64,000 bases of DNA. Origin: Candidatus Bathyarchaeia archaeon (lineage in GTDB: Archaea; Thermoproteota; Bathyarchaeia; Bathyarchaeales; Bathycorpusculaceae). The DNA is taken from positions 1-64,000 of the forward strand of contig JBEKKX010000005.1 in NCBI GenBank assembly GCA_050010515.1. Reading direction: 5' to 3'. Positions 1-64,000 of this stretch are shown here, one piece after another. A model generated the notes under the pieces. That model was given only the letters and a program-made list of their open reading frames with translations, was not told the origin of the DNA and ran no database searches. A program made the translations under genes and the position numbers. How positions within the stretch are numbered: position 1 is the first letter of the stretch; each line of letters begins with the position of its first letter.

Positions 1-108
1 AATAGCCTTTAGCAAGCTTTTGCATTTCTTTTCTCCTTAAAAGTGTTCCAGAGCCTCAGCAAACCCTAAATGTTCTAATATGTCGCCACTCCGTCATTGT
101 CTTTTTTT
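1..108. repeat. Copy of a ~110-bp intergenic repeat (second copy at 3046-3153); probably truncated by the window start
   Basis: aatagcctttagcaagcttttgc.tttcttttctccttaaaag...ccagagcctcagcaaaccctaaatg.tcta...tcattgtcttttttt aligns directly with 3046-3153. Confidence 0.9.
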
Positions 109-209
109 CCATATGTCCATAACCAGCATACAAGACTTGTTTGAAAAGTAGATAACTCAGCTCCAGTCAGTTGACTCTTCTAAAGTTTTCTGTTTCTTGT
201 CGGTTAGTC

Positions 210-269
210 GGTAGTCGGATGACTTACTGCGAGTTGGTAGTCGGATGACTTACTGTGACTCTTTATAAG
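210..269 (+). promoter_or_regulatory. Tandem 20-bp operator-like repeats followed by a TATA box
   Basis: ggtagtcggatgacttactg at 210-229 and 236-255 (26-bp period, internal AGTC-N4-GACT dyad); TTTATAAG at 262-269. Confidence 0.6.
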
Positions 270-323
270 TAGTTTTGAACGATACCCGCTGTATAAATAA
301 AATTGAAGGAAAGGAAAAAACAA

Positions 324-2942
324 ATGAAAACGCTAAGAAATAAGATTGCAGCTATTACGATTTCTATATTCTTTATACTTTCAATGACAGCTTCACTGGC
401 ACTAATACCAACTACTAGTGCACATACGCCTCCATGGCAGATTACAACCTACTGTTATGTCGAAGCAAATCCTAACCCGGTAGGAGTCGGTCAAACTGTA
501 TACATTCTCGTTTGGATCGATAACGCGTGCCCAACAGCGGATGGCAAGTATGGTGATAGGTGGACTGATATGACAGTGACAGTTACGGCTCCCAATGGAG
601 CCATAACAACACTTGGACCGTTAACTTCCCAAGCTACGGGAGGAGCATCTACCACATTTGTTCCTACCGTAGTCGGCAACTACACTTTTGTGGGTCACTT
701 CCCTCAACAAATCGTAAACAATAATAATCCCGCCCCCGGTTATGTGTCGTCGTTTGCCTCTATGATCAACGATACTATGTTAGCTAGCAACAGCAGCCCA
801 ACGACGATAACCGTACAGTCGGCGGCGATACCACTAACAGCTTATCCGACGCTTCCGCTTCCAACCGAATACTGGACTCGCCCGATAAATTCAATGAACA
901 GGGGATGGTACGTGATCGGCGGAAATTGGCTTGGTGAGGCTTTTAGTGGTGCCGGTTCTAGTGCCGGGAACTATGATCCATACACCCAAGCACCCAGCAC
1001 TGCTCACATATTGTGGACGTATCCCCTAGCATGGGGAGGTCAAATTGGAGGACAATTTGGCAGCAACAGCTTAAGCATCTTTGCAACGGGAACGGCATAC
1101 GAAGGCAAATTCGGGTATTCCACCGGCTCGCCGGTAGTCATGAACGGGATACTTTACACGACTTACTGGCCAGGGTCGGTCCAAAATCCAGACGGTATGG
1201 ATGCTATAAGTCTAAAAACCGGACAACTCTTATGGAATATGCCATTTGAAACGAATGGTGTACAAGACGAGCAACAATGCCTGTTTTGTGGTATGATACT
1301 CAATTTCTATTCAGATAACCAGTATGGGGCCCATGCATACCTATTTTCGAGGACGGAAGCATTCACAGCTCAAAATACGGAACCAGAATCACCTAGCTTC
1401 TCGATGTATGACGCTGCTACAGGAATGTATATACTGACCATCACCGGCTCATCAGCTGCTGGTACACTTGTAGCCGACGCAAACGGGAATATTCTAAGTT
1501 TCACCGCTGCCAACGGTCTGTTGCGTATGTGGAACATGACACAATGCATCGCTGCGGGAGAAATAAAGTATAATACCATTTCGGCTATTAACGCTAATGA
1601 AATGTGGCGGCCTCCTCAAAATGCGACGATAGCCTGGGCGCCAGGGTACCAGTGGAGTGCGCCCATTGCCACCACTTTGGCCGGCAACCCCATCAGTCTA
1701 AGCATTACTAAAGTTGACTATTCTGACGGCGTAGTACTTTTAACTCAAACAGCACCGACAGTCTCAGGTGGGGCCAATGAGGGTTGGCGAATTGACGCCG
1801 CTTACAGCGCAACGAATGGGACTCTGCTTTGGGGTCCGACAAACCGAACGGAACCAGCATTTAGCACCGAGCCTATAACTGCCGCGGGAGACGGAGTCTA
1901 CACCCAAATGAATCAAGAGGCGCTGACTTGGAGTACCTATAGCATATATACAGGACAGTTGCTATGGACAGCAGCGCCCTGGACAAACTACTATGATTAT
2001 TATGATCGAGGTTCGGCTATCGGCGGGGGATACGAATACTGCTGGGCCTTTGGCGGACAAGTAGCATGCTATAATTGCACAACAGGTGCTGAAATTTGGA
2101 ACTGGAACACTGGAAGCTCCGGGTACGACACTCCCTACGGTATATGGCCTATTTATAATTCTGGACTTATTGCGGACGGAATGATTTACATCGGATCAAG
2201 TCATGAATACACACCACCCTTCTATGAGGGCGCACGGGTATACTGCCTAAACGCTACCACAGGACAGGAAATGTGGAGCATATTGGACTTTGTCGGTTCC
2301 AAAGGCGATTCGGTTATCGGAGACGGTGTTTATGTGGTGCCCAATACCTATGACATGCAGATATACGCTTTCAGCATGGGACCCAGCGAAACTACTGTTA
2401 CCGCACCCAACATTGGCGTCACAACCGCTACACCAGTAACGATAACGGGCACAGTGATGGACACCTCTCCAGGCTCACAGCAAACTGCAGTAGCAGCAGA
2501 CTTCCCCCACGGTCTACCATGCGTATCTGACGCGAGCCAGAGCCAGTTTATGGAAGCCGTTTACGAGCAGCAGCAGATGCCAACCAACCTAACAGGAGTC
2601 CCAGTCACGATATCCGTCACTGACTCTAACCACAACACTTATCCCATAGGCACCACCACAACTGACCCACTAACTGGCACCTTCGGCCTAACATGGACAC
2701 CGATCATTCTAGGCAACTACACAGTTACTGCAACATTTGCAGGTTCAGGATCATACTATGGATCTTATGCTACAACATACTTCTATGCTGGCGCGCCACC
2801 GGCAACACCAGCGCCAACCGCTGCACCTGTAACAGGCCTAGCAACAATGTCAGCCCTAACTTATGGAATCGTTGCTGCAATAATCGTAATAATCATAATC
2901 GGCGCTATACTGGCAATGCTAATGCTCAGAAAACGACCATAA
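324..2942 (+). CDS. Secreted, C-terminally anchored PQQ-like beta-propeller surface protein
   Basis: Signal peptide, repeated YCLNATTG/G.xxW propeller motifs, Ig-like ends, PT linker, C-terminal TM plus RKRP; ATG at 324 preferred over TTG at 303. Confidence 0.8.
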   Translation: MKTLRNKIAAITISIFFILSMTASLALIPTTSAHTPPWQITTYCYVEANPNPVGVGQTVYILVWIDNACPTADGKYGDRWTDMTVTVTAPNGAITTLGPLTSQATGGASTTFVPTVVGNYTFVGHFPQQIVNNNNPAPGYVSSFASMINDTMLASNSSPTTITVQSAAIPLTAYPTLPLPTEYWTRPINSMNRGWYVIGGNWLGEAFSGAGSSAGNYDPYTQAPSTAHILWTYPLAWGGQIGGQFGSNSLSIFATGTAYEGKFGYSTGSPVVMNGILYTTYWPGSVQNPDGMDAISLKTGQLLWNMPFETNGVQDEQQCLFCGMILNFYSDNQYGAHAYLFSRTEAFTAQNTEPESPSFSMYDAATGMYILTITGSSAAGTLVADANGNILSFTAANGLLRMWNMTQCIAAGEIKYNTISAINANEMWRPPQNATIAWAPGYQWSAPIATTLAGNPISLSITKVDYSDGVVLLTQTAPTVSGGANEGWRIDAAYSATNGTLLWGPTNRTEPAFSTEPITAAGDGVYTQMNQEALTWSTYSIYTGQLLWTAAPWTNYYDYYDRGSAIGGGYEYCWAFGGQVACYNCTTGAEIWNWNTGSSGYDTPYGIWPIYNSGLIADGMIYIGSSHEYTPPFYEGARVYCLNATTGQEMWSILDFVGSKGDSVIGDGVYVVPNTYDMQIYAFSMGPSETTVTAPNIGVTTATPVTITGTVMDTSPGSQQTAVAADFPHGLPCVSDASQSQFMEAVYEQQQMPTNLTGVPVTISVTDSNHNTYPIGTTTTDPLTGTFGLTWTPIILGNYTVTATFAGSGSYYGSYATTYFYAGAPPATPAPTAAPVTGLATMSALTYGIVAAIIVIIIIGAILAMLMLRKRP

Positions 2943-3045
2943 AAACCTCGCAACCAAAAAATCCATTTCCCCCTTTTTTAGTTTCAAAAAGCAATGGAGA
3001 AAAAGGATAAGGGCTGAGAAGGCTCTGGTCAAATTCACAAGAAAC

Positions 3046-3153
3046 AATAGCCTTTAGCAAGCTTTTGCGTTTCTTTTCTCCTTAAAAGTTTCCAGAGCCT
3101 CAGCAAACCCTAAATGCTCTAAAATGCCGCCAATCCCTCATTGTCTTTTTTTT
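3046..3153. repeat. Second copy of the intergenic repeat, part of an imperfect hairpin (3011-3110)
   Basis: Matches 1-108; gggctgagaaggctctgg (3011-3028) is complementary to ccagagcctcagcaaaccc (3092-3110). Confidence 0.85.
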
Positions 3154-3490
3154 GGAAACATAGTTTAGTTTTTCCGAGTGGCAACTGGAGGGGAATTGAA
3201 CCCTCGCCAAGATGCAGACATCGTCCGCACAAACCCTTTTTTTCTTTCCGTACGCTCTCCCCTGCGCTGATATGTCGTCTCAGCACTCGCCTTTTAAAGC
3301 GCTTTAGCCCTAGCTTCTCCATGCCCGAATTGTCCAGACCTTGCGATGCTTGCGGCAAAACGGTTCGGCGGCTTGACAAAAGACTAGACTATAAAGAAAA
3401 AACTGGAGAGATAGGTTTTTATGTTCCGCTTAAATCTCTAAGGGTCACCAACATATATTAAATGGCAAAAGAATGGATTGATGGACCAAA

Positions 3491-3799
3491 ATGGTAAGAA
3501 AAGCAAGAATACGCCTCACAAGCACAGATTACGGCAAACTTGAAGAGGTATGCGGAGAACTGAAAAGTATAGCTCAAAAAACAGGCGTAAAAATCAACGG
3601 TCCAGTACCATTGCCCACAAAACGACTGCGAGTGCCAGTTCTAAAAGCGCCATCAGGTGAAGGAACGGCAACATGGGACAGGTGGGAAATGCGCATTCAC
3701 AAACGATTAATCGACATTGACTCGGAAGAGCGAGTTATGCGTAGAATCATGCGCATCCGTGTACCAGAAGAAGTCCACGTGACAATCGAACTCATCTAA
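3491..3799 (+). CDS. rps10: 30S ribosomal protein uS10
   Basis: KARIRL...GPVPLPTK...[20 protein letters not shown] motifs. Confidence 0.97.
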
Positions 3800-3856
3800 A
3801 CTCAAGACAGTTTTTTAGCAACCGACCTTTAGGCTTTCAAAAAAAATCTCGTTTTT

Positions 3857-4657
3857 TTAAAAGATAATGATGACCGTAATTATTGTGAGAACAAGCGCTG
3901 GAATGAAAGCTAAAGCCCAAAGTTTCTTGTTAAAACTGAAAATTTTGTAGCCATCCAAAATTCCGAATGGAATCAGATTAAAGATTGCCATGAAAGCGTT
4001 GATGTAAGCGGCAAAAAACAGCATGCCAACATACAAACTTGACGGTAAAGCAAACGCTAATCCAAGAAGTGCACTTGAGAAAATGATGTTAGTGAGTGGC
4101 CCAGCAAGGGAAATCTTGACTATCTCGTCTCCATTAGGTGTACCAGCAATCATCATTGCACCGGGTGAAATCATTTTGAAAGGCAGAAATACGCAAACTA
4201 ATGTTAAGACTGCTCCCCAAGTTGTTAAGCGGAATTCAGCCCATAGACCATTTTTTTGAGCCGTGATTTTATGCGCGAATTCATGCACCAAAAAAGACGC
4301 TGTCAAAATAGCCGCGAAAACAGCCATGATATCCCATCCCCAACTACTAAATGCATACAATCCGATGGAGAAACCAATGCCGATGACGAGCAGGGTTGCA
4401 ACAATTATGTGTTTAAGTTCTTTAGGACTAGAGGAGACATGCCTCTCACGCCTCGGTTGCTGACCGAGATTATAGCTGTATTGATAGGAATTGTACGATT
4501 GAGGGGTAATCACTTGTTCTCGTCTTTGTGAACGAGCAAAATCAATTCTTGGGCATGCATGGTTCTCTGGCAAACGGTGAACACTACAAAACTGTCCACC
4601 ACAAAATGGACAGCGAAACGGAAGAAGAGTTTCTTGATTGCATACTTGGCATTTCAT
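3857..4657 (-). CDS. AN1 zinc finger fused to site-2 (M50) membrane metalloprotease
   Basis: CxxC..LPFRCPFCGGQFCSVHRLPENHAC; HEFAH; AGP; NLIPFGILDG. Confidence 0.88.
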   Translation of the reverse strand: MKCQVCNQETLLPFRCPFCGGQFCSVHRLPENHACPRIDFARSQRREQVITPQSYNSYQYSYNLGQQPRRERHVSSSPKELKHIIVATLLVIGIGFSIGLYAFSSWGWDIMAVFAAILTASFLVHEFAHKITAQKNGLWAEFRLTTWGAVLTLVCVFLPFKMISPGAMMIAGTPNGDEIVKISLAGPLTNIIFSSALLGLAFALPSSLYVGMLFFAAYINAFMAIFNLIPFGILDGYKIFSFNKKLWALAFIPALVLTIITVIIIF

Positions 4658-4836
4658 CTAATTAAGGCGCCTTTCACATTAACATACACATAGTGGTTTA
4701 AATTTTTCCCTTTCAAAAACAAAAAAACAAACTATTTTTACTATGCAATCTTCATTCGACGATGGAGTCGTATATTGCCAATAGTCTTATATATTTCTTG
4801 TATACATTTTACTCTCTCTGTATACGAGGCGGAAAT

Positions 4837-5058
4837 ATGACGACCGAGGTCTTATCTGTAAGGGTTAAGAAAAGCTTGAAAGATGAAGCTGAGAAGCTAG
4901 GAGTTGACTTAAAAGCGGCGGTGGAGGAGCTTCTTGAGGAGCTCGTGGCTGAGAAGAAGGCAAAAGCGCAACAAATCGCCAAAGAACTTAGCGACCTGAT
5001 GGACGTTAAACCTGAGGAGTGGGTAAATGACGTCAGAGCGACAAGGCACGAGATGTAA
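4837..5058 (+). CDS. VapB/CcdA-like ribbon-helix-helix antitoxin
   Basis: EVLSVRVKKSLK RHH start; overlaps the PIN gene; tgtatac(a) repeats upstream. Confidence 0.75.
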   Translation: MTTEVLSVRVKKSLKDEAEKLGVDLKAAVEELLEELVAEKKAKAQQIAKELSDLMDVKPEEWVNDVRATRHEM

Positions 5059-5428
5059 GTATCTCATTGATACTTCCGCACTTTATCCGATACTGGTTTC
5101 TGGGGTTGCGTTCAACGCTGAGGAATGTGCAGTGAGTTCCCTGACGGAATATGAGATTGGGAACGTCCTCTGGAGGGAGAACCAGCAGAAGAAACTCAAG
5201 GACTCCAGAAGAATAGCAACGATTTTTTCTGAAGCAATTCGCCCTCTAAGAAAGATGGAGATTGATTCGATAGCCAATGTCTTGGCAGTTGCCATAGAAA
5301 GACGTCTTACTTTTTACGATGCCTCATATGCGTACTTGGCTGAAAAGGAAAATATGAGATTAGTCACGCAGGACACAGATTTGTTAAAGAAGTGCAAGGT
5401 CGCAATTTCAATAAAGGAAATGGAGTAG
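5027..5428 (+). CDS. vapC: PIN-domain (VapC) toxin
   Basis: LIDTSA, YEIGN, LTFYDASY, LVTQD. Confidence 0.9.
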   Translation: MTSERQGTRCKYLIDTSALYPILVSGVAFNAEECAVSSLTEYEIGNVLWRENQQKKLKDSRRIATIFSEAIRPLRKMEIDSIANVLAVAIERRLTFYDASYAYLAEKENMRLVTQDTDLLKKCKVAISIKEME

Positions 5429-5460
5429 GTCAAGGACTCCTACTTGAAGGCAGGAGTTTG
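5429..5460. mobile_element. IS200/IS605-like end palindrome (REP/PATE-like remnant)
   Basis: GTCAAGG-ACTCCT-acttgaaggc-AGGAGT-TTG resembles GTCAA..CCCC...TGAAG..GGGGCTTG ends; no transposase nearby. Confidence 0.45.
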
Positions 5461-5542
5461 AAATGGCAATGTGCAAGAACGCTTAAAATAGGTAAACTAC
5501 TAATCAAAAGCTAAAGGGGAAGACAAAGGGAGTCATAGCCAC

Positions 5543-6748
5543 TTGAAGCCGTTCAGCTTCGTTCATGCTTCAGACTTGCATTTAGGCTACGCACAGTACG
5601 GTCTTGAAGCTAGAAGGCAAGACTTCGACAACGCATTCAAAGAAGTAGTGGATAAAACAATCGAGTTAAAACCTGACTTTATGATTATCGCGGGTGATTT
5701 GTTTCATCAAGCGAGACCATCAAACGTTACCCTGGAGAACACTATTCGAAGTTTTAAGCGGCTAAAAGACGCCAACATCCCAGTTTTAACGGTTGACGGC
5801 TCACACGATTCCGCGCCAAACACGGTAACGGGTACAATCCTATACCCATTGGACAGCGCAGGATTAATCCACCATTTGCCAAGGCACAGCGGCGCATGCT
5901 GGCGCAAACCAGACTGCTGCTACGTCTATGGCATACCAAACTTTCACAATAAGCATAAGACTCAAGAGGCTCTCCCAAAGTTCATGGCGGAAAACTCTCC
6001 AACGCCCGATAGCAAGGTCTGCAACATTTTCGTTTTCCACGCCGCGGTGGATTTGCCAAGCGTTAAGCCACCATACATTGAAGCTGAAGTTTCGCCCGAG
6101 CAATTGCCAAGCGGCTTTGACTATTATGCTGCTGGTCACGTGCATGAACGGTACCTGGACAAGTTCAAAACAGGCGTTCTAGCATATAGTGGCTGTACTG
6201 AAACAGCCGATTACAGAGAAGCGAAGTACCAGAAAGGCTTCTTTCATGTTAAAGTAAACGAGAAAGGTGAAGTAAACCCTGAGTTCAATGAAATTACGTC
6301 AAATCGTAAATTCGTTGTTTTTGAGCAAGAATTCACTGGTATGGCATCAGGGAAAATAACTGAATTAGCCACTCAACTTGTAAAAGACGCTGATTCGGAA
6401 GGAGCAATTATAATTCCTGTTTTGAAAGGCACTTTACCAGCTGAAGCAAGCCGAGCAGAAATCGACATAGGCAAAATTCGAAGTGCTGGCGAGAAAGCTT
6501 TGCTTGTTCACCCAATCGTGCTGCTAAAAGAAACCGCTGTTTCCGACGAAATTGTACGGTCCATTTTTGAGAGTGAATTTAAAGATTTGAAGACCAAAGC
6601 TTTTGAGTATTTTCTGCAGATTTTCTCCGAACGTTATAGCCGCGAGGAAGCTGACAAAATTGCACGTTCAGCACTCAGCCTTATAGAACCCTTAACAAGA
6701 AAACAAGACGAGAAAGTCAAGCAAACCATTGAGGAGCTGGCAAAATGA
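5543..6748 (+). CDS. mre11: DNA double-strand break repair nuclease Mre11
   Basis: SDLHLG, AGDLFH, GSHD, AGHVH phosphoesterase motifs; adjacent to rad50. Confidence 0.93.
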   Translation: MKPFSFVHASDLHLGYAQYGLEARRQDFDNAFKEVVDKTIELKPDFMIIAGDLFHQARPSNVTLENTIRSFKRLKDANIPVLTVDGSHDSAPNTVTGTILYPLDSAGLIHHLPRHSGACWRKPDCCYVYGIPNFHNKHKTQEALPKFMAENSPTPDSKVCNIFVFHAAVDLPSVKPPYIEAEVSPEQLPSGFDYYAAGHVHERYLDKFKTGVLAYSGCTETADYREAKYQKGFFHVKVNEKGEVNPEFNEITSNRKFVVFEQEFTGMASGKITELATQLVKDADSEGAIIIPVLKGTLPAEASRAEIDIGKIRSAGEKALLVHPIVLLKETAVSDEIVRSIFESEFKDLKTKAFEYFLQIFSERYSREEADKIARSALSLIEPLTRKQDEKVKQTIEELAK

Positions 6749-8832
6749 AAATTGAAATAGTTCAGCTAGAAAATATCCGCAGCCACATTAAATCCACCGT
6801 GCCATTTACACGGGGCTTTAACTGTCTTGTTGGTGGTTTAGGCTGCGGAAAATCCAGCGTCTTATACGCGGTTGACTTCGCCTTGTTCGGTGACTCAATA
6901 GGCAGAAGTTTTGAATATCTGCTGCGTGAGGGCGCGGATTCAGGGAAGGTCACTGTACAGTTCACACAAAGCGGAAGCACCTACAAGCTTATACGCGGAT
7001 TAAAAAGAAAAGGCAAAAGCATTACTCAAAATTTTGAAGAACTCAAACTCTATGAGGATGAGAAGCTTGTTGCCAGCATGAAAACCGACGCCATCACTGA
7101 ACAGTTTAAAGCTATCACAGGTTTAGAAAAGGACCTTTACCGAGAAATAGTTTGGTTTAGGCAGGAACACCTCAAAGAGCTACTTGATGCTGCGCCGCGT
7201 GACAGGCAAAGACGTTTGGATGAATTGTTCGGTTTGTCCGACTATGAGGTTGCTTGGAGTAATATTGCTCAGTATCAGCGGGACTATGAGACTGAAAAGC
7301 GGGTTTACGAGAAGGACCCAGATGTTACTGGGTTAGAAAAGCTAAGTAACGAATACAATAGGGCAAGTGAAGAATACGCGCTTTTAGAAATGGATCTTGA
7401 GAACTCAACGCAAAAGTTAACGGTTGCCAAGAAAGCGTTGGATGGCGCAGATTCAAAACTGAAAAGGCTAGAAGAGAAAAGGCAAGTTATTGAAGATCTT
7501 AAGCGAAAAGAAGCAAGACTCCATGCCGATATTGTTAATATGGCTAACACTTTGGCTTCGCTAACTCAGCGTATTGAAGGCAAAAAAACAATCTTGGATA
7601 ATTTGCGTCAGCGCCAAAGCTCAATTGATGCTCAAGGTAAAGTGTGCTTAGGTAAACTTGAGCAAGCAGGTTTGTCAACTAATCAGCCTGTTGAAGCACT
7701 GCATTCTTCTTTGGCAGCGTTTGATGATAAAATCAGCAGTTTAAAGGCTGATCAAGAAGCGACATCGAGGAACCTGCAAACAGACAAGAAAAGAATTGTT
7801 TCTTTATCACAAGAAAGTAAATGCCCGCTTTGCGTGCAGCCATTAGAGGGCGAATACAAAAGCAATCTGCTTTCAAGAATCCAACAAGAAAATTTTGAAC
7901 GGGAAAAAACCATTAATCAATTAAAAATTGAAATTGATAACCTCCAGAAAACAAGAGCTGTAGCTTCTGAAGCTTACTCGATCTTGCAAACTTGTATGAC
8001 AAGAGCTGAAGAGCTAAAAAACCGCTTAAGTGAAGAAGAAAATAACCTTAATAATCTATCAAGCGAATTTGAGGAGAAGCAGAAGCTTGAAGCTGATTTG
8101 CGTTTGCAGCTTGAGCAGGTTCAGTTTGAAATCAGCAGATTTGATTTATCAGAGCTTGATGCTGCCCGAGCGCAGCGTGAACAGGCTTTTCGACAATATT
8201 ACATGTTAGACTCCGATTTGTGCACTAAAGAAAACCGCAAAAAAGATCTTTTTAAACGCTTAGATGAAATTAAAGAGCGGATTAATCTTGCGCAGGAAAA
8301 GCTTGAGCGCATGGAGAAAATCCGTAGAACCGTTGAAGTTTTAGGTGCCATTCGTGACGCTTACCGCAGTATTCAGCCTAAGCTTCGAAGTGAGTTTGTG
8401 AAGGTTTTGCGCAATTATATTCAGCAAGTGCTTGATGGCTTAGTCGGCGGAGAAGGACCCATGCTTAACGTTGTTATTGATGAAACTTACACGCCTTACG
8501 TGAAAAGCGAAATGGGCGTTGACCGTGAAGTCTCTAACCTTTCGGGGGGAGAACGTACGCTTTTGGCTTTTGCTTACCGCTTAGGTTTAGGACAGTTGAT
8601 TATGCAGTCGCGGACTGGTCACGGCTTAAGTATACTTGTGCTTGATGAACCCACCGAGAACTTAGGAAGCGAAGATGGCAGCATAGAACGGTTAGCTGAA
8701 GCCATAAGTCGATTTAAAGCAATTGAACAAATCATTGCGGTTACGCATAGTGAAGCATTTGCTGGTAAAGCTGAGCACGTAGTTATTTTGGAAAAAGAGG
8801 CTGGAGTTAGCAAAATCTCAATTGAACGATAA
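6745..8832 (+). CDS. rad50: Rad50 SMC-family ATPase
   Basis: Walker A GGLGCGKSS, coiled coils, CPLC zinc hook, LSGGE, LDEPT. Confidence 0.93.
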   Translation: MKIEIVQLENIRSHIKSTVPFTRGFNCLVGGLGCGKSSVLYAVDFALFGDSIGRSFEYLLREGADSGKVTVQFTQSGSTYKLIRGLKRKGKSITQNFEELKLYEDEKLVASMKTDAITEQFKAITGLEKDLYREIVWFRQEHLKELLDAAPRDRQRRLDELFGLSDYEVAWSNIAQYQRDYETEKRVYEKDPDVTGLEKLSNEYNRASEEYALLEMDLENSTQKLTVAKKALDGADSKLKRLEEKRQVIEDLKRKEARLHADIVNMANTLASLTQRIEGKKTILDNLRQRQSSIDAQGKVCLGKLEQAGLSTNQPVEALHSSLAAFDDKISSLKADQEATSRNLQTDKKRIVSLSQESKCPLCVQPLEGEYKSNLLSRIQQENFEREKTINQLKIEIDNLQKTRAVASEAYSILQTCMTRAEELKNRLSEEENNLNNLSSEFEEKQKLEADLRLQLEQVQFEISRFDLSELDAARAQREQAFRQYYMLDSDLCTKENRKKDLFKRLDEIKERINLAQEKLERMEKIRRTVEVLGAIRDAYRSIQPKLRSEFVKVLRNYIQQVLDGLVGGEGPMLNVVIDETYTPYVKSEMGVDREVSNLSGGERTLLAFAYRLGLGQLIMQSRTGHGLSILVLDEPTENLGSEDGSIERLAEAISRFKAIEQIIAVTHSEAFAGKAEHVVILEKEAGVSKISIER

Positions 8833-8980
8833 AATGCTATAGTGCACGAAAAAATTCTATGCCTCCATTTAAGGGTAAGCGACTTTGGAAAAGCCATCTT
8901 TGCAAATTTAGTCCTTTTAAGCGAGAGAGGGCTGGCAGAAGTTATTTTAATCCCAGCAAGACGTCTTTTCCTTGAGTGAA

Positions 8981-9919
8981 CTAAGGTTTGGCGATTGTGA
9001 GTTGTATCGGCGTGGTCTGTATTCCGTACGTTGGACCAGTTTGGCCAACTATGTAGTAGGTTCCTGGCGAGACTGAGTCTCCTTCAACTTGGACGTTGAA
9101 ATTGCATGTCTGCAACCAAGTGAAGTTGGCCGAAAAGCTCTCTCCAGCGGAAAGCGGCACGATGGCTATGAATTGAGCTATGGCTCTGAAATTTGACCAC
9201 TGGTACACCACATTGTTTGTGCCGTTGTAAACTTGAAAATCAAAATCCAATCCTGTGTGCTCAAAGTTTATTGTCTGATTGCTGATGTTGGTGATGGTCA
9301 AAGTTAGGTTGACAGGTTCGCCTAAACTGTAAGAGGTTTTGTCGAGGGTCATGGTGAGTTCGAGATTGCCATTTCCTCCCGACGCCACGGACTGATTGGA
9401 GTATTGGATTGTCACAGGAGTAACGAAATTGAACGTGGATCCATTTTGCAGAGTGCCTGTGATCTCCATCGGGTAGGGTTGGTTTGTTTCAAATCCGGCG
9501 CCAATCAGTGTGTCTGTCTGAGATGCGTCTTGATTGGGCAAAAGCGGGTTGCTTGAAGAAACGCCGCCGAAAACGTACGTGTAGTTGTGCCCAGATAAGA
9601 ACAATACCGCTTGAAGGCTAACCACTGGGTTGGTTGCGTTGTTTTGCAGGATGACTTCAATTGTCGGTCCACCCGGGTTATAGGGTTGAAGAATACTGAC
9701 TGAAACTACGGTTAGAGCGCCTGCATTTACAGGAGCGGACGTTGCAGCCGGCGTAGGAGCCGGCGTAGGAGCTGGCGATGTGCTCGGGGTCGGCGTAGGG
9801 GTCAAAGGGTTACTATTCTTTGGCAGTTCTTTCTGTGCAGCATAGTAGGCGCCGACTGCTCCAACTAAAAGTATGACCAATAACAAGACAACCTGTGCCT
9901 TCGCCACGGCTCTTTCCAA
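8981..9919 (-). CDS. Membrane-anchored protein with PT linker and BsuPI-like Ig domain
   Basis: N-terminal TM, PTPTP linker, DFDFQV...YQWS...LSAGESF...W. Confidence 0.6.
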   Translation of the reverse strand: MERAVAKAQVVLLLVILLVGAVGAYYAAQKELPKNSNPLTPTPTPSTSPAPTPAPTPAATSAPVNAGALTVVSVSILQPYNPGGPTIEVILQNNATNPVVSLQAVLFLSGHNYTYVFGGVSSSNPLLPNQDASQTDTLIGAGFETNQPYPMEITGTLQNGSTFNFVTPVTIQYSNQSVASGGNGNLELTMTLDKTSYSLGEPVNLTLTITNISNQTINFEHTGLDFDFQVYNGTNNVVYQWSNFRAIAQFIAIVPLSAGESFSANFTWLQTCNFNVQVEGDSVSPGTYYIVGQTGPTYGIQTTPIQLTIAKP

Positions 9920-10027
9920 TAGACTCTTCCCTCCTATACTGTCTATAGACGCAGCGAGAATTAAAAATCAACTGGTCTGCAGGCAACTAGCATGGCGCGT
10001 AGTCGTATATGGATATTCTTGGAGTAA

Positions 10028-10381
10028 TTAACATGTCACGTGGATTAATGCGACCATTTTTCTATGCTCTTGGTTTATTTTTTCGGTTATTTCTTGTGTT
10101 GGCAGAATAACGGTTTCATATTTTTTCAGGATCAAAATAGCTTCCGGTGTAATGGGAAGCGCTGCTTGATGACCGGTTCCGATGTAGACGACATCGGGCT
10201 TTTCTTCCGAAAGAAAATCTAGTTCACGTTCTGAAAGAGGAGTATGACCATAGAGGGGCTTCAAATCCTTGGATTTTTTCTTCTTCCTCGTCGTAACTGT
10301 CCCATCAGCATGAAGGATAATGTCCTTTTCATATTTGACCCCATGCACTTCCACCCAGCCAAACTCGGATTTCACTGTCAC
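10028..10381 (-). CDS. Mth938-like domain protein
   Basis: FGWVEV.G..YEKDI, YGHTPL, IGTG, C-terminal LIHVTC. Confidence 0.8.
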   Translation of the reverse strand: MTVKSEFGWVEVHGVKYEKDIILHADGTVTTRKKKKSKDLKPLYGHTPLSERELDFLSEEKPDVVYIGTGHQAALPITPEAILILKKYETVILPTQEITEKINQEHRKMVALIHVTC

Positions 10382-10700
10382 AAACCCATGTTCCTATAGA
10401 TTGCGCCATATTTTTGGTTATCGTCAGAACAAATCTTGGCGCGCATATTGTCCTTTGTCTAAAAAATGGCTCAGACTGGACTTCCCTCCAGTAACACAAT
10501 AAGGGTTTTTCGTAAACTCCCTAGCATAAGCGGTATAACCCTAATCTGACGCCGCCTCCATTGTAAGGAGCAGAAAGTGATGAGACATGGACGCTAAATC
10601 GTCTGCACAAAACAACATGGTATTGTCCGCGGTTGGCTAGAGGCGCACAATCGCCGATATGAAAGCGCTCGACTATTTTGATGAAAGCATAGAAGTTGTG

Positions 10701-10747
10701 GAACCCACGCGGTCTTTCGACCACAGACTTAGCAAAAGAAATGGCGC
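10701..10747 (-). repeat. tRNA-Ser fragment (anticodon loop to T-arm) plus a separate GCGCCA end
   Basis: 10701-10734 matches the tRNA-Ser gene with one mismatch; tggcgc at 10742-10747 abuts the stop of the 10747-11226 gene. Confidence 0.85.
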
Positions 10748-11226
10748 TAAAAAGGCTCAGTTAAGCGCCTCTTCAATATTTTCACTCGTTCGCTGGATTG
10801 CTTTAAATCATTAAGCAACTCTTCAAAACGTCTAATCTTGAAATTTATTATTTCATGAAGTTCGTTTCCAGTCGTTGGCAAGTTGTAGTTTGTGAGGCTT
10901 ACGTTTGCTTTTCTTGCCGATTCTATCATCCACTCCTCAAGTCTAGGGTAGAGAACTATAAGCCGGTTATGCCCTTGGTTATGGTGCAAGATTTCAATTC
11001 CGTCGCTATCCGAGTAGCTAAGTACTTGAAAACGTTGTAAGTAAAAAGTAGGTTGAATGCTTGAAGGGTCTTTGTCAATAAGCCCCACAGAATCTTTTTG
11101 TTTTAGTAATTTCCGCAGTAGTTCATATTTGCCTTGATGATGCATAATCCTTCTTTGTGGCACTGAAGTTAGCGAGCTAACCAACGCAACATCTGGATCA
11201 CACTCAACCCTATACATGCTCTTCAA
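10747..11226 (-). CDS. TOPRIM-like partner (DUF4435/DUF4276/DUF3226 type) of the AAA ATPase
   Basis: VECDPD, GLIDKDP (DxD), PRLEEW; 4-bp overlap with the ATPase gene. Confidence 0.6.
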   Translation of the reverse strand: MKSMYRVECDPDVALVSSLTSVPQRRIMHHQGKYELLRKLLKQKDSVGLIDKDPSSIQPTFYLQRFQVLSYSDSDGIEILHHNQGHNRLIVLYPRLEEWMIESARKANVSLTNYNLPTTGNELHEIINFKIRRFEELLNDLKQSSERVKILKRRLTEPF

Positions 11227-12251
11227 TCCCGATGAACGGCGTCCGATACGGCTTCATCTTGGTTGGCCAGTTTTTCGAGATTCAAGAACACGTCTGATCC
11301 CATTTCAAGTATTTCATTCTTCTTTTCGTCGCTCAACGGAACCAGTTTCGTTTGGTAATCCTTCAATTCGGTGACGAAGATGGCTATGTCATCTTTGTTG
11401 GCCTTTTCTAAAATTGAGGTAAGGAGGTACGGGTTGTGTGTGGCTATGAAATATTGATTGTTTTGTTCGCTGAGGGCTATTCGTTCGGCGAGGTATTTTG
11501 TGTAGTAGGGGAAAGCATGGGCTTCAGGTTCTTCGAATGTAATCACTGAGTCTCGGTTAGATTGGATTGCAGTCATGTAAAAGACCAGCCTCTGAAGGGT
11601 TTCTGAAGAAATTGAATATGGAAAAGAAACTAATACTTCCTCAAATTCTTTAACTACGTCAATCCTGCCCTCTTCGGGTCTCAGGTTTATTCTATACCCA
11701 AACTTTTCAAAAATATCCTTAACTATCTGCTTACTATGCTTATTCGTCAGTATTATTGACAACAAATTATTTCCACAAGGTGGCTGAAGAAATTCTGATC
11801 GTGGGTTTGCGAATTGCTTTAAGTGTTGAAATCTGTAAAATTTGAAATATTTCAACCTTTTTTCTTCAACAAATGACATCACTTGAGTATAATTAGCAGA
11901 GAAAACTTCCCTCCGGCTGGCACTGGCAGGATCAGCTTGAAAATAAGTTCCAAAGAATCCGCCATCCCTAAATTCAATCATGAGATTTCCAAAACCAAAG
12001 TCGACAGTTATTGGCTGATCCAACGAATGATCATAGAAAAAATCTCTCATATTTTCAAAGCGCACAAAATCAGCGAGATTATTATGATTTCCATGTCCCA
12101 TGAAGGAAGCTAAGCCAATTGCTTCAAGCAAATTTGATTTCCCACTATTAGGCTGTCCGATAAACAAGTTAATTTTTCTGCACTCAACGTTAACTTCCCT
12201 TATGGATTTGAAATTCTTAATGCTGAGCTTACGAATTTGCATTTTAACCAC
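11223..12251 (-). CDS. AAA_15/AAA_21 ABC-type ATPase (PARIS/AbiE-like defence module)
   Basis: IKNFKSI, GQPNSGKSNLLEA, EEPEAH, ATHNPY. Confidence 0.8.
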   Translation of the reverse strand: MVKMQIRKLSIKNFKSIREVNVECRKINLFIGQPNSGKSNLLEAIGLASFMGHGNHNNLADFVRFENMRDFFYDHSLDQPITVDFGFGNLMIEFRDGGFFGTYFQADPASASRREVFSANYTQVMSFVEEKRLKYFKFYRFQHLKQFANPRSEFLQPPCGNNLLSIILTNKHSKQIVKDIFEKFGYRINLRPEEGRIDVVKEFEEVLVSFPYSISSETLQRLVFYMTAIQSNRDSVITFEEPEAHAFPYYTKYLAERIALSEQNNQYFIATHNPYLLTSILEKANKDDIAIFVTELKDYQTKLVPLSDEKKNEILEMGSDVFLNLEKLANQDEAVSDAVHRD

Positions 12252-12338
12252 AGTCCACTAATAGGACAGTTGTTTTTATTTGTTCTTCGGTGCAATAGAG
12301 CAAATTAAAATCCTGAACACGGCAATAACATGTTAAAA

Positions 12339-12601
12339 TGGCGTGGGTTGTGGGATTTGAACCCACGCGGTCCTTGTTTTAAGCGGATAGATGCCCGCAC
12401 TTTTGACGTAGTTTTAATCTCAATAGTGTACCCCCTCTTCCCGCCTTTGGGGAGCTTGGGCGCGCACAAGCCTCGGGGGTAGCCAAAAGCTAAATATTAA
12501 ATTTTATTAATCAACGGCAAGGGGCAAGGTGCATCCAGTGTTGAAAACTCAGTGGCCTTTTCGAGCACAGACTTTGCAGGTCTGCCCCCTACTAGGCTAG
12601 G
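12339..12601 (-). pseudogene. Degenerate tRNA-Ser copy split by a ~180-bp structured insertion
   Basis: 3' part with CCA at 12339-12370; D-arm/anticodon/variable-arm part at 12554-12601; no 5' acceptor strand. Confidence 0.75.
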
Positions 12602-12655
12602 CTAAATGTTACCATTACAATATTGGATTAAAATGAAATATTTATATGGTTTGTA

Positions 12656-13522
12656 ATGGTAATAAGTTTTATGCGAACGATCAAAAGAAGAAAAGGCAAA
12701 GCAGAGTATTTCTATCTGCAGCATTCCTTCCGAAAAGACGGAAAAGTCGTTACAAAAGAACTCTATCTTGGAAAAAAAATCCCCGACAACATTGAAGAAA
12801 TAAAAGCTAAACTCATGCATGAATCCCATAAGGCATTGGTCGAAAAACTAGAAAAGATAAGAAGCAATTTTCAGAAAGAATGGAAAAAAGTTCCCCAGTC
12901 AGCCAAAGAAAAAGACCTGCAGGAGATAGCCATAGCCTTTACCTATAACACCAACGCCATTGAAGGATCCGCCATAACGCTTGAGGAAACCAGGTTAATA
13001 CTAGAAGACAAAGTAGCTCCAAACAAGCCAATCCGAGACATACGGGAAACTGAATCTCACGCAGCCACATTCCTGCAAATGCTGCGAACAAAAGAAAAAA
13101 TTTCAGACAAGCTCCTGTTGAAATGGCATGAAGAAATCTTCAGAGAAACAAAACCTGACATCGCAGGAACCTTTAGAAATTATCCGGTCAGAGTTGGTTC
13201 TTACTTAGCGCCAGATTGGCAGAACGTCGAAAATCTAATGAAACAACTTATAGCATTCATAAACGAATCAAACCTTAATTCCGTTGAACTTGCGGCTAGA
13301 GCTCACTATATGTTCGAGAAAATTCATCCCTTCGGCGACGGCAACGGCAGAATTGGCAGATTCTTAATGAATTACATCTTATGGGAAAGAGGTTATCCTA
13401 TGCTCATAATAGAATACAAGAAAAGAAAATCCTACTACAAAGCCCTGCAGCGACCCGAAGAAGGCTTCGTAAACTACCTTATCAGAAGATACTTGTCGGT
13501 GCATAAACAGCACTTCCTATAA
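12656..13522 (+). CDS. Fic family protein
   Basis: HPFGDGNGRIGR motif; TYNTNAIEG. Confidence 0.92.
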   Translation: MVISFMRTIKRRKGKAEYFYLQHSFRKDGKVVTKELYLGKKIPDNIEEIKAKLMHESHKALVEKLEKIRSNFQKEWKKVPQSAKEKDLQEIAIAFTYNTNAIEGSAITLEETRLILEDKVAPNKPIRDIRETESHAATFLQMLRTKEKISDKLLLKWHEEIFRETKPDIAGTFRNYPVRVGSYLAPDWQNVENLMKQLIAFINESNLNSVELAARAHYMFEKIHPFGDGNGRIGRFLMNYILWERGYPMLIIEYKKRKSYYKALQRPEEGFVNYLIRRYLSVHKQHFL

Positions 13523-13540
13523 AAAAATGCTAATTATTAT

Positions 13541-13597
13541 TGGCGCGGGATGTGGGATTTGAACCCACGCGGCCTTTCGACCACAGACTTAGCAGGC
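13541..13597 (-). repeat. tRNA-Ser 3' half with CCA (att-like copy)
   Basis: 13543-13597 is identical to 16225-16279 and is followed by encoded CA. Confidence 0.93.
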
Positions 13598-14002
13598 TTA
13601 CGGTAGTCCCAGAAAAGCTGCTTCCCTAAAGTGGCTGTCAAAAGTGAATGCTTCAGAAATCGAAAGTTCACGCATCAAAACAAAGCTCGTGCAGTCCGTA
13701 AAACTCCAAGATTTATGGTTTGATTTCTGAAAAATGTTGAGAGCTTTTTCGAAAAGATTTTCATCTATCCATAAAATATGTACACTACTGCTTTTTTTGA
13801 TTTTATCCATGAACGTTGTTGCAGACGTTAAATCTCTTCTTGACCGCAGAAGAGTAAGAGTTTCATCTAGCACATAATCGGTGGTTATGGAGATTCCGTA
13901 CTTTCCACTGGCAATCAGAGAAAGGAATTTACAGGCTTTTTCGTGGTTTACATCATCTTCTACTTCTACGGCATACCAAGCGCTGGTATCAACGAAGATC
14001 AA
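13598..14002 (-). CDS. vapC: PIN-domain (VapC) toxin
   Basis: IFVDTSAW, VLDETLT, SFTDCTS, FTFDSHF. Confidence 0.92.
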   Translation of the reverse strand: MIFVDTSAWYAVEVEDDVNHEKACKFLSLIASGKYGISITTDYVLDETLTLLRSRRDLTSATTFMDKIKKSSSVHILWIDENLFEKALNIFQKSNHKSWSFTDCTSFVLMRELSISEAFTFDSHFREAAFLGLP

Positions 14003-14235
14003 GTGTTTTCCCCGTAAAGGAACTTATCGTGTTCCTCTGAACCTGCGTCTTTTTTTCCTGTTTTCTTGGAACTGGGACCACATGTAAAGATGGGATCGTT
14101 TGGGTTAACGTTGCCTTGCACGGTAGCTCTAATTGCTTGGCGAAGAACCGCTTTAATGCTCATTGAATTCTTTTTAGCATATTCTTCCAACAGCTTATGT
14201 TCAGCTTCGCTTAATGTTGTCTGTACAACTTTCAT
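13999..14235 (-). CDS. RHH/CopG antitoxin (VapB)
   Basis: KVVQTTLSE...; C-terminal SEEHDKFLYG typical of VapB; overlaps vapC. Confidence 0.8.
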   Translation of the reverse strand: MKVVQTTLSEAEHKLLEEYAKKNSMSIKAVLRQAIRATVQGNVNPNDPIFTCGPSSKKTGKKDAGSEEHDKFLYGENT

Positions 14236-14300
14236 CTTACATCATGCATGTAACATGCTAAATGAAAGATTTAAGATTTTCTTTAAAGAGGTTACAAATA

Positions 14301-14329
14301 TGGCGCGGGATGTTAGGTTTACATTCACG
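14301..14329 (-). repeat. Degenerate tRNA-Ser T-arm/acceptor/CCA copy
   Basis: cgtgaatgtaaacctaacatcccgcgcca versus tRNA cgtgggttcaaatcccacatcccgcgc. Confidence 0.7.
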
Positions 14330-14390
14330 TTTAAATTTCACACGAAAAAGTTGGAAATATTAGGAAGCAATGGTGTTCGCCTGATATTTT

Positions 14391-15116
14391 TTATGGAAGC
14401 ATTTTTTCCCTTCTAATTAGCCTGCTTGACAAAATCAACAACACAATTGACAGCCCACCAGCAACCACAGCAATAGACAAGTCAACTAGGAAGGCGATAA
14501 AAAATGGTAAAAACGAAATATAAAACGTGGGAATGATAACCACGGCGCCGATCGTCAAAGCAAGAGGACTATTGGCGCCCACTCTCTGCTTTTGTAATGA
14601 ACTGAAAGCCATCATAGAAACTGTAGCTAAAGAAACGGCAGAGAAACCAAGCGCGGCGGTGAGAGCTAACAGCACTAGAGCAAAAAGTGTTGTCCCTGCA
14701 ATAACGCTTGAGACGACATTGGCGGCGAATTCGGCAATAAAAAGAGTTAGTGCAAGGAATAACGCGGTTTTTAAGTAGCTTTTAAAGATGTCGCTTTGAT
14801 TCCAGCCGAGTGAAAGTAGATATTCCAAAACTCCGTTGTTTTTGTCATAGACGTAAAGCAGAATAATAGATGTGGTGAATATAAGAATTCCAAGAGCCAT
14901 AAACGGAACAGCAATAAGAAAAAGTGCTTCAGGCGCACCTTTAGCAAGAAAGGTAATGGCGTCTGCTATGAAGGTTCCAAAGGAAGCAAAGAAAATCCCC
15001 ATTCCAGAATATATTTTGCTCAAATTGAGGCTTCGTTTAGCGAAAATCAATGTATTATTTGGCAACTTGCTGTGGCTCCTTTTGTGTTTTTTCCACTTTT
15101 TCATTTGGTGACTCAA
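14391..15116 (-). CDS. ABC-2 type exporter permease
   Basis: About 6 TM segments, DKNNGVLEYLLS motif; true start uncertain. Confidence 0.75.
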   Translation of the reverse strand: MSHQMKKWKKHKRSHSKLPNNTLIFAKRSLNLSKIYSGMGIFFASFGTFIADAITFLAKGAPEALFLIAVPFMALGILIFTTSIILLYVYDKNNGVLEYLLSLGWNQSDIFKSYLKTALFLALTLFIAEFAANVVSSVIAGTTLFALVLLALTAALGFSAVSLATVSMMAFSSLQKQRVGANSPLALTIGAVVIIPTFYISFLPFFIAFLVDLSIAVVAGGLSIVLLILSSRLIRREKMLP

Positions 15117-15948
15117 AAAGCTCTTGCAACGGATTATCTAGCTGACGCATTTCAGTTACCAAAACACCACTTTCAACTAACTTTTTCAACGCGAGCCCTG
15201 CTTCCTCGGGGCTAGATACGTTCAAAACAAAATAGTCACCCTCTTGATGGGCATCTACAATTCTTGATATGTCTGTTGAGGCTTTAATGCCTACTCGGTA
15301 CTGTTTGGGTTTAATGTTTGAGATTTTATCAAACAATGTAACTGAACCATTTTTGATTAAAATCAGGTAAGTTCCAATGTCAGTTGCTTCGTAGAGGTTA
15401 TGGGAAGAGTAAAGAATCATTTTGTCTTTACTTAATTTTAAGATGATATCTCGAATTTCTTTTGAGATTGCTGGGTCTAAATTCGCGGTGGGTTCGTCCA
15501 GTAAGTACAACTCGCTTTCGTGAAGAAACACCTTTGCGATTGCAGCTCTCTTTTTTTGTCCCTGTGAGAGGTCAGAAAATCTCTTATTTTTCAGTTGGCC
15601 AAGGTCCAGCAGATCAATCACGTCGTCTGGGTCTCCGCCTTCTATGTCAGAGTAAAACTTTAGTGCGTTATACACGGTCATTTCTTCGGGCATTGCGTTG
15701 TACTGCGAGAGATAGCTCATTCTTGTTCTCGTCTTGCTTGATGTGGTTGTGTTTTGGTCGTCGAGAAGGATTTTACCGCTGTATGGCTCTAGTATGCCGG
15801 CGATTGTTCTAAACAAAGTTGTTTTGCCCGCGCCGTTTGGCCCTAAAACAACGTATATTGAGGGCTCTTGCAGTTTAAAGGTGATATTATGCAAGACGGC
15901 TTGCTTGTTGTAGCCGGAAGTTACATTGTTCAATTCCAAAGCATGCAC
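15055..15948 (-). CDS. ABC transporter ATP-binding protein
   Basis: GPNGAGKTT, LSQGQ, LLDEPT, SSH. Confidence 0.92.
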   Translation of the reverse strand: MHALELNNVTSGYNKQAVLHNITFKLQEPSIYVVLGPNGAGKTTLFRTIAGILEPYSGKILLDDQNTTTSSKTRTRMSYLSQYNAMPEEMTVYNALKFYSDIEGGDPDDVIDLLDLGQLKNKRFSDLSQGQKKRAAIAKVFLHESELYLLDEPTANLDPAISKEIRDIILKLSKDKMILYSSHNLYEATDIGTYLILIKNGSVTLFDKISNIKPKQYRVGIKASTDISRIVDAHQEGDYFVLNVSSPEEAGLALKKLVESGVLVTEMRQLDNPLQELFESPNEKVEKTQKEPQQVAK

Positions 15949-16225
15949 AGTAATTTACCGCTATTGTCTTTATATTCTAAATACTGAGAAGCATGAAACT
16001 AATTAGTGTTGTTCAACGTCAAACATTGATATAACGGCAACATTTGCGGTTGAAAAAGTCTCGCCTTATGAACAAATGATTTCAATGTTCTGTGGCATGT
16101 GCAAACTAAGCGCTAAGCCTTTTTATGCGATAAAGTTAGAGACATTTGTTAATTTTTTAGCGTTTATTGCACCCTATTTTTATAAATAAGCAACAAACAA
16201 GCTCCATTTGGCAAAAGGAGTAAAG

Positions 16226-16309
16226 CGCGGGATGTGGGATTTGAACCCACGCGGCCTTTCGACCACAGACTTAGCAGGCCTGCCCCCTACCAGGCTAGGG
16301 CAATCCCGC
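16226..16309 (-). tRNA. tRNA-Ser(GCT), CCA not encoded
   Basis: GCGGGAT/ATCCCGC acceptor stem, CAGGC-CTGCTAA-GTCTG anticodon arm, long variable arm, GTGGG-TTCAAAT-CCCAC T-arm, G discriminator. Confidence 0.95.
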
Positions 16310-16665
16310 ACAGGCAACAATTATAATTTTGGAACTGCCAAAGTCTATGTTATATTGTAGAGTGTGGCGCTCGGATATTTTTGCTTTCTGTATCCTGAAA
16401 ACTGCAAATCACACCATTTAAAGCATTAACAGGATGACGCTCTCTGATGCTGGGCTCGCTCACCCTGGGGGAGGGGTATACTTTTTAACTGTTAAAACAC
16501 TAAACAAAAAGAGCTGCCCTTCTTTTCAGGAGCCTTTTCTTCAACAGAAACAGTATCAATCAACCTATAACAAAGTCTCTTTTTTACTGTGATTTTGAAG
16601 TTTAAGTGTCAATAACGCTTTTTATTAGCGCCGAACAATCAATCTGCATTAAAGGAGGAAGAGAA

Positions 16666-18579
16666 GTGACTGCGCCTACGCTTAGCGACACAATGAAACA
16701 TACATGCGACAATCTTAGGCAGGGCGCAACCAAACAAGTCACCGATTACGAGCAGCGATTCTCAATCCTGAAAGACGCTTATGATGGTTTGCTTGTGAAC
16801 CTGATCAAGTCAGGCTTCAACCCGAAGGAGGCTTTGGAAACGGCTAAAGAGTTCTTCGGTTCTGACAAGGTTCGTTTTGCGGGTATTGACGGCACAATGT
16901 ATTCGAGGCCGCTGTTTGATATGGTTATTTTTTTCGGCGGCGCTTACGCAGCCACGGGCACCATAAAATTCATAGAAACAGCGGAGCCTCAAGTCGAATA
17001 TGACGCTAAAACTATTCAGCAGAACATAGGCATATCCAGCGTTGTTCCAATCTACGTAAACGAAATCACAGATGTTGACCACTCGTTTGCAGCTCAAGAC
17101 CAGCCAGGCGAGGTTGACCCGTCAAAGCCAGCTATAGATGAAGAAATAGCCAACAACTCGCTAATAGCTAACGCGATTATGACTTTTTCAGAGTACTATT
17201 TAGCCTACAAGCTTGCTGTTGACCCAGAACAGAACATTAGGATACTTTTAATGGATAGAAGCTTATCCACGGAACGCGCAAGCCTCCTGTACGAAACTAG
17301 GAAAACGGATTTTTGGGATGCGAAAAGCACGCTCGTCGGCTATGTTAGCGATGGAAGGCAGTTTGATAGGAACGATTTAGCCATAGCACGCCATCACGTT
17401 TGGAATAAGGCTTTGGGTTTGCCTGCTCCACGGGCAGATTACCTGCGTCACGCTATAACTTGCCTAGCTAAAGAAAACAAAACTTTAACCCAAATGCAAA
17501 TCTGCGAAGCCTTAGGGATAACGGATGATAAACGTAAAAGAAGGGTCGAAAAAGCCTTATCAAGCTTAGTTAAAAAACGCATCCTAACAGAAGTCGAGGG
17601 CATCTACACTTTAAACCAGCAGTACATTGATAATTGGGAACGCACAAAAACTTTAACCATCGAAGTTGGCGACCAACTCTTTTCAACAAAAACCCCCACA
17701 CCAGAAACACCCAGCAGCATGAAAATAATCAAAAACGGCAAAGAGCACTGGCTAACCACCCTGGATATTGCCTTTTTGACGCTTTTCACTTTGCAAATGC
17801 TCATGGAGGAGTGTTGGAGAAAATGCATCCTTCTCGTAGGCATCACTAAGGACACCTCCGCCAGGGATTTCAAGCGCCAACTTGTTCCAATAATGCAAAA
17901 CGAAGGCTTACTGAAAGCATCAGTGGAAAATGAGGCGTTGGCTGCGCTTCCAAACACTGACCGCATGATTCTTCAATCAGCAAGCGTTTTTAACCCAGAG
18001 AAACTGGTGCCGCCTTGGAGCCTGATAGAGTATGATTCAGCTTTTAGAACCATGAAGCCTGATGTGAACAGAGGGCAAGGCTATGTTTCGGGTCTTATTA
18101 AGAATAAGATTGGTTTAGAGAAGGCTTTTTTGAAGACTTATGTGCAGCTTAGCCAAGCAAAATCTGACCTGCTACTGAGGAGTAACGTGTTATTGATTGA
18201 CCGTTTAGCTTACGCTGAGTTTGACCTAAAGCCTGAGTGCTGTTTGGCTTTGTGCAATGAGATGAGTGATGGCGCAAGGGAACCAATAGAAGTTCTGTTA
18301 TACAAGGACAAGTCTGTACCCAACAAGATGCAGAATATGGTTATGAGCATGCTTGTATCCATGGCGCCGTCGAATATCCCAGAGGCTTTTGGTCACAACA
18401 AAGCGTTGTTTGCGGCTGACAAAATTGCCAAGTGGAATTACAGCCAATTCAAATGCGTTGCAGACTCCACAGCTAACTGGATTTTGAATAACCATAAATT
18501 GCGAAAGTTCATATTTTACATGAGCACTTTCCGTGAGAGGCGAGCAAGTATTGAACAAGCAAGAAGAGAAAACCGTTAA
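16666..18579 (+). CDS. nurA: NurA-family nuclease with internal winged-helix insertion
   Basis: FAGIDGT, LLMDRSL, VGITKD, GHNKALFAAD; GTG start after GGAGG; overlaps herA. Confidence 0.78.
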   Translation: MTAPTLSDTMKHTCDNLRQGATKQVTDYEQRFSILKDAYDGLLVNLIKSGFNPKEALETAKEFFGSDKVRFAGIDGTMYSRPLFDMVIFFGGAYAATGTIKFIETAEPQVEYDAKTIQQNIGISSVVPIYVNEITDVDHSFAAQDQPGEVDPSKPAIDEEIANNSLIANAIMTFSEYYLAYKLAVDPEQNIRILLMDRSLSTERASLLYETRKTDFWDAKSTLVGYVSDGRQFDRNDLAIARHHVWNKALGLPAPRADYLRHAITCLAKENKTLTQMQICEALGITDDKRKRRVEKALSSLVKKRILTEVEGIYTLNQQYIDNWERTKTLTIEVGDQLFSTKTPTPETPSSMKIIKNGKEHWLTTLDIAFLTLFTLQMLMEECWRKCILLVGITKDTSARDFKRQLVPIMQNEGLLKASVENEALAALPNTDRMILQSASVFNPEKLVPPWSLIEYDSAFRTMKPDVNRGQGYVSGLIKNKIGLEKAFLKTYVQLSQAKSDLLLRSNVLLIDRLAYAEFDLKPECCLALCNEMSDGAREPIEVLLYKDKSVPNKMQNMVMSMLVSMAPSNIPEAFGHNKALFAADKIAKWNYSQFKCVADSTANWILNNHKLRKFIFYMSTFRERRASIEQARRENR

Positions 18580-20431
18580 CAAAGAATGCTTCACAGACTT
18601 TGAAGACAAATTTCACGCAAGGTTAGCGGCAGTTATGCCCCGTTACGTTGGCGGCGACGGCGGCGACTCAAAAGTTACTGGCACAAGCGCACGCTACCAA
18701 TGCCGAGTCAAAATAGAGTACCAAAAAGACTTGATGGGGCTGCTTGAAGAAGGCATGTTGTTAGCGGTTAAGAATTTTAAGCCTGCAATCAGTGGCGTCG
18801 AGCGGTATACGCTTATGGAGATTAGCCGTGTTTGGCCTGAACACTTTGGTCTTCGCGGATTAAGTGATCATGGTTATTATCCGATGCAGTTTGAAATAAT
18901 CGAGCAGTCGGAAGCAGATTGGCAGACCGATGACAAGTCAACGATGATGATTCAAATTGACGCCATTCCCATCAACTATGACTTAATCGTTAAGGATGAT
19001 TGCACGTTTGAGTTTGTTAAGGGCTTCTCATACCCCATAGTTGGCAGTCCCATTCTTATTTTGAACAGTGAAATGATTAACCGCATGTACAACCAGAAAA
19101 TCGCCGCTCAATTGGGTATTGACACAGCAAAATCGGTTGAAGATGCCCGTGTGGACCCAAGGCTTGGCACAATTAAAATGTTCGAAGCAGCCAAAACGAA
19201 AATCCCCATATACGTTGACTTCGAAAAATTAATTCGATACCACTTCGGAGTTTTCGCCTTCACTGGCGGCGGCAAAAGCAACTTAATGTCCAACGTTCTA
19301 AGGCGAATAATGCTTCATATGAACGAGAAGAAAATCGTGATTTTCGACATCAGCTGCGAGTATGCTTTTCTCTTGCTTGACGTGCTTGCTGACCCAGCTG
19401 TGAAGGCTAAGCTGGTTCTTGAGCACAGAATCGATTCTTTGGACCAATTCTACAACTCAATTGTTAAGCCACGTGAATACGAGAGTGACTTGCGCACGAA
19501 AGCTGGTTTGCAGACAATTATGGATCAAGACAAGTTGTCTTATTATACGAAGCCTAAGCAGAAAATTCCAACTTATGGCCAGTTTATGGAAGAACTTGAT
19601 GATCAACGGAAGGATTCGATTGGCAGACCGCATTACATTAACGCTATTGATGCGATTCATGATGCGGTTCGTCAATGGGTTGAGAAGCAGGGCTTAAGTG
19701 AAAATCAGGAAGTCAGTGAAGACTTCATTGTCCATATTGACGAGGTAGCGCGAAATGCCATGGAAACCTTCAAGGTAAATGACAAAGCTGGACTATACGC
19801 TTGGGCAACAACCCGAAGCACAATACTGGACCTCTTCAAGAAGCGCCAGCAAAACACCGAGAAAGCAGCGGCTGGATTAACGGTTGAAGGCATAAGACAA
19901 CTGCTCGAAGACAAAGACACCAACCTCGTAGTAATCTCAATCAGCGACCCCTTCACCATCAAAGAACTCGCCATAGCTTTGACCCAAGACTTGCTTGTAC
20001 GCAGAAAACGCCGCTTCACAGTAAAACCCTACATTCTACTAGTCTTCGACGAGGCGCAGGAGTTCATCAGCAGCAAAGAAGGTGGGATAGACGGCAAATG
20101 CTCCGCACATGTAGAAACGCTGCTCCGCCAAGGACGCAAATACGGTTTAGGCGTCTGCATAGCCACTCAACGCATCGCTTACCTAAACACTAACGCGCTT
20201 CAGCAACTGCACACCTACTTCGTCGGCACCCTACCACGACCATACGATAGGGCACTGGTGAGCGAGACATTCATGATAGACAAGGGCATCTTGGAGAAGA
20301 CGCTGGAGTTTGCGCCAGGCGAATGGCTCCTATCAAGCTACATTGCAACGGGAATGGAGAACGTGCCCATATTCATTAAAGCAGACAACGCAGAGAAGGA
20401 AATAGAACGCTATCTGAAAGGCAAATCATAG
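18533..20431 (+). CDS. herA: HerA/FtsK-family ATPase (DUF87)
   Basis: HFGVFAFTGGGKS, IFDISCEY, FDEAQEF, RQGRKYGLG..ATQR. Confidence 0.88.
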   Translation: MRGEQVLNKQEEKTVNKECFTDFEDKFHARLAAVMPRYVGGDGGDSKVTGTSARYQCRVKIEYQKDLMGLLEEGMLLAVKNFKPAISGVERYTLMEISRVWPEHFGLRGLSDHGYYPMQFEIIEQSEADWQTDDKSTMMIQIDAIPINYDLIVKDDCTFEFVKGFSYPIVGSPILILNSEMINRMYNQKIAAQLGIDTAKSVEDARVDPRLGTIKMFEAAKTKIPIYVDFEKLIRYHFGVFAFTGGGKSNLMSNVLRRIMLHMNEKKIVIFDISCEYAFLLLDVLADPAVKAKLVLEHRIDSLDQFYNSIVKPREYESDLRTKAGLQTIMDQDKLSYYTKPKQKIPTYGQFMEELDDQRKDSIGRPHYINAIDAIHDAVRQWVEKQGLSENQEVSEDFIVHIDEVARNAMETFKVNDKAGLYAWATTRSTILDLFKKRQQNTEKAAAGLTVEGIRQLLEDKDTNLVVISISDPFTIKELAIALTQDLLVRRKRRFTVKPYILLVFDEAQEFISSKEGGIDGKCSAHVETLLRQGRKYGLGVCIATQRIAYLNTNALQQLHTYFVGTLPRPYDRALVSETFMIDKGILEKTLEFAPGEWLLSSYIATGMENVPIFIKADNAEKEIERYLKGKS

Positions 20432-20539
20432 CTTATTTGTCTGCCTTTTGGAGGTAATTTGGCTCAAAAGATTTAACCCAGAGTTACATGAGTAATGGCA
20501 ACAATCAAGGGATAGATTTGCAATGATTCGAGGTTTAAG

Positions 20540-22093
20540 ATGAAAAAACGCTTGGCAATTTTTCTGGCATTGGCTATAATTGTTGTTATTGTTGTGTCAG
20601 CATTTGCCGCCATGGAAATTTACGGCTCCTTTTCCGCTCCTGTTGCAAGTAAGAAGCCGTTTTACGTCGGCGTGACTTACTGTGGCGATAATGTCACTGA
20701 AGCTGAGCAGTTAATTGACAGGGTTAAGACTTACACTAACCTGTTTGTAGTGCAATCCGGGCCCTTGATGGATAACGGTACCGCCTTGGAGCAGATATGC
20801 GACTACGCCGTTAACTCAGGATTAAACATCATAGTGTATATGGCTAATGGGGTCACCACAATCAATGTGCCTTCTTTCCTCGACAGCGCTCAAGCAAGCT
20901 GGGGCAGCCACTTCTTAGGAATGTACTATGACGATGAACCAGGCGGGAAAATGCTTGACTCCACAGTGAACCTTTACATTAACAATGAGAGGGTAACAAA
21001 GCAGCAAATGGGTGCGCCCTTGACGGTTAATTACGACAATTCTACCGGTTTCGTGTTGTTCTGGCCTTCAGGACAAATAACGACTTCGATTGGTTCAACC
21101 ACTAACGAGACAGTCAACGGCATCAGCAATGTAACTGTCACCAAGAACGCTTCTATCAATTACTATCCAAACGGCACAATCACCAGTTCACCGGACCAAA
21201 CTTCAAACTACCCTAACGGCACGTCTGTATATGTTTACGAAGATCAGATAACTTACCAGCCGAATGGGGAAGTCATCAACGGAACCGAAGTCGTAATGAC
21301 TGGATATCCAAACGGCACTTACGTCACAAATCGAAACCAACCTATAAGCAACCCAGGCAATATTTCCCAGTTTGAACCATATCAGGAACTTTGGGATTCA
21401 AGGCCACTGCAAACTTACAATGAAGCAGCAAACGCCTTTGTGAGTACAGAGCAGCAAACCCTAAGCTCAATCGGTAACCAATCGGATATTAACCTGTTCA
21501 CTTCGGACTATGGGCTCTACTGGTTTGACTACCTAGGAGGCTACAATACTGTGTTCGCCGAGTTATTTGGAACGCAAACTGACGCCCAGACTCTAGCTTT
21601 AGTTAGGGGCGCCGCAGACATGCAAGATAAGAGTTGGGGAGCAATGATAGAATGGGCTAATAGGGCGTCGATTTCCCTGCAAACCGGCGACCAAATGTAC
21701 AGTGAAATGAAGCAATCCTATGAGAGTGACGCTGAATACGTTATCGTCTTCAATTACTCACCGAGTGATAATGGCACTGGGCTCTTGCAAGACGAGCAAT
21801 TTGGCGCAATCCAGAGGTTCTGGACGGATGTTGTGCAGAATCCCAAGGACACCAACAATGTGACAGCGCAGGATGCATTAGTTTTGCCTAACGATTACGG
21901 TTGGGGCATGCGAAACCAAAACGACACCATATGGGGCCTATGGCAACCCGACAACAGCTCACAACAAGTTTGGAACGCTCTGCAGGCGTCGCTCTCAAAA
22001 TACGGCTCAAAACTGGACATAATCTACGATGACCCAGCCTACCCAACGGCAGGACGGTACCAACATGTTATCTATTGGAACCAAACCATCTAA
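20540..22093 (+). CDS. Secreted/membrane-anchored hypothetical protein with YPNG-repeat insert
   Basis: N-terminal TM, YYDDEPGG, FTSDYGLYWFDY; four YPNG/QPNG repeats. Confidence 0.65.
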   Translation: MKKRLAIFLALAIIVVIVVSAFAAMEIYGSFSAPVASKKPFYVGVTYCGDNVTEAEQLIDRVKTYTNLFVVQSGPLMDNGTALEQICDYAVNSGLNIIVYMANGVTTINVPSFLDSAQASWGSHFLGMYYDDEPGGKMLDSTVNLYINNERVTKQQMGAPLTVNYDNSTGFVLFWPSGQITTSIGSTTNETVNGISNVTVTKNASINYYPNGTITSSPDQTSNYPNGTSVYVYEDQITYQPNGEVINGTEVVMTGYPNGTYVTNRNQPISNPGNISQFEPYQELWDSRPLQTYNEAANAFVSTEQQTLSSIGNQSDINLFTSDYGLYWFDYLGGYNTVFAELFGTQTDAQTLALVRGAADMQDKSWGAMIEWANRASISLQTGDQMYSEMKQSYESDAEYVIVFNYSPSDNGTGLLQDEQFGAIQRFWTDVVQNPKDTNNVTAQDALVLPNDYGWGMRNQNDTIWGLWQPDNSSQQVWNALQASLSKYGSKLDIIYDDPAYPTAGRYQHVIYWNQTI

Positions 22094-22257
22094 CGCTCCC
22101 AATATCATAATTTTTTCTTAGGGCTATTTTTCTTGGACCCATTTAGTACAGCTTAGGCTTTTTAAGATCTGTATCTAAAAAGAAAGTAAAGCGAAGAAGC
22201 GAAAGAAAAAAATACTTTAATGTATGCTTTTATCATATTCTATCTGAAGCGTTTTGC

Positions 22258-22689
22258 ATGACCACGAAGTTATCCAAATCTGACGTTTCATTCATCCAGC
22301 AACTACCTGTGTGCCGACTTGCAACAGTAACTGAGGATTGTGAGCCTGTGGTGAGGCCTGTTTGGCCCGTTTTTGACGGCGTATTTATCTATATAGCGTC
22401 TGACCCTGAAACTCCCAAGCTGGAGCACATAGAAGGAAACCCTGAAGTTTCATTGGTCTTTGATGATTATGACAGAAACAACTGGTCTAACGTCAAAGGC
22501 GTCCGTGTTCAGGGAGAAGCAACCGTCCTTTGGAGGGGCAAAGAATACGTTTATGCGCATGATCTTCTCAAAGAAAAGTATCCTGAGTACCAAACTGAGG
22601 AAGGCGGTTGGAAAGAAGGCGACATACCAATAATCAAGATAACGCCAACATCTTTCACGAAATGGACATCTGGCGAATGGACAAAATAA
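22258..22689 (+). CDS. Pyridoxamine 5'-phosphate oxidase-like (F420/FMN-binding) protein
   Basis: CRLATV...PVW...KL..I..NPEVSLVFD...GVRVQG. Confidence 0.85.
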   Translation: MTTKLSKSDVSFIQQLPVCRLATVTEDCEPVVRPVWPVFDGVFIYIASDPETPKLEHIEGNPEVSLVFDDYDRNNWSNVKGVRVQGEATVLWRGKEYVYAHDLLKEKYPEYQTEEGGWKEGDIPIIKITPTSFTKWTSGEWTK

Positions 22690-22725
22690 TCACTCGCTAA
22701 AAAAAAATAGTTTCTTTAAAAACAT

Positions 22726-22818
22726 CTCGCAAAATATGGTTCAAAACTGGATATTGTTTATGTTGACGCTGCCTATCAAGCGGCAGAGCGGTATCAGCAA
22801 GTTTACTATTGGAACTGA
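22726..22818 (+). pseudogene. 3'-end remnant of a paralog of the 20540-22093 gene
   Basis: Encodes KYGSKLDIVYVDAAYQAAERYQQVYYWN* versus KYGSKLDIIYDDPAYPTAGRYQHVIYWNQTI*. Confidence 0.8.
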
Positions 22819-22899
22819 AAAAAATTAAAAAACAAAAACTAGCCATTTACGCTATATAATAATTTAAATAATCAGAAAGCCAAATAGATTTGAGAAAGA

Positions 22900-23094
22900 A
22901 TGACGATTGAAGTTGATTTAAAAGAAATAAAGAATCTTCTTTCAGAAGTAAACAAAAAACTCGATGAACTGCTAGAAGAAAAGGACACCTATGCGCTTAT
23001 GAGTCTGGCAGAGAAATCTCTCAAGGATTTTCTTGAAAAAGAACCCGATATTTACTCTGTAAAAGATATCAAAGCAAAGGTTACGTGCAATTGA
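22900..23094 (+). CDS. Small antitoxin of a MazEF/PemIK-type pair
   Basis: LAEKSLKDFLEKEPDIYS motif; overlaps the PemK-like pseudogene. Confidence 0.7.
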   Translation: MTIEVDLKEIKNLLSEVNKKLDELLEEKDTYALMSLAEKSLKDFLEKEPDIYSVKDIKAKVTCN

Positions 23095-23420
23095 AGGGAA
23101 AAAATAGTCCTCATTCCATTTCCGTTTACTGATTTAACAGCTAATAAGTTAAGACCAGTCCTCGTTCTATACGAAGGAGAAAAAGACATCGTAGTAGCTT
23201 TCATATCTTCAAGAACAGAGAAAAACAGACAACTGACATTATTATTGGCGAAAATCATCCAGAATTTAAACAAACCGGACTCAAACTAACATCAGCCATA
23301 AAACTCGATAAAATAGCAACTATATCCAAAGACTTAATCCTTGGAGAAATAGGTGAAGTAGGCGCAAAACTCAAAAAAGAGATAAACCGTAAATTTTCAG
23401 AAGTATATACGCTTAATTAA
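23091..23420 (+). pseudogene. MazF/PemK toxin with two frameshifts
   Basis: Reconstructs to MKGKIVLIPFPFTDLTANKLRPVLV...VAFISS...TGLKLTSAIKLDKIATI; extra A at 23099-23104 and a missing base near 23221-23231. Confidence 0.8.
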
Positions 23421-23660
23421 CAAGAATCGTAAGTTTACTTTATTTTTCTCCTTTAACAATGCCTATTCTTCCCACCGTAAACGGCAACTTCAAAACCCCA
23501 GGAATAAACGGAGCATTTCGCGTTTCTACAAACTCCACTTTGGTTATTCCCCAGCTTTCTATGGTTGCAACCAACTCGTCCATGTCACCGTAAATTTGTT
23601 TTCATAAAAAATCTTATATCTAAGTGATTGTTCCTTTCTAACTGGAAGTTGTGATTATTT

Positions 23661-24641
23661 ATGGCTGTTAAAACAACCCCCGATTATATAGACTTACTAA
23701 ACAAAGCAGTTGAACGTGAAATTGGTGTTTCAATCCAGTATATACTTCAACATGGAAAAATGGAAAAGCTCGTGCGCAGAACCATCCCTGAAAACATTCT
23801 TCTGGACAAAACCACTTATGACGCCGTTGGAAAGTTCCTAAGAGAAATTGCAATCCAAGAGATGAAACATGCCGCAAGCATAATGGAGCGCATTTACTAT
23901 CTTGGTGGACAAGCAACAACTAAATCAGGCAAACCAGGCATTGGCGACAGCATAAGCGAATTTGCTAAACTAGGCGTGAAAGCTGAAGAAGAAGCGTTAA
24001 CGCTCTACCGCCAAATCATCGAGACCGCTGGAAAAATGGGCGATTGGGAAACACGTGAACTCTTCGAAAAAATCTACGGCGAAGAAGAAGGACACTTATT
24101 CAAATTCCAAGAATACACAAAGTTCCAAGACGAAAAAGAAGAACCAAGCAAAGTGCCACTGCCCGAATGGCGCAAAATATACACAGACGATTACTTTAGA
24201 CTCTTAAACAAAGCTGTCTCAGCGGAAATCACTGGGATTATCCAGTATACGAATCAGCATGAGAAAGCAGCTTTTCTTGAACTCCGAATGAAGAACACAC
24301 CGCTAGAAACCGTAACTGAAACCAACAAAGCCGACGTAGTAAGCAAGATACTGAAAGGAATCTTCATGCAAGAAATGGATCATCTAGAAAAAATCAGCGA
24401 ACGCATTTACCTACTTGAAGGCGAAGCAACGTATAAACCAGATCCGCTTCCAGTTGTCGGCGAAACAACTATGGATTCCCTACGCTTAGATCATGCATTG
24501 GAAAGTAGCGCAATATCTCTGTACCGGCAAATCATTGCTGAAGCACTCAAACGTGGCGACACAACAACTAGACGCATGTTTGAAGACATAGTAATCCAAG
24601 AAGAAGACCACTTCTGGACATTCGATGACTTCGTAAGATAA
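23661..24641 (+). CDS. Tandem (double) ferritin/bacterioferritin-like protein
   Basis: Two copies of LLNKAV..EI...IQY..QH / QEMxH / EExH. Confidence 0.85.
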   Translation: MAVKTTPDYIDLLNKAVEREIGVSIQYILQHGKMEKLVRRTIPENILLDKTTYDAVGKFLREIAIQEMKHAASIMERIYYLGGQATTKSGKPGIGDSISEFAKLGVKAEEEALTLYRQIIETAGKMGDWETRELFEKIYGEEEGHLFKFQEYTKFQDEKEEPSKVPLPEWRKIYTDDYFRLLNKAVSAEITGIIQYTNQHEKAAFLELRMKNTPLETVTETNKADVVSKILKGIFMQEMDHLEKISERIYLLEGEATYKPDPLPVVGETTMDSLRLDHALESSAISLYRQIIAEALKRGDTTTRRMFEDIVIQEEDHFWTFDDFVR

Positions 24642-24730
24642 AACAAAATCCACTCTTTCCTTTTATTCACAAAAATTTAAGAGAAAAGGTTATCCGAAAA
24701 CTTAATTCCGAAGGTTCTCCAAACATAAAT

Positions 24731-24886
24731 ATGGCAGAGGCGAAGTTGATGGCAGAAAAAAATAAGCCTCGTTGCATGAACTGCGGAAACTTTATCGACG
24801 ATTGTAATTGTGTATGTCCATACTGCGGAGAGAAGGCAAAATGCACTTGCTGTATAGGCACCGATAAAGCAGCAGGCGGCGGGTAA
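24731..24886 (+). CDS. Small Cys-rich protein (9 Cys) ending in GGG; not in the ORF track
   Basis: MAEAKLMAEKNKPRCMNCGNFIDDCNCVCPYCGEKAKCTCCIGTDKAAGGG*; alternative start at 24749. Confidence 0.7.
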   Translation: MAEAKLMAEKNKPRCMNCGNFIDDCNCVCPYCGEKAKCTCCIGTDKAAGGG

Positions 24887-24926
24887 ATCATCCACTCTGT
24901 ATAAAATTATTCAAAGGTGAAACAGC

Positions 24927-27807
<2,881 letters not shown>

Positions 27808-28049
27808 AAAAATAGTTGCCTCATAAAAGAGGCGTAAGAAGCCTCTCTTTTCTTACTTCCTTAAGTATCAATTTACCGCTTATAAAGCGCTATTTCCACA
27901 ATCGATATATGTCCAATAAAAAAGTGCTTTAGGCTTATTTCTGCTTCGTCGGAACAGCAGCATTTGCCCCCCCCCATATTTTGCGCCTTATTTTTTTGGA
28001 GTTAGCCAAGCTGGACTAGAAATAAACAGGGATGAGTGCCTTATTTTAA

Positions 28050-28236
28050 TTATATTTATGCGCAAGCCTTAACCCAACTAGTATTTACGCTAAAATAGGT
28101 TTTTTTGGGAAAAAAAGGTTTTTCTGGATTATTTTATTTTATCTTTTTTGTTTATTTTCTATGGAACTATTGTTGTCTCTATAGGCTATATTTCCAGTTT
28201 AATGTTGAATTAACTTATATATGCGCTAAATGTAGT
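28050..28236. repeat. ~185-bp intergenic segment duplicated at 60000-60187
   Basis: tgcgcaagccttaacc.aactagtattt...tattttattttatcttttttgtttatttt...gtctctatag...cttatatatgc shared between both copies. Confidence 0.88.
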
Positions 28237-28270
28237 GTGTAGAATAGCTTGTTGACACTACATATATAAC
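28223..28270. promoter_or_regulatory. Two NrdR boxes 32 bp apart, downstream of TATA (cttatatat)
   Basis: ACACTACATTTAGCGC (minus, 28223-28238) and ACACTACATATATAAC (28255-28270) resemble acaCwAtATaTwGtg. Confidence 0.75.
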
Positions 28271-28291
28271 AAAGCACGAGTATGTTAACCT

Positions 28292-28738
28292 ATGAGATGT
28301 CCCTACTGCAACTCTGAAAATTCCAAAACCTTAGAAACGCGCGATTCCCCAGAGAATACTACGCGCAGACGCAGAGAATGCATCAGTTGCGGAAAACGCT
28401 TCACGACCTACGAGTACGTGGAAACCGTGGAGCTTATGGTGAGAAAAAAAGACGGCAGGCTTGAACGCTTCGATGTTAACAAGATGATCCGTGGCTTGCA
28501 GAAAGCATGCGAGAAAAGGCCTGTAACCATGAATCAAATCAACGAGTTAGCAGATCAAGTGAGGCAGGACGTTATGCTTAAAGGCACTGAGGAAGTCTCA
28601 TCCCAAGAAATCGGAGATTTAGTCATGAAGCACCTAAAAAAAGTCGACCGCATAGCATACATTCGGTTTGCTTCAGTTTACAAGAAGTTTGAAGAGCCTG
28701 AGGACTTCAGGCGGTTACTCCTTGAGGTGAAAAAATGA
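28292..28738 (+). CDS. nrdR: Transcriptional repressor NrdR
   Basis: MRCPYC...RRRREC..CGKRFTTYE, ATP cone, AYIRFASVY. Confidence 0.95.
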   Translation: MRCPYCNSENSKTLETRDSPENTTRRRRECISCGKRFTTYEYVETVELMVRKKDGRLERFDVNKMIRGLQKACEKRPVTMNQINELADQVRQDVMLKGTEEVSSQEIGDLVMKHLKKVDRIAYIRFASVYKKFEEPEDFRRLLLEVKK

Positions 28739-30861
28739 AGTTTGTATTAAAACGTGATAGTAAATTAGAATCCTTCGACCAAGAACGTATAACAAACGCT
28801 ATTTGGAAAGCCGCTAAAGCAGTAGGCGGAAGAGACAAAGAGCTAGCAAAACGCTTAAGCGACGAAGTAGTGGCTGAACTGCAAAAAATTTACGGCGACG
28901 ACGGAGTGCCTACAGTTGAGGAAATCCAAGATGTCGTTGAAAAACGTTTAATTGAAAACGGACATGCACAAACGGCGAAAGCGTACATTCTCTATAGGAA
29001 ACAGCATACTGACATGCGTGAGTTAGCAGCATTGCTGAGCTCCTCAGACATGGTGGACCAGTACCTTGAGGTTGAGGACTGGCGGGTTAAAGAAAACAGC
29101 AATATGAGCTATTCCCTGCAGGGATTGAACAATTATCTATCATCCACTGTGATAGCTAAGTACTGGATATCAAGGATTTACCCCAAAAATATTGCTGATG
29201 CACACTTTTCAGGCGACATGCATATTCACGATTTAGGCGTATTAGGAGCATACTGTGTCGGCTGGGATGTAAGCGAGCTACTGCTTTCAGGATTCGGCGG
29301 TGTATCAGGTAAAATTGAGAGCAAACCTGCCAAACATTTTCGCACAGCATTGGGTCAGGTTGTGAACTTTTTCTATACGTTGCAGGGTGAAGCAGCAGGA
29401 GCACAGGCGTTTAGCAACTTTGATACTTACCTTGCTCCATTCATAAGATATGATAAATTGACACAGAAGGAGGTTGAGCAGGCACTTCAGGAATTTTTCT
29501 TCAACATGAACGTGCCGACCCGTGTGGGTTTCCAGACACCGTTTACAAATTTAACGTTAGATCTGACTGTGCCAGACTTCATGAAGAACGAGGCGGTTCT
29601 TTTCAATGGAAGGATAACCCAAGACACATACGGCGACATGACTAAGGAAATGGAAATGTTCAATTTAGCCTTCGCAGAAGTCATGCGGCAAGGCGATTCG
29701 AAAGGCAGAGTTTTCACTTTCCCAATTCCCACGTACAACATAACTAAAGATTTCAATTGGGATTCACCTGTAGCCCAAGCCCTCTTTGAAGTCACAGCCA
29801 AGTATGGTGTGCCGTACTTCTCGAACTTTGTTAACAGTGACATGAAACCTGAAGATGTGCGCAGTATGTGCTGCCGCCTAAGAATAGACAACCGCGAGTT
29901 ACGCAAACGGGGCGGCGGATTCTTCGGCGCCAACCCATTAACAGGCAGCATAGGCGTTGTTACCTTGAACATTCCAAGAATCGGCTACTTATCCAAGGAT
30001 GAGGACGAATTCTTTGAGCGTTTAGAAAACCTGATGGAAGTTGCAAAATCAAGTTTGGAAATTAAGCGTAAAGTTCTTGAAGCGTTTACAGATAACGGTT
30101 TATACCCGTATTCACGGCGTTACCTGCATCATGTGAAAGAAGGCTATGGCAAGTATTGGAAGAACCACTTTTCCACAATAGGCATAGTAGGAGTGAATGA
30201 AGCAATCATAAACTTGCTAGGGCAAAATATTGCATCGCATGATGGACAAGCTTTCGCCGTTAAAATGTTAAATTTCATGCGGAACCATTTAGCAGATTAT
30301 CAAGAGGAAACAGGCAGCATCTACAATCTCGAAGCAACCCCTGCTGAAGGTACATCTTACAGGCTTGCCCGCATAGACAAACGCCGATACAAAGACATTA
30401 TATTCGCTAACCAAAAACAAGTAATCGCAGACCATGCAGAACCATTCTACACAAATTCTTCCCAGCTACCTGTTGACTTTGCCGGCGACCTCTTCGAAGC
30501 GCTGGAGCATCAAGAAACTTTGCAGACGCTCTACACTGGAGGTACCGTGTTTCACATTTTCCTTGGTGAGAGGCTTAACTCCTGGAAATCTGCCGCCGAA
30601 TTAATCAAAAAAGTAGCTTGGAACTCAAAGCTGCCCTACTTCACGTTAACGCCGACTTTCAGTGTTTGCCCAACCCACGGCTACACAAACGGCGAACACA
30701 AGCAATGCCCAACCTGCGGAGCAAACTGCGAAGTTTATTCACGAGTAGTCGGCTACCTACGGCCAGTTGACCAATGGAATGATGGAAAACAAGCAGAATT
30801 CGCAATACGCAAAACCTTCGACCGATCAACCATAATGACTCCAGCATCCTTAACAGCTTAA
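28735..30861 (+). CDS. nrdD: Class III anaerobic ribonucleoside-triphosphate reductase
   Basis: ATP cone, SMCCRL, EATPAEG, YSRVVGY glycyl-radical motif. Confidence 0.95.
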   Translation: MKFVLKRDSKLESFDQERITNAIWKAAKAVGGRDKELAKRLSDEVVAELQKIYGDDGVPTVEEIQDVVEKRLIENGHAQTAKAYILYRKQHTDMRELAALLSSSDMVDQYLEVEDWRVKENSNMSYSLQGLNNYLSSTVIAKYWISRIYPKNIADAHFSGDMHIHDLGVLGAYCVGWDVSELLLSGFGGVSGKIESKPAKHFRTALGQVVNFFYTLQGEAAGAQAFSNFDTYLAPFIRYDKLTQKEVEQALQEFFFNMNVPTRVGFQTPFTNLTLDLTVPDFMKNEAVLFNGRITQDTYGDMTKEMEMFNLAFAEVMRQGDSKGRVFTFPIPTYNITKDFNWDSPVAQALFEVTAKYGVPYFSNFVNSDMKPEDVRSMCCRLRIDNRELRKRGGGFFGANPLTGSIGVVTLNIPRIGYLSKDEDEFFERLENLMEVAKSSLEIKRKVLEAFTDNGLYPYSRRYLHHVKEGYGKYWKNHFSTIGIVGVNEAIINLLGQNIASHDGQAFAVKMLNFMRNHLADYQEETGSIYNLEATPAEGTSYRLARIDKRRYKDIIFANQKQVIADHAEPFYTNSSQLPVDFAGDLFEALEHQETLQTLYTGGTVFHIFLGERLNSWKSAAELIKKVAWNSKLPYFTLTPTFSVCPTHGYTNGEHKQCPTCGANCEVYSRVVGYLRPVDQWNDGKQAEFAIRKTFDRSTIMTPASLTA

Positions 30862-30875
30862 GAGGAAATGTAAAA

Positions 30876-31553
30876 ATGAAGTTTAGTGGATTACAAAAAA
30901 CAAGCCTTCTCGACTACCCCGATAAAGTAGCCAGCGTGCTGTTCACTCCAGGCTGCAACCTGCGTTGCCCGTTCTGCCATAACTGGCGCATAGCCGTAAA
31001 TCCGCAACCGCCGTTTCTGCAGGAAGCCGCTGCATTAGAAATCTTAGAAAACCGCAAAAAATACATTGACGCAGTAGTGGTAACTGGCGGAGAACCATGC
31101 ATGCATAAGGAGTTGCCGAAATTCCTCGCTAAGCTTAAGGAACACGGTTTTATGGTTAAATTGGACACGAACGGTTTCTATCCAGAAGTGCTTGAGGAAT
31201 GCCTTGGCAGCGTAGATTACGTAGCTATGGACGTAAAAACCTGCAAAGAAAAATACAAGTTGCTCGGCGCTGAAGACACAACTGGACTTATACGAACCAT
31301 GGAAATCTTAAAGACGGGCAAGGTGCCCTACGAGTTCAGAACAACCATGGTGCCAGAAATAGTCACAGCCCAAGATGCCACATGCATCGGCGAACTAGTA
31401 AAAGGCTCAAAAAACCATGCACTCCAACAATTCATTCCAGAGGATACGCTAGATAAGAGATTCCAAACTCTCAAGCCTTACGCACCGGAAACAATCAACG
31501 ACTTCGCAGAAATAATACGCAGATACACAGAAAATGTTTTCCTTCGAATCTAA
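30876..31553 (+). CDS. nrdG: Anaerobic RNR activating radical SAM enzyme
   Basis: GCNLRCPFCHN, TGGEP, KLDTNG. Confidence 0.92.
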   Translation: MKFSGLQKTSLLDYPDKVASVLFTPGCNLRCPFCHNWRIAVNPQPPFLQEAAALEILENRKKYIDAVVVTGGEPCMHKELPKFLAKLKEHGFMVKLDTNGFYPEVLEECLGSVDYVAMDVKTCKEKYKLLGAEDTTGLIRTMEILKTGKVPYEFRTTMVPEIVTAQDATCIGELVKGSKNHALQQFIPEDTLDKRFQTLKPYAPETINDFAEIIRRYTENVFLRI

Positions 31554-31692
31554 ATTTGAGAAACTATCTCTTAAATAATCTCATAATTTTTTGAATTAGA
31601 AGCATATACTTAGTTTTTCGAGGCTAGCATGAGAGCTAGTCCAAAATGTCATTCTTCTTTTCATTAACCTGAACTTTCTTTGTGTTTCTTTT

Positions 31693-32073
31693 TCACGGGT
31701 AGAGTTCTAGTCCGAAGTCTTGAAAAGCGTTAAAGTGTTTTTGATTGAATGTGTATAGTTTTGCTCCGTTGTTAATTGCTATGGCTGCAATCATTGCGTC
31801 AGTTCTGCAGGCGTTTTTTCCTTTCTTTTCTACTTCGAGTTCAATTTTGCTAGAGAGCACCGCATCTTTTTTGGTGTAGCTTAGAATTGGGAGCAAAAGA
31901 AGCTCTTTGACGGGTTTGCCGTATTTGTTTAAGCCGAACAAAACTTCGTGCAGACTAATAACTGTCGTTGCTATCTCTTCTCCACTTTCAATAGTCTGCT
32001 TAAGGGCTTGGTCGCCTTTTACGGATTTTTTATCTAAAATTTCAATTAGGGCATCTGAGTCGAGGATTATCAA
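31693..32073 (-). CDS. vapC: PIN-domain (VapC) toxin
   Basis: IILDSDALI, HEV, DAMIAAIA, TFNQKHF. Confidence 0.9.
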   Translation of the reverse strand: MIILDSDALIEILDKKSVKGDQALKQTIESGEEIATTVISLHEVLFGLNKYGKPVKELLLLPILSYTKKDAVLSSKIELEVEKKGKNACRTDAMIAAIAINNGAKLYTFNQKHFNAFQDFGLELYP

Positions 32074-32282
32074 TTTCTTTTTTCAGCTCTTTTAGAGTAA
32101 AGTTCTGAAAGCATCATTTCTTTATCTGTGAATTCAACTTTGCCTCTGAGTTTCTTTAGCGTTTCAACAGGTGCTGTGCACTCAACCAGCCTGTCAAATA
32201 ACTCACTAAAGCTCTCGTCTTTTCCCTTAATGGTTAACAGTTTCCCATAGACTTCGTCTCTAATGGTGATAGTTTTTACCAT
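32070..32282 (-). CDS. VapB-type antitoxin (DUF217-like)
   Basis: VKTITIRDEVY.KL..IK..DESFSE; tttaaacatac repeats upstream (~32302-32326). Confidence 0.82.
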   Translation of the reverse strand: MVKTITIRDEVYGKLLTIKGKDESFSELFDRLVECTAPVETLKKLRGKVEFTDKEMMLSELYSKRAEKRN

Positions 32283-32596
32283 AACGAACCACATAATCAC
32301 ATGTTTAAACATACATTTAAACATACTTAATTACGTTAGCTAATTGGAATAATCGGAAAGAGAATAAGAAATAGAAAGAAAGTTTGGGTTTGGGATTAAA
32401 TTTTAGTCTCCAGACCCAAATGTATTGGCAAGTGTCCGATAATTACCCTTCCGAGTGCGAAATCAATTATTATCGGCTTATTTTTGGGTATTATTGCAAA
32501 AACTAAAAGCAATTGAAACAATATTTGACACGATGGGTCTCTGATGCTTGAGAAGACATTGAAAACCTCTTGCTGAGCATTCAAGGTCTCGTTTAT

Positions 32597-33118
32597 TTAT
32601 TTATGTGGGTTCTTGTTTTCTGTTTTGTGCATCAGGTTAAGTGCTTCAACTCTATAGTGTAAAATATCGTCAAGTTTTATGCGTAAAAATATCTCCTCTA
32701 TCTTTAGAAAGTCTGAATTGGGATTGTACTTTTCTTTACATTCAAGGTCGCACACTCTTTGAGCGTAGAAAACATGGTCTAGTGGAACTACAAGGACCAA
32801 GATGGAATCACTCCAAAATTCCTTGTAGATATTCATCTTTCTTTGCTCGATATATGGGGTTTCTGAATTCCGCATTTTTACTTCGACAAGCATAAGGTCT
32901 CTTTTCTCGTCATCATAAACAAGTAAGTCGGGGGACGACCTTATTCTGCGCATTGTCGGCGAATTCTTTGTTTCTTTGGAAAATAGTTTGTCTCTAATAT
33001 CTGCAAGAGTGCTTTCATAACCATATGGATAGACGCTGTAACCCGACTTTTGCAGTAAAACCTTGATTAAACCTTTTGTAGTTTCGCCTTTGAACATTGA
33101 ATCATGAAAGTCGTCCAA
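32597..33118 (-). CDS. PD-(D/E)xK-fold nuclease-like protein
   Basis: SPDLLVYD...LVEVKMR. Confidence 0.65.
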   Translation of the reverse strand: MDDFHDSMFKGETTKGLIKVLLQKSGYSVYPYGYESTLADIRDKLFSKETKNSPTMRRIRSSPDLLVYDDEKRDLMLVEVKMRNSETPYIEQRKMNIYKEFWSDSILVLVVPLDHVFYAQRVCDLECKEKYNPNSDFLKIEEIFLRIKLDDILHYRVEALNLMHKTENKNPHK

Positions 33119-33480
33119 TCCAATACTTCCTAAGGTTAATCAACCAACTTAGTTTATAACTCCTCTGCATTAGCGCAAAAACTAGGGTTTGTTGTTCATA
33201 TCTGTTTAAGCGTTTTTGAGCATGTTAAGTTCAACTGTTTGGGTTTAGGCCTAAAATTTTAGGTCTGAACTGCACAATAAAGCCTAAAACACCTGTTATT
33301 GTGCAGAACCATTCTTCACTGTTGCAAACTTCCTCTCCCATACCAATTAAACAACACTTCGTAAGCTTAAGTTCACGAGAGAGAGGATATTGCTCCAAAT
33401 GTGATTTCAGCCCAGATGCTTTCGTGCTAAGTTATGGTTTAGAGTGGATTTAACAAACGCTTTTTTATATGGTTTAATTA

Positions 33481-35166
33481 ATGCTTTGTCTAAGAGGCGA
33501 GAGGCTGTCCATTAAACAATCAAGCACGTCGCAAGGCGCAAAGCAACAATTGGCTAGCACCTCTGCAGTGTTTCGGCTAAAACTTGCAATCAAAGCTAAC
33601 AAGTGGCGGCTGGCTTTCCTCGCTTTCGCCATAATCTACGCTTATCTGGTTACGTTAAGTCTGGGCTATATGTCAACGCAATGGGACGAGATGCCTCACT
33701 TGTACGGCGCCTTACTTTTAACTCGAGGGCAAACTTGGTCGTATTTGACGACATACGGTTATTACCCGCCGCTTTTAGATATCCTGACAACTGGCTACAT
33801 ACAGATTTTCGGTGTAACCTCCGTTGCAGGAAGATTAGTTTCCGTAACCTTTTCCCTGCTTGCCCTGTGGATTGTATTCGAGTTTTGCAACAAGATATAT
33901 GGACCGAAAAATGCTCTACTCGCAAGTATTTTACTTGGCACAATGCCCGGGTTCTTTTGGCTTTCAAGGGTAACAATGCTAGAGACAATGCTCATATTCT
34001 TTTTCACATTGGTAATGTTCTTTTTTTACTCTTGGATAATTAAGAATAGTAACAAAGCGCTTCTTTTCAGCGGCCTAGCCCTAGGAATAGGTATTCTTGC
34101 GGAATACGAAATTGTGGTTGCAGCCGTAGCAATGGTAGCAAGCGTCCTGTTCTTTTGCAGAAAAAGGTTGAAGATAAGCTTGGCAAAGCTCATAATCCTA
34201 CTTATAATAGTAGTTTTGGTGGCGGCGCCTTGGTTTTTAATGGTGTACCAGGCTGATGGTTCAACAAAATTTCAAACTTTACAGCATGTTCTGCAGGGAG
34301 GTGATGAAAACCGGCCAGTGTACAGCAACAGATTTTTTTCTCCAGTGTTCTACTTGATTGAAATGACTTGGCCCTTTAATGGTGCCCCTGTTAATCCCAT
34401 CTCGTTGCCCATTTTCATTTTAGGTCTATGCGGTTTAGCGTTGTTTGCTTACCGAAGGAAAAAACAAGATGTCTTCTTATTTACCTGGTTTATAGTCGTT
34501 TATGTTTTCTTTACTATTATTCCAAACAGGCAATGGCGTTACGTGACCCCGCTTTTCCCGATTTTAGCTATTTCAGCAGCGTGCTTCATCATGTTTCTCT
34601 ATGGCAAAATTCATGCGTGGAAGCCCAAGCAGCTAGGTCTCAGCGGAGAACGCTTTAAGAAGTTTGCAGCGGCATTTTTCATTATTATTGTGGCATCAAC
34701 GATTTTTTACAGTAGTTATAATGCGTATGAGATGACTGCCCGAGATCAAGTTGACATTCCTATACAACAGACAACAAACTACTTGGCTGGTCACTTGGGG
34801 CAAAACCAGTCAGCGGTGATTGTTTGCGCCTTTAACCTTTTAGACCAAGATATGTTTCGGTTTTACCTGCCCGCAAACATGTCAGAATACCAGATTTGGC
34901 AGTATCCAGAGTTAGCCGTTGACGCCTACACGCCTAACTTTAACATAACAGAATTCGTAAACCTATGTGAACAAAACAACGTCAAATACATAATTCTTTA
35001 CGATTATGGATCTAGCACACAGTTTTACAACACAACCTTAACCTATTCAGATATACTCCAAATGATTGCCAATACACAGAGGTTCGGTGTCCCAACAGAT
35101 CAGCCTTTCTTTGGCCAAATGCCACACAGGCTTTTCCTAGTCCGTTTCAATCAAACCCAAACCTAA
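33481..35166 (+). CDS. GT-C (GT39/ArnT/PMT-like) membrane glycosyltransferase
   Basis: WDE, YYPPL, GR..SV.FS, many TM segments, RY..PLFP; start uncertain. Confidence 0.85.
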   Translation: MLCLRGERLSIKQSSTSQGAKQQLASTSAVFRLKLAIKANKWRLAFLAFAIIYAYLVTLSLGYMSTQWDEMPHLYGALLLTRGQTWSYLTTYGYYPPLLDILTTGYIQIFGVTSVAGRLVSVTFSLLALWIVFEFCNKIYGPKNALLASILLGTMPGFFWLSRVTMLETMLIFFFTLVMFFFYSWIIKNSNKALLFSGLALGIGILAEYEIVVAAVAMVASVLFFCRKRLKISLAKLIILLIIVVLVAAPWFLMVYQADGSTKFQTLQHVLQGGDENRPVYSNRFFSPVFYLIEMTWPFNGAPVNPISLPIFILGLCGLALFAYRRKKQDVFLFTWFIVVYVFFTIIPNRQWRYVTPLFPILAISAACFIMFLYGKIHAWKPKQLGLSGERFKKFAAAFFIIIVASTIFYSSYNAYEMTARDQVDIPIQQTTNYLAGHLGQNQSAVIVCAFNLLDQDMFRFYLPANMSEYQIWQYPELAVDAYTPNFNITEFVNLCEQNNVKYIILYDYGSSTQFYNTTLTYSDILQMIANTQRFGVPTDQPFFGQMPHRLFLVRFNQTQT

Positions 35167-35168
35167 CA

Positions 35169-35615
35169 CTAGCCGATTTCTAAAAATTCAAAACCCGTCT
35201 CCTTGTTTTTAGCTCTTTTAGCTGCAGAACCAGCCAGTTCCAAAATGACTACTTCGCCTATTTGCCATACATCAACTCCCATGCGCACGCAGCCCGTAAC
35301 CGCCGTGTCATTTCTTCCAAAGCTTGCATGCATATGCAGTTTCGGTTTACCATGCTCATCGGCGAAGATTGTTCCCACACCGCAGCTTTCATGGACTCCC
35401 TTCAAAAGCGTGACCATCGGTTCAGGAGGAAGAGCTGTTCCGTCTTTAGGTCCCACGACAACTTTGCTTTTGTCTTCTGCGCCGCCTAAAAAGAAGCACA
35501 ATGCACTTGAAACTTGCTTTTCGGCAGCAAATTTTTCTATAACTTCATGTAAGCGCTCGCCTTGGTGGAGTCTGAGTATGAAGATTCTTCCGAGTTTGGC
35601 TTCGGTATAGTTCAA
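35169..35615 (-). CDS. PPC/DUF296 domain protein
   Basis: GRIFILRL..GE, PKLHMHASFG. Confidence 0.85.
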   Translation of the reverse strand: MNYTEAKLGRIFILRLHQGERLHEVIEKFAAEKQVSSALCFFLGGAEDKSKVVVGPKDGTALPPEPMVTLLKGVHESCGVGTIFADEHGKPKLHMHASFGRNDTAVTGCVRMGVDVWQIGEVVILELAGSAAKRAKNKETGFEFLEIG

Positions 35616-35717
35616 GGTTTTGCCCCTTTTTTCATCAAAACTGATGCGTAGTCAAATATAAAAGACTTCAACTTTGGCAAAAGTGTTCGGATATTAGAGA
35701 AGCAAACCTTTTGTGAT

Positions 35718-35867
35718 TTATATCCTGTTTAAGTAGAGAATCTCTTTTGCATCTTCTTTTCGTTTCTGCGCAGGCACGTTTGATGTGCCGTCATCCGTTG
35801 TTATAACTGCGTTTTCGGCGGCCATCTGGCAGTTTGAAAGGTGCCTTGCTTTATCTTTCTGAGACAT
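35718..35867 (-). CDS. Small hypothetical protein (49 aa); not in the ORF track
   Basis: MSQKDKARHL...ILYLNRI*; GAGGT SD-like site and TTTATAAG upstream. Confidence 0.4.
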   Translation of the reverse strand: MSQKDKARHLSNCQMAAENAVITTDDGTSNVPAQKRKEDAKEILYLNRI

Positions 35868-36010
35868 ATTTTTCAACCTCTTGAAGAGTCCAGACAACTT
35901 AAAGTAAGCTTATAAATGTTATCCCGATTTTAAAAGCTTTATGAATCAATAATTTATTGTTAATAAAAATTATGAATATGGATTGATTATGTTTAAACAG
36001 CATTTCTTAA

Positions 36011-36607
36011 TCAGCGTTTGAAACGGTCGTTTCGCCACACGTCCGCGCTGTCACTGTACCCTCTTCGTTCCCAGAAGCCTAACTCTTTGCCGCGAGTAAA
36101 CCGCAAATGCACCACCCACAACGCACTCTTATACGCATACTTGTTTGGCACTACAAGGCGCACTGGAAAACCGTACCCTTCCTCCAACACTTCCCCATTT
36201 AGTTTGTAAGCTAAAAGCACATCACTGCCATAGAGTTCTTCTCGGAAAAGCGAAGTGGTATACGAGTCAGCGCATTCAAAAGTTACACTTTTAGCAACAT
36301 CTTTAGGCTTAACAAGCTTCTCGATTTCTCGAATGTGGACGCCCTCCCATTTACAATCTCGAACGCTCCAGCCCTCAACGCAATGAAAATCGCTGATTGA
36401 GACGGTTTTGGGTAACTTCATGAAGTCATTCCAGCTTAGTTCCACTGGATTTTCTACTTCGCCATCGATTGTTAGTGTGTAGGTTTCAAGTTTGAGCTGT
36501 GGGTTAGTTGAGGTTATGCCTGGATGGTCAATGCCCCACCGTAAAAGGTGGTCGGTAGCCTCTTGGTTGGGCGGCAGTTTTCTTTTCTTTTGTTCTTCGC
36601 TAGACAA
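36011..36607 (-). CDS. Molybdopterin-binding oxidoreductase (sulfite oxidase/MsrP-like)
   Basis: LPPNQ, DFHCVEGWS, GFPVRLVVP..YAYKS, GFWERRGYS. Confidence 0.88.
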   Translation of the reverse strand: MSSEEQKKRKLPPNQEATDHLLRWGIDHPGITSTNPQLKLETYTLTIDGEVENPVELSWNDFMKLPKTVSISDFHCVEGWSVRDCKWEGVHIREIEKLVKPKDVAKSVTFECADSYTTSLFREELYGSDVLLAYKLNGEVLEEGYGFPVRLVVPNKYAYKSALWVVHLRFTRGKELGFWERRGYSDSADVWRNDRFKR

Positions 36608-36661
36608 AATTTTGACCCCACTTAAAATGGGTTTACAGGGAGAAAAAGTTTTCTTTGGTGG

Positions 36662-37765
36662 TTAGCTTGTTTGGAAAAAGCTTGTCAGCTGTTTTTGCTG
36701 CGGTTCTTCCCTGCTGAAGCCTGAGACTTTCACTCCGACTCTTCGAACTTCAAGCTGGGTTTCGCTTAGGAATTTTCCGAATAGTTCTTTTACGTTTTTC
36801 TTGATTGTCTCTGGGTCTTTTGCTGGTTGCTCAAGTGTTATTGACCTGCTTTTACTGCTTAAATCAGTCAGGACCACGTAAATTGCAACTTGCTTAAAGC
36901 TCAAGTTCTTATCCGCTAGTTCCTTGGAGACATCATCTGTTAATTCATCTGTTTTCTGCAAAATAAACGCCAAATCCTTTGTGTCCTGCTTTAATGTGCC
37001 GATTCTGCTTATGGATTCGGCTTCCCCTTGCTCTTGAACAGGTTCATTATCAACCGCGTTAGCAGCATTATGAAAATAGACACCGAGAGTTCTGCCGAAT
37101 ATGTCTATGAGTTTTTGCACGTCATAATTTGCTAAGTCGCCAACTGTTTTGATTCCTAAGGAATCCATTCTTGCCGAAGTCTTCTTCCCGACACCTAAGA
37201 GTCGATCCACAGGCAACGACGAAAAAAAACTCTTAGCTTCTTCAGGTTTTACAATTGTTAAGCCGTTTGGTTTTTGGCTGTCACAAGCAATTTTAGAGAC
37301 AAGCTTGTTGGGTCCAACTCCCACGGAGAAAGAAATGCCGACCTGTTTGGTGACTTCATTTTTCATTTTTTGAGCGTAATCTTTTGCTTTCTCGAAGCTG
37401 CCTTGAACTTGCTCTGTAACATCCAAGTAAGCTTCATCAACGCTGACTTGCTCCAGACTGCTTGCGTAGCCGCGGAGAATCTGCATTATCCTGTTGCTTA
37501 TTTGGTCGTAGTACTCGTGGTCAACTGGCAGAAAAACTGCATCTGTGCCTTCTAGTTTCCGCTTAGCAAGGAAGAGGGGCATGCCAGATTTAACGCTGTA
37601 TTTTCTAGCAATGTAGTTGCTGGTGCTTACTGCTCCGCTTTCCTCTGTGCGTCCTGAATAAACGCCTACGACAACTGGCTTGTCTTTCAGGGTTGGGTTG
37701 CGTAGCTCCTCGCATTGCGCATAGAAATAGTCGAAATCAACCAGCATGACGACACGGTTTTGCAT
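36662..37765 (-). CDS. dinB: Y-family DNA polymerase IV (Dpo4/DinB)
   Basis: VDFDYFYAQCE, SNYIARKY, SVDEAYLD, C-terminal PIP-like QLTSFF. Confidence 0.93.
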   Translation of the reverse strand: MQNRVVMLVDFDYFYAQCEELRNPTLKDKPVVVGVYSGRTEESGAVSTSNYIARKYSVKSGMPLFLAKRKLEGTDAVFLPVDHEYYDQISNRIMQILRGYASSLEQVSVDEAYLDVTEQVQGSFEKAKDYAQKMKNEVTKQVGISFSVGVGPNKLVSKIACDSQKPNGLTIVKPEEAKSFFSSLPVDRLLGVGKKTSARMDSLGIKTVGDLANYDVQKLIDIFGRTLGVYFHNAANAVDNEPVQEQGEAESISRIGTLKQDTKDLAFILQKTDELTDDVSKELADKNLSFKQVAIYVVLTDLSSKSRSITLEQPAKDPETIKKNVKELFGKFLSETQLEVRRVGVKVSGFSREEPQQKQLTSFFQTS

Positions 37766-37769
37766 CCAA

Positions 37770-38645
37770 TCACTTTCCCTTATCCTTAGGCATAAGCCAA
37801 GACCCATCGCACGGTGCCGTGTTTAACTCGGGTAAGCCTTCTCTGCAAACACCAAACTTCATATTATTCGCAACCGCCAAGTCACGAACGCTTTTTAGAA
37901 GCCTGAGCCTAAATTCCTTTGGCAAGAGTGTGTTGCCGCCGATTTTTTCGCCCTGCTGAAAATAGAGCGGTTTCAGATTCTCTGCTACTTTAGGCATGGC
38001 TTGGGCGAATCGCATCCAATTGTCTGGTTTAGCCTTGTAGGTTGAGCATGTTAAATGTTTGACGCCGATGCTTGCTAGTGCCGAGATGAGTTTTCGCGGT
38101 TGGTCGTTTACTAAGGGTATGATTGGGTCTATTCGCACTGAGACGGGTATGCCTTTTTTAGTTAAGTCTTGCGCCGCTCTAAGTCGTTGAGATGGCAGGG
38201 GTGCGTGTGGCTCGATGAGTTTTGCTATGTTATCATCGTCTGTAGTTATGGTTAACGCTACAGTTGATGGAACCTTGCTTAGCAAGTCATCGTCCCTTAC
38301 CACAATGTTGCTTTTTGTTATGATTTGTATTTTGCAGTTGCTTTCCGCAAGTATTTCAAGGCACCGTCTTGTCAAGCCGGCGGACGCTTCGGCACGCGGG
38401 TATGGGTCCGATGAGTTGGCTATTGAAATGGTTTCGCCTTTGAGTTTTGCCGCTTCACGCTTAAAAGTTACAAGCAGGTCTTTTTTGGGTCTGCAATCGC
38501 TGAAGCTTGGGATGTAACTGGAAGCGTAGCAGTAGATACATTGGTGGTCGCATCCAGTGTAAGGGTTAAACGTAAGCTTCGGCGGACAAGTGCACAACCC
38601 AGAGCGCCATGGGTCAAACCTTGAAATTAACGGCACACATTTCAC
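37770..38645 (-). CDS. SplB-like radical SAM protein
   Basis: NPYTGCDHQCIYCYA, SSDPY, ITKS, RIDPIIP. Confidence 0.82.
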   Translation of the reverse strand: MKCVPLISRFDPWRSGLCTCPPKLTFNPYTGCDHQCIYCYASSYIPSFSDCRPKKDLLVTFKREAAKLKGETISIANSSDPYPRAEASAGLTRRCLEILAESNCKIQIITKSNIVVRDDDLLSKVPSTVALTITTDDDNIAKLIEPHAPLPSQRLRAAQDLTKKGIPVSVRIDPIIPLVNDQPRKLISALASIGVKHLTCSTYKAKPDNWMRFAQAMPKVAENLKPLYFQQGEKIGGNTLLPKEFRLRLLKSVRDLAVANNMKFGVCREGLPELNTAPCDGSWLMPKDKGK

Positions 38646-38765
38646 TTACGGCTATTTATGCAGGTTAGATAGACAAAAAGTATTCGTAATATAAAAGGAA
38701 TTTACAGATTAAAATCTTAGTGCAGTTAGAAAGCATTAAATCTTTTAGTATTCAATTATTAGCGC

Positions 38766-40175
38766 ATGAAATCTTTTCTCGTTTGCCTAAAAGAGGAAAA
38801 CATGAGCTTATTTACAGATTTTTATGAGTTAACGATGTGCGCAAGCTACTTTGACAACAAAAACTTTGAACCAGCAACCTTTGACTTGTTCATTAGGCGT
38901 TTGCCTGAAAACCGCTCCTACTTCTTATTCGCAGGACTAGAAGAAGCCCTGCAGTACCTGCAAAGCATCAAATTCACAGATGAGCATCTGGCTTACCTGA
39001 AAAAACAGGGGTTCAAAGAGGATTTTCTTGATTATTTGCGCGGTTTCAGGTTTACAGGTGATGTTTGGGCTGTTCCAGAGGGCGCAATCGCTTTTCCAAA
39101 TGAACCCTTAATCCGTGTTACAGCGCCGATAATTGAGGCTCAGCTAGTTGAGACTTTCCTGCTTAACACTGTTAACCTGCAAACTATGATAGCTACAAAA
39201 GCCTCGCGGGTAGTGTACGCAGCTAAGGGAAAATCCGTGATTGAGTTCGGCCTGCGAAGAGAACATGGCATTGACGCTGGAATGAAAGTGGCGCGAAGCA
39301 GCTACATCGCTGGGTGCCAAGGCACAAGTAACGTTTTGGCAGGGCAAGTCTATGGCATTCCAGTTTTCGGAACCATGGCGCACTCGTTTATCATGTCTTA
39401 TTCAAAAGAGATTGATGCGTTCCGAGCATTCGCTAAAACTTTCCCAAACAAATCCACGCTTCTCATAGACACTTACGATGACATTTCAGGCGCAGAAAAA
39501 GCCGCAGTTGTAGCCAAAGAGCTTGAGGCTAAGGGTTTTAGGCTTGGAGGCGTTCGCTTGGACAGCGGCGATTTGGCGCAAACCAGCAAAAAAGTCAGAA
39601 AAATCCTTGACGACCAAGGCTTGGAATATATGAAGATTTTTGCCAGCGGCGACTTGGATGAATTCAAAATAGAAGAACTGCTAAGCAAAGGCGCACGAAT
39701 AGACTCGTTTGGGGTAGGGACTAAAATGGGTACTTCAGCGGATAGACCTTATTTGGATGTAATTTACAAACTCTGCGAAACCATGACGGCTGACGGCAGC
39801 TTTTCGCCTATAATGAAGTTAAGCAAGGATAAAATTACTTTGCCAGGACGAAAACAAGTTTACCGCTTCATGGACGCGGCGGGAAATTTTGAAAAAGACA
39901 CCATTGCCTTGGCTGATGAGAAAGTGGAGGGCGAACCGTTGCTTGTTAAAGTCATGGAAAAGGGCAAATTAATCTACAAGCTTCCGTCGCTTGGTAACAT
40001 TCGAGCCACGGCTGCAGGGAATCTGTCTAAACTTCCAGAGGAGTATAAGGCGTTAACGGGTGCGTCTGTTTATCCAGTTGAGTTAAGCAGAAACTTGCTG
40101 AACCTGGTTAAAACTTTAAAGCGTCAGTTAACTGTAAACGAGATAAACCGTGGAGTTTCTGGCATTCACGTTTAA
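38766..40175 (+). CDS. pncB: Nicotinate phosphoribosyltransferase
   Basis: LFTDFYELTM, EFGLRR, GTMAHS, VRLDSGD, FGVGT. Confidence 0.93.
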   Translation: MKSFLVCLKEENMSLFTDFYELTMCASYFDNKNFEPATFDLFIRRLPENRSYFLFAGLEEALQYLQSIKFTDEHLAYLKKQGFKEDFLDYLRGFRFTGDVWAVPEGAIAFPNEPLIRVTAPIIEAQLVETFLLNTVNLQTMIATKASRVVYAAKGKSVIEFGLRREHGIDAGMKVARSSYIAGCQGTSNVLAGQVYGIPVFGTMAHSFIMSYSKEIDAFRAFAKTFPNKSTLLIDTYDDISGAEKAAVVAKELEAKGFRLGGVRLDSGDLAQTSKKVRKILDDQGLEYMKIFASGDLDEFKIEELLSKGARIDSFGVGTKMGTSADRPYLDVIYKLCETMTADGSFSPIMKLSKDKITLPGRKQVYRFMDAAGNFEKDTIALADEKVEGEPLLVKVMEKGKLIYKLPSLGNIRATAAGNLSKLPEEYKALTGASVYPVELSRNLLNLVKTLKRQLTVNEINRGVSGIHV

Positions 40176-40345
40176 CTTTTCTTATGTTTCTTGTTGATTC
40201 TCTTTTTATATTCGCCACAATAACTGTTTCCTCCTTCCCAGCATTGTGGGGTAACTTTATCACATTCTTTCAGATACTCGCACTTATAGAAAACCGCGTC
40301 AATTCTTTCTTGAAGACCAGTAAATCCTTCCTTTACTCTTCCCAC
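40172..40345 (-). CDS. Small 4-Cys protein (57 aa); not in the ORF track
   Basis: MGRVKEGFTGLQERIDAVFYKCEYLKECDKVTPQCWEGGNSYCGEYKKRINKKHKKS*; fills the intergenic gap. Confidence 0.5.
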   Translation of the reverse strand: MGRVKEGFTGLQERIDAVFYKCEYLKECDKVTPQCWEGGNSYCGEYKKRINKKHKKS

Positions 40346-40475
40346 GTAAAACGCCTGATGAAATTATTAATCAATCCATATGTTAGTTAGTCCCTTATTT
40401 CGTGTGAAATATGGCAAACCCTTAATAGTCTTTTCAGAAAAGGATAATTGCTGTTCAAAAGGGGAAGAAGGTAAT

Positions 40476-41687
40476 ATGCAAAATCGCCCAGCCATAGTTG
40501 CTGTTGGCAGAACCAAGTTTGGGGAGCATTACGGCAAAGAACCAGAAAAACTAATTGAGGAAGCTTGGCTTGCCGCTTCAAACGAATGCAACATAGAACG
40601 CAAGGACCTAGAAGCCTGTTACATGTCAGATTGTTTTCTTCCAATCACAAATAAACTAGGCTTAGAAGAAGGCTTTCTGTCAGAACTCACCGAACTTCAC
40701 GTGCCCATGGAAGTAACCCGCTCTTTCAGCGCTGCATTGTTAACCGCTTGTCACGCAATTCAGGCTGGAGTTTACAGCACGGTTCTTGTTGGTGGCATAG
40801 AAAAAATGACTGACCGCTGGGACAAAATACGTGATGACCTCATGCTTTTGGAAGACCCGTGGAGCTACTATGCAGGTGGGACTCCGGAAGCAAATCATGA
40901 GCTTATGCTTAGAGCTTACATAAAAAAGCACAATATAACCGGCGAAAATCTTGACAAACTCAACATCGCTCTAGCTCAGGTGTCAGTTAAAAACCATGCG
41001 AACGCAGCCAAAAACAAGTATGCTCAGTTCCAAAGAAAAATCACTGTTGACCAAGTCTTAAACGCGCGGAAAGCAGCGCATAAATCCTTGGGGCTCTATG
41101 ATTTTGCCCCAATTTCTGACGGCGCATCAGCCTTGATTCTTGCAAGCGAGGCAGTTGCCAAAAAGTTGAGTGCCAATCCAGTTTACGTTTTGGGCTGCAC
41201 TTCAGCTACTGATTACCTGAATTATTCAGCAAGAGAAGACCTGTCCCATTTTGCCGCGACTGAAATTGCCATGAAGAATGCTTCTCAAATGGCTAAAACA
41301 GCTTTGTCTGACATGCAGGTTATCGAAGTAAACGACCAGTCAACCATGATGGAGCTTGTTTCCCTTGAAGATTTAGGCTTTTGCGAACCGGGAACAGCTT
41401 GGAAGAGCATATATGAAAGCTACCAAAATAACCAAAACTGCTACGAAATAAAGGGTAGGCAACTTTTCGTTAATACGGATGGCGGGTTAAAGGCAGATGG
41501 AAACCCGTTAGGCGCCACTGGCGGGGCACAAATTTTTGAGATTTACCGCCAGTTAAGAGGTGAGGCTGGCGAACGCCAAGTTTACGTTGATAAAGGTTCA
41601 CCGAAGAATGGTTGTGTGTTAGAGTTTGAGGGCTTTGGAACTAAAGCTTACGTTAGTATTCTAGGAGAGAAGAAAGATGAGCAGTGA
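40476..41687 (+). CDS. SCP2-type thiolase-family protein with substituted catalytic residues
   Basis: VGRTKFG, GIEKM, KNH.NA..N..AQF, PISDGASA, NTDGGLKA.G.PLGATG. Confidence 0.85.
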   Translation: MQNRPAIVAVGRTKFGEHYGKEPEKLIEEAWLAASNECNIERKDLEACYMSDCFLPITNKLGLEEGFLSELTELHVPMEVTRSFSAALLTACHAIQAGVYSTVLVGGIEKMTDRWDKIRDDLMLLEDPWSYYAGGTPEANHELMLRAYIKKHNITGENLDKLNIALAQVSVKNHANAAKNKYAQFQRKITVDQVLNARKAAHKSLGLYDFAPISDGASALILASEAVAKKLSANPVYVLGCTSATDYLNYSAREDLSHFAATEIAMKNASQMAKTALSDMQVIEVNDQSTMMELVSLEDLGFCEPGTAWKSIYESYQNNQNCYEIKGRQLFVNTDGGLKADGNPLGATGGAQIFEIYRQLRGEAGERQVYVDKGSPKNGCVLEFEGFGTKAYVSILGEKKDEQ

Positions 41688-43185
41688 ACCGATAGAGCGA
41701 CGGGTTTCTTATTTAGGTGACAGGTTACGAGCAAGCCGCTGTCAAAGTTGCGGCAAAGAATACTTTGAAGTCAGAGACTACTGTAGCAACTGTGGCAGAA
41801 AAAGCTTCGGAAAAATGGATAATATAGACCTGTTTTACGATAAAGGCAAACTTGAATTATGCACATTCATCAATGAACCCACAAACAAGTTCACTAAACT
41901 CTCCAGCTTCGTTTATGGAATTATTTCTTTTCATGATGGTAAAATCCGCGTTCCAGGAAGGCTAACTGACCAGTTGATAACTGATGATGACGATGTTGAT
42001 TTTTCAAGCCTTGAGGGAAGAGAAGTGGTTCCGCGTTTTAGAAGACGCTATTCAGTCGGCCAAAGCGACATGATTCCAACAATATCTTTGGCTTTCACGT
42101 TAGCCGACGAGTACTATCCGCACCAAGAGTACAGCGTACTCACGCCAAACAAAGAATACGACATCCCTGGAGTAATAGGTTACGGCGTTTACACTTCAAG
42201 ATTTCGAATAAAAGAAAGCGGACTCGAACGTGCTGTTCCATTCATCGACGAAGATGCAGTAACAGCCTCAGTAGAGGCTGGGAAACTAGCGCTGATTCAT
42301 TCAGGTGTTGACAGCAGGCTGGTTGGCAAAGTTTATGTTGGCTCAGAATCCAACCCGTACGCAGTTAAGCCAATCGCCTCAAAGGTAGCTCAAGTTCTCA
42401 AACTTGGCGAAGAAGACGGCGACATTCAAGGCGTTGATGCAGTGGACACGGAGTTTGCTTGTAAAGCGGCTACAAGCATGTTTAAAGACGCAGCCTCCCT
42501 TGTTAGCTACCCACGGTCAGATATAAAATACGCCATGGTTATTGGCGCAGATAACGCTCAAGCAGCACCCAGAGGTTGCCTTGGCGGTGAACTGGATACG
42601 TTTGTTGGGTACGGCGGCGCCGCGTTTATTTTCGGAAAACATGATGTTATCGCTGAAGTTGAAGGATGGTACTCATGCACGTCTGATACGCCCGATTTTT
42701 GGCGCAGAGACGGCGAGCCTTTTCCGATGCATGGTGGACGATTCACCGGTGACCCAGCTTATTTCAAGCATGTCCGCAAAGCAACATGTAAACTTATGGA
42801 ACGCTTTAACCTGAAGGCAAGTGATTTGAACTATTTTGTGGCGCATCAGCCTAACCCCCAGTTCCCAGTTAAGATAGCAAAGGAGCTTGGTTTTAGGGAT
42901 GAGCAGTATTTGCCTTCGCTTCAAATTAACAAGTTCGGCAACACTTATTCCGGTTGCTCGCCTGTGGGTTTAGCTGCAGTATTAGACATTGCAGAACCTG
43001 AAGAGCGTATCTTAGTTGCAAGTTACGGTTCAGGTGCGGGAAGCGACGCGTATTTGCTTAGAACCACAAGCCAACTTGTTGATAAGCGAAAGCGCCAAAA
43101 AGTTAATGTTAAATTCCAAGCTGAAAACCCGTTTATACAATATGTGGATTATACAACTTATCGTCGGCTTAAACTTGGGATGTAA
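41677..43185 (+). CDS. DUF35 (Zn-ribbon/OB) - HMG-CoA synthase fusion
   Basis: N-terminal CQSCG...YCSNCG + OB fold; GSESNPYAVKP, EFACKA, HQPN, GNTYSG, SYGSGAGSD. Confidence 0.88.
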   Translation: MSSEPIERRVSYLGDRLRASRCQSCGKEYFEVRDYCSNCGRKSFGKMDNIDLFYDKGKLELCTFINEPTNKFTKLSSFVYGIISFHDGKIRVPGRLTDQLITDDDDVDFSSLEGREVVPRFRRRYSVGQSDMIPTISLAFTLADEYYPHQEYSVLTPNKEYDIPGVIGYGVYTSRFRIKESGLERAVPFIDEDAVTASVEAGKLALIHSGVDSRLVGKVYVGSESNPYAVKPIASKVAQVLKLGEEDGDIQGVDAVDTEFACKAATSMFKDAASLVSYPRSDIKYAMVIGADNAQAAPRGCLGGELDTFVGYGGAAFIFGKHDVIAEVEGWYSCTSDTPDFWRRDGEPFPMHGGRFTGDPAYFKHVRKATCKLMERFNLKASDLNYFVAHQPNPQFPVKIAKELGFRDEQYLPSLQINKFGNTYSGCSPVGLAAVLDIAEPEERILVASYGSGAGSDAYLLRTTSQLVDKRKRQKVNVKFQAENPFIQYVDYTTYRRLKLGM

Positions 43186-43256
43186 CAAATACTTTAATTT
43201 GCCTTTCTGCCGAGTCACATATTACGCTTTTTAGGTTTGTTTGGTTGTTCATTTAC

Positions 43257-43472
43257 TCAAATCTCCTCTGGAAACATCGGGTCGCCGAATTCCATCAGTC
43301 CATCGCCTTCGCTGTCTTCTTGCGCGGATTCTCTGCTTTCCCGTTCTAACTCTTCAGCTTCGAGAAGTTCTTTTTCAGTTGGTTTCTTAAAGTTTTCGCC
43401 ATTCAGCCATTTTCTGAATCTTTGAGCTAAAGTCGGTTTAGGCTTTTGTGTTTCTGTCATGCGCATCATCAT
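43257..43472 (-). CDS. Small acidic-tailed hypothetical protein
   Basis: Open ORF with TTTATATA upstream, inside the element. Confidence 0.5.
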   Translation of the reverse strand: MMMRMTETQKPKPTLAQRFRKWLNGENFKKPTEKELLEAEELERESRESAQEDSEGDGLMEFGDPMFPEEI

Positions 43473-44324
43473 TTATCTTTATAGCAATGGCAAACGGCTA
43501 TATAAATCTGCCTCAAATTAGCCTTGAATCCAGTTTTTAACCTAATTGCACAACAGAAATACAAAAACAAGCCCAAAACAAGCCCAAGTGCCACATACCC
43601 TCAAATTTGGGGAAAATTTGATTTTAGCCACGGATTTTTTAGTGTTTCCTAAACCGTTTACCGCAATCCCTACATTGCCCTTCTTTGCATAGGGTCGGCG
43701 AAATTCGATTTAATTTGAAAGAGGACAGACTCTCAAACCTTTCAGTTTTCCAATGGCTCAGGTGGCTCGGGAGTTGAAGAAAACAAGGTACATAGCCCGC
43801 TTTTCTGCTGAAATTTGATTTTTCTGCTTTCAATTCTCAAATCTTCAGTACGGTTGATTAAAAATCGCAAGGCAGTATTTTTTATCGAACCTTCAAGGTT
43901 TGAGGGTATGTCACTATTTAGCTTGTTCTGGGTCTAGTCTGGATTCATTAACAGTTTTTGCTATAGGTATGTGGTACAAGCGCGGGCTTACACTTTTTGT
44001 TATGTGTGTATCGCGGGGTGTGTGTGCGGGGGCGGGGGCTTATGCTAAAGCGAGACTTTGACTATTCCCCCCTTTTTAACCCCCCTTCCCCATTTCCCTA
44101 ACCTAATCTAATCTAACCAGTTGAATAACTAACTTACTCTTACTCTCAACTGCTCTAAAAAAGATGGGGTGTGTTGACTTGGGGTTTGCCCGCGTAGTGC
44201 GGGGTGTGGATAGAGGGGGTTTGGGGCTTTGTGAATTTGAGCATGGGGTTTCTCGGCGAAGGTTTATATGGGAGTCGTGTGTCGTGTGTATTCAGATAAA
44301 GTAAATAAGAAAATGGTGAAATAA

Positions 44325-44954
44325 ATGGTTGGAAGTAAAACCTCTGGGAACCCGTATAGCATACCGATAAACTACGATAGGGAAATAGGTGAACCCATCA
44401 TTTTTATAATTCGGAAAAAGGGGTTTGGCAAAGGCACTTATGCGGGTATGGTTCTTATGCAGAATTTGAAGGATGAAATCTTTGCATATTGGAAAGATAA
44501 AGGTGAAGACCCTCAAGTTCTCTGGGATAAGTGGTTTCCTAAATGGTCAATGATGGAAGCTGAACAGAAAGAGATGAGAAACAAGGAAGCAAAGGAAGCG
44601 CATAACTTATTAGTGAATCAATATGTAGGTTTAGGCGAACTAAAGGAAAATGCGGAAAACTTGGCGTCTTTGTTTCCTGATAGTAACCCGTTAGATGTTC
44701 TCAGGGGAAAAAACTATAATACCCAGAACAAACCGATTGAGCAAAAATTAGAGACGATTGAGAATAAACAAGAAAAAACAGAACATCAAAAAGCTCTTAT
44801 GAACGAGAAACAGAGTCTTGAAACAACTTTAAAGCAGTATGAGAGAACCCCAGAGTTTAGAGTTAGATTGCACAGAATTGCAGAAATCGAAAGAGAACTA
44901 AGTGAAGAACAACCACAACAGCAAGCAGAGCAACAGCAACAACCGCATCCATAA
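44325..44954 (+). CDS. Hypothetical protein with coiled-coil/Q-rich C-terminus
   Basis: 209-aa ORF, GGTGA SD and TTTATAT upstream. Confidence 0.7.
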   Translation: MVGSKTSGNPYSIPINYDREIGEPIIFIIRKKGFGKGTYAGMVLMQNLKDEIFAYWKDKGEDPQVLWDKWFPKWSMMEAEQKEMRNKEAKEAHNLLVNQYVGLGELKENAENLASLFPDSNPLDVLRGKNYNTQNKPIEQKLETIENKQEKTEHQKALMNEKQSLETTLKQYERTPEFRVRLHRIAEIERELSEEQPQQQAEQQQQPHP

Positions 44955-45028
44955 GTTTCTTTTTTTAGCAGTTGGCAAAGTCTTAAATTCGCATAGCACT
45001 AAATAATTAAAAATGGGAACGGTAGGCT

Positions 45029-45562
45029 ATGGATAAAGAGGAAATTTTGTATTATGCAAATAGATATGATAAAGATTATTTAGAAAAGTGGATGCGAACA
45101 GAACGAGAGTTGGGTGATAAATTTCGAAAAACAAAAGAAGTAACAAAAGAGGATTTGGTTAAAATAGTGTGGTGGAAATTTGAAGGGTTGAAGGGTCGAA
45201 GGGATAGAATACTGAAATATGTTGAGAAAGATAGTGATGAGGAAGTATGTGCGTGTTCTCAGGTTTTTAATCTTACTACCCGTGAAGATTCATTTAGGAT
45301 AGGCGTTCTTGACAATCTTCAAGGTGTTGGTCCAGCTTTAGCAAGTGTTGTTTTAACGTTCTATGACCCTAAAAACTATGGTGTGTTTGACATCCACGTT
45401 TGGAGAGAATTCTTTGGGAAAGAGCCTAAGAACCTCTTTGGAAGTAGCCGTTATTACATTACACTTCTCTCTGAACTTAGAACGATAGGAAACAAATATG
45501 GCTTAAATGCAAGGACTGTAGAAAAAGCCTATTTTAAGAGAAACTATGAAAATTCAAAATAA
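45029..45562 (+). CDS. HhH-GPD/Ogg-like DNA glycosylase-fold protein
   Basis: LQGVGPALAS HhH motif followed by FDIHVWR. Confidence 0.65.
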   Translation: MDKEEILYYANRYDKDYLEKWMRTERELGDKFRKTKEVTKEDLVKIVWWKFEGLKGRRDRILKYVEKDSDEEVCACSQVFNLTTREDSFRIGVLDNLQGVGPALASVVLTFYDPKNYGVFDIHVWREFFGKEPKNLFGSSRYYITLLSELRTIGNKYGLNARTVEKAYFKRNYENSK

Positions 45563-45633
45563 ACAACATTCAATATACCAATTGGGTTTTCGTGGATAAG
45601 TCTTAAATCTGCACAACGTAGAAATAGCATAAC

Positions 45634-46125
45634 ATGACAGAAAAAGTTGCTAAAGAGTTTAAAGGCAATGTTGGCATTTTTCTTGTAGCATCAAAACTCT
45701 CAGCAATGAATATTATCGCCTTAACAACTTCAAGAAATACTAAAGGTTACGATATCGTAGCTCTTAATCCTGAGACCAATAAAGGTAAAGGAATACAAGT
45801 TAAATGTGCTGATGTTCTATCCAATAAGAAAGAAGATTTCCCAGTAGTTAGTGCATTATTCAGAACTATGCATGAAGAACTTTGCAAAAAAATTATTTGC
45901 GATTTTGTGTTTGTTGATATCTCTAATATTGAACAACCAAAATTTTTCATACTTTCAAAAGATGAAGTAATTAATATCATAGAAACAAACACTAAAGTAT
46001 GGTTAGCAAGGAAACACAGAAAACCACCTGAAGAAAGCAACAAGAAAATACTTCATACAATCAAACGGTCAGAGATAGAGAAATATGAGAATAATTGGAA
46101 TCAAATTCTGCAAGATTTATTATAG
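45634..46125 (+). CDS. PD-(D/E)xK nuclease-like protein
   Basis: G..G...V...L, KGYDIVA...IQVK. Confidence 0.65.
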   Translation: MTEKVAKEFKGNVGIFLVASKLSAMNIIALTTSRNTKGYDIVALNPETNKGKGIQVKCADVLSNKKEDFPVVSALFRTMHEELCKKIICDFVFVDISNIEQPKFFILSKDEVINIIETNTKVWLARKHRKPPEESNKKILHTIKRSEIEKYENNWNQILQDLL

Positions 46126-46374
46126 CTATATTGTATAATCTTTAGGTGTTTTTTTTGGATAAAGATTTTTTAGCAGGTCATAAACCAAATTGCCTAATAT
46201 TATCGCTATAAACAAGAAAAATCCACTCCACCAATCTATTTGATACCTGTTTGAAATGTGTGATACTCCTAAAAAGTTAATCGCAAGAATGCTAAACACA
46301 ACTATAGCAGAGATACAAACTGCAAAATATAGAAATTTAGTGATTTTGGATGCTGTGTTCTTTTTTGAGTTCAT
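46126..46374 (-). CDS. Small 2-TM membrane protein
   Basis: Two hydrophobic helices; promoter-like aagccttaaaa upstream. Confidence 0.6.
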   Translation of the reverse strand: MNSKKNTASKITKFLYFAVCISAIVVFSILAINFLGVSHISNRYQIDWWSGFFLFIAIILGNLVYDLLKNLYPKKTPKDYTI

Positions 46375-46543
46375 ATCTAACTATTCTATTTACATTGGTG
46401 TGGGGTTTTAAGGCTTTTGTGATGGGTTGGTTATACCCTACCCCTTTGTATTTTTGACTTTTTGTCGGTTTATGGCTTTTTAATCAACTGTTTAATCAGC
46501 GAAAAACATAAAAAGAATTAAAGAAAAGAAGGGGAAAAGGGGT

Positions 46544-47779
46544 TTAGAAGTCTACTTTTTCGGGTCTTTTGCGTTCCTTTTCCTCTTTCAGTTTTTGCTG
46601 TTCCTCAAAAGTAGCTTTTAATTGGTTAAAGTCTGTGAGCATTTTGTTTATACTTAAACCGTTATCAAGGCATCGCTGTTCAAGTAACGTGATTCTTTTC
46701 TCCTTTTGCTCCAGAACTTTTTCCAATTCTGTTTTCTGTTGGTTTAGTTCTGCTTTAAGTTCTCCTGTTGTTTCTGGAATCAGATAAGGCAAACACATCT
46801 TAAACAGCGTTAGATAATCTGAGTCGGGATGATTCGCATATGTTGCTTCTATTCCGCTTGGCTTATGAGAGGTTAAGGGTTTAGCTAAGTTAATGTTGGC
46901 TTTTATCTGTGGCTTTTCAAGAACTGTGCTTATTACGTCTCGAAAATCGTGAGGCGAAAAGTGTTTTTTAATATCGTCTCCAAAAGCAACTATTGAAGCA
47001 TTTAGGAATATTGCGTTAAACTGCCTTAATGCACCACCAACAACCGAACCGTAAGGATTGCTATAATAACACATGAACAGCGGCGAATCCTCATCATAGC
47101 TGATTTCTCTTTCTTTGAGTTCTTTTTTGTAGTCTTCAAATTTTTCATTCGCATAACTATGTAGAAAACCGATATGTTTAGTTCCTTTGTACTTGCCTTT
47201 TCCGTGACCTTTCAGCCTTGCCGACTCAATACTTATCCAATACGGAACTTCTTTATCATCTAAGGGTTTTAGGTCTCTCATTTTTAGCGTTCTTAATGTT
47301 CCTTTTCGAACAGGGCAACTTTCAAGAAACCAAACTAAAAATTTGTCTCTTCTGCACGTCATAGCATTTTCAAGTTTTACGCAATCATCAACGCTTGGAG
47401 TTCTCTTTTTAGCTTCAGGAACTTCTATGTTCTCTCCGACATCTTTAGCTAAGTCTCTGCCTCTTGTAGATGAGTAAAAACTCTTAACCGCTGTTAAAAC
47501 TCCCAATTGTACGCTTGGAGTTAAACCGCTATTATCCAGATAGTTCTCTAATAATTCCTCTGCTTGGAATTCTTTTTCTGTTGCTGGATTCTGTAGACCT
47601 TCAAGTTTTAACGCAATCAATTCATCGGGATTCTTTTTAGCCCAATCGCAATAGTGTTTAAGTTTTCTGGTATACTCTGTTTCTGTGTCACCGCTATTCT
47701 TTAATTTCTTATTGTAAAAGTTTTGACCGCTAACGAAACTTAATAGCCAAGTCTTATTATCGTCTGTCATTCGACTCAA
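46544..47779 (-). CDS. Tyrosine recombinase/integrase with C-terminal coiled coil
   Basis: PVRKGT (R), LKG (K), PHDFR (HxxR), TSH..GIEATY (H..Y). Confidence 0.85.
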   Translation of the reverse strand: MSRMTDDNKTWLLSFVSGQNFYNKKLKNSGDTETEYTRKLKHYCDWAKKNPDELIALKLEGLQNPATEKEFQAEELLENYLDNSGLTPSVQLGVLTAVKSFYSSTRGRDLAKDVGENIEVPEAKKRTPSVDDCVKLENAMTCRRDKFLVWFLESCPVRKGTLRTLKMRDLKPLDDKEVPYWISIESARLKGHGKGKYKGTKHIGFLHSYANEKFEDYKKELKEREISYDEDSPLFMCYYSNPYGSVVGGALRQFNAIFLNASIVAFGDDIKKHFSPHDFRDVISTVLEKPQIKANINLAKPLTSHKPSGIEATYANHPDSDYLTLFKMCLPYLIPETTGELKAELNQQKTELEKVLEQKEKRITLLEQRCLDNGLSINKMLTDFNQLKATFEEQQKLKEEKERKRPEKVDF

Positions 47780-47908
47780 AGATAGTCACCCCTTGAAAAG
47801 TTAAAGTTTTCCTTGATTCTCGGGCAAAAATTCAATATGTGACTTGATACGGGGACAAATACTTTAATAAATCACGTGTGAACTTCACATAACGACGGAG
47901 CCTACAGA

Positions 47909-49189
47909 TTGATTCTCGATGACATACCGCAAGTTATTTATGCGCCTGTAAAAGTGTTCAAGAAAATAATTGAGAACCCAAAATACTTGGGCGCAATAAT
48001 AATACTGCTTCTTTTCATAGTCGTACAAATTGGATATGGCTATTCACAGATCTCGAAAACTTACATAGAAGATACATCGCCTACGATTGGTCATTTATCA
48101 AACTACATCAATGCAACAGCAACATCATCAAATGGAACATTATGGAGCGCTGGTACTGGCACAGCCTTAAGCAACAATTATGCTGACTTCTACAACTATA
48201 GTGTTTACATTCCAGCGATTGCAACTAACTATAGTTTATTTGGAAACAACAGCCTAGAAATTAACTCCACAAACACTAACAACGTTTCGGCTACCTTAAG
48301 CAACGCTTTCGATGTGAACTGCGGTGCTGGCGGCTTTGAAAACTTTTCAATGACACTAAAAATGGTGGAGCCTCAGGTTGCGCCTCAAAGTGCAGCCTTA
48401 ACTCTCTACTCACCTAACGATTCAAACTATTACATATATGACTTAACTTCTTCCTTATCAAACACGACAGCAATTGGGTTATGGACCAACTTAACCATTC
48501 CAGTTGGACCAGCTGCCCAAGGTTGGACTAGTGGCGGCACACCAAACTGGGGCAATGTGACAGCTCTAAAACTAGACTTTACATACCCAGCTAATTCCAA
48601 CATAACCATACTTATTGGTGCCTTATTCTTCCATGGCCAATATCAAACGTTCATTCAAGCCTCTGGCACTGGGATCATAATCTCGTTCTTAGAGGCCTAC
48701 TCTTTACAGTTCATTTTTACCTGGTTCATATTAACAGGGCTAATTTACATCTTCTTCAAATTGTCAAAAGCCAAAATCACTTGGAAACCTCTTTTTATCG
48801 CTTTAGCTTTTGCTTTGTTTGTGATGGTTATTAGATCAATAATAAACCTTGTTGCGACATTTACCTTACCCACAGTTTATTATCCCTTTGACGTGTCGCT
48901 TGGGGTAACCTCTAATCCTTTTGGAGCTTTATATGTCCCTGCACAAGCAGCAGTCACCTTTACAGCGCAGTCTCAAGCCGTTCTCAAAAATATTATAGCA
49001 AAGACTTCAGTTTTCAACTTTGTAGTTGAAGCGATGTTTTTCATTTCTTACGTTTGGTTAGGTGCCTTATGCACAATAATTGTTGGAACACTCAAACCAG
49101 AGTTTTCAATGATAAAGAAGATAGCGATTTCCGCTGTCAGCATAGCAGCTACGCTTTTGCTATTGCTTCTGCTGGTAGGTATTGTTTAA
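47909..49189 (+). CDS. Yip1-like membrane protein with large extracellular insert
   Basis: V..AP.K.FKKI N-terminus, TM1, N/T-rich domain, further TMs. Confidence 0.65.
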   Translation: MILDDIPQVIYAPVKVFKKIIENPKYLGAIIILLLFIVVQIGYGYSQISKTYIEDTSPTIGHLSNYINATATSSNGTLWSAGTGTALSNNYADFYNYSVYIPAIATNYSLFGNNSLEINSTNTNNVSATLSNAFDVNCGAGGFENFSMTLKMVEPQVAPQSAALTLYSPNDSNYYIYDLTSSLSNTTAIGLWTNLTIPVGPAAQGWTSGGTPNWGNVTALKLDFTYPANSNITILIGALFFHGQYQTFIQASGTGIIISFLEAYSLQFIFTWFILTGLIYIFFKLSKAKITWKPLFIALAFALFVMVIRSIINLVATFTLPTVYYPFDVSLGVTSNPFGALYVPAQAAVTFTAQSQAVLKNIIAKTSVFNFVVEAMFFISYVWLGALCTIIVGTLKPEFSMIKKIAISAVSIAATLLLLLLLVGIV

Positions 49190-49335
49190 ACCAGTACTAA
49201 TGCGTCTAAAATCAACTTCCAGTTTTTTCCTTCCTACTCGCTGATGCAAACATAGCTAGGCAAGATTTATATGATTGAAACTCACTTTTGCAAGTGAAAA
49301 CCCTCAGTAGGGAATCACAGTTTAGGTGACTTAAT

Positions 49336-49629
49336 GTGACAGCAATTAAAGATTTGCAGAATGGAATGAAACGGGTTAGCGTTGAAGCGAAAGTTGTTGA
49401 AAAAGGTGACCCCAGAGAAGTCAAATCACGTTTTAAAGATGAGACTTACAGGATAGTTGATGCTGTGGTTGCAGACGAGACAGGCAGTGTAAAACTGACG
49501 TTGTGGAATGAGCAGATTGACCGGGTTAACGTTGGCGATAACATTAAAATTGACAACGGTTACGTGACCAGCTTCAAGGGTGAAATCCAGCTTAACGTTG
49601 GAAAATTTGGGCAATTAACTGTTTCATAA
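49336..49629 (+). CDS. ssb: Single OB-fold ssDNA-binding protein (crenarchaeal SSB-like)
   Basis: IKDL..GMKRV, VADETGSVKLTLW, FKGEIQLNVGKFG. Confidence 0.85.
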   Translation: MTAIKDLQNGMKRVSVEAKVVEKGDPREVKSRFKDETYRIVDAVVADETGSVKLTLWNEQIDRVNVGDNIKIDNGYVTSFKGEIQLNVGKFGQLTVS

Positions 49630-49819
49630 AAGCCATTTACCCGTTGTCTATCACGCTTTTGGAATTGTCTTTTTAATTATATTTACTCTTTAACGACGGC
49701 ACTTGTAATTTTAGATGGTAATGCCCTTTTAGCCTGTTATGACAGCGTCATATATTGTAATTAAAGAGAAACAGCAAGCCCCTAAAATCCGTTTCAAAAA
49801 ACTGTTTCAAAATAACAGC

Positions 49820-49960
49820 CTTCTACGGTTACTATCACGTTGAAGTGCCATCTCAAGGCAAGCCTTACGGAATGTTAAGCGTAAACGGTTACACTGGACA
49901 AGTCTGGTACTACAACTGGCAAGGCAGCTTCATGCAACAAACACAAATATCATTAAACCA
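49820..49960 (+). pseudogene. C-terminal remnant of a PepSY-like secreted protein
   Basis: FYGYYHVEV..QGKPYGMLSVNGYTGQVWYYNWQGSF without an N-terminus. Confidence 0.55.
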
Positions 49961-50197
49961 ACACCTACACGTACACTCTATAGGATCTACTTTTTGTGAA
50001 CAAAACCACCAACAAAAAGACCTGTCTTTCTAAATTTATTTTTAGATAGCTTATCTTTAAAAAAATAACGTGAATTTCTCTCCCCACTTAACTAAATCCG
50101 AATTCAACACAGAGGGCTGAAAAATAAGCGACCTTTAAGAAAAAACTTATTAGTTCAATTGGTAGGGTCATTTCTTGTTAGTTTGTGGAGAAAAACA

Positions 50198-52153
50198 ATG
50201 AAGTTCCAACTTGTCGCGCCATTCCAAATCTCGTCAGGGCAAGAAAAAGCAGTTGACCAGATAGTTAAGAACTTTGTTACGAAAGATAAGCAGACGCTTC
50301 TAGGCTTGACGGGCAGCGGCAAAACTTTTGTGATGGCTAACGTCATCAATCGCCTGCAGAAACCAACCTTGATAATTTCGCATAACAAGATTTTGGCTGC
50401 TCAATTGTATGGCGAGTTGAAGTCGTTTTTTCCGAATAATCGCGTGGAGTACTTCATCAGCTTTTATGACTACTACCAGCCTGAATCTTACTTGCCCGCG
50501 CAGGACATGTACATTGAAAAAGACTCCGATGTGAATGAAGAAATAGAGAAAATGCGTATGCACGCCGTATCCAGCATTGTTAGCCGAAGCGACACCATAA
50601 TAGTCGCCAGCATAAGTTGCATTTACAGTCTTGGGAACCCAGACGACTTCAGAACCATGGCCATCGAATTAGAGGTTGGAAAACAAACTACAAGGCAAGA
50701 ACTCATTCATGCACTAGTAGACATGCAGTACGAGCGGAATGATATGGTGCTTGAGCCAGGCAGGTTCCGCGTGCGGGGCGATGTGCTGGATGTTGTGCCA
50801 TCTTACGAGAATGACATTCTTCGGATTGAACTTGCAGGAAATACAATCGGCAAAATCAAGGAAGTCCACCTGTTAACGGGAGATGTTAAAGGAACGCTTG
50901 ATAAGCTTACGCTTTACCCTGCACGCCAGTATGTGGTTCCTGAAGAGAAGCATGCACTCGCGCTTGAGCATATCAAGCAAGAGTTGGAACTTAGGCTACC
51001 CGATCTTCCTCCGCTTGAGGCGCAACGGCTCAAACAACGAACAAACTATGATTTAGAAATGATAAAGGAAATTGGTTTCTGCGCAGGAATGGAAAATTAC
51101 AGCAGACACTTCGACGGACGCAAACCCGGCGAACCGCCGTTCACGTTGATGGATTACTTTCCTAAAGATTACCTCTTGATTATTGACGAGAGCCACCAGA
51201 CGATTCCTCAAGCACACGCCATGTACAACGGTGACTACTCAAGAAAAAAGAACCTCGTAGACTTCGGCTTCAGACTCCCCAGCGCCTTGGATAACAGGCC
51301 ACTAAAGTTTGAGGAGTTTGAGCGGAAAATGGGCAAAACCCTCTTCGCCTCCGCAACCCCAGCCGAATACGAACTAGAAAAAAGTGGGCCACCAGTGGAA
51401 TTAATCACCCGGCCAACTGGTCTTTTGGACCCTGAAGTGGAGCTTCACCCCATAGCTGGACAGATGCAGCATTTAATGGCGGAAGCAAATAAAACCATCG
51501 AGCGAGGCGACCGCATCCTAATTACAACCCTGACAAAGCGGATGGCTGAAGACCTTGCGGATTATCTTGTTAAGGAAGGCTTCCGCGTCAGGTACATGCA
51601 CTCTGACATTGAAAGCTTAGACCGAATAGAGCTTGTGCGGCAACTACGAGTCGGCGAATTCGACATTCTAGTGGGCATAAACCTGCTGAGGGAGGGCTTA
51701 GACATTCCGGAGGTTGCAACAATTTTCATTTTAGACGCTGACAAGGAAGGTTTTCTGCGAGATGAGCGAAGCCTCATCCAAACCATCGGGCGAGCAGCAA
51801 GAAACGTCAACGGCAGAGTAATACTCTACGCTGACGTGGAAACAGCGTCAATTAAGCGAGCTATGGAAATCACCAAGCACAGGCGCTCCTTCCAGAGACG
51901 CTTCAACCAAATCCACCACATTACTCCAAAGACAATAGTGAAGAGTGTCTCTTTGAAAGAGGGCACAATTAAAGGCACCAAACACTTGGCAAAATCAGAC
52001 ATAAAACGCCAGATGATTGAACTAGATGCGCAAATGAGGGAAGCCGCAGAAAAACTGGACTTTGAGCGAGCTATCGAGTTCAGAGATACGATTGCGGAGT
52101 TAAATAGGGCGTTGTCTAGGAAGATGGAAAGCGAACTTAAACCTGAAAAATGA
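50198..52153 (+). CDS. uvrB: Excinuclease ABC subunit B
   Basis: GLTGSGKT, YDYYQPE, DESH, GINLLREGLD, QTIGRAARN. Confidence 0.97.
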   Translation: MKFQLVAPFQISSGQEKAVDQIVKNFVTKDKQTLLGLTGSGKTFVMANVINRLQKPTLIISHNKILAAQLYGELKSFFPNNRVEYFISFYDYYQPESYLPAQDMYIEKDSDVNEEIEKMRMHAVSSIVSRSDTIIVASISCIYSLGNPDDFRTMAIELEVGKQTTRQELIHALVDMQYERNDMVLEPGRFRVRGDVLDVVPSYENDILRIELAGNTIGKIKEVHLLTGDVKGTLDKLTLYPARQYVVPEEKHALALEHIKQELELRLPDLPPLEAQRLKQRTNYDLEMIKEIGFCAGMENYSRHFDGRKPGEPPFTLMDYFPKDYLLIIDESHQTIPQAHAMYNGDYSRKKNLVDFGFRLPSALDNRPLKFEEFERKMGKTLFASATPAEYELEKSGPPVELITRPTGLLDPEVELHPIAGQMQHLMAEANKTIERGDRILITTLTKRMAEDLADYLVKEGFRVRYMHSDIESLDRIELVRQLRVGEFDILVGINLLREGLDIPEVATIFILDADKEGFLRDERSLIQTIGRAARNVNGRVILYADVETASIKRAMEITKHRRSFQRRFNQIHHITPKTIVKSVSLKEGTIKGTKHLAKSDIKRQMIELDAQMREAAEKLDFERAIEFRDTIAELNRALSRKMESELKPEK

Positions 52154-52235
52154 GTGTTTAGGGCAAAAGGTTGAAATCTTTCATGATTAAACTGGTTACA
52201 ATTTACAGAAGCGGAGTAGGGAATTGGTTTACGTT

Positions 52236-55136
52236 ATGAGAGATACCATTTCAATCAGAGGCGCAAGAGAACACAACCTCAAAAATATAGATGTGGACTT
52301 GCCAAGAAACAAGTTTATAGTGATCACTGGTCTCTCAGGCTCAGGAAAATCCACCCTTGCCTTCGACACTATTTATGCTGAAGGCCAAAGAAGATATGTT
52401 GAAAGCCTCTCCGCTTATGCCAGGCAATTTCTCGGCTTAATGGATAAGCCTGATGTTGACTCGATTGAAGGGTTATCTCCAGCAATCTCCATCGAACAGA
52501 GAAGCACCAGCAAAAACCCCCGTTCAACCGTTGGAACAGTTACCGAAATATACGATTACCTCAGGCTGCTTTATGCACGTATTGGCACGCATCATTGTCC
52601 AAAATGCGGCAGCTCAATTCATCCCCAAAGCCCCGAAAACATAACCAGCTTAATTATGGCTGAGAAAGAAAAAACACTCACTTTCCTAGCGCCAATAATT
52701 CGGGGCATAAAGGGAACCCACGAGCAAGTTTTTGATGACCTCAAAAAACAAGGCTACACCAAAATCCGGGTTGACCAAAAAATTTACGATTCAGACTCAA
52801 TCAAAGAAGAAGTTAAGCTTGTGCGTTATGAGAAGCACTGGATTGAAGCCGTTATTGACACGGTAAAAATGGTCGATGAGGAACGCTCACGTATTTCTGA
52901 AGCTGTGGAGCAGGCGCTTCAAGTCGGCAAAGGAACCATGATAGTCATCGACGCCAAAAAAGCTGACGAGGAAAAGAAGAAGGAGCTTGAACGCTTTGAA
53001 GATGAAACAATGTTCAGCACTTTTGGAGCCTGCCCTAACCATCCAGAAATAGTGTTTGAAAGCCTTGAGCCGCGCATGTTCTCGTTTAACTCGCCCTTTG
53101 GTGCTTGTCCAAGCTGCCACGGCTTAGGGGAAATCACAGAAATCTCTGAAGACCTAGTGATTCCAGATAAGAATCTCTCCATTATTGATGGAGCATTAGC
53201 TGTTTACGGCAGTATGGATCTTAGCTGGCGGGCTCAGCAGCTTGCGACGGTTGGCAAAAAACATGGATTCGACGTTTTTACTCCAATAAAGGATTTTACG
53301 GAACAGCAACTGCATGTGCTCTTGCACGGCGACAGAGAACCCATAAATGGCCAATGGTCGAATGGGGCAAACATGTGGATGCGTGAAGGTTGGGAAGGCA
53401 TAATCCCGCAAACAGCAAGGCTTTATCGTCAAACTGAAAGTGAATGGCGGAAAGAAGACATTGAAAAGCTCATGACCTCTAGACCCTGTAACGCGTGTAA
53501 AGGGAAAAAATTGCAGCCTGTAGTGCTTGCAGTAAAAATACTGGACAAAAGCATAATCGATGTAACTGACCTTTCAATTGAAGAAGCAGTTGACTTCTTT
53601 AGCAATCTGCCCATCCAGCTGAACGAGAAAGAATTAACCATTGCTAAGCAGGTGCTAAAGGAAATCAACGAGCGCTTAAGTTTTCTTAAGAATGTTGGTT
53701 TGGGCTACCTTTCGCTTTCCCGTGCGGCAAGAACACTCTCCGGCGGCGAAGCGCAAAGGATTCGTTTGGCTACGCAAATTGGTAGCAACTTGATGGGTGT
53801 ACTCTATATTCTTGATGAACCCAGCATTGGTTTGCATCAAAGGGACAATGCTAAGCTCATAAGCACACTTCGCCGCTTACGTGATTTAGGTAATACGCTG
53901 ATTGTTGTAGAGCATGATGAGGAAACAATACGCAATGCAGACTGCATTGTTGATATGGGACCTGGCGCAGGAGTCCATGGAGGACACGTTGTCGCAGAGG
54001 GCTCGCCAGCTGAAATCATGGCGAATAAGCGAAGCCTCACAGGCAAATACCTTTCTGGAGAATTAAAAATTGAAGTGCCCGCGGTAAGGCGAAAACCCGT
54101 TGGCTGCATCACCGTTAAGGGAGCAGAAGAAAACAACCTCAAACACCTCACCTTGCAGCTGCCGTTAGGTGTATTGTGTGGAGTTACTGGTGTTTCTGGT
54201 TCTGGCAAAAGTACGCTGATGAATTTGACCGTTATTCCTATGTTGCGGCAAATGTTCGGGGAACGGGTTGACAAAGTCGGTAAACACGAATCGATTGATG
54301 TTCCAAACGTAGTCAGGAATGTTATAGTTATCGACCAGGATCCAATTGGCAGAACACCGAGAAGCAACCCTGCAACTTACACGAAACTTTTCGATGAGAT
54401 TAGGCGCATTTTCGCTTCAACCAAAGAGGCAAAGGCGCGCGGTTACAAGGAAGGACGATTCAGTTTCAACGTGAAAGGCGGCAGATGTGAAACCTGCCAA
54501 GGCGACGGCGTCCTGCGCATAGAAATGAACTTCCTGCCTGCTGTTTACGTGCAATGTAGCGACTGCAAAGGCAAACGGTACAACAAGGAAACCTTAAGCG
54601 TTCTCTATAAGGGCAAGAACATTGCTGAAGTGTTGGATATGACTGTGGAGGAAGCGGCAAAGTTCTTTGAGAACACTCCAAGAATTTCACGCAAACTAAC
54701 CACGCTGTTAGACGTTGGATTGGGATACATTAAACTTGGGCAAAGCTCAACTACCTTGTCAGGCGGAGAAAGCCAACGCATCAAAATCACCCGTGAACTT
54801 AGCAAAAACAAGTCTGGGCATGTTGTTTACATGCTTGACGAACCAACCACGGGTCTGCATTTTGATGATACTAAACGGTTGATTAAAGTGTTAAATCGGC
54901 TTGTTGACAACGGCAACACCGTCTACATCATCGAACATAACTTAGACGTGATTAAAAGCTGCGATTACCTTGTCGATTTGGGTCCTGAAGGCGGAGCAGC
55001 TGGCGGCGAAGTGCTGGCGCAGGGAACACCCGAGGAAGTCGCGCAAAAGGTTGCGTCTTATACGGGTATGTTTTTGAAGAAAATACTTAACCGTCCGCAA
55101 GAAGAAATTAGTTTGGCAGTGAAACAGTCTGCATGA
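52236..55136 (+). CDS. uvrA: Excinuclease ABC subunit A
   Basis: GAREHNLK, two ABC domains, zinc fingers. Confidence 0.97.
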
Positions 55137-56737
55137 TCCAAATAACATGCCCCTCGGACTTCAAAAGCTCAGATATGCCAACAAACCCTGGAGTTTACCT
55201 ATTCAAGAACGAGCAAGGCGAAATTCTATACATTGGCAAAGCCAAAAGCCTCCGCGCCCGTGTCAAAAGCTACTTTTCAAACACAGACCAACCAGCGAAA
55301 ACACGGCAGCTAGTTTCAAGGATTAGAAATATCGACTGGATTATTGTTAACAATGAAGTTGAAGCTTTGCTTTTAGAAAACAAGCTGGTTAAGCAGCACA
55401 CGCCCAAGTATAATATTGACCTTAAGGATGCTAAAACTTTCGCTTACATCTCACTCACAAGAGAGCCCTATCCAAGTATACTTACCAGCCGCAAAGTGTC
55501 ACGCAAACTCGAATCGTTTGGACCATACACTGAAGGGTTCACAAGGCAGGATCTTCAGCGCTTAGTAGTGCGAGTGTTTAAACTGCGCACATGCAAGACC
55601 ATGCATAAACGTGCATGCTTAAACTTTCACATTCGCCTGTGTACCGCGCCCTGCACCGGAAAAGTCACCGCTGAACAGTACGCGGAGCAGGTTAAGCAGG
55701 CGCGCTCTTTTCTGAACGGAAACTACCAGCAAACAATCGAACAACTCAAATCCCAAATGCAAGCCGCCTCTACAGAGAAGAAATACGAAGAAGCCCTTGA
55801 ACTGCGCAACCAAATCGCTTCTATCCGCCTTTTGACGGAACACCAGATTGTGGACAACGAGAGGCGATTTGACCAGGACATTATGGCGTTTAAGCAGGTT
55901 GGCGAAAAAATGCTGGCGGTGCAGATGGGAGTGAGAAGAGGCGTGCTGCTTGGCAAAAAACAATTCAGCGTAGACCTTCAGCCTCAGATCGAACAAGAAT
56001 TCTTAAAGGCTTACTACGCAACCAACCAGATACCGCGCGAGATATTGTTGAATAAGCCTTGTTGGCAGGGAACAGAAGAGAAAAAAGCCTTAGAAGAGTT
56101 CCTTTCAGCGAAAAGATGCGCGCCTGTTGCGTTGACGATTCCTAGGCGAGCCGATAAGCTTGCGCTTGTGCAGCTGGCGGAGAAAAACTTGGAATCCACA
56201 TTGGAAGTTGATAGTGCACTTGTTGATTTGCAGACTAAGCTTAATCTTCCAGTGTTGCCGCGTGTGATTGAATGTTTTGATGTTTCCAATTTGGGGCAGG
56301 AGCATGTGGTTTCAGGCATGGTAAGCTTTAGGGACGCGAAGCCTGACAAGAAGAACTACCGTAAATTCAAAATCAAAACTTTCATGGGACAGGATGATTT
56401 CGCCGCCGTCAACGAGGTTGTCATGAGAAGGTATAAGCGTTTGGTAGAAGAAAAAAGCCAGCTGCCCGATTTAGTGGTGATTGACGGGGGACCGGGGCAG
56501 GTTAGCGCTGCAAAAACGGCGTTGCAAACGCTACGATTGCAAATTCCGCTTATTGGCTTGGCGAAGGAGCATGAGGAAATTTATTTGCCAGACGAGTCTG
56601 CGCCAAGAAACTTTGACAAGAACAGCAGAATGATGCTTTTGCTGAGGAGAATCCGTGACGCAGCCCATGAGTTCTCATTGGGCTACAACCTTAAGAGAAG
56701 GCAAATGAAGATTAGGGAAGAATTCAAGCAAGGCTAA
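55133..56737 (+). CDS. uvrC: Excinuclease ABC subunit C (no C-terminal HhH)
   Basis: GVY..YIGKA GIY-YIG domain, IECFDVSN, IDGG, RIRDAAH. Confidence 0.93.
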   Translation: MIQITCPSDFKSSDMPTNPGVYLFKNEQGEILYIGKAKSLRARVKSYFSNTDQPAKTRQLVSRIRNIDWIIVNNEVEALLLENKLVKQHTPKYNIDLKDAKTFAYISLTREPYPSILTSRKVSRKLESFGPYTEGFTRQDLQRLVVRVFKLRTCKTMHKRACLNFHIRLCTAPCTGKVTAEQYAEQVKQARSFLNGNYQQTIEQLKSQMQAASTEKKYEEALELRNQIASIRLLTEHQIVDNERRFDQDIMAFKQVGEKMLAVQMGVRRGVLLGKKQFSVDLQPQIEQEFLKAYYATNQIPREILLNKPCWQGTEEKKALEEFLSAKRCAPVALTIPRRADKLALVQLAEKNLESTLEVDSALVDLQTKLNLPVLPRVIECFDVSNLGQEHVVSGMVSFRDAKPDKKNYRKFKIKTFMGQDDFAAVNEVVMRRYKRLVEEKSQLPDLVVIDGGPGQVSAAKTALQTLRLQIPLIGLAKEHEEIYLPDESAPRNFDKNSRMMLLLRRIRDAAHEFSLGYNLKRRQMKIREEFKQG

Positions 56738-56844
56738 GCGCTGCATTCCACGTTCCCTTAAAAAGCACCTTTTTTCCTTCCAAGCATCCAATTATATTAA
56801 TTAATAACTTGAAATAGTTTATTTCCAATGGCGGGAGAAAAGCA

Positions 56845-57675
56845 TTGCTTGACATGGTTACATTGCTTCTGATGTCTGTAGCTGTTGGCCTCGTAGGTTC
56901 TCTTATAGGTCTGGGCGGCGCCAGCATTCTAACCCCTATCTTGGTTTTACTAGGCTTCCCCGTCAAGGAGGCAGTGGCATGCGGAATGGTGGCTATAATC
57001 GCTACGTCCAGCGGTTCAGCCTCATCCTTCGTGAAAGACAGGATTACCAACATAAAAATCGCTATGTACCTTGAAATGTTCACCATCATCGGCGCCATCG
57101 CGGGAGCAACAATCACTGTAATAATCGCGCCAGTTTTCCTCTATTTCCTATTCGCAGGTTTCCTACTTACTTCCTTCATTAACTTTAGAAGCTCATTCAA
57201 AGAAGTTTATACTCCGCCAGAGAAACAAGACAAAATTTCCAAACGGCTCGGCCTTGAAGGAAGCTACTTTGACAAAGCCAAAAATCAAGTAATAAAATAC
57301 AAAGCCACCAACTCTCTTCTGGGAGGATTAGGCATGTTTGTAGCTGGCATTGCCGCGGGGATGCTTGGGATAGGGGCGGGAGCTTTCAAAGTTATTGTTC
57401 ACGAGAAAGTCCTAAAAATACCCTCAAAAGTATCCAGCGCTTCAAGCAGCTTCATCATAGGCATGACTGCACTGGCAGGCGTGAGCGTTTACCTTTTTTC
57501 AGGTCTTTTGAACCTAACCTTAATGGCGCCAATGGCTGTGGGCACAACAATAGGCGCAGTGGTTGGCGGAAGATTGTTAAATAGAATCCGCGACAGAAAC
57601 CTCAGAATACTCTTCCTCGTCATAGTTACACTCTTAATTATTCAGATGTTATACAAAGGAGTGGCCACGCTATGA
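56845..57675 (+). CDS. TauE/SafE sulfite-exporter family permease
   Basis: GLGGA and GIGAG repeats, about 8 TM segments. Confidence 0.88.
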   Translation: MLDMVTLLLMSVAVGLVGSLIGLGGASILTPILVLLGFPVKEAVACGMVAIIATSSGSASSFVKDRITNIKIAMYLEMFTIIGAIAGATITVIIAPVFLYFLFAGFLLTSFINFRSSFKEVYTPPEKQDKISKRLGLEGSYFDKAKNQVIKYKATNSLLGGLGMFVAGIAAGMLGIGAGAFKVIVHEKVLKIPSKVSSASSSFIIGMTALAGVSVYLFSGLLNLTLMAPMAVGTTIGAVVGGRLLNRIRDRNLRILFLVIVTLLIIQMLYKGVATL

Positions 57676-58064
57676 CTTCTCAGGGCTTAGGCAGCGGCGA
57701 ATCAAAACTAGAATCCATCATAAGCTACATTCTAATAATAGGCGTCGTCATCAGCGTACTGCTGGAAATTATCGGAATAGCCCTCTTCTATGAGGCTTAC
57801 GGTAACCTGCAAGTTTCCCAAAGTAAGGCTGTGTTTATTACTGGACAGGATTTTTTCGCTTTCATATACAACCAAATCCAACACTTACTCGTATCACAAA
57901 ACGCCCTCTGGTTCATGACAATAGGGCTAATAATATTAATTTTAACCCCCTACATCCGAGCAATTACTTCTGTCGTCTATTTTGCATGGGAAAAGAACCG
58001 CAATTACGTGTTGATAACGCTTTTTGTGCTCATAGTGTTGACAGTAAGTTTGGCACTACATTAA
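57672..58064 (+). CDS. DUF1634 membrane protein
   Basis: GL..LILTP..R motif; usual TauE partner. Confidence 0.8.
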   Translation: MTSQGLGSGESKLESIISYILIIGVVISVLLEIIGIALFYEAYGNLQVSQSKAVFITGQDFFAFIYNQIQHLLVSQNALWFMTIGLIILILTPYIRAITSVVYFAWEKNRNYVLITLFVLIVLTVSLALH

Positions 58065-58092
58065 ACAGATAAGATTAACGTTGGATTATTAC

Positions 58093-58170
58093 TGGCGGGC
58101 CCGACGGGAATTGAACCCGCGACCTACGGATTAAGAGTCCGCCGCTCTAGCCTGACTGAGCCACGGGCCC
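58093..58170 (-). tRNA. tRNA-Lys(CTT) with encoded CCA
   Basis: GGGCCCG/CGGGCCC acceptor stem, GCGGA-CTCTTAA-TCCGT, GGTTCAATT, GCCA. Confidence 0.96.
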
Positions 58171-58298
58171 GCATAAAGACTTCTTTTGAAAAAGGTTTCA
58201 TTGAATAATATAGAGCTTACGGTTTGTTGTTGCTGCAGCGTGATGCAGTGAAAAATTAATAACAAAGCAGTCCTTTACCTTTGTAATGGAGCATTTTT

Positions 58299-59225
58299 AT
58301 GACAAACTCTTTGGGCGAAGTTTTCATTCTAAAAACTACAGATAGAGCAACAGGTGTCCCTGCATTGCTCAACAAGTTTGGCTTAGGTGATTATTCTGGG
58401 AAGCAGGTGGCTTTGAAGGCGAATTTTAACAGTGCTGACCCGTTTCCAGCATCAACCCACCTTGACACTTTAAGAGCCATAGTGCAAACCTTAAAAAACG
58501 CTGGAGCGAGCGACGTAACGTTGGCTGAACGCAGCGGCATGGGCGACACCGAGCAGGTTCTGGAGAAAATGGGCGTTTTAGCTCTATCAAGGGAACTAGG
58601 GTTTAAGGCTGTTGTCTTAAATAACGTGGGCAAGGAAGACTGGCTTAAAGTTGAACGAGGAGGCACCCATTGGGCAAGAGGATTCTACATGGCGAAAGTA
58701 TTCCATGACGCTGACAAAGTTGTCCAGACATGCTGCCTAAAAACGCACAGGTTCGGCGGCCACTTCACGCTTTCGCTAAAGAATTCCGTGGGTTTAGTGG
58801 CAAAAAAGGTTCCTGGCGGAATGTACGATTACATGTGGGAACTGCATACTTCACCCTATCAGCGGCAGATGATTGCGGAAATAAACAACAATTACAACGT
58901 GGACTTTGTTTTAATGGATGGAATAAAAGCATTCACAACCGGCGGTCCTGACCGAGGCACGTTGGTTGAGCCTAACCTTTTGCTTGCAAGCCGGGACCGA
59001 GTGGCCATAGACGCAGTCGGAGTAGCGATCCTCAAAATGTACGGAGCTAAAGGCAAAGTTGGCGAAGCAGACGTTTTCGAGCAAGCCCAGCTACGACGCG
59101 CAGCAGAGCTGGGTTTCGGAGTGAAATCAGCCGCCGAAATACAGTTGACGCCTCTAAATGATGAAAGCAGAGTTGACGCAGAGCGGATAGAGCGGGTTCT
59201 TAAAGCGCAGGTTGCTACGCATTAA
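58299..59225 (+). CDS. DUF362 family protein
   Basis: LKANFN, LAERSG, LKTH.FGG..TLSLKN..G, DRVAID. Confidence 0.85.
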   Translation: MTNSLGEVFILKTTDRATGVPALLNKFGLGDYSGKQVALKANFNSADPFPASTHLDTLRAIVQTLKNAGASDVTLAERSGMGDTEQVLEKMGVLALSRELGFKAVVLNNVGKEDWLKVERGGTHWARGFYMAKVFHDADKVVQTCCLKTHRFGGHFTLSLKNSVGLVAKKVPGGMYDYMWELHTSPYQRQMIAEINNNYNVDFVLMDGIKAFTTGGPDRGTLVEPNLLLASRDRVAIDAVGVAILKMYGAKGKVGEADVFEQAQLRRAAELGFGVKSAAEIQLTPLNDESRVDAERIERVLKAQVATH

Positions 59226-59889
59226 CACTCATGAGTATGTCTGGCTTGTCGCTGGCTATGCCGTCCACGCCTTTCTTAGCGTATTCCTCGACTTCTTCTG
59301 GGTTGTTTATAGTCCAAACTATCACTTTTAAACCGTTTTCATGGGCTTTCTGGACATTAGCGGTATGCGTGAATCTGTAGAGGGCAAAAAGATAGTTCGC
59401 TTTCAGTTCTAACGCTGCTTTAATTGGGTTCTTGTGCTTCGCGTAAATCAAGCCTGTCTCGATGTCCTTGTTTAATTCCCTAACTTTCTTTAGCGCATCT
59501 TCAAGAAAAGAAGTGATAACAACATTCTTCTCTATGCCTTTCTTATGCACTGTTGAAAGCACTTGCTCTTCAATGCCCGTTTCCTTAAGCTCAACAAACA
59601 CCTTCACCTTCTTATCCAAAAAATCCAGCGTTTCCTCCAAAGTCGGAATTTTCTCGCCTTTCTCAGCGGAAAAGCTTTTGATTTCTTTAAGCGTAAGCTC
59701 ACTTACTAAGCCTTCGCCGTTGGTTGTCCGCTTAACATCTGCGTCGTGAATGACGACAAGTTGGTTGTCTTTGGTCTTTCTAACATCCAACTCAACTGCA
59801 TCTACGCCGATTTCTAATGCCTTCTTAAAACTCGCCAACGTATTCTCAGGCGCATAAGCCCTGGCGCCCCTATGACCAATACGCAACAT
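59215..59889 (-). CDS. Glycerophosphodiester phosphodiesterase
   Basis: GHRGA...PENT, ELDV, IHD, WTIN, GVDGIASD. Confidence 0.92.
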   Translation of the reverse strand: MLRIGHRGARAYAPENTLASFKKALEIGVDAVELDVRKTKDNQLVVIHDADVKRTTNGEGLVSELTLKEIKSFSAEKGEKIPTLEETLDFLDKKVKVFVELKETGIEEQVLSTVHKKGIEKNVVITSFLEDALKKVRELNKDIETGLIYAKHKNPIKAALELKANYLFALYRFTHTANVQKAHENGLKVIVWTINNPEEVEEYAKKGVDGIASDKPDILMSVNA

Positions 59890-59999
59890 AATAAATTGAT
59901 TCTTCAACGAAGAATAATACTTTTTGCAAGTTCCCTCTTTAGAGAGATAAGTCTTAAATCTGAAAAGCGTAGAAATAGCCTAACATGGAAAAAACAGCC

Positions 60000-60187
60000 T
60001 TATATCTTTGCGCAAGCCTTAACCTAACTAGTATTTTATGCCAAAATGGTTTTTTTGAGCAAAAAAGGCGTTTCTAAAGTATTTTATTTTATCTTTTTTG
60101 TTTATTTTTTATGGGGAGTGTTCATGTCTCTATAGACAATATTTCAAATTTAATGTGGAAATACCTTATATATGCAAAAAACGTAGT
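60000..60187. repeat. Copy of the nrdR upstream region
   Basis: Aligns with 28050-28236. Confidence 0.88.
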
Positions 60188-60530
60188 CATAATTTGGCAT
60201 TAATGCCCCAAGGCAAGGCAGAGGAATGGAGTGTGTTACCATTCGTCTGTCTTGTCCCCTTTTTGAGTTTACTAAACCTTGAAATATTTTAGGCGACTTT
60301 AACATATAAAAACTTTGGGTAAACGTTTCTGTCCAAGACAATGGTGTAAATCACCAGTCCAACCATTCAAAATTAATATCAAAATGTCAATTGACTTTTG
60401 AGACAATAACACACATGCTTAAAACTAAATTGCTTCAAATAATATATGATAAGTGTGATATCATGGTTAAAGATGACCGAGGCAAGAAATTTAGTTGTCT
60501 TAAATGTGGGGCTATGTTTAAGTGACCTGA

Positions 60531-60674
60531 ATGAGAGCAAAAGAAGTTTACTTATGCCATGAATGTCAGAAAAATATTGAAGTTGGTGATGACTTCATAA
60601 GGTTCAAGGCTTTTGGGGTCGTTAGTTACTATCATAAAAAGTGTTTCAAAGAAACCCAGAAAAAACTAAGTTAG
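60531..60674 (+). CDS. Small CxxC...HxxC zinc-finger protein (47 aa); not in the ORF track
   Basis: MRAKEVYLCHECQKNIEVGDDFIRFKAFGVVSYYHKKCFKETQKKLS*. Confidence 0.6.
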   Translation: MRAKEVYLCHECQKNIEVGDDFIRFKAFGVVSYYHKKCFKETQKKLS

Positions 60675-60789
60675 CTATCATGTAAAGAATTATTATCGAG
60701 TACATTCAAGGATTAGGAACTTCGCTATTATAGAGTAGACAAGTCTTAAATCTGAAAAGCTCTGAAATAGACTAAACAGGGAATATCTT

Positions 60790-61221
60790 ATGAGTCCCAT
60801 AGTGCCTAATTACGGTCCAATTCCAAAGTTAGAAGGTTACTTAGAAGACGCAGTAAAAACGAATTATTGGTTTTATGCTATTGTTTTCTCTGCTATCGAA
60901 GTTGAAAAATATGGCTGTGACAAAATTAGAAGCCATATGACCTCTCTAAAAGCTGAACCTTCTTTTATTGAAGCTATTTTAAAAAGAGTAAATTTGTTAA
61001 CTGTAGCTGACTGTTTACTAGAATTAAAGTTCATTGAGAAAGAAGAGTACAAAACAATAACCGAACTTAATGCAATAAGAAATGATTGTGTTCATAGAAC
61101 AGCAAAAGACCCAAGTATCAATGGTACAGAAGCTACCAAAAAATATGAACCACTAGTGAAGGAAGCAATAACTATTCTAAAAGAGAAACTTGATGCTGTT
61201 AGAATGTTTGCTGTTCCATAG
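60790..61221 (+). CDS. Hypothetical protein with HEPN-like Rx4H motif
   Basis: LNAIRNDCVH in an all-helical 143-aa protein. Confidence 0.6.
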   Translation: MSPIVPNYGPIPKLEGYLEDAVKTNYWFYAIVFSAIEVEKYGCDKIRSHMTSLKAEPSFIEAILKRVNLLTVADCLLELKFIEKEEYKTITELNAIRNDCVHRTAKDPSINGTEATKKYEPLVKEAITILKEKLDAVRMFAVP

Positions 61222-61350
61222 TGTTCTTCCTTGTTTTTGTAAACGGTTAGGGCTATTAACGAGTATTTTTGTTCTCAATACTGCTATTTTTCATTGATAA
61301 TAAACCTTAAATCTGCATAAGGCACAGAATAGACCAACTAAGGAAAATTT

Positions 61351-61917
61351 ATGAAAAGCTCGACTTACTATTTTTTAACTGTAATTATATCAATTTTTTT
61401 CTTTGCTGGAATGATTTTAACCACTCGATTTAATCCAAATATTAATTATGAAACTGCTTCCAACAGCACCAGTTCGTTTTTTGGAAATATACATTCTATA
61501 GATTACGAAACAATACCTACCATCATTAACGGAATGACTACAATAACGAGTATTATTATAGGTTTTAGTGGCGCTATTATTGGGCTTGTTTATCGTGAAA
61601 ATATGAAGAGTAAAGCACTAAGAAGAATTCTTCATGTATTTACCTTTGAATCTATAGCTGCTCTGGGTGTTCTGTTGGTTGTTTATTATTCTTTATTAGT
61701 CGGAGACTTTACCGATGCTTTAAGGTACTCTTTGGTTACAGTCCTCTTTTCGATATGCATTTTTTCTGTTTGCTTGGTTAGCGTTTTTTACAGAATAGAT
61801 AAGCTGAAAGATGCAGAATTGCAAAATATGCAACCACCAACAAAAAGCTTGTCGAAATCATCGGAAAAAGAAGAGACTCAAAAAGAGGCTGAATTGCAAG
61901 AAAAAATTATAAGTTAG
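61351..61917 (+). CDS. 4-TM hypothetical membrane protein
   Basis: Hydrophobic helices; AT-rich cassette gene. Confidence 0.65.
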   Translation: MKSSTYYFLTVIISIFFFAGMILTTRFNPNINYETASNSTSSFFGNIHSIDYETIPTIINGMTTITSIIIGFSGAIIGLVYRENMKSKALRRILHVFTFESIAALGVLLVVYYSLLVGDFTDALRYSLVTVLFSICIFSVCLVSVFYRIDKLKDAELQNMQPPTKSLSKSSEKEETQKEAELQEKIIS

Positions 61918-62019
61918 CTACCATAGTAAACAACTCTTACCGAGTACATTCAAGGGTTAGGAACTTCGCTATTTAGAGTAGATAAGTCTTAAATCTAAAA
62001 AGCGTAGAAACAGATTAGC

Positions 62020-62604
62020 ATGGAAAATAAAAACAAAGAAGACACTGAAGATGCAAGAGCAAATAATGAAGACGAATGGCAACGGTTATCTTATCAAGAA
62101 ATTGGTGAAGACAGACGACACTTCGACTCTATGTTGTGGGAAATTCCAACTGCAATCTTCTTGGTTGATTCCTTTTTATTAGGATTAGTCAGTTCTTTAT
62201 CAGGTAAGGGCTTTTATCTGCTTATTCTTCAAGAAGTCTTGTTAGGTTTCGCTTCAGCTTTTACAATTCTCTTGACAGTGACCCTACGTAAAGTTGCTAA
62301 AAGGTCAATTGATAGAATGGAGTTGCTTAAACAAATGGAAGGGCAAACGAAAGAACAAACGAAAGAGCAAAGGGAAGTACAACTACCACCGATAAAACAC
62401 AAACGTTTTCCTGAAGAAAAAGGATACCTTACATGGAAGGTTGGAGTTCTCGTGTGTGGGTTGCTAATTTTGTTTGCTTTTGTCCTAATTGGTCTAATGA
62501 TTGCTCTATTTTTTTTACCCTCACATATTTTCAACCGTTACTCTTTCTATTCTGCAAAATGCATTAAACTGTTAGGGCTATTACCGAGTACATTCAAGGG
62601 TTAA
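62020..62604 (+). CDS. 3-TM hypothetical protein (SLATT/RipA/Pycsar-effector-like topology)
   Basis: Y..I.E..RHFD...W helix followed by a TM hairpin and a C-terminal TM. Confidence 0.55.
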   Translation: MENKNKEDTEDARANNEDEWQRLSYQEIGEDRRHFDSMLWEIPTAIFLVDSFLLGLVSSLSGKGFYLLILQEVLLGFASAFTILLTVTLRKVAKRSIDRMELLKQMEGQTKEQTKEQREVQLPPIKHKRFPEEKGYLTWKVGVLVCGLLILFAFVLIGLMIALFFLPSHIFNRYSFYSAKCIKLLGLLPSTFKG

Positions 62605-63193
62605 GTATCTTCTTAATCTCCTTTTATCAAGTGCGGGGGGAGCTTACTCTATGGAGAGAATATTAAATAAAAACTGTAAATACTGATAAGAAAAGGCACT
62701 AATTAACAATTTTTCATTTAATTCAATTTCCCATATATCAGTTCCATACCTGAAAGTAAATTATCTTTCCCAGATCACTTAATATCGGGACAAGGCATCG
62801 CATTTGAAGGTCTCAAACGCTTTAAGGACATGTGACTTGTAACGAAAGTTTGCTGTCAAAACGTATATGCATTTTCCCCCGGGAAGGTAGTAGCCTACAC
62901 GTATATTCAATCCTATTGAAAACCATGACAATAGAAGAAGGCCCAAATAGCAAAGGTTACTTTAAGCAAAACCAAAAGTTGTGACTCTTTTTGCTAAAAA
63001 AAGCACTTGCGGAATCTACTGATAGAGTAACAATTTTTTTAAAGAAAATTAGCAAGGAGGGATAGGGTATCAATTTAGCAACTGAATTTCTCTAGCAAAA
63101 TTGACAGGTAAAGAACGTAATTTTTGCATTTCTCTATAGACGTAGAGTGGGTGGCTATATTCTTTGAAAACACTATGGACACAAACATGATTT

Positions 63194-64000
63194 TTATGCT
63201 GCTGCATCCAGTGTTTTTAGCATGCTTCCTGACCGGTAGCCTTCCAAATCAACTGTTACATACTTGAATCCTAATTTTTTCAAATCTTCAGCTACCCTGT
63301 CCAAAACATCGACATTGCAAAAGAGCGCTCTTTCAGTTTTTCCAACTTCTATTCTTGCTAACCCGTTATGGTCTCTAACTCGGATCTGCTTAACCCCAGT
63401 TATCGCTTTTACGGCTTGCTCTGCCTTGTCGATTCTACTCAACTTCTCAGCCGTAATTCTCTCATTAAACGGTATCCTCGAAGCCAAACACGCTAAAGCA
63501 GGCTTGTCATGAACGCTAAGCCCCATGGTTTTGGCTACTTGGCGAATCTCATCCTTACTAAACTTGTTAATCATCCATGGACTATACACGCTTTTTACTT
63601 CCTGAACAGCTTTGAATCCTGGTCTGTGATCGTTTAAATCGGTGAAGTTTGTGCCTTCAAAAACCGCTTTGAACCCGAGTTCATGCGCAAAGTCAATTAG
63701 GGATTTGAGTAATTCTTTTTTGCAGTAGTAGCAGCGGTTTTCAGGGTTTTTGCTAAAATTTTCGTTGGATAACTCGTCAGTTTCAATCACATGCAGTTTG
63801 ATGCCTATGTCCTTGGCTGTTTTTTTAGCATCCGTTAGCTCTTCAGACGTGTATGTTGGAGATTGAGCTATAACGGCCACAGCCTTCTCGCCTAGAACCC
63901 CGTGGCTTACAGCAGCTAATGTTGAGCTGTCCACGCCTCCAGAAAAAGCGATTACCACGCCGTCCTTTCCTTTTTCCTTGATGAAAGCTTTGAGTTCTTC
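63194..64000 (-). CDS. larE: LarE-family ATP-dependent sulfur transferase (5' end beyond the window)
   Basis: AFSGGVDS PP-loop, RCYYCK, RPG, ACLASRIP, RVRDH...ARIE, GYRSGSM. Confidence 0.9.
   Translation of the reverse strand, partial: EELKAFIKEKGKDGVVIAFSGGVDSSTLAAVSHGVLGEKAVAVIAQSPTYTSEELTDAKKTAKDIGIKLHVIETDELSNENFSKNPENRCYYCKKELLKSLIDFAHELGFKAVFEGTNFTDLNDHRPGFKAVQEVKSVYSPWMINKFSKDEIRQVAKTMGLSVHDKPALACLASRIPFNERITAEKLSRIDKAEQAVKAITGVKQIRVRDHNGLARIEVGKTERALFCNVDVLDRVAEDLKKLGFKYVTVDLEGYRSGSMLKTLDAAA

Follow-up and report, generated by a model that had tools for sequence, protein, structure and literature searches.

According to Krupovic et al. (2019; PMC6563490), archaeal elements with tyrosine recombinases form tandem arrays at tRNA genes. 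The locus described here, a ladder of small modules at 10.4–16.3 kb of the 64 000-nt stretch of DNA that was analysed (the window), lies downstream of tRNA-Ser(GCT) in an uncultured peat archaeon of the Bathyarchaeia and resembles these arrays in that the 3' part of a tRNA gene serves as the integration target, the tRNA end is repeated directly, the site is re-used and the cargo includes toxin–antitoxin and defence genes. In that survey, however, the elements are delimited together with their integrases, whereas the units here measure 0.2–1.9 kb, none contains a recombinase gene, and one junction type is common to many unrelated cargos and several target tRNAs. Streptococcal CIMEs, i.e. cis-mobilizable elements defined as ICE/IME decay products that take part in accretion–mobilization and are moved by helper conjugation (PMC5704250), likewise keep attL and attR, have lost the genes for integration and transfer and stand in tandem at a tRNA 3' end. 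They are described there as movable by the recombinase of another element, an action in trans that we infer for the present array, which differs also in its archaeal host, its much smaller units and the absence of conjugation genes; descent from larger elements is here a rival reading.

Hackl et al. (bioRxiv 10.1101/2020.12.28.424599) describe the tycheposons of Prochlorococcus as elements with a recombinase of the tyrosine or large serine type and, in most cases, genes for replication. As in our array, the tycheposon islands adjoin particular tRNA genes and contain scattered partial tRNA copies, newcomers displace older units from the tRNA, and the cargo serves niche and defence functions, but the hallmark genes named in that description are absent here and near most junctions of the genus. 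Integron cassette arrays also consist of small units, mostly of one or two genes, each closed by a conserved recombination site, vary in order and content among close relatives, have their recombinase outside the cassettes and include toxin–antitoxin cassettes. In contrast to integrons, there is no intI beside the array, the anchor is a tRNA gene instead of attI, the junctions are not hairpin-forming palindromes and gene orientation is mixed. The pdif/Xer modules on Acinetobacter plasmids and chromosomes, which rely on dif-like inverted XerC/XerD sites and the host Xer system (PMC12907356), are again small, often of toxin–antitoxin type, bounded by sites and served by a recombinase that they do not encode, whereas the present sites are direct repeats of tRNA origin, with a recombinase that would be of the tyrosine type. 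The ssrA-anchored tandem islands of Dehalococcoides, finally, as described in PMC3146451, likewise have a small stable RNA gene as their target, with integration at its 3' end.

Anchor, junction copies and modules

The array is anchored (attB/attL) by an intact tRNA-Ser(GCT) gene (16225..16309; ARAGORN; Rfam RF00005, 54.9 bits), which like all features below lies on the minus strand unless stated otherwise. Downstream, the 3' part of the tRNA recurs as five significant copies that share one orientation, and an eroded end is present at 10437. The segments delimited in this way hold an ABC pair, vapBC, fic, a fragment of 0.2 kb and, as a split OLD-type system, an ATPase+TOPRIM pair; the archaeal elements compared above are reportedly 2.6–140 kb in size. 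The tRNA-anchored ladder recognized in the initial annotation is thereby borne out, and its toxin/defence character holds for this genome but not for the relatives, whose cargo consists mostly of transport, redox and stress genes. The annotation had also pointed out that the copies encode CCA where the live gene has CTT; this is correct, yet CCA is present in 57 of 60 relatives' tRNA-Ser genes (CTT in two, one cut by a contig end), and its absence from the live gene marks a minority allele and has no value as a mechanistic clue. Directly 3' of the tRNA lies a conserved trailer, 'type A' (16191..16224; 2 mismatches in 23 positions against the recurrent post-junction consensus), which in relatives occurs 3' of junctions and of tRNA-Leu(GAG) and which we read as the right (P') arm opening the ABC cassette.

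The first gene of this cassette encodes an ABC-type ATPase of 297 aa (15055..15948; PF00005, E 8.9e-31; cluster c4), and the second a membrane partner of 241 aa (14391..15116), an ORF accompanying c4 in four arrays and without a match in Pfam, NCBIfam or PADLOC. The cassette is closed by J1 (14291..14352), a conserved 'P-arm' junction detected with a junction profile built from relatives (nhmmer E 1.8e-19). In the next unit, a vapB-like antitoxin ORF of 78 aa (13999..14235; PF19807, E 1.4e-4, under the family cut-off) overlaps the start of the gene for a VapC-type PIN toxin of 134 aa (13598..14002; PF01850, E 2e-14), the stop codon of which abuts J2 (13541..13597). J2 copies tRNA nt 31–85 exactly, followed by CA, and the 55 identical nucleotides noted earlier are indeed 55/55 (13543–13597). 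The Fic-domain protein of 288 aa (12656..13522, plus strand; PF02661, E 9.7e-24; PADLOC PDC-S04 and SoFic; motif HPFGDGNGRIGR) belongs to a cassette closed by J3 (12546..12601), an old, diverged long copy of tRNA nt 11–66 (82% over 56 nt); long copies also close fic cassettes in relatives. J4 (12339..12375) runs from T-arm to CCA with a variant acceptor strand (31/35 identical; nhmmer E 0.0079). J3 and J4 had been taken for one 'split copy' at 12339–12601 but are separate copies with unrelated DNA between them, including a 64-nt gene-start fragment, i.e. promoter and first codons (12379..12442; blastn matches of 87–93%), which is repeated at no fewer than six other genome sites (contigs C8, C18, C23, C43, C25 and C6).

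Beyond J4, an OLD/Gabija/PARIS-type ABC ATPase of 342 aa (11223..12251; PF13175, E 1e-17; AAA_15/AAA_21 domains; PADLOC ATPase-Toprim_I-B, NsnB, HEC-01A, GajA, AbiLi and AriA) is paired with a TOPRIM-fold partner of 159 aa (10747..11226). The partner has no HMM match; its AF2 model (pLDDT 86.7; invariant E8 and D51-x-D53) finds its best VIA-align matches in TOPRIM regions of OLD nucleases (6p74_A, Z 8.7, rmsd 2.8 over 117 residues; 6nk8_B, Z 7.5; GajA, Z 6.1). J5 (10701..10734; tRNA nt 34–67, 33/34 identical), which closes this cassette, ends within the T-loop, and both its start at nt 34 and the 1658-bp unit recur in a relative, where the cassette adjoins the tRNA. At the distal end of the array, 10437..10444 is probably what erosion has left of the oldest copy at its 3' end, judging by comparison with three relatives. 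The junction profile matched neither this stub nor a second one proposed at 9993; the former is nevertheless supported by the relatives, since homology with the closest one restarts at 10425, where that genome has a T-arm remnant, and in two relatives fic is directly followed by the 10425 stretch and the DUF498 gene, whereas the stub at 9993 has no support. The DUF498/Mth938-like gene itself (10028..10381; PF04430) is ruled out as a cassette, its cluster c11 being conserved chromosomal flank at nine loci.

Junctions and units across the genus

J1 consists of a left arm of about 35 nt, the 3' strand of the tRNA acceptor and CCA, and its part at 14301–14329 is 76% identical to the tRNA. It is not a decayed tRNA end but a member of a conserved junction family. 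Junctions of this type, with about 47 conserved nucleotides, were found in 45–46 of 120 genus genomes, among which the reversed control pattern gave no match, and at 75 metagenome loci; the conserved stretch has a sharp 5' edge about 18 nt from the tRNA-like part, and beyond it the cargo is unrelated. The left arm is fused to acceptor strands of other tRNAs as well, lying downstream of tRNA-Leu(GAG), Leu(CAG) or Leu(TAG), in their orientation, at 10 of 20 loci fetched. The acceptor ends that bear this one left arm belong to at least three, and probably five, different tRNA genes, a pattern that independent decay of different tRNAs cannot produce. More than 150 sites have the conserved att-like junction, with diverse cargo. 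The genome's own second junction pair, on contig C26, bounds a DUF2807 cassette that is 91% identical to one adjoining tRNA-Ser in another species, the neighbouring core gene being 85% identical. The junctions do not form hairpins as imperfect palindromes (z −0.39 and +0.67).

Comparison of the tRNA-Ser locus across relatives, as proposed in the initial annotation, makes clear that the array is no local oddity: of 61 loci in the genus, 43 have at least one copy, 22 at least two and 10 at least three. Across these loci, the intervals between copies have a median of 1.9 kb (n = 82), and 114 of 115 junction-profile matches lie on the tRNA strand, with the genes in mixed orientation (67 plus versus 39 minus). 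Of the 61 arrays, 10 have Fic genes between junctions, 11 genes in total, and every one of these is in minus orientation, i.e. antisense to the tRNA.

The units are discrete and reshuffled. The Fic unit (1004–1030 bp) is found at rank 1, 2 or 3, the ABC unit (1912–1921 bp in four genomes) at rank 1 or 2, and the ATPase+TOPRIM unit (1658 bp) at rank 5 here and at rank 1 in one relative; as fic adjoins DUF498 in this relative without the ATPase+TOPRIM unit in between, the order of units differs between genomes. For fic, vertical inheritance with insertions around it explains most of the rank differences, since fic cassettes share 76–88% nucleotide identity and have thus diverged about as much as core genes. 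Variation is seen also among populations, in assembled contigs of peat/wetland runs. One contig joins 13542 to 16225, with 55 nt common at the joint, so that the tRNA is followed directly by fic, and contigs of two runs jump from 13494/13507 to 14298/14301 and lack vapBC and one junction. Peat populations thus vary by whole modules. Circular or excised forms are absent from the assembled contigs, a data type unable to show rare molecules, and no cognate recombinase was found; both points weigh against repeated insertion. Since the genomes with the four ABC cassettes are related, these cassettes may have inherited their equal length, which would likewise speak against it.

Origin of the array

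That the array arose by tRNA-targeted site-specific integration is well supported, and this is the basis of both readings originally offered, i.e. minimal cassettes for which the tRNA end serves in trans as att site, or tandem islands that have eroded. Conserved unit lengths at different ranks, whole-module differences between populations and the shared junction favour the cassettes, and we lean towards the view that non-autonomous cassettes with common att arms were inserted repeatedly and site-specifically by a recombinase encoded elsewhere.

It is possible, but in our view rather unlikely, that the modules are surviving ends of larger integrase-bearing elements, that no small unit ever moved alone, and that deletions took the integrases while toxin–antitoxin and defence genes were kept by selection against losing them. 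The accounts cited above (PMC6563490, PMC5704250, bioRxiv 10.1101/2020.12.28.424599) document tandem arrays as well as decay to elements without an integrase. Among 60 relatives, 3 have integrase-bearing elements at this tRNA, one of them with a frameshifted integrase; the use of this tRNA by such elements counts in favour of the cassette reading too. Signs of erosion in the array include the truncated copy at 10701–10734, the old one at 12546–12601, the gene fragment at 12379–12442 and the stub at 10437; two non-coding fragments of the array point the same way. Relatives of vapBC lie behind tRNA-Pro genes and are bounded by tRNA-Pro copies at 3 of 8 sites examined, which fits addiction modules as surviving ends of larger elements. 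Integrase genes in the genus are numerous and diverse, so that integrases may once have been encoded in cis. As initially stated, however, no module encodes one: PF00589 and PF16795 have no match on the array's contig, and the genome's seven integrase-like ORFs detect no integrase or fragment in 8801–16700 (tblastn, best E 0.22). None of the 75 metagenome junction loci has an integrase domain within 2 kb of the junction, and only 3 of 20 junction loci at other tRNAs have an integrase-like match within about 8 kb. With more than 150 P-arm junctions and almost no integrase nearby, erosion would require many precise and independent deletions. Moreover, cassettes with both conserved arms and cargo alone recur at equal length, and the ATPase+TOPRIM unit is placed differently relative to fic in two genomes.

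We consider it improbable that homologous recombination alone was at work, the repeats having arisen once or a few times and RadA-dependent unequal crossing-over and allelic replacement with DNA from related strains having done the rest without any site-specific recombinase acting on small units. The deletion variant in the peat run is joined at the exact 55-nt repeat, junction units of about 100 nt with conserved flanks offer ample homology, and CCA and CTT versions of junctions are spread in the arrays as if by gene conversion. This would leave unexplained, however, why unrelated cargo has the same left arm and trailer and how the arm was fused precisely to the acceptor strands of different tRNAs. 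Nor would it account for reciprocal T-loop exchange at short homology, as in one relative with G50..A64 in the T-stem of the resident tRNA and T50..C64 in the copy, a difference that is a reciprocal exchange. Mis-joining at the tRNA repeat of a metagenome-assembled genome, which might be suspected from two identical 55-nt repeats at which short-word contigs break, is close to refuted by unique flanks at every junction, by a 2293-nt contig that spans J5, J4 and J3 without a difference and comes from a run that carries no flag as a potential source of this DNA, by metagenome contigs with the ABC-to-vapBC junction and, on one, the tRNA/J2/J3 spacing, by the same architecture in complete and near-complete relatives, and by the single segment between two repeats, which permits no other linear order.

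On the cassette reading, the region at 10.4–16.3 kb would be an accretion array, in which small units entered serially, with either the tRNA-Ser(GCT) 3' end or one of its older copies as target, each insertion restoring the tRNA and leaving the insert bounded on its far side by a copy of the tRNA 3' part. The fic unit may have arrived first, the ATPase+TOPRIM unit would then have entered its old distal copy, and the ABC and vapBC units would have joined on the tRNA side. We infer this order of events as well as the exact crossover point, the recombinase class and its action in trans. The units would be non-autonomous, with att arms but without a recombinase, and a tyrosine-type enzyme from a helper element or the chromosome would insert, excise and re-insert them, with homologous recombination between direct repeats contributing deletions. 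At least the ABC cassette would belong to a genus-wide family with a three-part attachment site, i.e. a conserved left arm of about 35–47 nt, a core with the sequence of the target tRNA's acceptor 3' strand and a likewise conserved trailer of about 25–45 nt.

The tRNA-Ser(GCT) ladder and its cargo

The intact tRNA-Ser(GCT) gene at 16225-16309 on the minus strand (Rfam tRNA, 54.9 bits), the only known RNA family that Rfam detects across the ladder, is followed downstream by five significant copies of its own 3′ part. All are in tRNA orientation, and the inserts lie between the intact gene and these direct copies, which separate gene modules just as the initial annotation had proposed. Counted from the tRNA, and all on the minus strand, these junctions are J1 (14291-14352, with its tRNA-like part at 14301-14329; nhmmer E 1.8e-19 against the junction profile), J2 (13541-13597; 55 of 55 nt identical to the tRNA, then CA), J3 (12546-12601; 82% identity over tRNA nucleotides 11-66), J4 (12339-12375; 31 of 35 nt matching, CCA present) and J5 (10701-10734; 33 of 34 nt matching, ending inside the T-loop). 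What had been described as one split copy at 12339-12601 is in fact two copies, J3 and J4, with unrelated DNA between them, including a fragment of a gene start that recurs on other contigs. A conserved motif of about 40-64 nt across a start codon (peptide start MKTTSKVRVS) occurs in at least seven places in this genome, namely at 12379-12442 in the window, at C8:30102-30164 and C18:20544-20601, and on contigs C23, C43, C25 and C6; the C8 copy alone continues into an ORF, of 113 aa. Alternative neighbours at 12379-12387 were discarded, as these loose ends stem from the paralogous repeats on other contigs.

Two further stubs had been suggested at 10437 and 9993, neither of which is detected by the junction profile. 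Judging from comparison with relatives, the oldest copy nevertheless probably survives in the stub at 10437 as an eroded end: homology to the closest relative resumes at 10425, where that relative carries CAAATCCCACA, and in two relatives fic is directly followed by the stretch at this stub and the DUF498 gene, which is part of the conserved flank and present in nine loci. The stub at 9993 found no support, and relatives show no conserved junction there. Nearby, a 14-nt unit in three copies, 12 and 30 nt apart (9744-9799), lies inside a BsuPI-domain gene (8981-9919), where it probably encodes a short peptide repeat. The live tRNA gene does lack an encoded CCA, as had been noted, but this is a minority allele: the 3′ end of tRNA-Ser(GCT) reads CCA in 57 of 60 relatives and CTT in two, and is truncated by the edge of a contig in the remaining one. 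Junctions with CTT are likewise seen within arrays.

The units between the copies comprise an ABC ATPase with a membrane protein, vapBC, fic, a fragment of about 0.2 kb, and an ATPase with a 159-aa protein. The ATPase of this distal pair is of the AAA_15/AAA_21 kind (PF13175, E 1e-17; also PF13304), matches the PADLOC models ATPase-Toprim_I-B (E 7.9e-18), GajA, Old and AriA, and fits the PADLOC ATPase models of OLD, Gabija, PARIS and AbiL. Its 159-aa partner gave no match in HMM searches and nothing at E ≤ 0.001 with Foldseek against the PDB. The best structural matches of its predicted model (pLDDT 86.7) are the TOPRIM regions of two OLD nucleases and GajA, with moderate Z scores of 8.7 (r.m.s.d. 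2.8, 117 residues aligned), 7.5 (OLD) and 6.1 (GajA). TOPRIM domains carry a conserved glutamate and a DxD motif, and in the partner Glu8 and Asp51-x-Asp53 are invariant across 11 sequences. Taken together, the OLD/GajA/AriA-kind ATPase, the TOPRIM-like model and the invariant residues uphold the label ‘AAA+TOPRIM’ and indicate a split OLD-type system. In vapBC, a PIN toxin gene (PF01850, E 2e-14) is preceded by a 78-aa antitoxin-like ORF (PF19807, below cut-off only) that overlaps it by 4 nt, i.e. a small overlapping antitoxin gene ahead of a PIN toxin, as is typical of VapBC. The fic product (PF02661, E 9.7e-24) contains HPFGDGNGRIGR, an instance of the Fic/Doc motif with its form HxFx(D/E)GNGRxxR. 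The arrays of relatives mostly carry genes for transport, redox and stress functions, along with some ParDE, Fic and IS elements.

Arrays across the genus and in natural populations

Sixty tRNA-Ser(GCT) loci of relatives were fetched from this genus of 120 genomes; with the window included, at least one downstream copy is present in 43 of 61 loci, at least two in 22, at least three in 10 and at least four in five. The 82 junction intervals have a median of 1.9 kb, 47 being shorter than 2 kb, and 114 of 115 junction-profile matches in the 61 loci are on the tRNA strand. Individual units keep their size while changing place: the fic unit measures 1004-1030 bp in five arrays, at rank 1, 2 or 3 from the tRNA (1183-2018 bp in four further arrays), the ABC-pair unit 1912-1921 bp in four arrays, at rank 1 or 2, and the 1658-bp ATPase+TOPRIM unit stands at rank 5 in the window and rank 1 in a relative whose fic adjoins DUF498 with no ATPase unit in between. 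Counted from the tRNA, the two units thus come in different orders in different genomes.

The stretch is also present in peat and wetland metagenome runs. In one contig variant position 13542 is joined to 16225, placing fic directly after the tRNA with 55 nt shared at the joint, and contigs of two runs jump from 13494/13507 to 14298/14301, which removes vapBC and one junction. Natural populations thus contain contigs without vapBC or without both ABC and vapBC, with the joints at junctions, and the same units take other ranks in relatives. Two further joints, 10469-13457 (low depth) and one that ‘goes back 559’ (one run), were rejected, their sides being only 33-36 nt and neither joint matching a cassette circle in size.

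Several single loci deserve separate mention. In relative G015 the resident tRNA-Ser(GCT) has a T-stem mismatch, G50-A64, and the copy 1.37 kb downstream has the reciprocal T50-C64; this pair is a reciprocal exchange with a crossover between positions 50 and 64, and recombination has apparently left the sole detected tRNA-Ser(GCT) gene of that genome with a mispaired stem. Relative G116 carries two loci for tRNA-Ser(GCT), on contigs C11 and C5, whose flanks are the same and of which only one has a 13.3-kb insert, free of integrase genes, precisely where the tRNA ends; they may be two strains binned together, and amount to a natural before/after pair. Relative G012 (C1:8216-10399) has two copies of vapBC in tandem at a distance of 1539 bp; both show 75% identity to the vapBC of the window, and there is no tRNA gene or junction within 4 kb. 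On the 5′ side of the window's tRNA-Ser, genes for a 657-aa NurA-domain protein and a 632-aa HerA-like ATPase (PADLOC HerA, E 3.9e-39) occupy the plus strand at 16606-20431, between the tRNA and a PNPOx-like gene (about 22271-22688) that adjoins the tRNA in most relatives. Since this pair occupies that place in only eight of 61 loci, it looks like an accessory insertion; a Rad50-like gene lies on the other side of the array, at 6745-8832.

A left arm joined to different tRNA ends

J1, which closes the ABC unit, combines a left arm with the 3′ strand of the tRNA acceptor and CCA. Its pattern occurs at 78 sites in 46 of the 120 genus genomes, with no matches for the reversed control, and in 75 metagenome loci. 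The viral contigs of IMG/VR contain none, and a viral or plasmid donor was discarded as a reading. Among public contigs, 33 of 37 loci are assigned to Candidatus Bathyarchaeota or Bathyarchaeia and one to an ‘uncultured archaeon’; the other three belong to bacterial-named MAGs (Acidoferrum, Limnocylindrales and Deferrimicrobium; loci L176, L189 and L191), where the contigs are probably mis-binned archaeal ones. An ammonia-oxidising archaeon as host was considered and discarded: neither amoA (for which the control genomes gave no signal either) nor mcrA was detected. When 76 complete, non-identical instances of the J1 pattern are aligned, a sharp onset of conservation is seen about 18 nt 5′ of the tRNA-like part; upstream of this boundary lies unrelated cargo, and 3′ of CCA follows either of two related trailers. 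The left arm resembles the part of a tRNA from variable arm to T-arm with both stems destroyed, and exists as two main linked alleles.

When the acceptor strand was left free, the left arm was found at 93 listed sites in 45 of 120 genomes (control, 0). Sorted by eye, the acceptor ends at these 93 sites are of Ser(GCT) type in about 64 cases and of Leu type in about 23 (CCTCCGCA, CCTCTGCA, CCCCTGCA and near variants), the remainder being two TCCCGGCG, one CCCGCCCG and three others. Ten of 20 fetched non-Ser sites lie downstream of a tRNA-Leu(GAG), Leu(CAG) or Leu(TAG) gene that shares their orientation, one of them with a three-junction ladder, and in a complete genome the type-A trailer, i.e. 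the conserved stretch directly after tRNA-Ser in the window, follows tRNA-Leu(GAG) in the same way. An identical left arm at different tRNAs cannot have arisen by independent decay of those tRNAs. Rather, the left arm belongs to the element and meets host DNA at the T-stem/acceptor boundary, and its presence on different tRNA ends is the hallmark of a family of elements that have common att arms and recombine site-specifically.

Within the window's own genome, contig C26 carries two more perfect J1-type junctions (1892-1961 and 3161-3231), 1.27 kb apart and bounding a DUF2807 gene. This cassette is 91% identical to one adjoining tRNA-Ser in another species, compared with 85% for a neighbouring core gene there. 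The junction pair is far from any assembled tRNA-Ser and represents a second array or else the old end of the present array after displacement. Five other tRNA genes of this genome (on contigs C1, C7, C13, C21 and C45) each have a single direct 3′-part copy downstream: tRNA-Leu(GAG) (38 nt, 0.6 kb away), tRNA-Arg(GCG) (44 nt, 5.5 kb away, overlapped by the 5′ end of an intact SSV-type integrase gene; PF16795, E 3.6e-32), tRNA-Arg(CCT) (25 nt, 19.5 kb away, with the type-A trailer after it), tRNA-Val(GAC) (29 nt, 8 kb away) and tRNA-Asn (46 nt, 1.4 kb away).

Origin of the cassettes and missing integrases

That no module in the window encodes its own integrase, as first observed, is borne out by Pfam analysis of all ORFs, by the lack of any PF00589 or PF16795 match on the contig, and by a tblastn search for integrase remnants with the seven integrase-like ORFs of the genome (best E 0.22). 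Tyrosine integrases occur at tRNA-Ser(GCT) in only three of 60 relatives: in one directly after the tRNA, in another likewise directly after it and frameshifted, and in the third abutting a 24-nt exact attR. No integrase domain lies within 2 kb of the junction in any of the 75 metagenome loci, and at the non-Ser left-arm sites an integrase-like match within about 8 kb was obtained in only three of 20 cases (two fragments and one gene 6 kb off). The distribution search across the 120 genomes was made for a single orphan integrase, on contig C22; as a trans-acting candidate it was set aside, its distribution being uninformative and its family large and diverse (as many as 12 members in a single genome at E ≤ 1e-20, with close orthologues at ≥ 60% identity in only three genomes). 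Hidden recombinases were also sought in array clusters c13, c21, c32, c10, c7 and c18, where neither Pfam at E ≤ 1 nor NCBIfam gave a recombinase-like match.

On balance, we think that the array probably arose as non-autonomous cassettes were inserted site-specifically, time after time, by a recombinase encoded elsewhere, deletions through homologous recombination being added to this. Starting from an ancestral tRNA-Ser adjoining DUF498, fic would have entered with an almost full-length tRNA copy, and the ATPase+TOPRIM unit and some fragments would then have entered fic's old copy in the window's lineage. Finally, the ABC cassette, consisting of type-A trailer, cargo and left arm, would have taken the tRNA-proximal place; the vapBC cassette, between ABC and fic, is still polymorphic in the population. 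A more far-reaching version, which we put forward tentatively, is that the genus runs a dedicated integron-like gene-cassette system on tRNA genes. Its att site of about 100 nt would consist of the conserved left arm, an 8-13-nt core (the tRNA acceptor end) and the conserved trailer. Insertion and excision, at the 3′ end of each of several tRNA genes with a common T-arm, would be the work of a recombinase whose gene lies outside the cassettes, and the core alone would pick the target, so that cassettes could be re-aimed between tRNAs.

The main rival, decay of formerly integrase-bearing islands, seems rather unlikely to us. It is in line with the erosion seen in the window array, with vapBC relatives that lie behind tRNA-Pro genes and are bounded by tRNA-Pro copies at three of eight sites examined, and with Fic cassettes that have diverged about as far as core genes. 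In the loci of the 60 relatives (17 kb per locus), none of the four gene-bearing units turned up in a larger version with an integrase. Homologous recombination alone is improbable, since it leaves the common arms unexplained. Misassembly has a negligible chance of having produced the ladder, being contradicted by a contig of a run not flagged as a possible source, by metagenome contigs and by the relatives.

Integrons carry intI and attI at the array head, whereas here no integrase lies in or beside the array and its head is a tRNA gene; moreover, integron attC sites are imperfect palindromes that fold as hairpins, whereas single-strand DNA folds gave no attC-like folding for J1 on either strand (z -0.39 and +0.67) or for J2 (z -0.05). 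Without intI and hairpin-folding junctions the array is therefore not an integron, yet it works in a similar way. Like a CIME, it keeps attL and attR and has no recombination and transfer genes. The hallmarks of a tycheposon, a tyrosine or large serine recombinase and a replication module, are lacking: Pfam analysis of the window ORFs and 212 proteins of relatives (80 cluster representatives and 132 array ORFs) yielded one tyrosine recombinase, among the 132, and no primase-type replication-module domain, a single DEAD/MrfA-type helicase standing alone. Earlier reports describe the re-use of a single tRNA site into arrays in archaea (PMC6563490), decay to att-flanked elements without recombinase, i.e. 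CIMEs (PMC5704250), and islands dotted with partial tRNAs (bioRxiv 10.1101/2020.12.28.424599). A text search of the literature found no paper on integrase-less cassette arrays in archaea or Bathyarchaeia. What our data add is the scale within one genus and the common left arm fused to several different tRNA ends.

Overall, the window locus, together with more than 150 related ones, shows that at certain tRNA genes a large part of the strain-level gene turnover takes the form of one- or two-gene units, which carry recombination sites and no recombinase. Bathyarchaeia are abundant, uncultured archaea of sediment and peat, in which gene exchange is poorly known. If the units are decay products, the locus records which genes survive erosion, i.e. 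toxin–antitoxin and defence pairs. Should a trans-acting enzyme be confirmed, archaea would have their own counterpart of the gene shuffling by integrons or Xer modules. Its site is easily found by sequence and would help to map accessory and defence genes across metagenomes, and possibly serve for programmable integration.

Follow-up and report, generated by a model that had tools for sequence, protein, structure and literature searches.

An AT-rich island between two core genes of a peat archaeon most probably (we put this at about 0.6) consists of four autonomous expression cassettes that resemble the 'morons' of phages and are stacked head-to-tail in a recombination-prone slot. The genome is 2.38 Mb long and 98.5% complete. 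The island lies near the end of the 64,000-nucleotide stretch analysed here (the window), and its features are listed in Table 1. The slot is bounded by the genes for a glycerophosphodiester phosphodiesterase (GDPD) and a PP-loop ATPase. Over 59800–63199 the GC content is only 0.31–0.375, compared with 0.42–0.505 upstream, in agreement with the AT-rich genes described in the first-pass annotation.

Table 1. Features of the array, its flanks and a separate integrated element (window positions).
Feature	Position	Strand	Basis
Integrated element of 4.67 kb, separate from the array, using module P	43185..47868		14-bp direct repeats ACAAATACTTTAAT at both ends
Predicted tyrosine integrase of the 4.67-kb element, 411-aa ORF	46544-47779	-	PF00589-carrying relatives
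Left core flank, GDPD gene	59215..59889	-	Pfam GDPD, 159.9 bits
P1, promoter-like module at the left array edge	59932..59984	+	nhmmer, E 2.8e-12
First unit, composite	59985..60674	+	ORFs and copy of nrdR upstream region
T-P linker 2	60668..60789	+	T 60676-60718, P 60720-60780
Cargo, 143-aa all-alpha protein	60790..61221	+	RNDCVH (Rx4H) motif
T-P linker 3, degenerate	61239..61350	+	nhmmer, T E 4e-4, P E 1.1e-3
Cargo, 188-aa protein, four hydrophobic segments	61351..61917	+	ORF analysis
T-P linker 4	61910..62019	+	T 61922-61962, P 61965-62023
Cargo, 194-aa protein, four hydrophobic segments	62020..62604	+	ORF analysis
Terminal T, without P	62542..62605	+	nhmmer, E 1.3e-12
AT-rich right spacer without convincing gene	62606..63193		Recurring ~95-nt element and palindromic repeat inside
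Right core flank, PP-loop ATPase gene, continuing beyond the window	63194..64000	-	Pfam NAD_synthase, 39.6 bits, and other PP-loop families

The start of the GDPD gene is the ATG at 59889, whereas the ORF list places it at a TTG at 59907; its orthologues in relatives are 83–97% identical, and identity reaches 95% for those of the PP-loop ATPase. On the left, homology between species ends at about 59938–59941 (...CTCTTTA). In the right spacer, the recurring element occupies 62706–62801 and the palindromic repeat, which is dispersed, 63045–63110. No target-site duplication was seen at the array ends in the sequence or the alignments.

The repeated linker of the first-pass annotation, present at the places given there, is made of two modules: a promoter-like module of ~55 nt (P) and a tail of ~45–75 nt (T). 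A linker is T, a short spacer and the next P. Copies of P at 59945, 60737 and 61980 share 79–90% of 48 nt, and a further, degenerate one lies at 61300; T is found at 60682, 61926 and 62570, and the copies at 61240 and 62565 agree in 92% of 26 nt. P runs from AAGTC through the TATA-like octamer TTAAATCT to ..GCRTAGAAATAG, and T contains two sub-repeats of ~30 nt, ..ACATTAAACGGTTAGGGCTATTACC followed by GAGTACATTCAAGGGTTA. The single consensus proposed earlier does not hold, as it merges two registers: at 60668 and 61911, GTTAG precedes CGAGTACA by ~25 nt, while in the other T copies GTTAGGG precedes it by 14 nt. The TAG within GTTAG is indeed the stop codon of the 47-aa (60672–60674) and 188-aa (61915–61917) ORFs, and the gene starting at 62020 does read into its linker copy, its final 13 codons traversing the terminal T. 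The complementarity of the ends (GTTAGGGCTATT and AATAGCCTAAC) exists between the first P and T copies but is not general; P against reverse-complemented T gave p values of 0.12–0.79 relative to shuffles, and a reading as a MITE or terminal inverted repeats was rejected.

The repeats are genuine, at a frequency far above chance expectation. The 13-mer AAGTCTTAAATCT occurs 26 times in the genome, where ~0.07 occurrences are expected by our own estimate. The P pattern has 27 copies in this genome and occurs at least once in 57 of the 120 genomes searched within the genus, and a reversed 26-nt P pattern, used as a control, had no match in all 120. The combined T-P unit was found in 11 of 24 genomes of the genus and in none of 16 from the other genera of the order. 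Thirteen T-P units, taken from the window and from 10 further loci in several genomes, are near-invariant from GAGTACATTCAAGG to GTAGAAATAG and have unrelated flanks. A scan of the genome collection for the T core returned 104 stretches, a number to be read against ~140 chance matches that we estimate for 596 Gb. Among the loci inspected, 15 were from Bathyarchaeota/Bathyarchaeia, nine from one Woesearchaeota MAG and two were single archaeal loci resembling chance matches. The Woesearchaeota matches are probably coincidental, being copies of a hairpin repeat of that genome. One locus (G004:C58) was left out as it looked chimeric (GC 0.6–0.69).

Archaeal leaderless mRNAs use BRE/TATA promoters. 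We examined the geometry of P in 42 matches within the genome (E ≤ 0.01), 34 of which have a downstream ORF. Measured from the start of the TATA-like box, the start codon follows at a minimum of 31 nt (four cases) or at 32 nt (two cases), and mostly at 34–52 nt in the remainder. The leaderless-type arrangement, with a TATA-like box ~24–31 nt upstream and no nearer start codon, thus occurs among these copies, and P also resembles archaeal leaderless promoters in being A/T-rich near -10. It differs from a generic archaeal promoter in that ~55 nt are ~85–95% conserved across unrelated genes and species. In the array, the octamer lies at 59954–59961 in P1 (ATG at 59985) and at 61989–61996 in linker 4, each 31 nt from the ATG; in linkers 2 (60746–60753) and 3 (61307–61314) the ATG is 44 nt from the box start. 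The earlier claim that every cassette has its own promoter thus stands in the form of a promoter-like module with the correct archaeal geometry. Each cassette begins with P, which would act as a conserved archaeal promoter and set the transcription start ~31 nt past the box. Two of the four P copies would then start on the A of the ATG, giving leaderless mRNAs, and the other two would leave a 13-nt leader.

Three of the cassettes end in T, which remains with the upstream gene and would provide either a 3' signal or portable homology. It has neither an oligo-T run nor a hairpin, as judged by inspection and folding of the sequence, and is therefore not a textbook archaeal terminator. Since T was found within 400 nt after the stop codon of only 10 of 68 P-driven ORFs, it is optional. 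Alternatively, T could belong to the P that follows it, as a set of operator boxes upstream. A structured RNA element was rejected: five folds of the T-P unit on both strands gave z values of -0.25 to -0.88, the consensus fold of the 13 units reached -7.5 kcal/mol with one compensatory pair among 17 and no covariation, and Rfam contained no family above threshold.

The genes carried by the array are unrelated, as had been proposed; its three P-driven cargo proteins fall into three different clusters. The description as single-gene cassettes fails for the first unit (59985–60667), in which 60000–60187 is an 83% copy of the region upstream of nrdR (28050–28236). This unit holds a 30-aa ORF and two small CxxC ORFs, one of 44 aa (60391–60525) and one of 47 aa (60531–60674); the latter is Zn-ribbon-like and matches Pfam Prok-RING_1 below the cut-off (E 0.0056). 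The 143-aa protein probably belongs to the HEPN superfamily, judging from its motif and from two sub-threshold Pfam matches, with E 0.0067 to HEPN_RiboL-PSP and E 0.049 to HEPN_Apea. It has six relatives among 5.8 billion proteins, one of them assigned to the DUF86 family by its source, and the Atlas pointed to HEPN_RnaseLS clusters (0.86–0.87), which we take as leads only. Its single-sequence structure model reached a pLDDT of 45 and was set aside. The 188-aa protein matched no Pfam family above cut-off, and the 194-aa protein has relatives in only two of 100 other genomes of the genus, at 33% identity. The label 'defence-like' could not be upheld, as it comes down to the sub-threshold HEPN matches of one protein, and only three of 61 further P-driven proteins reached a Pfam cut-off.

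The products of the 34 P-driven ORFs of this genome have a median length of 92 aa and the ORFs a GC content of 0.36 (genome 0.426), and clustering of 68 P-driven ORFs, taken from this genome and its relatives, gave 62 clusters. Within the window, P lies at 45581–45635 in the separate 4.67-kb element, where it runs straight into the ATG of a 163-aa gene, and a weak P-like site (44967–44999) precedes a 177-aa gene. Three IMG/VR contigs also carry P, within a small AT-rich patch between larger, higher-GC unannotated genes; T was not found in IMG/VR contigs. With P in only three of these contigs and T in none, a viral origin was set aside. P is a promoter-like module of accessory and mobile-element genes across a subclade of the genus and is not specific to the array.

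The slot was compared in six species. Their flanking proteins are mostly 85–97% identical and their islands have no protein in common (blastp, 1e-3), while P is present in the slot, in the same orientation, in four of the six. At T junctions, homologous upstream DNA was joined to unrelated downstream DNA in seven of eight testable non-identical pairs, and homologous downstream DNA to unrelated upstream DNA in three of four pairs. In one gene family (C50, C18, L057, L064, L126), alignable copies lose homology directly after CAAGGGTTA. Genes can acquire or lose P at precisely their start codon: a cargo gene on contig C15 has P fused to its ATG, whereas in G016 its relative begins with GTG behind an SD-like GAGGTG, and the two are homologous from the start codon onwards. 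Two other arrays of this genome (C44, C15) are represented only by scattered pieces in the five nearest relatives. Slot turnover and partner swapping at T thus support a cassette-like mosaicism. The observations that the first-pass annotation had named as contrary to its reading (identical gene order, paralogous cargo, lack of junction variation) were not made, because the cargo is unrelated, the slots differ and partners swap at T junctions.

In the strain itself, the array appears in one order and is the same in six metagenome assemblies. Identical contigs from four runs tile it, and two further metagenome contigs hold it at 99.96–100% identity. The proposed building of the array by recombination is supported by slot turnover and partner swaps at T, but not by excision, circles or reshuffling, none of which was seen in the reads and contigs of the four runs; contigs drop rare variants, so that rare rearrangements may have escaped notice. 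Read joints that seemed to skip from 59974/59983 to 62542–62571 or to go back were rejected as deletions or circles, as their sides are 25–33 nt long and derive from other P and T copies of the community. In the moron-like reading, it would be through general (homologous) recombination that arrays grow and change, the partners being the near-identical P and T-P copies on chromosomes, integrative elements and viruses.

The presence of a nearly identical non-coding 85-nt unit in different species is explained just as well by a dedicated recombinase, or by strong selection, as by homologous exchange. It is conceivable, though unlikely, that T-P is the crossover site of a cassette exchange native to the Bathyarchaeia, carried out by a recombinase in trans or by host homologous recombination on the 85-nt unit. 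Every cassette would then have its own leaderless promoter and move among chromosomes, integrative elements and viruses.

A stricter version, which we consider rather improbable, is a site-specific cassette system analogous to integrons, with T-P as the recombination site, circles that excise and re-insert, and a recombinase encoded elsewhere, for example of the Bathyarchaeia tyrosine integrase family represented in the 4.67-kb element. T copies of many genomes have one breakpoint, directly after TTCAAGGGTTA, where the terminal T of the array also ends according to the T alignments, and the array opens with P and closes with T as if a P..T block had been joined at one point. The core flank before P1 (CAAGTTCCCTCTTTA) agrees with the spacers before other P copies (GAACTTCGCTATTTA) in 11 of 15 positions by our own count, a likeness which may reflect the GDPD promoter only. 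P lies within 2.5 kb of a member of the integrase family at three of 10 near-full-length places (G000:C5, G112:C3, G022:C5) in genomes with known P places, the chance being ~2% per place by a rough estimate of our own, and a weak P-like site also adjoins the integrase copy of G000:C2. However, most arrays have no recombinase nearby. Genome G109, for instance, has an array with nine P copies and a single PF00589 match, on another contig. In the present genome, PF00589 had five matches, none on the contig of the window (C5), no serine recombinase was found, and no consistent linkage of PF00589 to P arrays was seen across five genomes. The absence of recombinases near arrays is soft evidence, because part of the integrase family escapes detection by PF00589. 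Further, the T-P unit shows no hairpin or covariation, neither circles nor alternative joints were seen, and the integrase in the window has its own, unrelated 14-bp att.

The likeness to integrons noted earlier extends to several features. Like integron cassette arrays, CALINs included, the arrays are unidirectional, mostly of single unrelated orphan genes, with a recurring unit of ~110 nt in between, in which some of the stop codons lie; GTTAG and CTAAC words resemble integron core sites; and content and order differ between relatives, as seen in the six-species slot and the T junctions. The array is most probably not an integron. An attC site folds into a hairpin (R''/L'' with L'/R') and the unit found here does not. 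The order in attC is RYYYAAC ... GTTRRRY, whereas here GTTAG(GG) comes first and CCTAAC last on either strand, as the first-pass annotation had recognised, and the CTAAC end differs among P copies. Integrons use a common Pc, and here each gene appears to have a promoter-like module of its own; half of the unit (P) occurs alone dozens of times. The reported absence of IntI was confirmed for the genome (TIGR02249, best score 20.1 bits with a cut-off of 265 bits), and the integron-like mechanism was abandoned, given that hairpin, covariation and nearby recombinase are all missing. Ghaly et al. (2022; PMC9668308) recognise archaeal integrons by IntI and/or attC clusters, a definition that does not cover this array.

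Conservation of P reaches past BRE/TATA over the 20 nt from the box to the start, and upstream of the TATA box GAGTACAT-like words recur at a spacing of roughly 31–35 nt, near -80, -48 and -13 relative to it. At least one hydrophobic segment is present in 20 of the 34 cargo proteins. These features would suit a regulon, in which P and operator boxes in T are kept for a dedicated transcription factor or a TFB/TBP paralogue and genes for small membrane proteins are co-regulated. As the whole explanation this is doubtful: it accounts neither for the wholesale replacement of the slot between species, nor for the near-universal orphan status of the cargo, nor for P on the integrated element and viral contigs. 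A regulon is compatible with the moron-like reading and no replacement for it.

Mobile elements of a conventional kind do exist in the window. The 411-aa ORF is, by its sequence relatives, a tyrosine integrase of a repeat-bounded element; 42 of its 120 listed relatives carry PF00589, while the protein itself scored only 21 bits on the XerA model. The chance expectation for the 14-bp repeats is 0.05, and the site is empty in four of the five nearest relatives, three of which keep a single repeat copy. That the array is the decayed remnant of one such element or provirus, its genes having the promoter type of the element and forming no cassettes, is nonetheless very unlikely. The island is AT-rich, a tRNA-Lys gene lies 1.8 kb from it, and P serves genes of the 4.67-kb element and a gene on viral contigs. 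However, the ORF list and Pfam revealed no integrase, att repeats or element backbone genes in the island, the different P-driven genes found in one slot and orientation in four of six species argue for repeated events, and simple decay would not predict the swapping of partners at T. Local tandem duplication of one gene with its spacer, followed by divergence, was rejected on protein clustering, since the 86–89% identity of linkers 2 and 4 over ~107 nt, which includes the last codons of the upstream genes, contrasts with cargo proteins of no detectable similarity and with the presence of the same linker beside other genes in other genomes.

Morons, as described by Hendrix and colleagues, are reportedly autonomous units of promoter, gene and terminator inserted between phage genes. 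The cassettes described here are likewise self-contained single-gene units with a base composition unlike that of their neighbours, and they are located in chromosomal islands, an integrated element and three viral contigs; own promoter, deviant composition and a place inside mobile elements would thus all apply, as far as the sequence can tell. They differ from morons in having one conserved promoter common to all units, often one tail, and in being stacked into arrays, and T is only a putative counterpart of the moron terminator. Additive and replacement flexible genomic islands provide a second comparison, with constant core flanks, wholly different content in each species and homologous recombination as a plausible driver here as well, although the units exchanged in our case are single genes bounded by short conserved modules. 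A literature search found no description of such promoter/tail cassettes.

Bathyarchaeia are abundant and uncultured, and little is known of how they gain and express genes. At this locus, the pool of accessory genes of an entire subclade is marked by a dedicated, portable promoter-like module, gene partners change at a tail module, and a hot spot has its content wholly replaced from one species to the next. Were the exchange catalysed or programmed, it would amount to a counterpart of integrons in archaea. Should homologous recombination alone be at work, P still provides a handle for finding young accessory genes, may be used to predict leaderless transcription, and is a candidate for a strong promoter in genetic tools to come.

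The AT-rich island between the genes for GDPD and a PP-loop ATPase is a clearly bounded series of stacked single-gene cassettes, each with its own predicted promoter, and occupies a slot of highly variable content. Sequence comparison indicates that the cassette partners are exchanged at a defined tail module. The GC content of the island is 0.31–0.375 compared with 0.42–0.505 immediately to its left. Two modules recur: P, a predicted archaeal promoter of about 55 nt, and T, a tail of about 45–75 nt, which combine to form the linker T-P. On the plus strand, P1 is followed by a composite first unit with a 47-aa zinc-ribbon-like ORF at its end, T-P, a 143-aa ORF, a degenerate T-P, a 188-aa ORF, T-P, a 194-aa ORF which extends into the last T of the array, and a spacer of 590 nt. 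The repeats described in the first-pass annotation were recovered (P copies are 79–90% alike over 48 nt, T copies 65–92%), as were the stop codons within GTTAG. Its single linker consensus has to be taken apart: GTTAG is located about 25 nt upstream of CGAGTACA in linkers 2 and 4, and GTTAGGG 14 nt upstream of it in the other T copies, so two registers had been fused.

Features in and around the slot, the corresponding slot in five other species, and the integrated element
Feature	Position	Strand	Size	Remarks
tRNA-Lys(CTT) gene	58093-58170	minus		1.8 kb left of array, two core genes between
GDPD gene	59215-59889	minus		left border of AT-rich island
PP-loop ATPase gene	63194 onwards	minus		right border of AT-rich island
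Integrated element	43185-47868		4.67 kb	14-bp direct repeats (ACAAATACTTTAAT) at borders
Tyrosine integrase, divergent	46544-47779	minus	411 aa	within the integrated element
Slot in G016			1.3 kb	without P or T
Slot in G052			1.75 kb	one P, without cargo
Slot in G004			7.1 kb	without P or T
Slot in G062				P, 235-aa ORF, T-P, and more
Slot in G046				P, 291-aa ORF, P, 185-aa ORF

Other repeated sequences were seen in the island. Part of the first unit (60000-60187) duplicates, at 83%, the intergenic stretch that precedes nrdR (28050-28236); the word TCTCTATAGAC, common to both, is found again at 63127-63141. The repeat at 63045-63110 (GGGATAGGGTATCAATTTAGCAAYTGAATTTCTC.AGCAAAATTGA) is palindromic in part and dispersed over both strands of the genome in about 23 copies, four or five of them less than 500 nt from P or T-like sites. 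An element of about 95 nt (62706-62801) recurs 3' of a terminal T or of P-driven genes at loci of other genomes (L052, L057, L116, L045/L088) and is present on two further contigs of this genome (G000:C20:42450-42543 and C22:135-226). The surrounding block, 62700-63041, has 88% identity in G046.

P is a putative promoter module which occurs genome-wide. The 13-mer AAGTCTTAAATCT is found 26 times in the 2.38 Mb genome, and a profile search revealed 42 P sites at E ≤ 0.01. An ORF follows at 34 of these sites. Counted from the first T of TTAAATCT, its start codon is at least 31 nt away in every case (31 in four, 32 in two, mostly 34–52 in the remainder); several of those with 34–52 nt have GGGG/GAGG-like words preceding the ATG. 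The archaeal TATA box of leaderless or short-leader mRNAs has such a box-to-start geometry. We scanned 120 genomes of the genus with a 26-nt P pattern allowing up to one mismatch, using the reversed pattern as control. P was found in 57 genomes, the genome under study having the highest copy number (27); the control gave no match in any of the 120. Of 24 genomes of the genus, 11 contained the T-P unit of 112 nt, compared with none of 16 from other genera of the order. Three IMG/VR contigs, near-copies of each other, contain P with a 211-aa membrane protein behind it, in an AT-rich patch between larger ORFs of higher GC content; T was found in no IMG/VR contig. The P module is portable. A gene on contig C15 has P-ATG in the genome under study; its relative in G016 starts with GTG behind an SD-like GAGGTG, and homology begins at the start codon. 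For a second gene (G000:C2 vs L196), P is present in one genome and a different AT-rich upstream region in the other. The largest array seen (L126 and L177, which hold an identical stretch and were counted once) packs 9–10 P and 3–4 T sites into 4 kb of a single strand.

T is present in eight solid copies in the genome, four of them in the array. It is made up of two sub-repeats of about 30 nt, after which come a spacer (GGAACTTCGCTATTTA) and then the P unit; words resembling GAGTACAT occur at about -80, -48 and -13 relative to the TATA box. T may belong to the upstream gene as its tail or to the following promoter as a set of upstream boxes. The tail reading fits better, because T trails one gene family while the DNA beyond T varies. 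In this family (C50, C18, L057, L064, L126), T is behind the gene in all five contexts. Homology of the alignable copies stops directly after TTCAAGGGTTA, and the DNA beyond is variously P, P in degenerate form, a hairpin-like variant or some other sequence. This breakpoint is also where the final T of the window ends. T is optional, being within 400 nt of only 10 of the 68 P-driven ORFs, and P comes after T at 23 of 46 T sites from all loci. T contains no oligo-T run. In one Woesearchaeota MAG, a hairpin repeat (GAAAACCTTGAATGC...GCATTCAAGGTTTTC) includes the 18-nt T core (L085, L092, L100, L103, L113, L131, L134, L149), which is probably a coincidence.

The same slot was retrieved from five other species. 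No island protein is common to any two of the six species, and the flanking proteins are mostly 85–97% identical. Left-side homology ends where P1 begins, at its 5' edge (about 59938-59941). Among all loci, eight testable non-identical pairs are homologous upstream of T; seven of these have unrelated DNA downstream, one of the seven apparently being two contigs of one MAG. Four pairs are homologous downstream, three of them with unrelated upstream DNA. The cassette for a 195-aa protein on C15 recurs in G046 in a different array with different neighbours, and a piece of a C3 cassette is located in G016 16 kb away from the orthologous flank. In these cases the cargo has shifted position relative to the core flanks. 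Since slot content differs, partners of T are swapped and P is portable, none of the situations named by the first-pass annotation as refuting its reading (the same gene order in relatives, cargo made paralogous by tandem duplication, a linker that is just an ordinary promoter and lacks junction variation) was found. Partner exchange would run through recombination. A limited literature search revealed no description of such promoter/tail modules.

Some relatives have a broken GDPD gene at the slot: it is split in G062 (L051) and carries stop codons in G063 and G043. A dispersed A/C-rich repeat of about 110 nt (L006:2512-2629, G000:C3:64825-64942; about 18 places listed in G004, 10 in G046) has many copies in relatives. 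In G004 and G062 one of them adjoins the PP-loop gene, a position taken by the other repeat in G000 and G052. A sequence of about 122 nt is 99–100% identical at six contig ends of this genome (starts of C15, C18 and C21, ends of C23, C34 and C66). It diverges at ...GCTGGCGCG and adjoins a T copy in C18. It probably represents the end of a multi-copy element, which interrupted the assembly.

P-driven genes are small (median 92 aa, n = 34), have a GC content of 0.36 vs 0.426 in the genome as a whole, and encode a hydrophobic segment in 20 of 34 cases. The 68 P-driven ORFs from this genome and related loci form 62 clusters. Only three of 61 further P-driven proteins scanned reached the Pfam cut-off (DUF1922, Zn_ribbon_3, UPF0489); the four cargo proteins of the window all stayed below it. 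Searching 100 further genomes of the genus gave relatives of the 194-aa protein in only two (33% identity). For the 143-aa protein, six relatives were found among 5.8 billion proteins, the source of one naming it DUF86. It carries RNDCVH, Pfam HEPN matches below the cut-off (E 0.0067 and 0.049) and Atlas leads at 0.86–0.87 (HEPN); its predicted structure has a pLDDT of 45. It is a plausible candidate HEPN protein. As these hints are sub-threshold and concern one protein, the earlier description of the array as defence-like is not supported.

The region does not belong to the integron family. Archaeal integrons are recognized by IntI and/or clusters of attC, according to PMC9668308; the array is alike in layout but showed neither IntI nor the folding expected of attC. 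An IntI model search of the 98.5%-complete genome gave a best match of 20 bits against a cut-off of 265 bits, in agreement with the lack of IntI noted previously. The proposed complementarity of the linker ends is not significant. T and T-P do not fold better than shuffled sequences (z -0.25 to -0.88), and the consensus fold of 13 T-P units (window and 10 other loci) has -7.5 kcal/mol, with one of 17 pairs compensatory. PF00589 has five matches in the genome, none on the contig of the window (G000:C5), and no serine recombinase was found in the genome. Integrase genes showed no consistent proximity to the arrays in five further P-rich genomes; where a genome has a nine-P array, its sole PF00589 match is on a different contig. 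In its logic, the array resembles morons and flexible islands. Within the strain the array is fixed: window-identical contigs obtained in four studies, with one run each, show it with unchanged order, and two further metagenome contigs carry it at 99.96–100% identity, some of the contigs possibly representing the source sample. No recombination event was seen among them.

P is also found on the integrated element. Its 14-bp repeats have a chance expectation of 0.05, and the site is empty in four of the five nearest relatives; three of these four keep a single repeat copy. The integrase was missed by PF00589 (found in 42 of the 120 relatives listed) and has a 52%-identical paralogue at G000:C2:53507-54724, adjoined by a weak P-like site. 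Two genes of the element are behind P-type sites, one being leaderless by geometry. Ten near-full-length copies of this integrase family are located in genomes with mapped P; three of them (G000:C5, G112:C3, G022:C5) have P within 2.5 kb. Given its presence on the integrated element and near this family, P would be the promoter type of a mobile and accessory gene pool. This leaves room for a recombinase acting in trans on the T-P units, which we regard as unlikely. Membership of P in the mobile and accessory gene pool would explain its spread.
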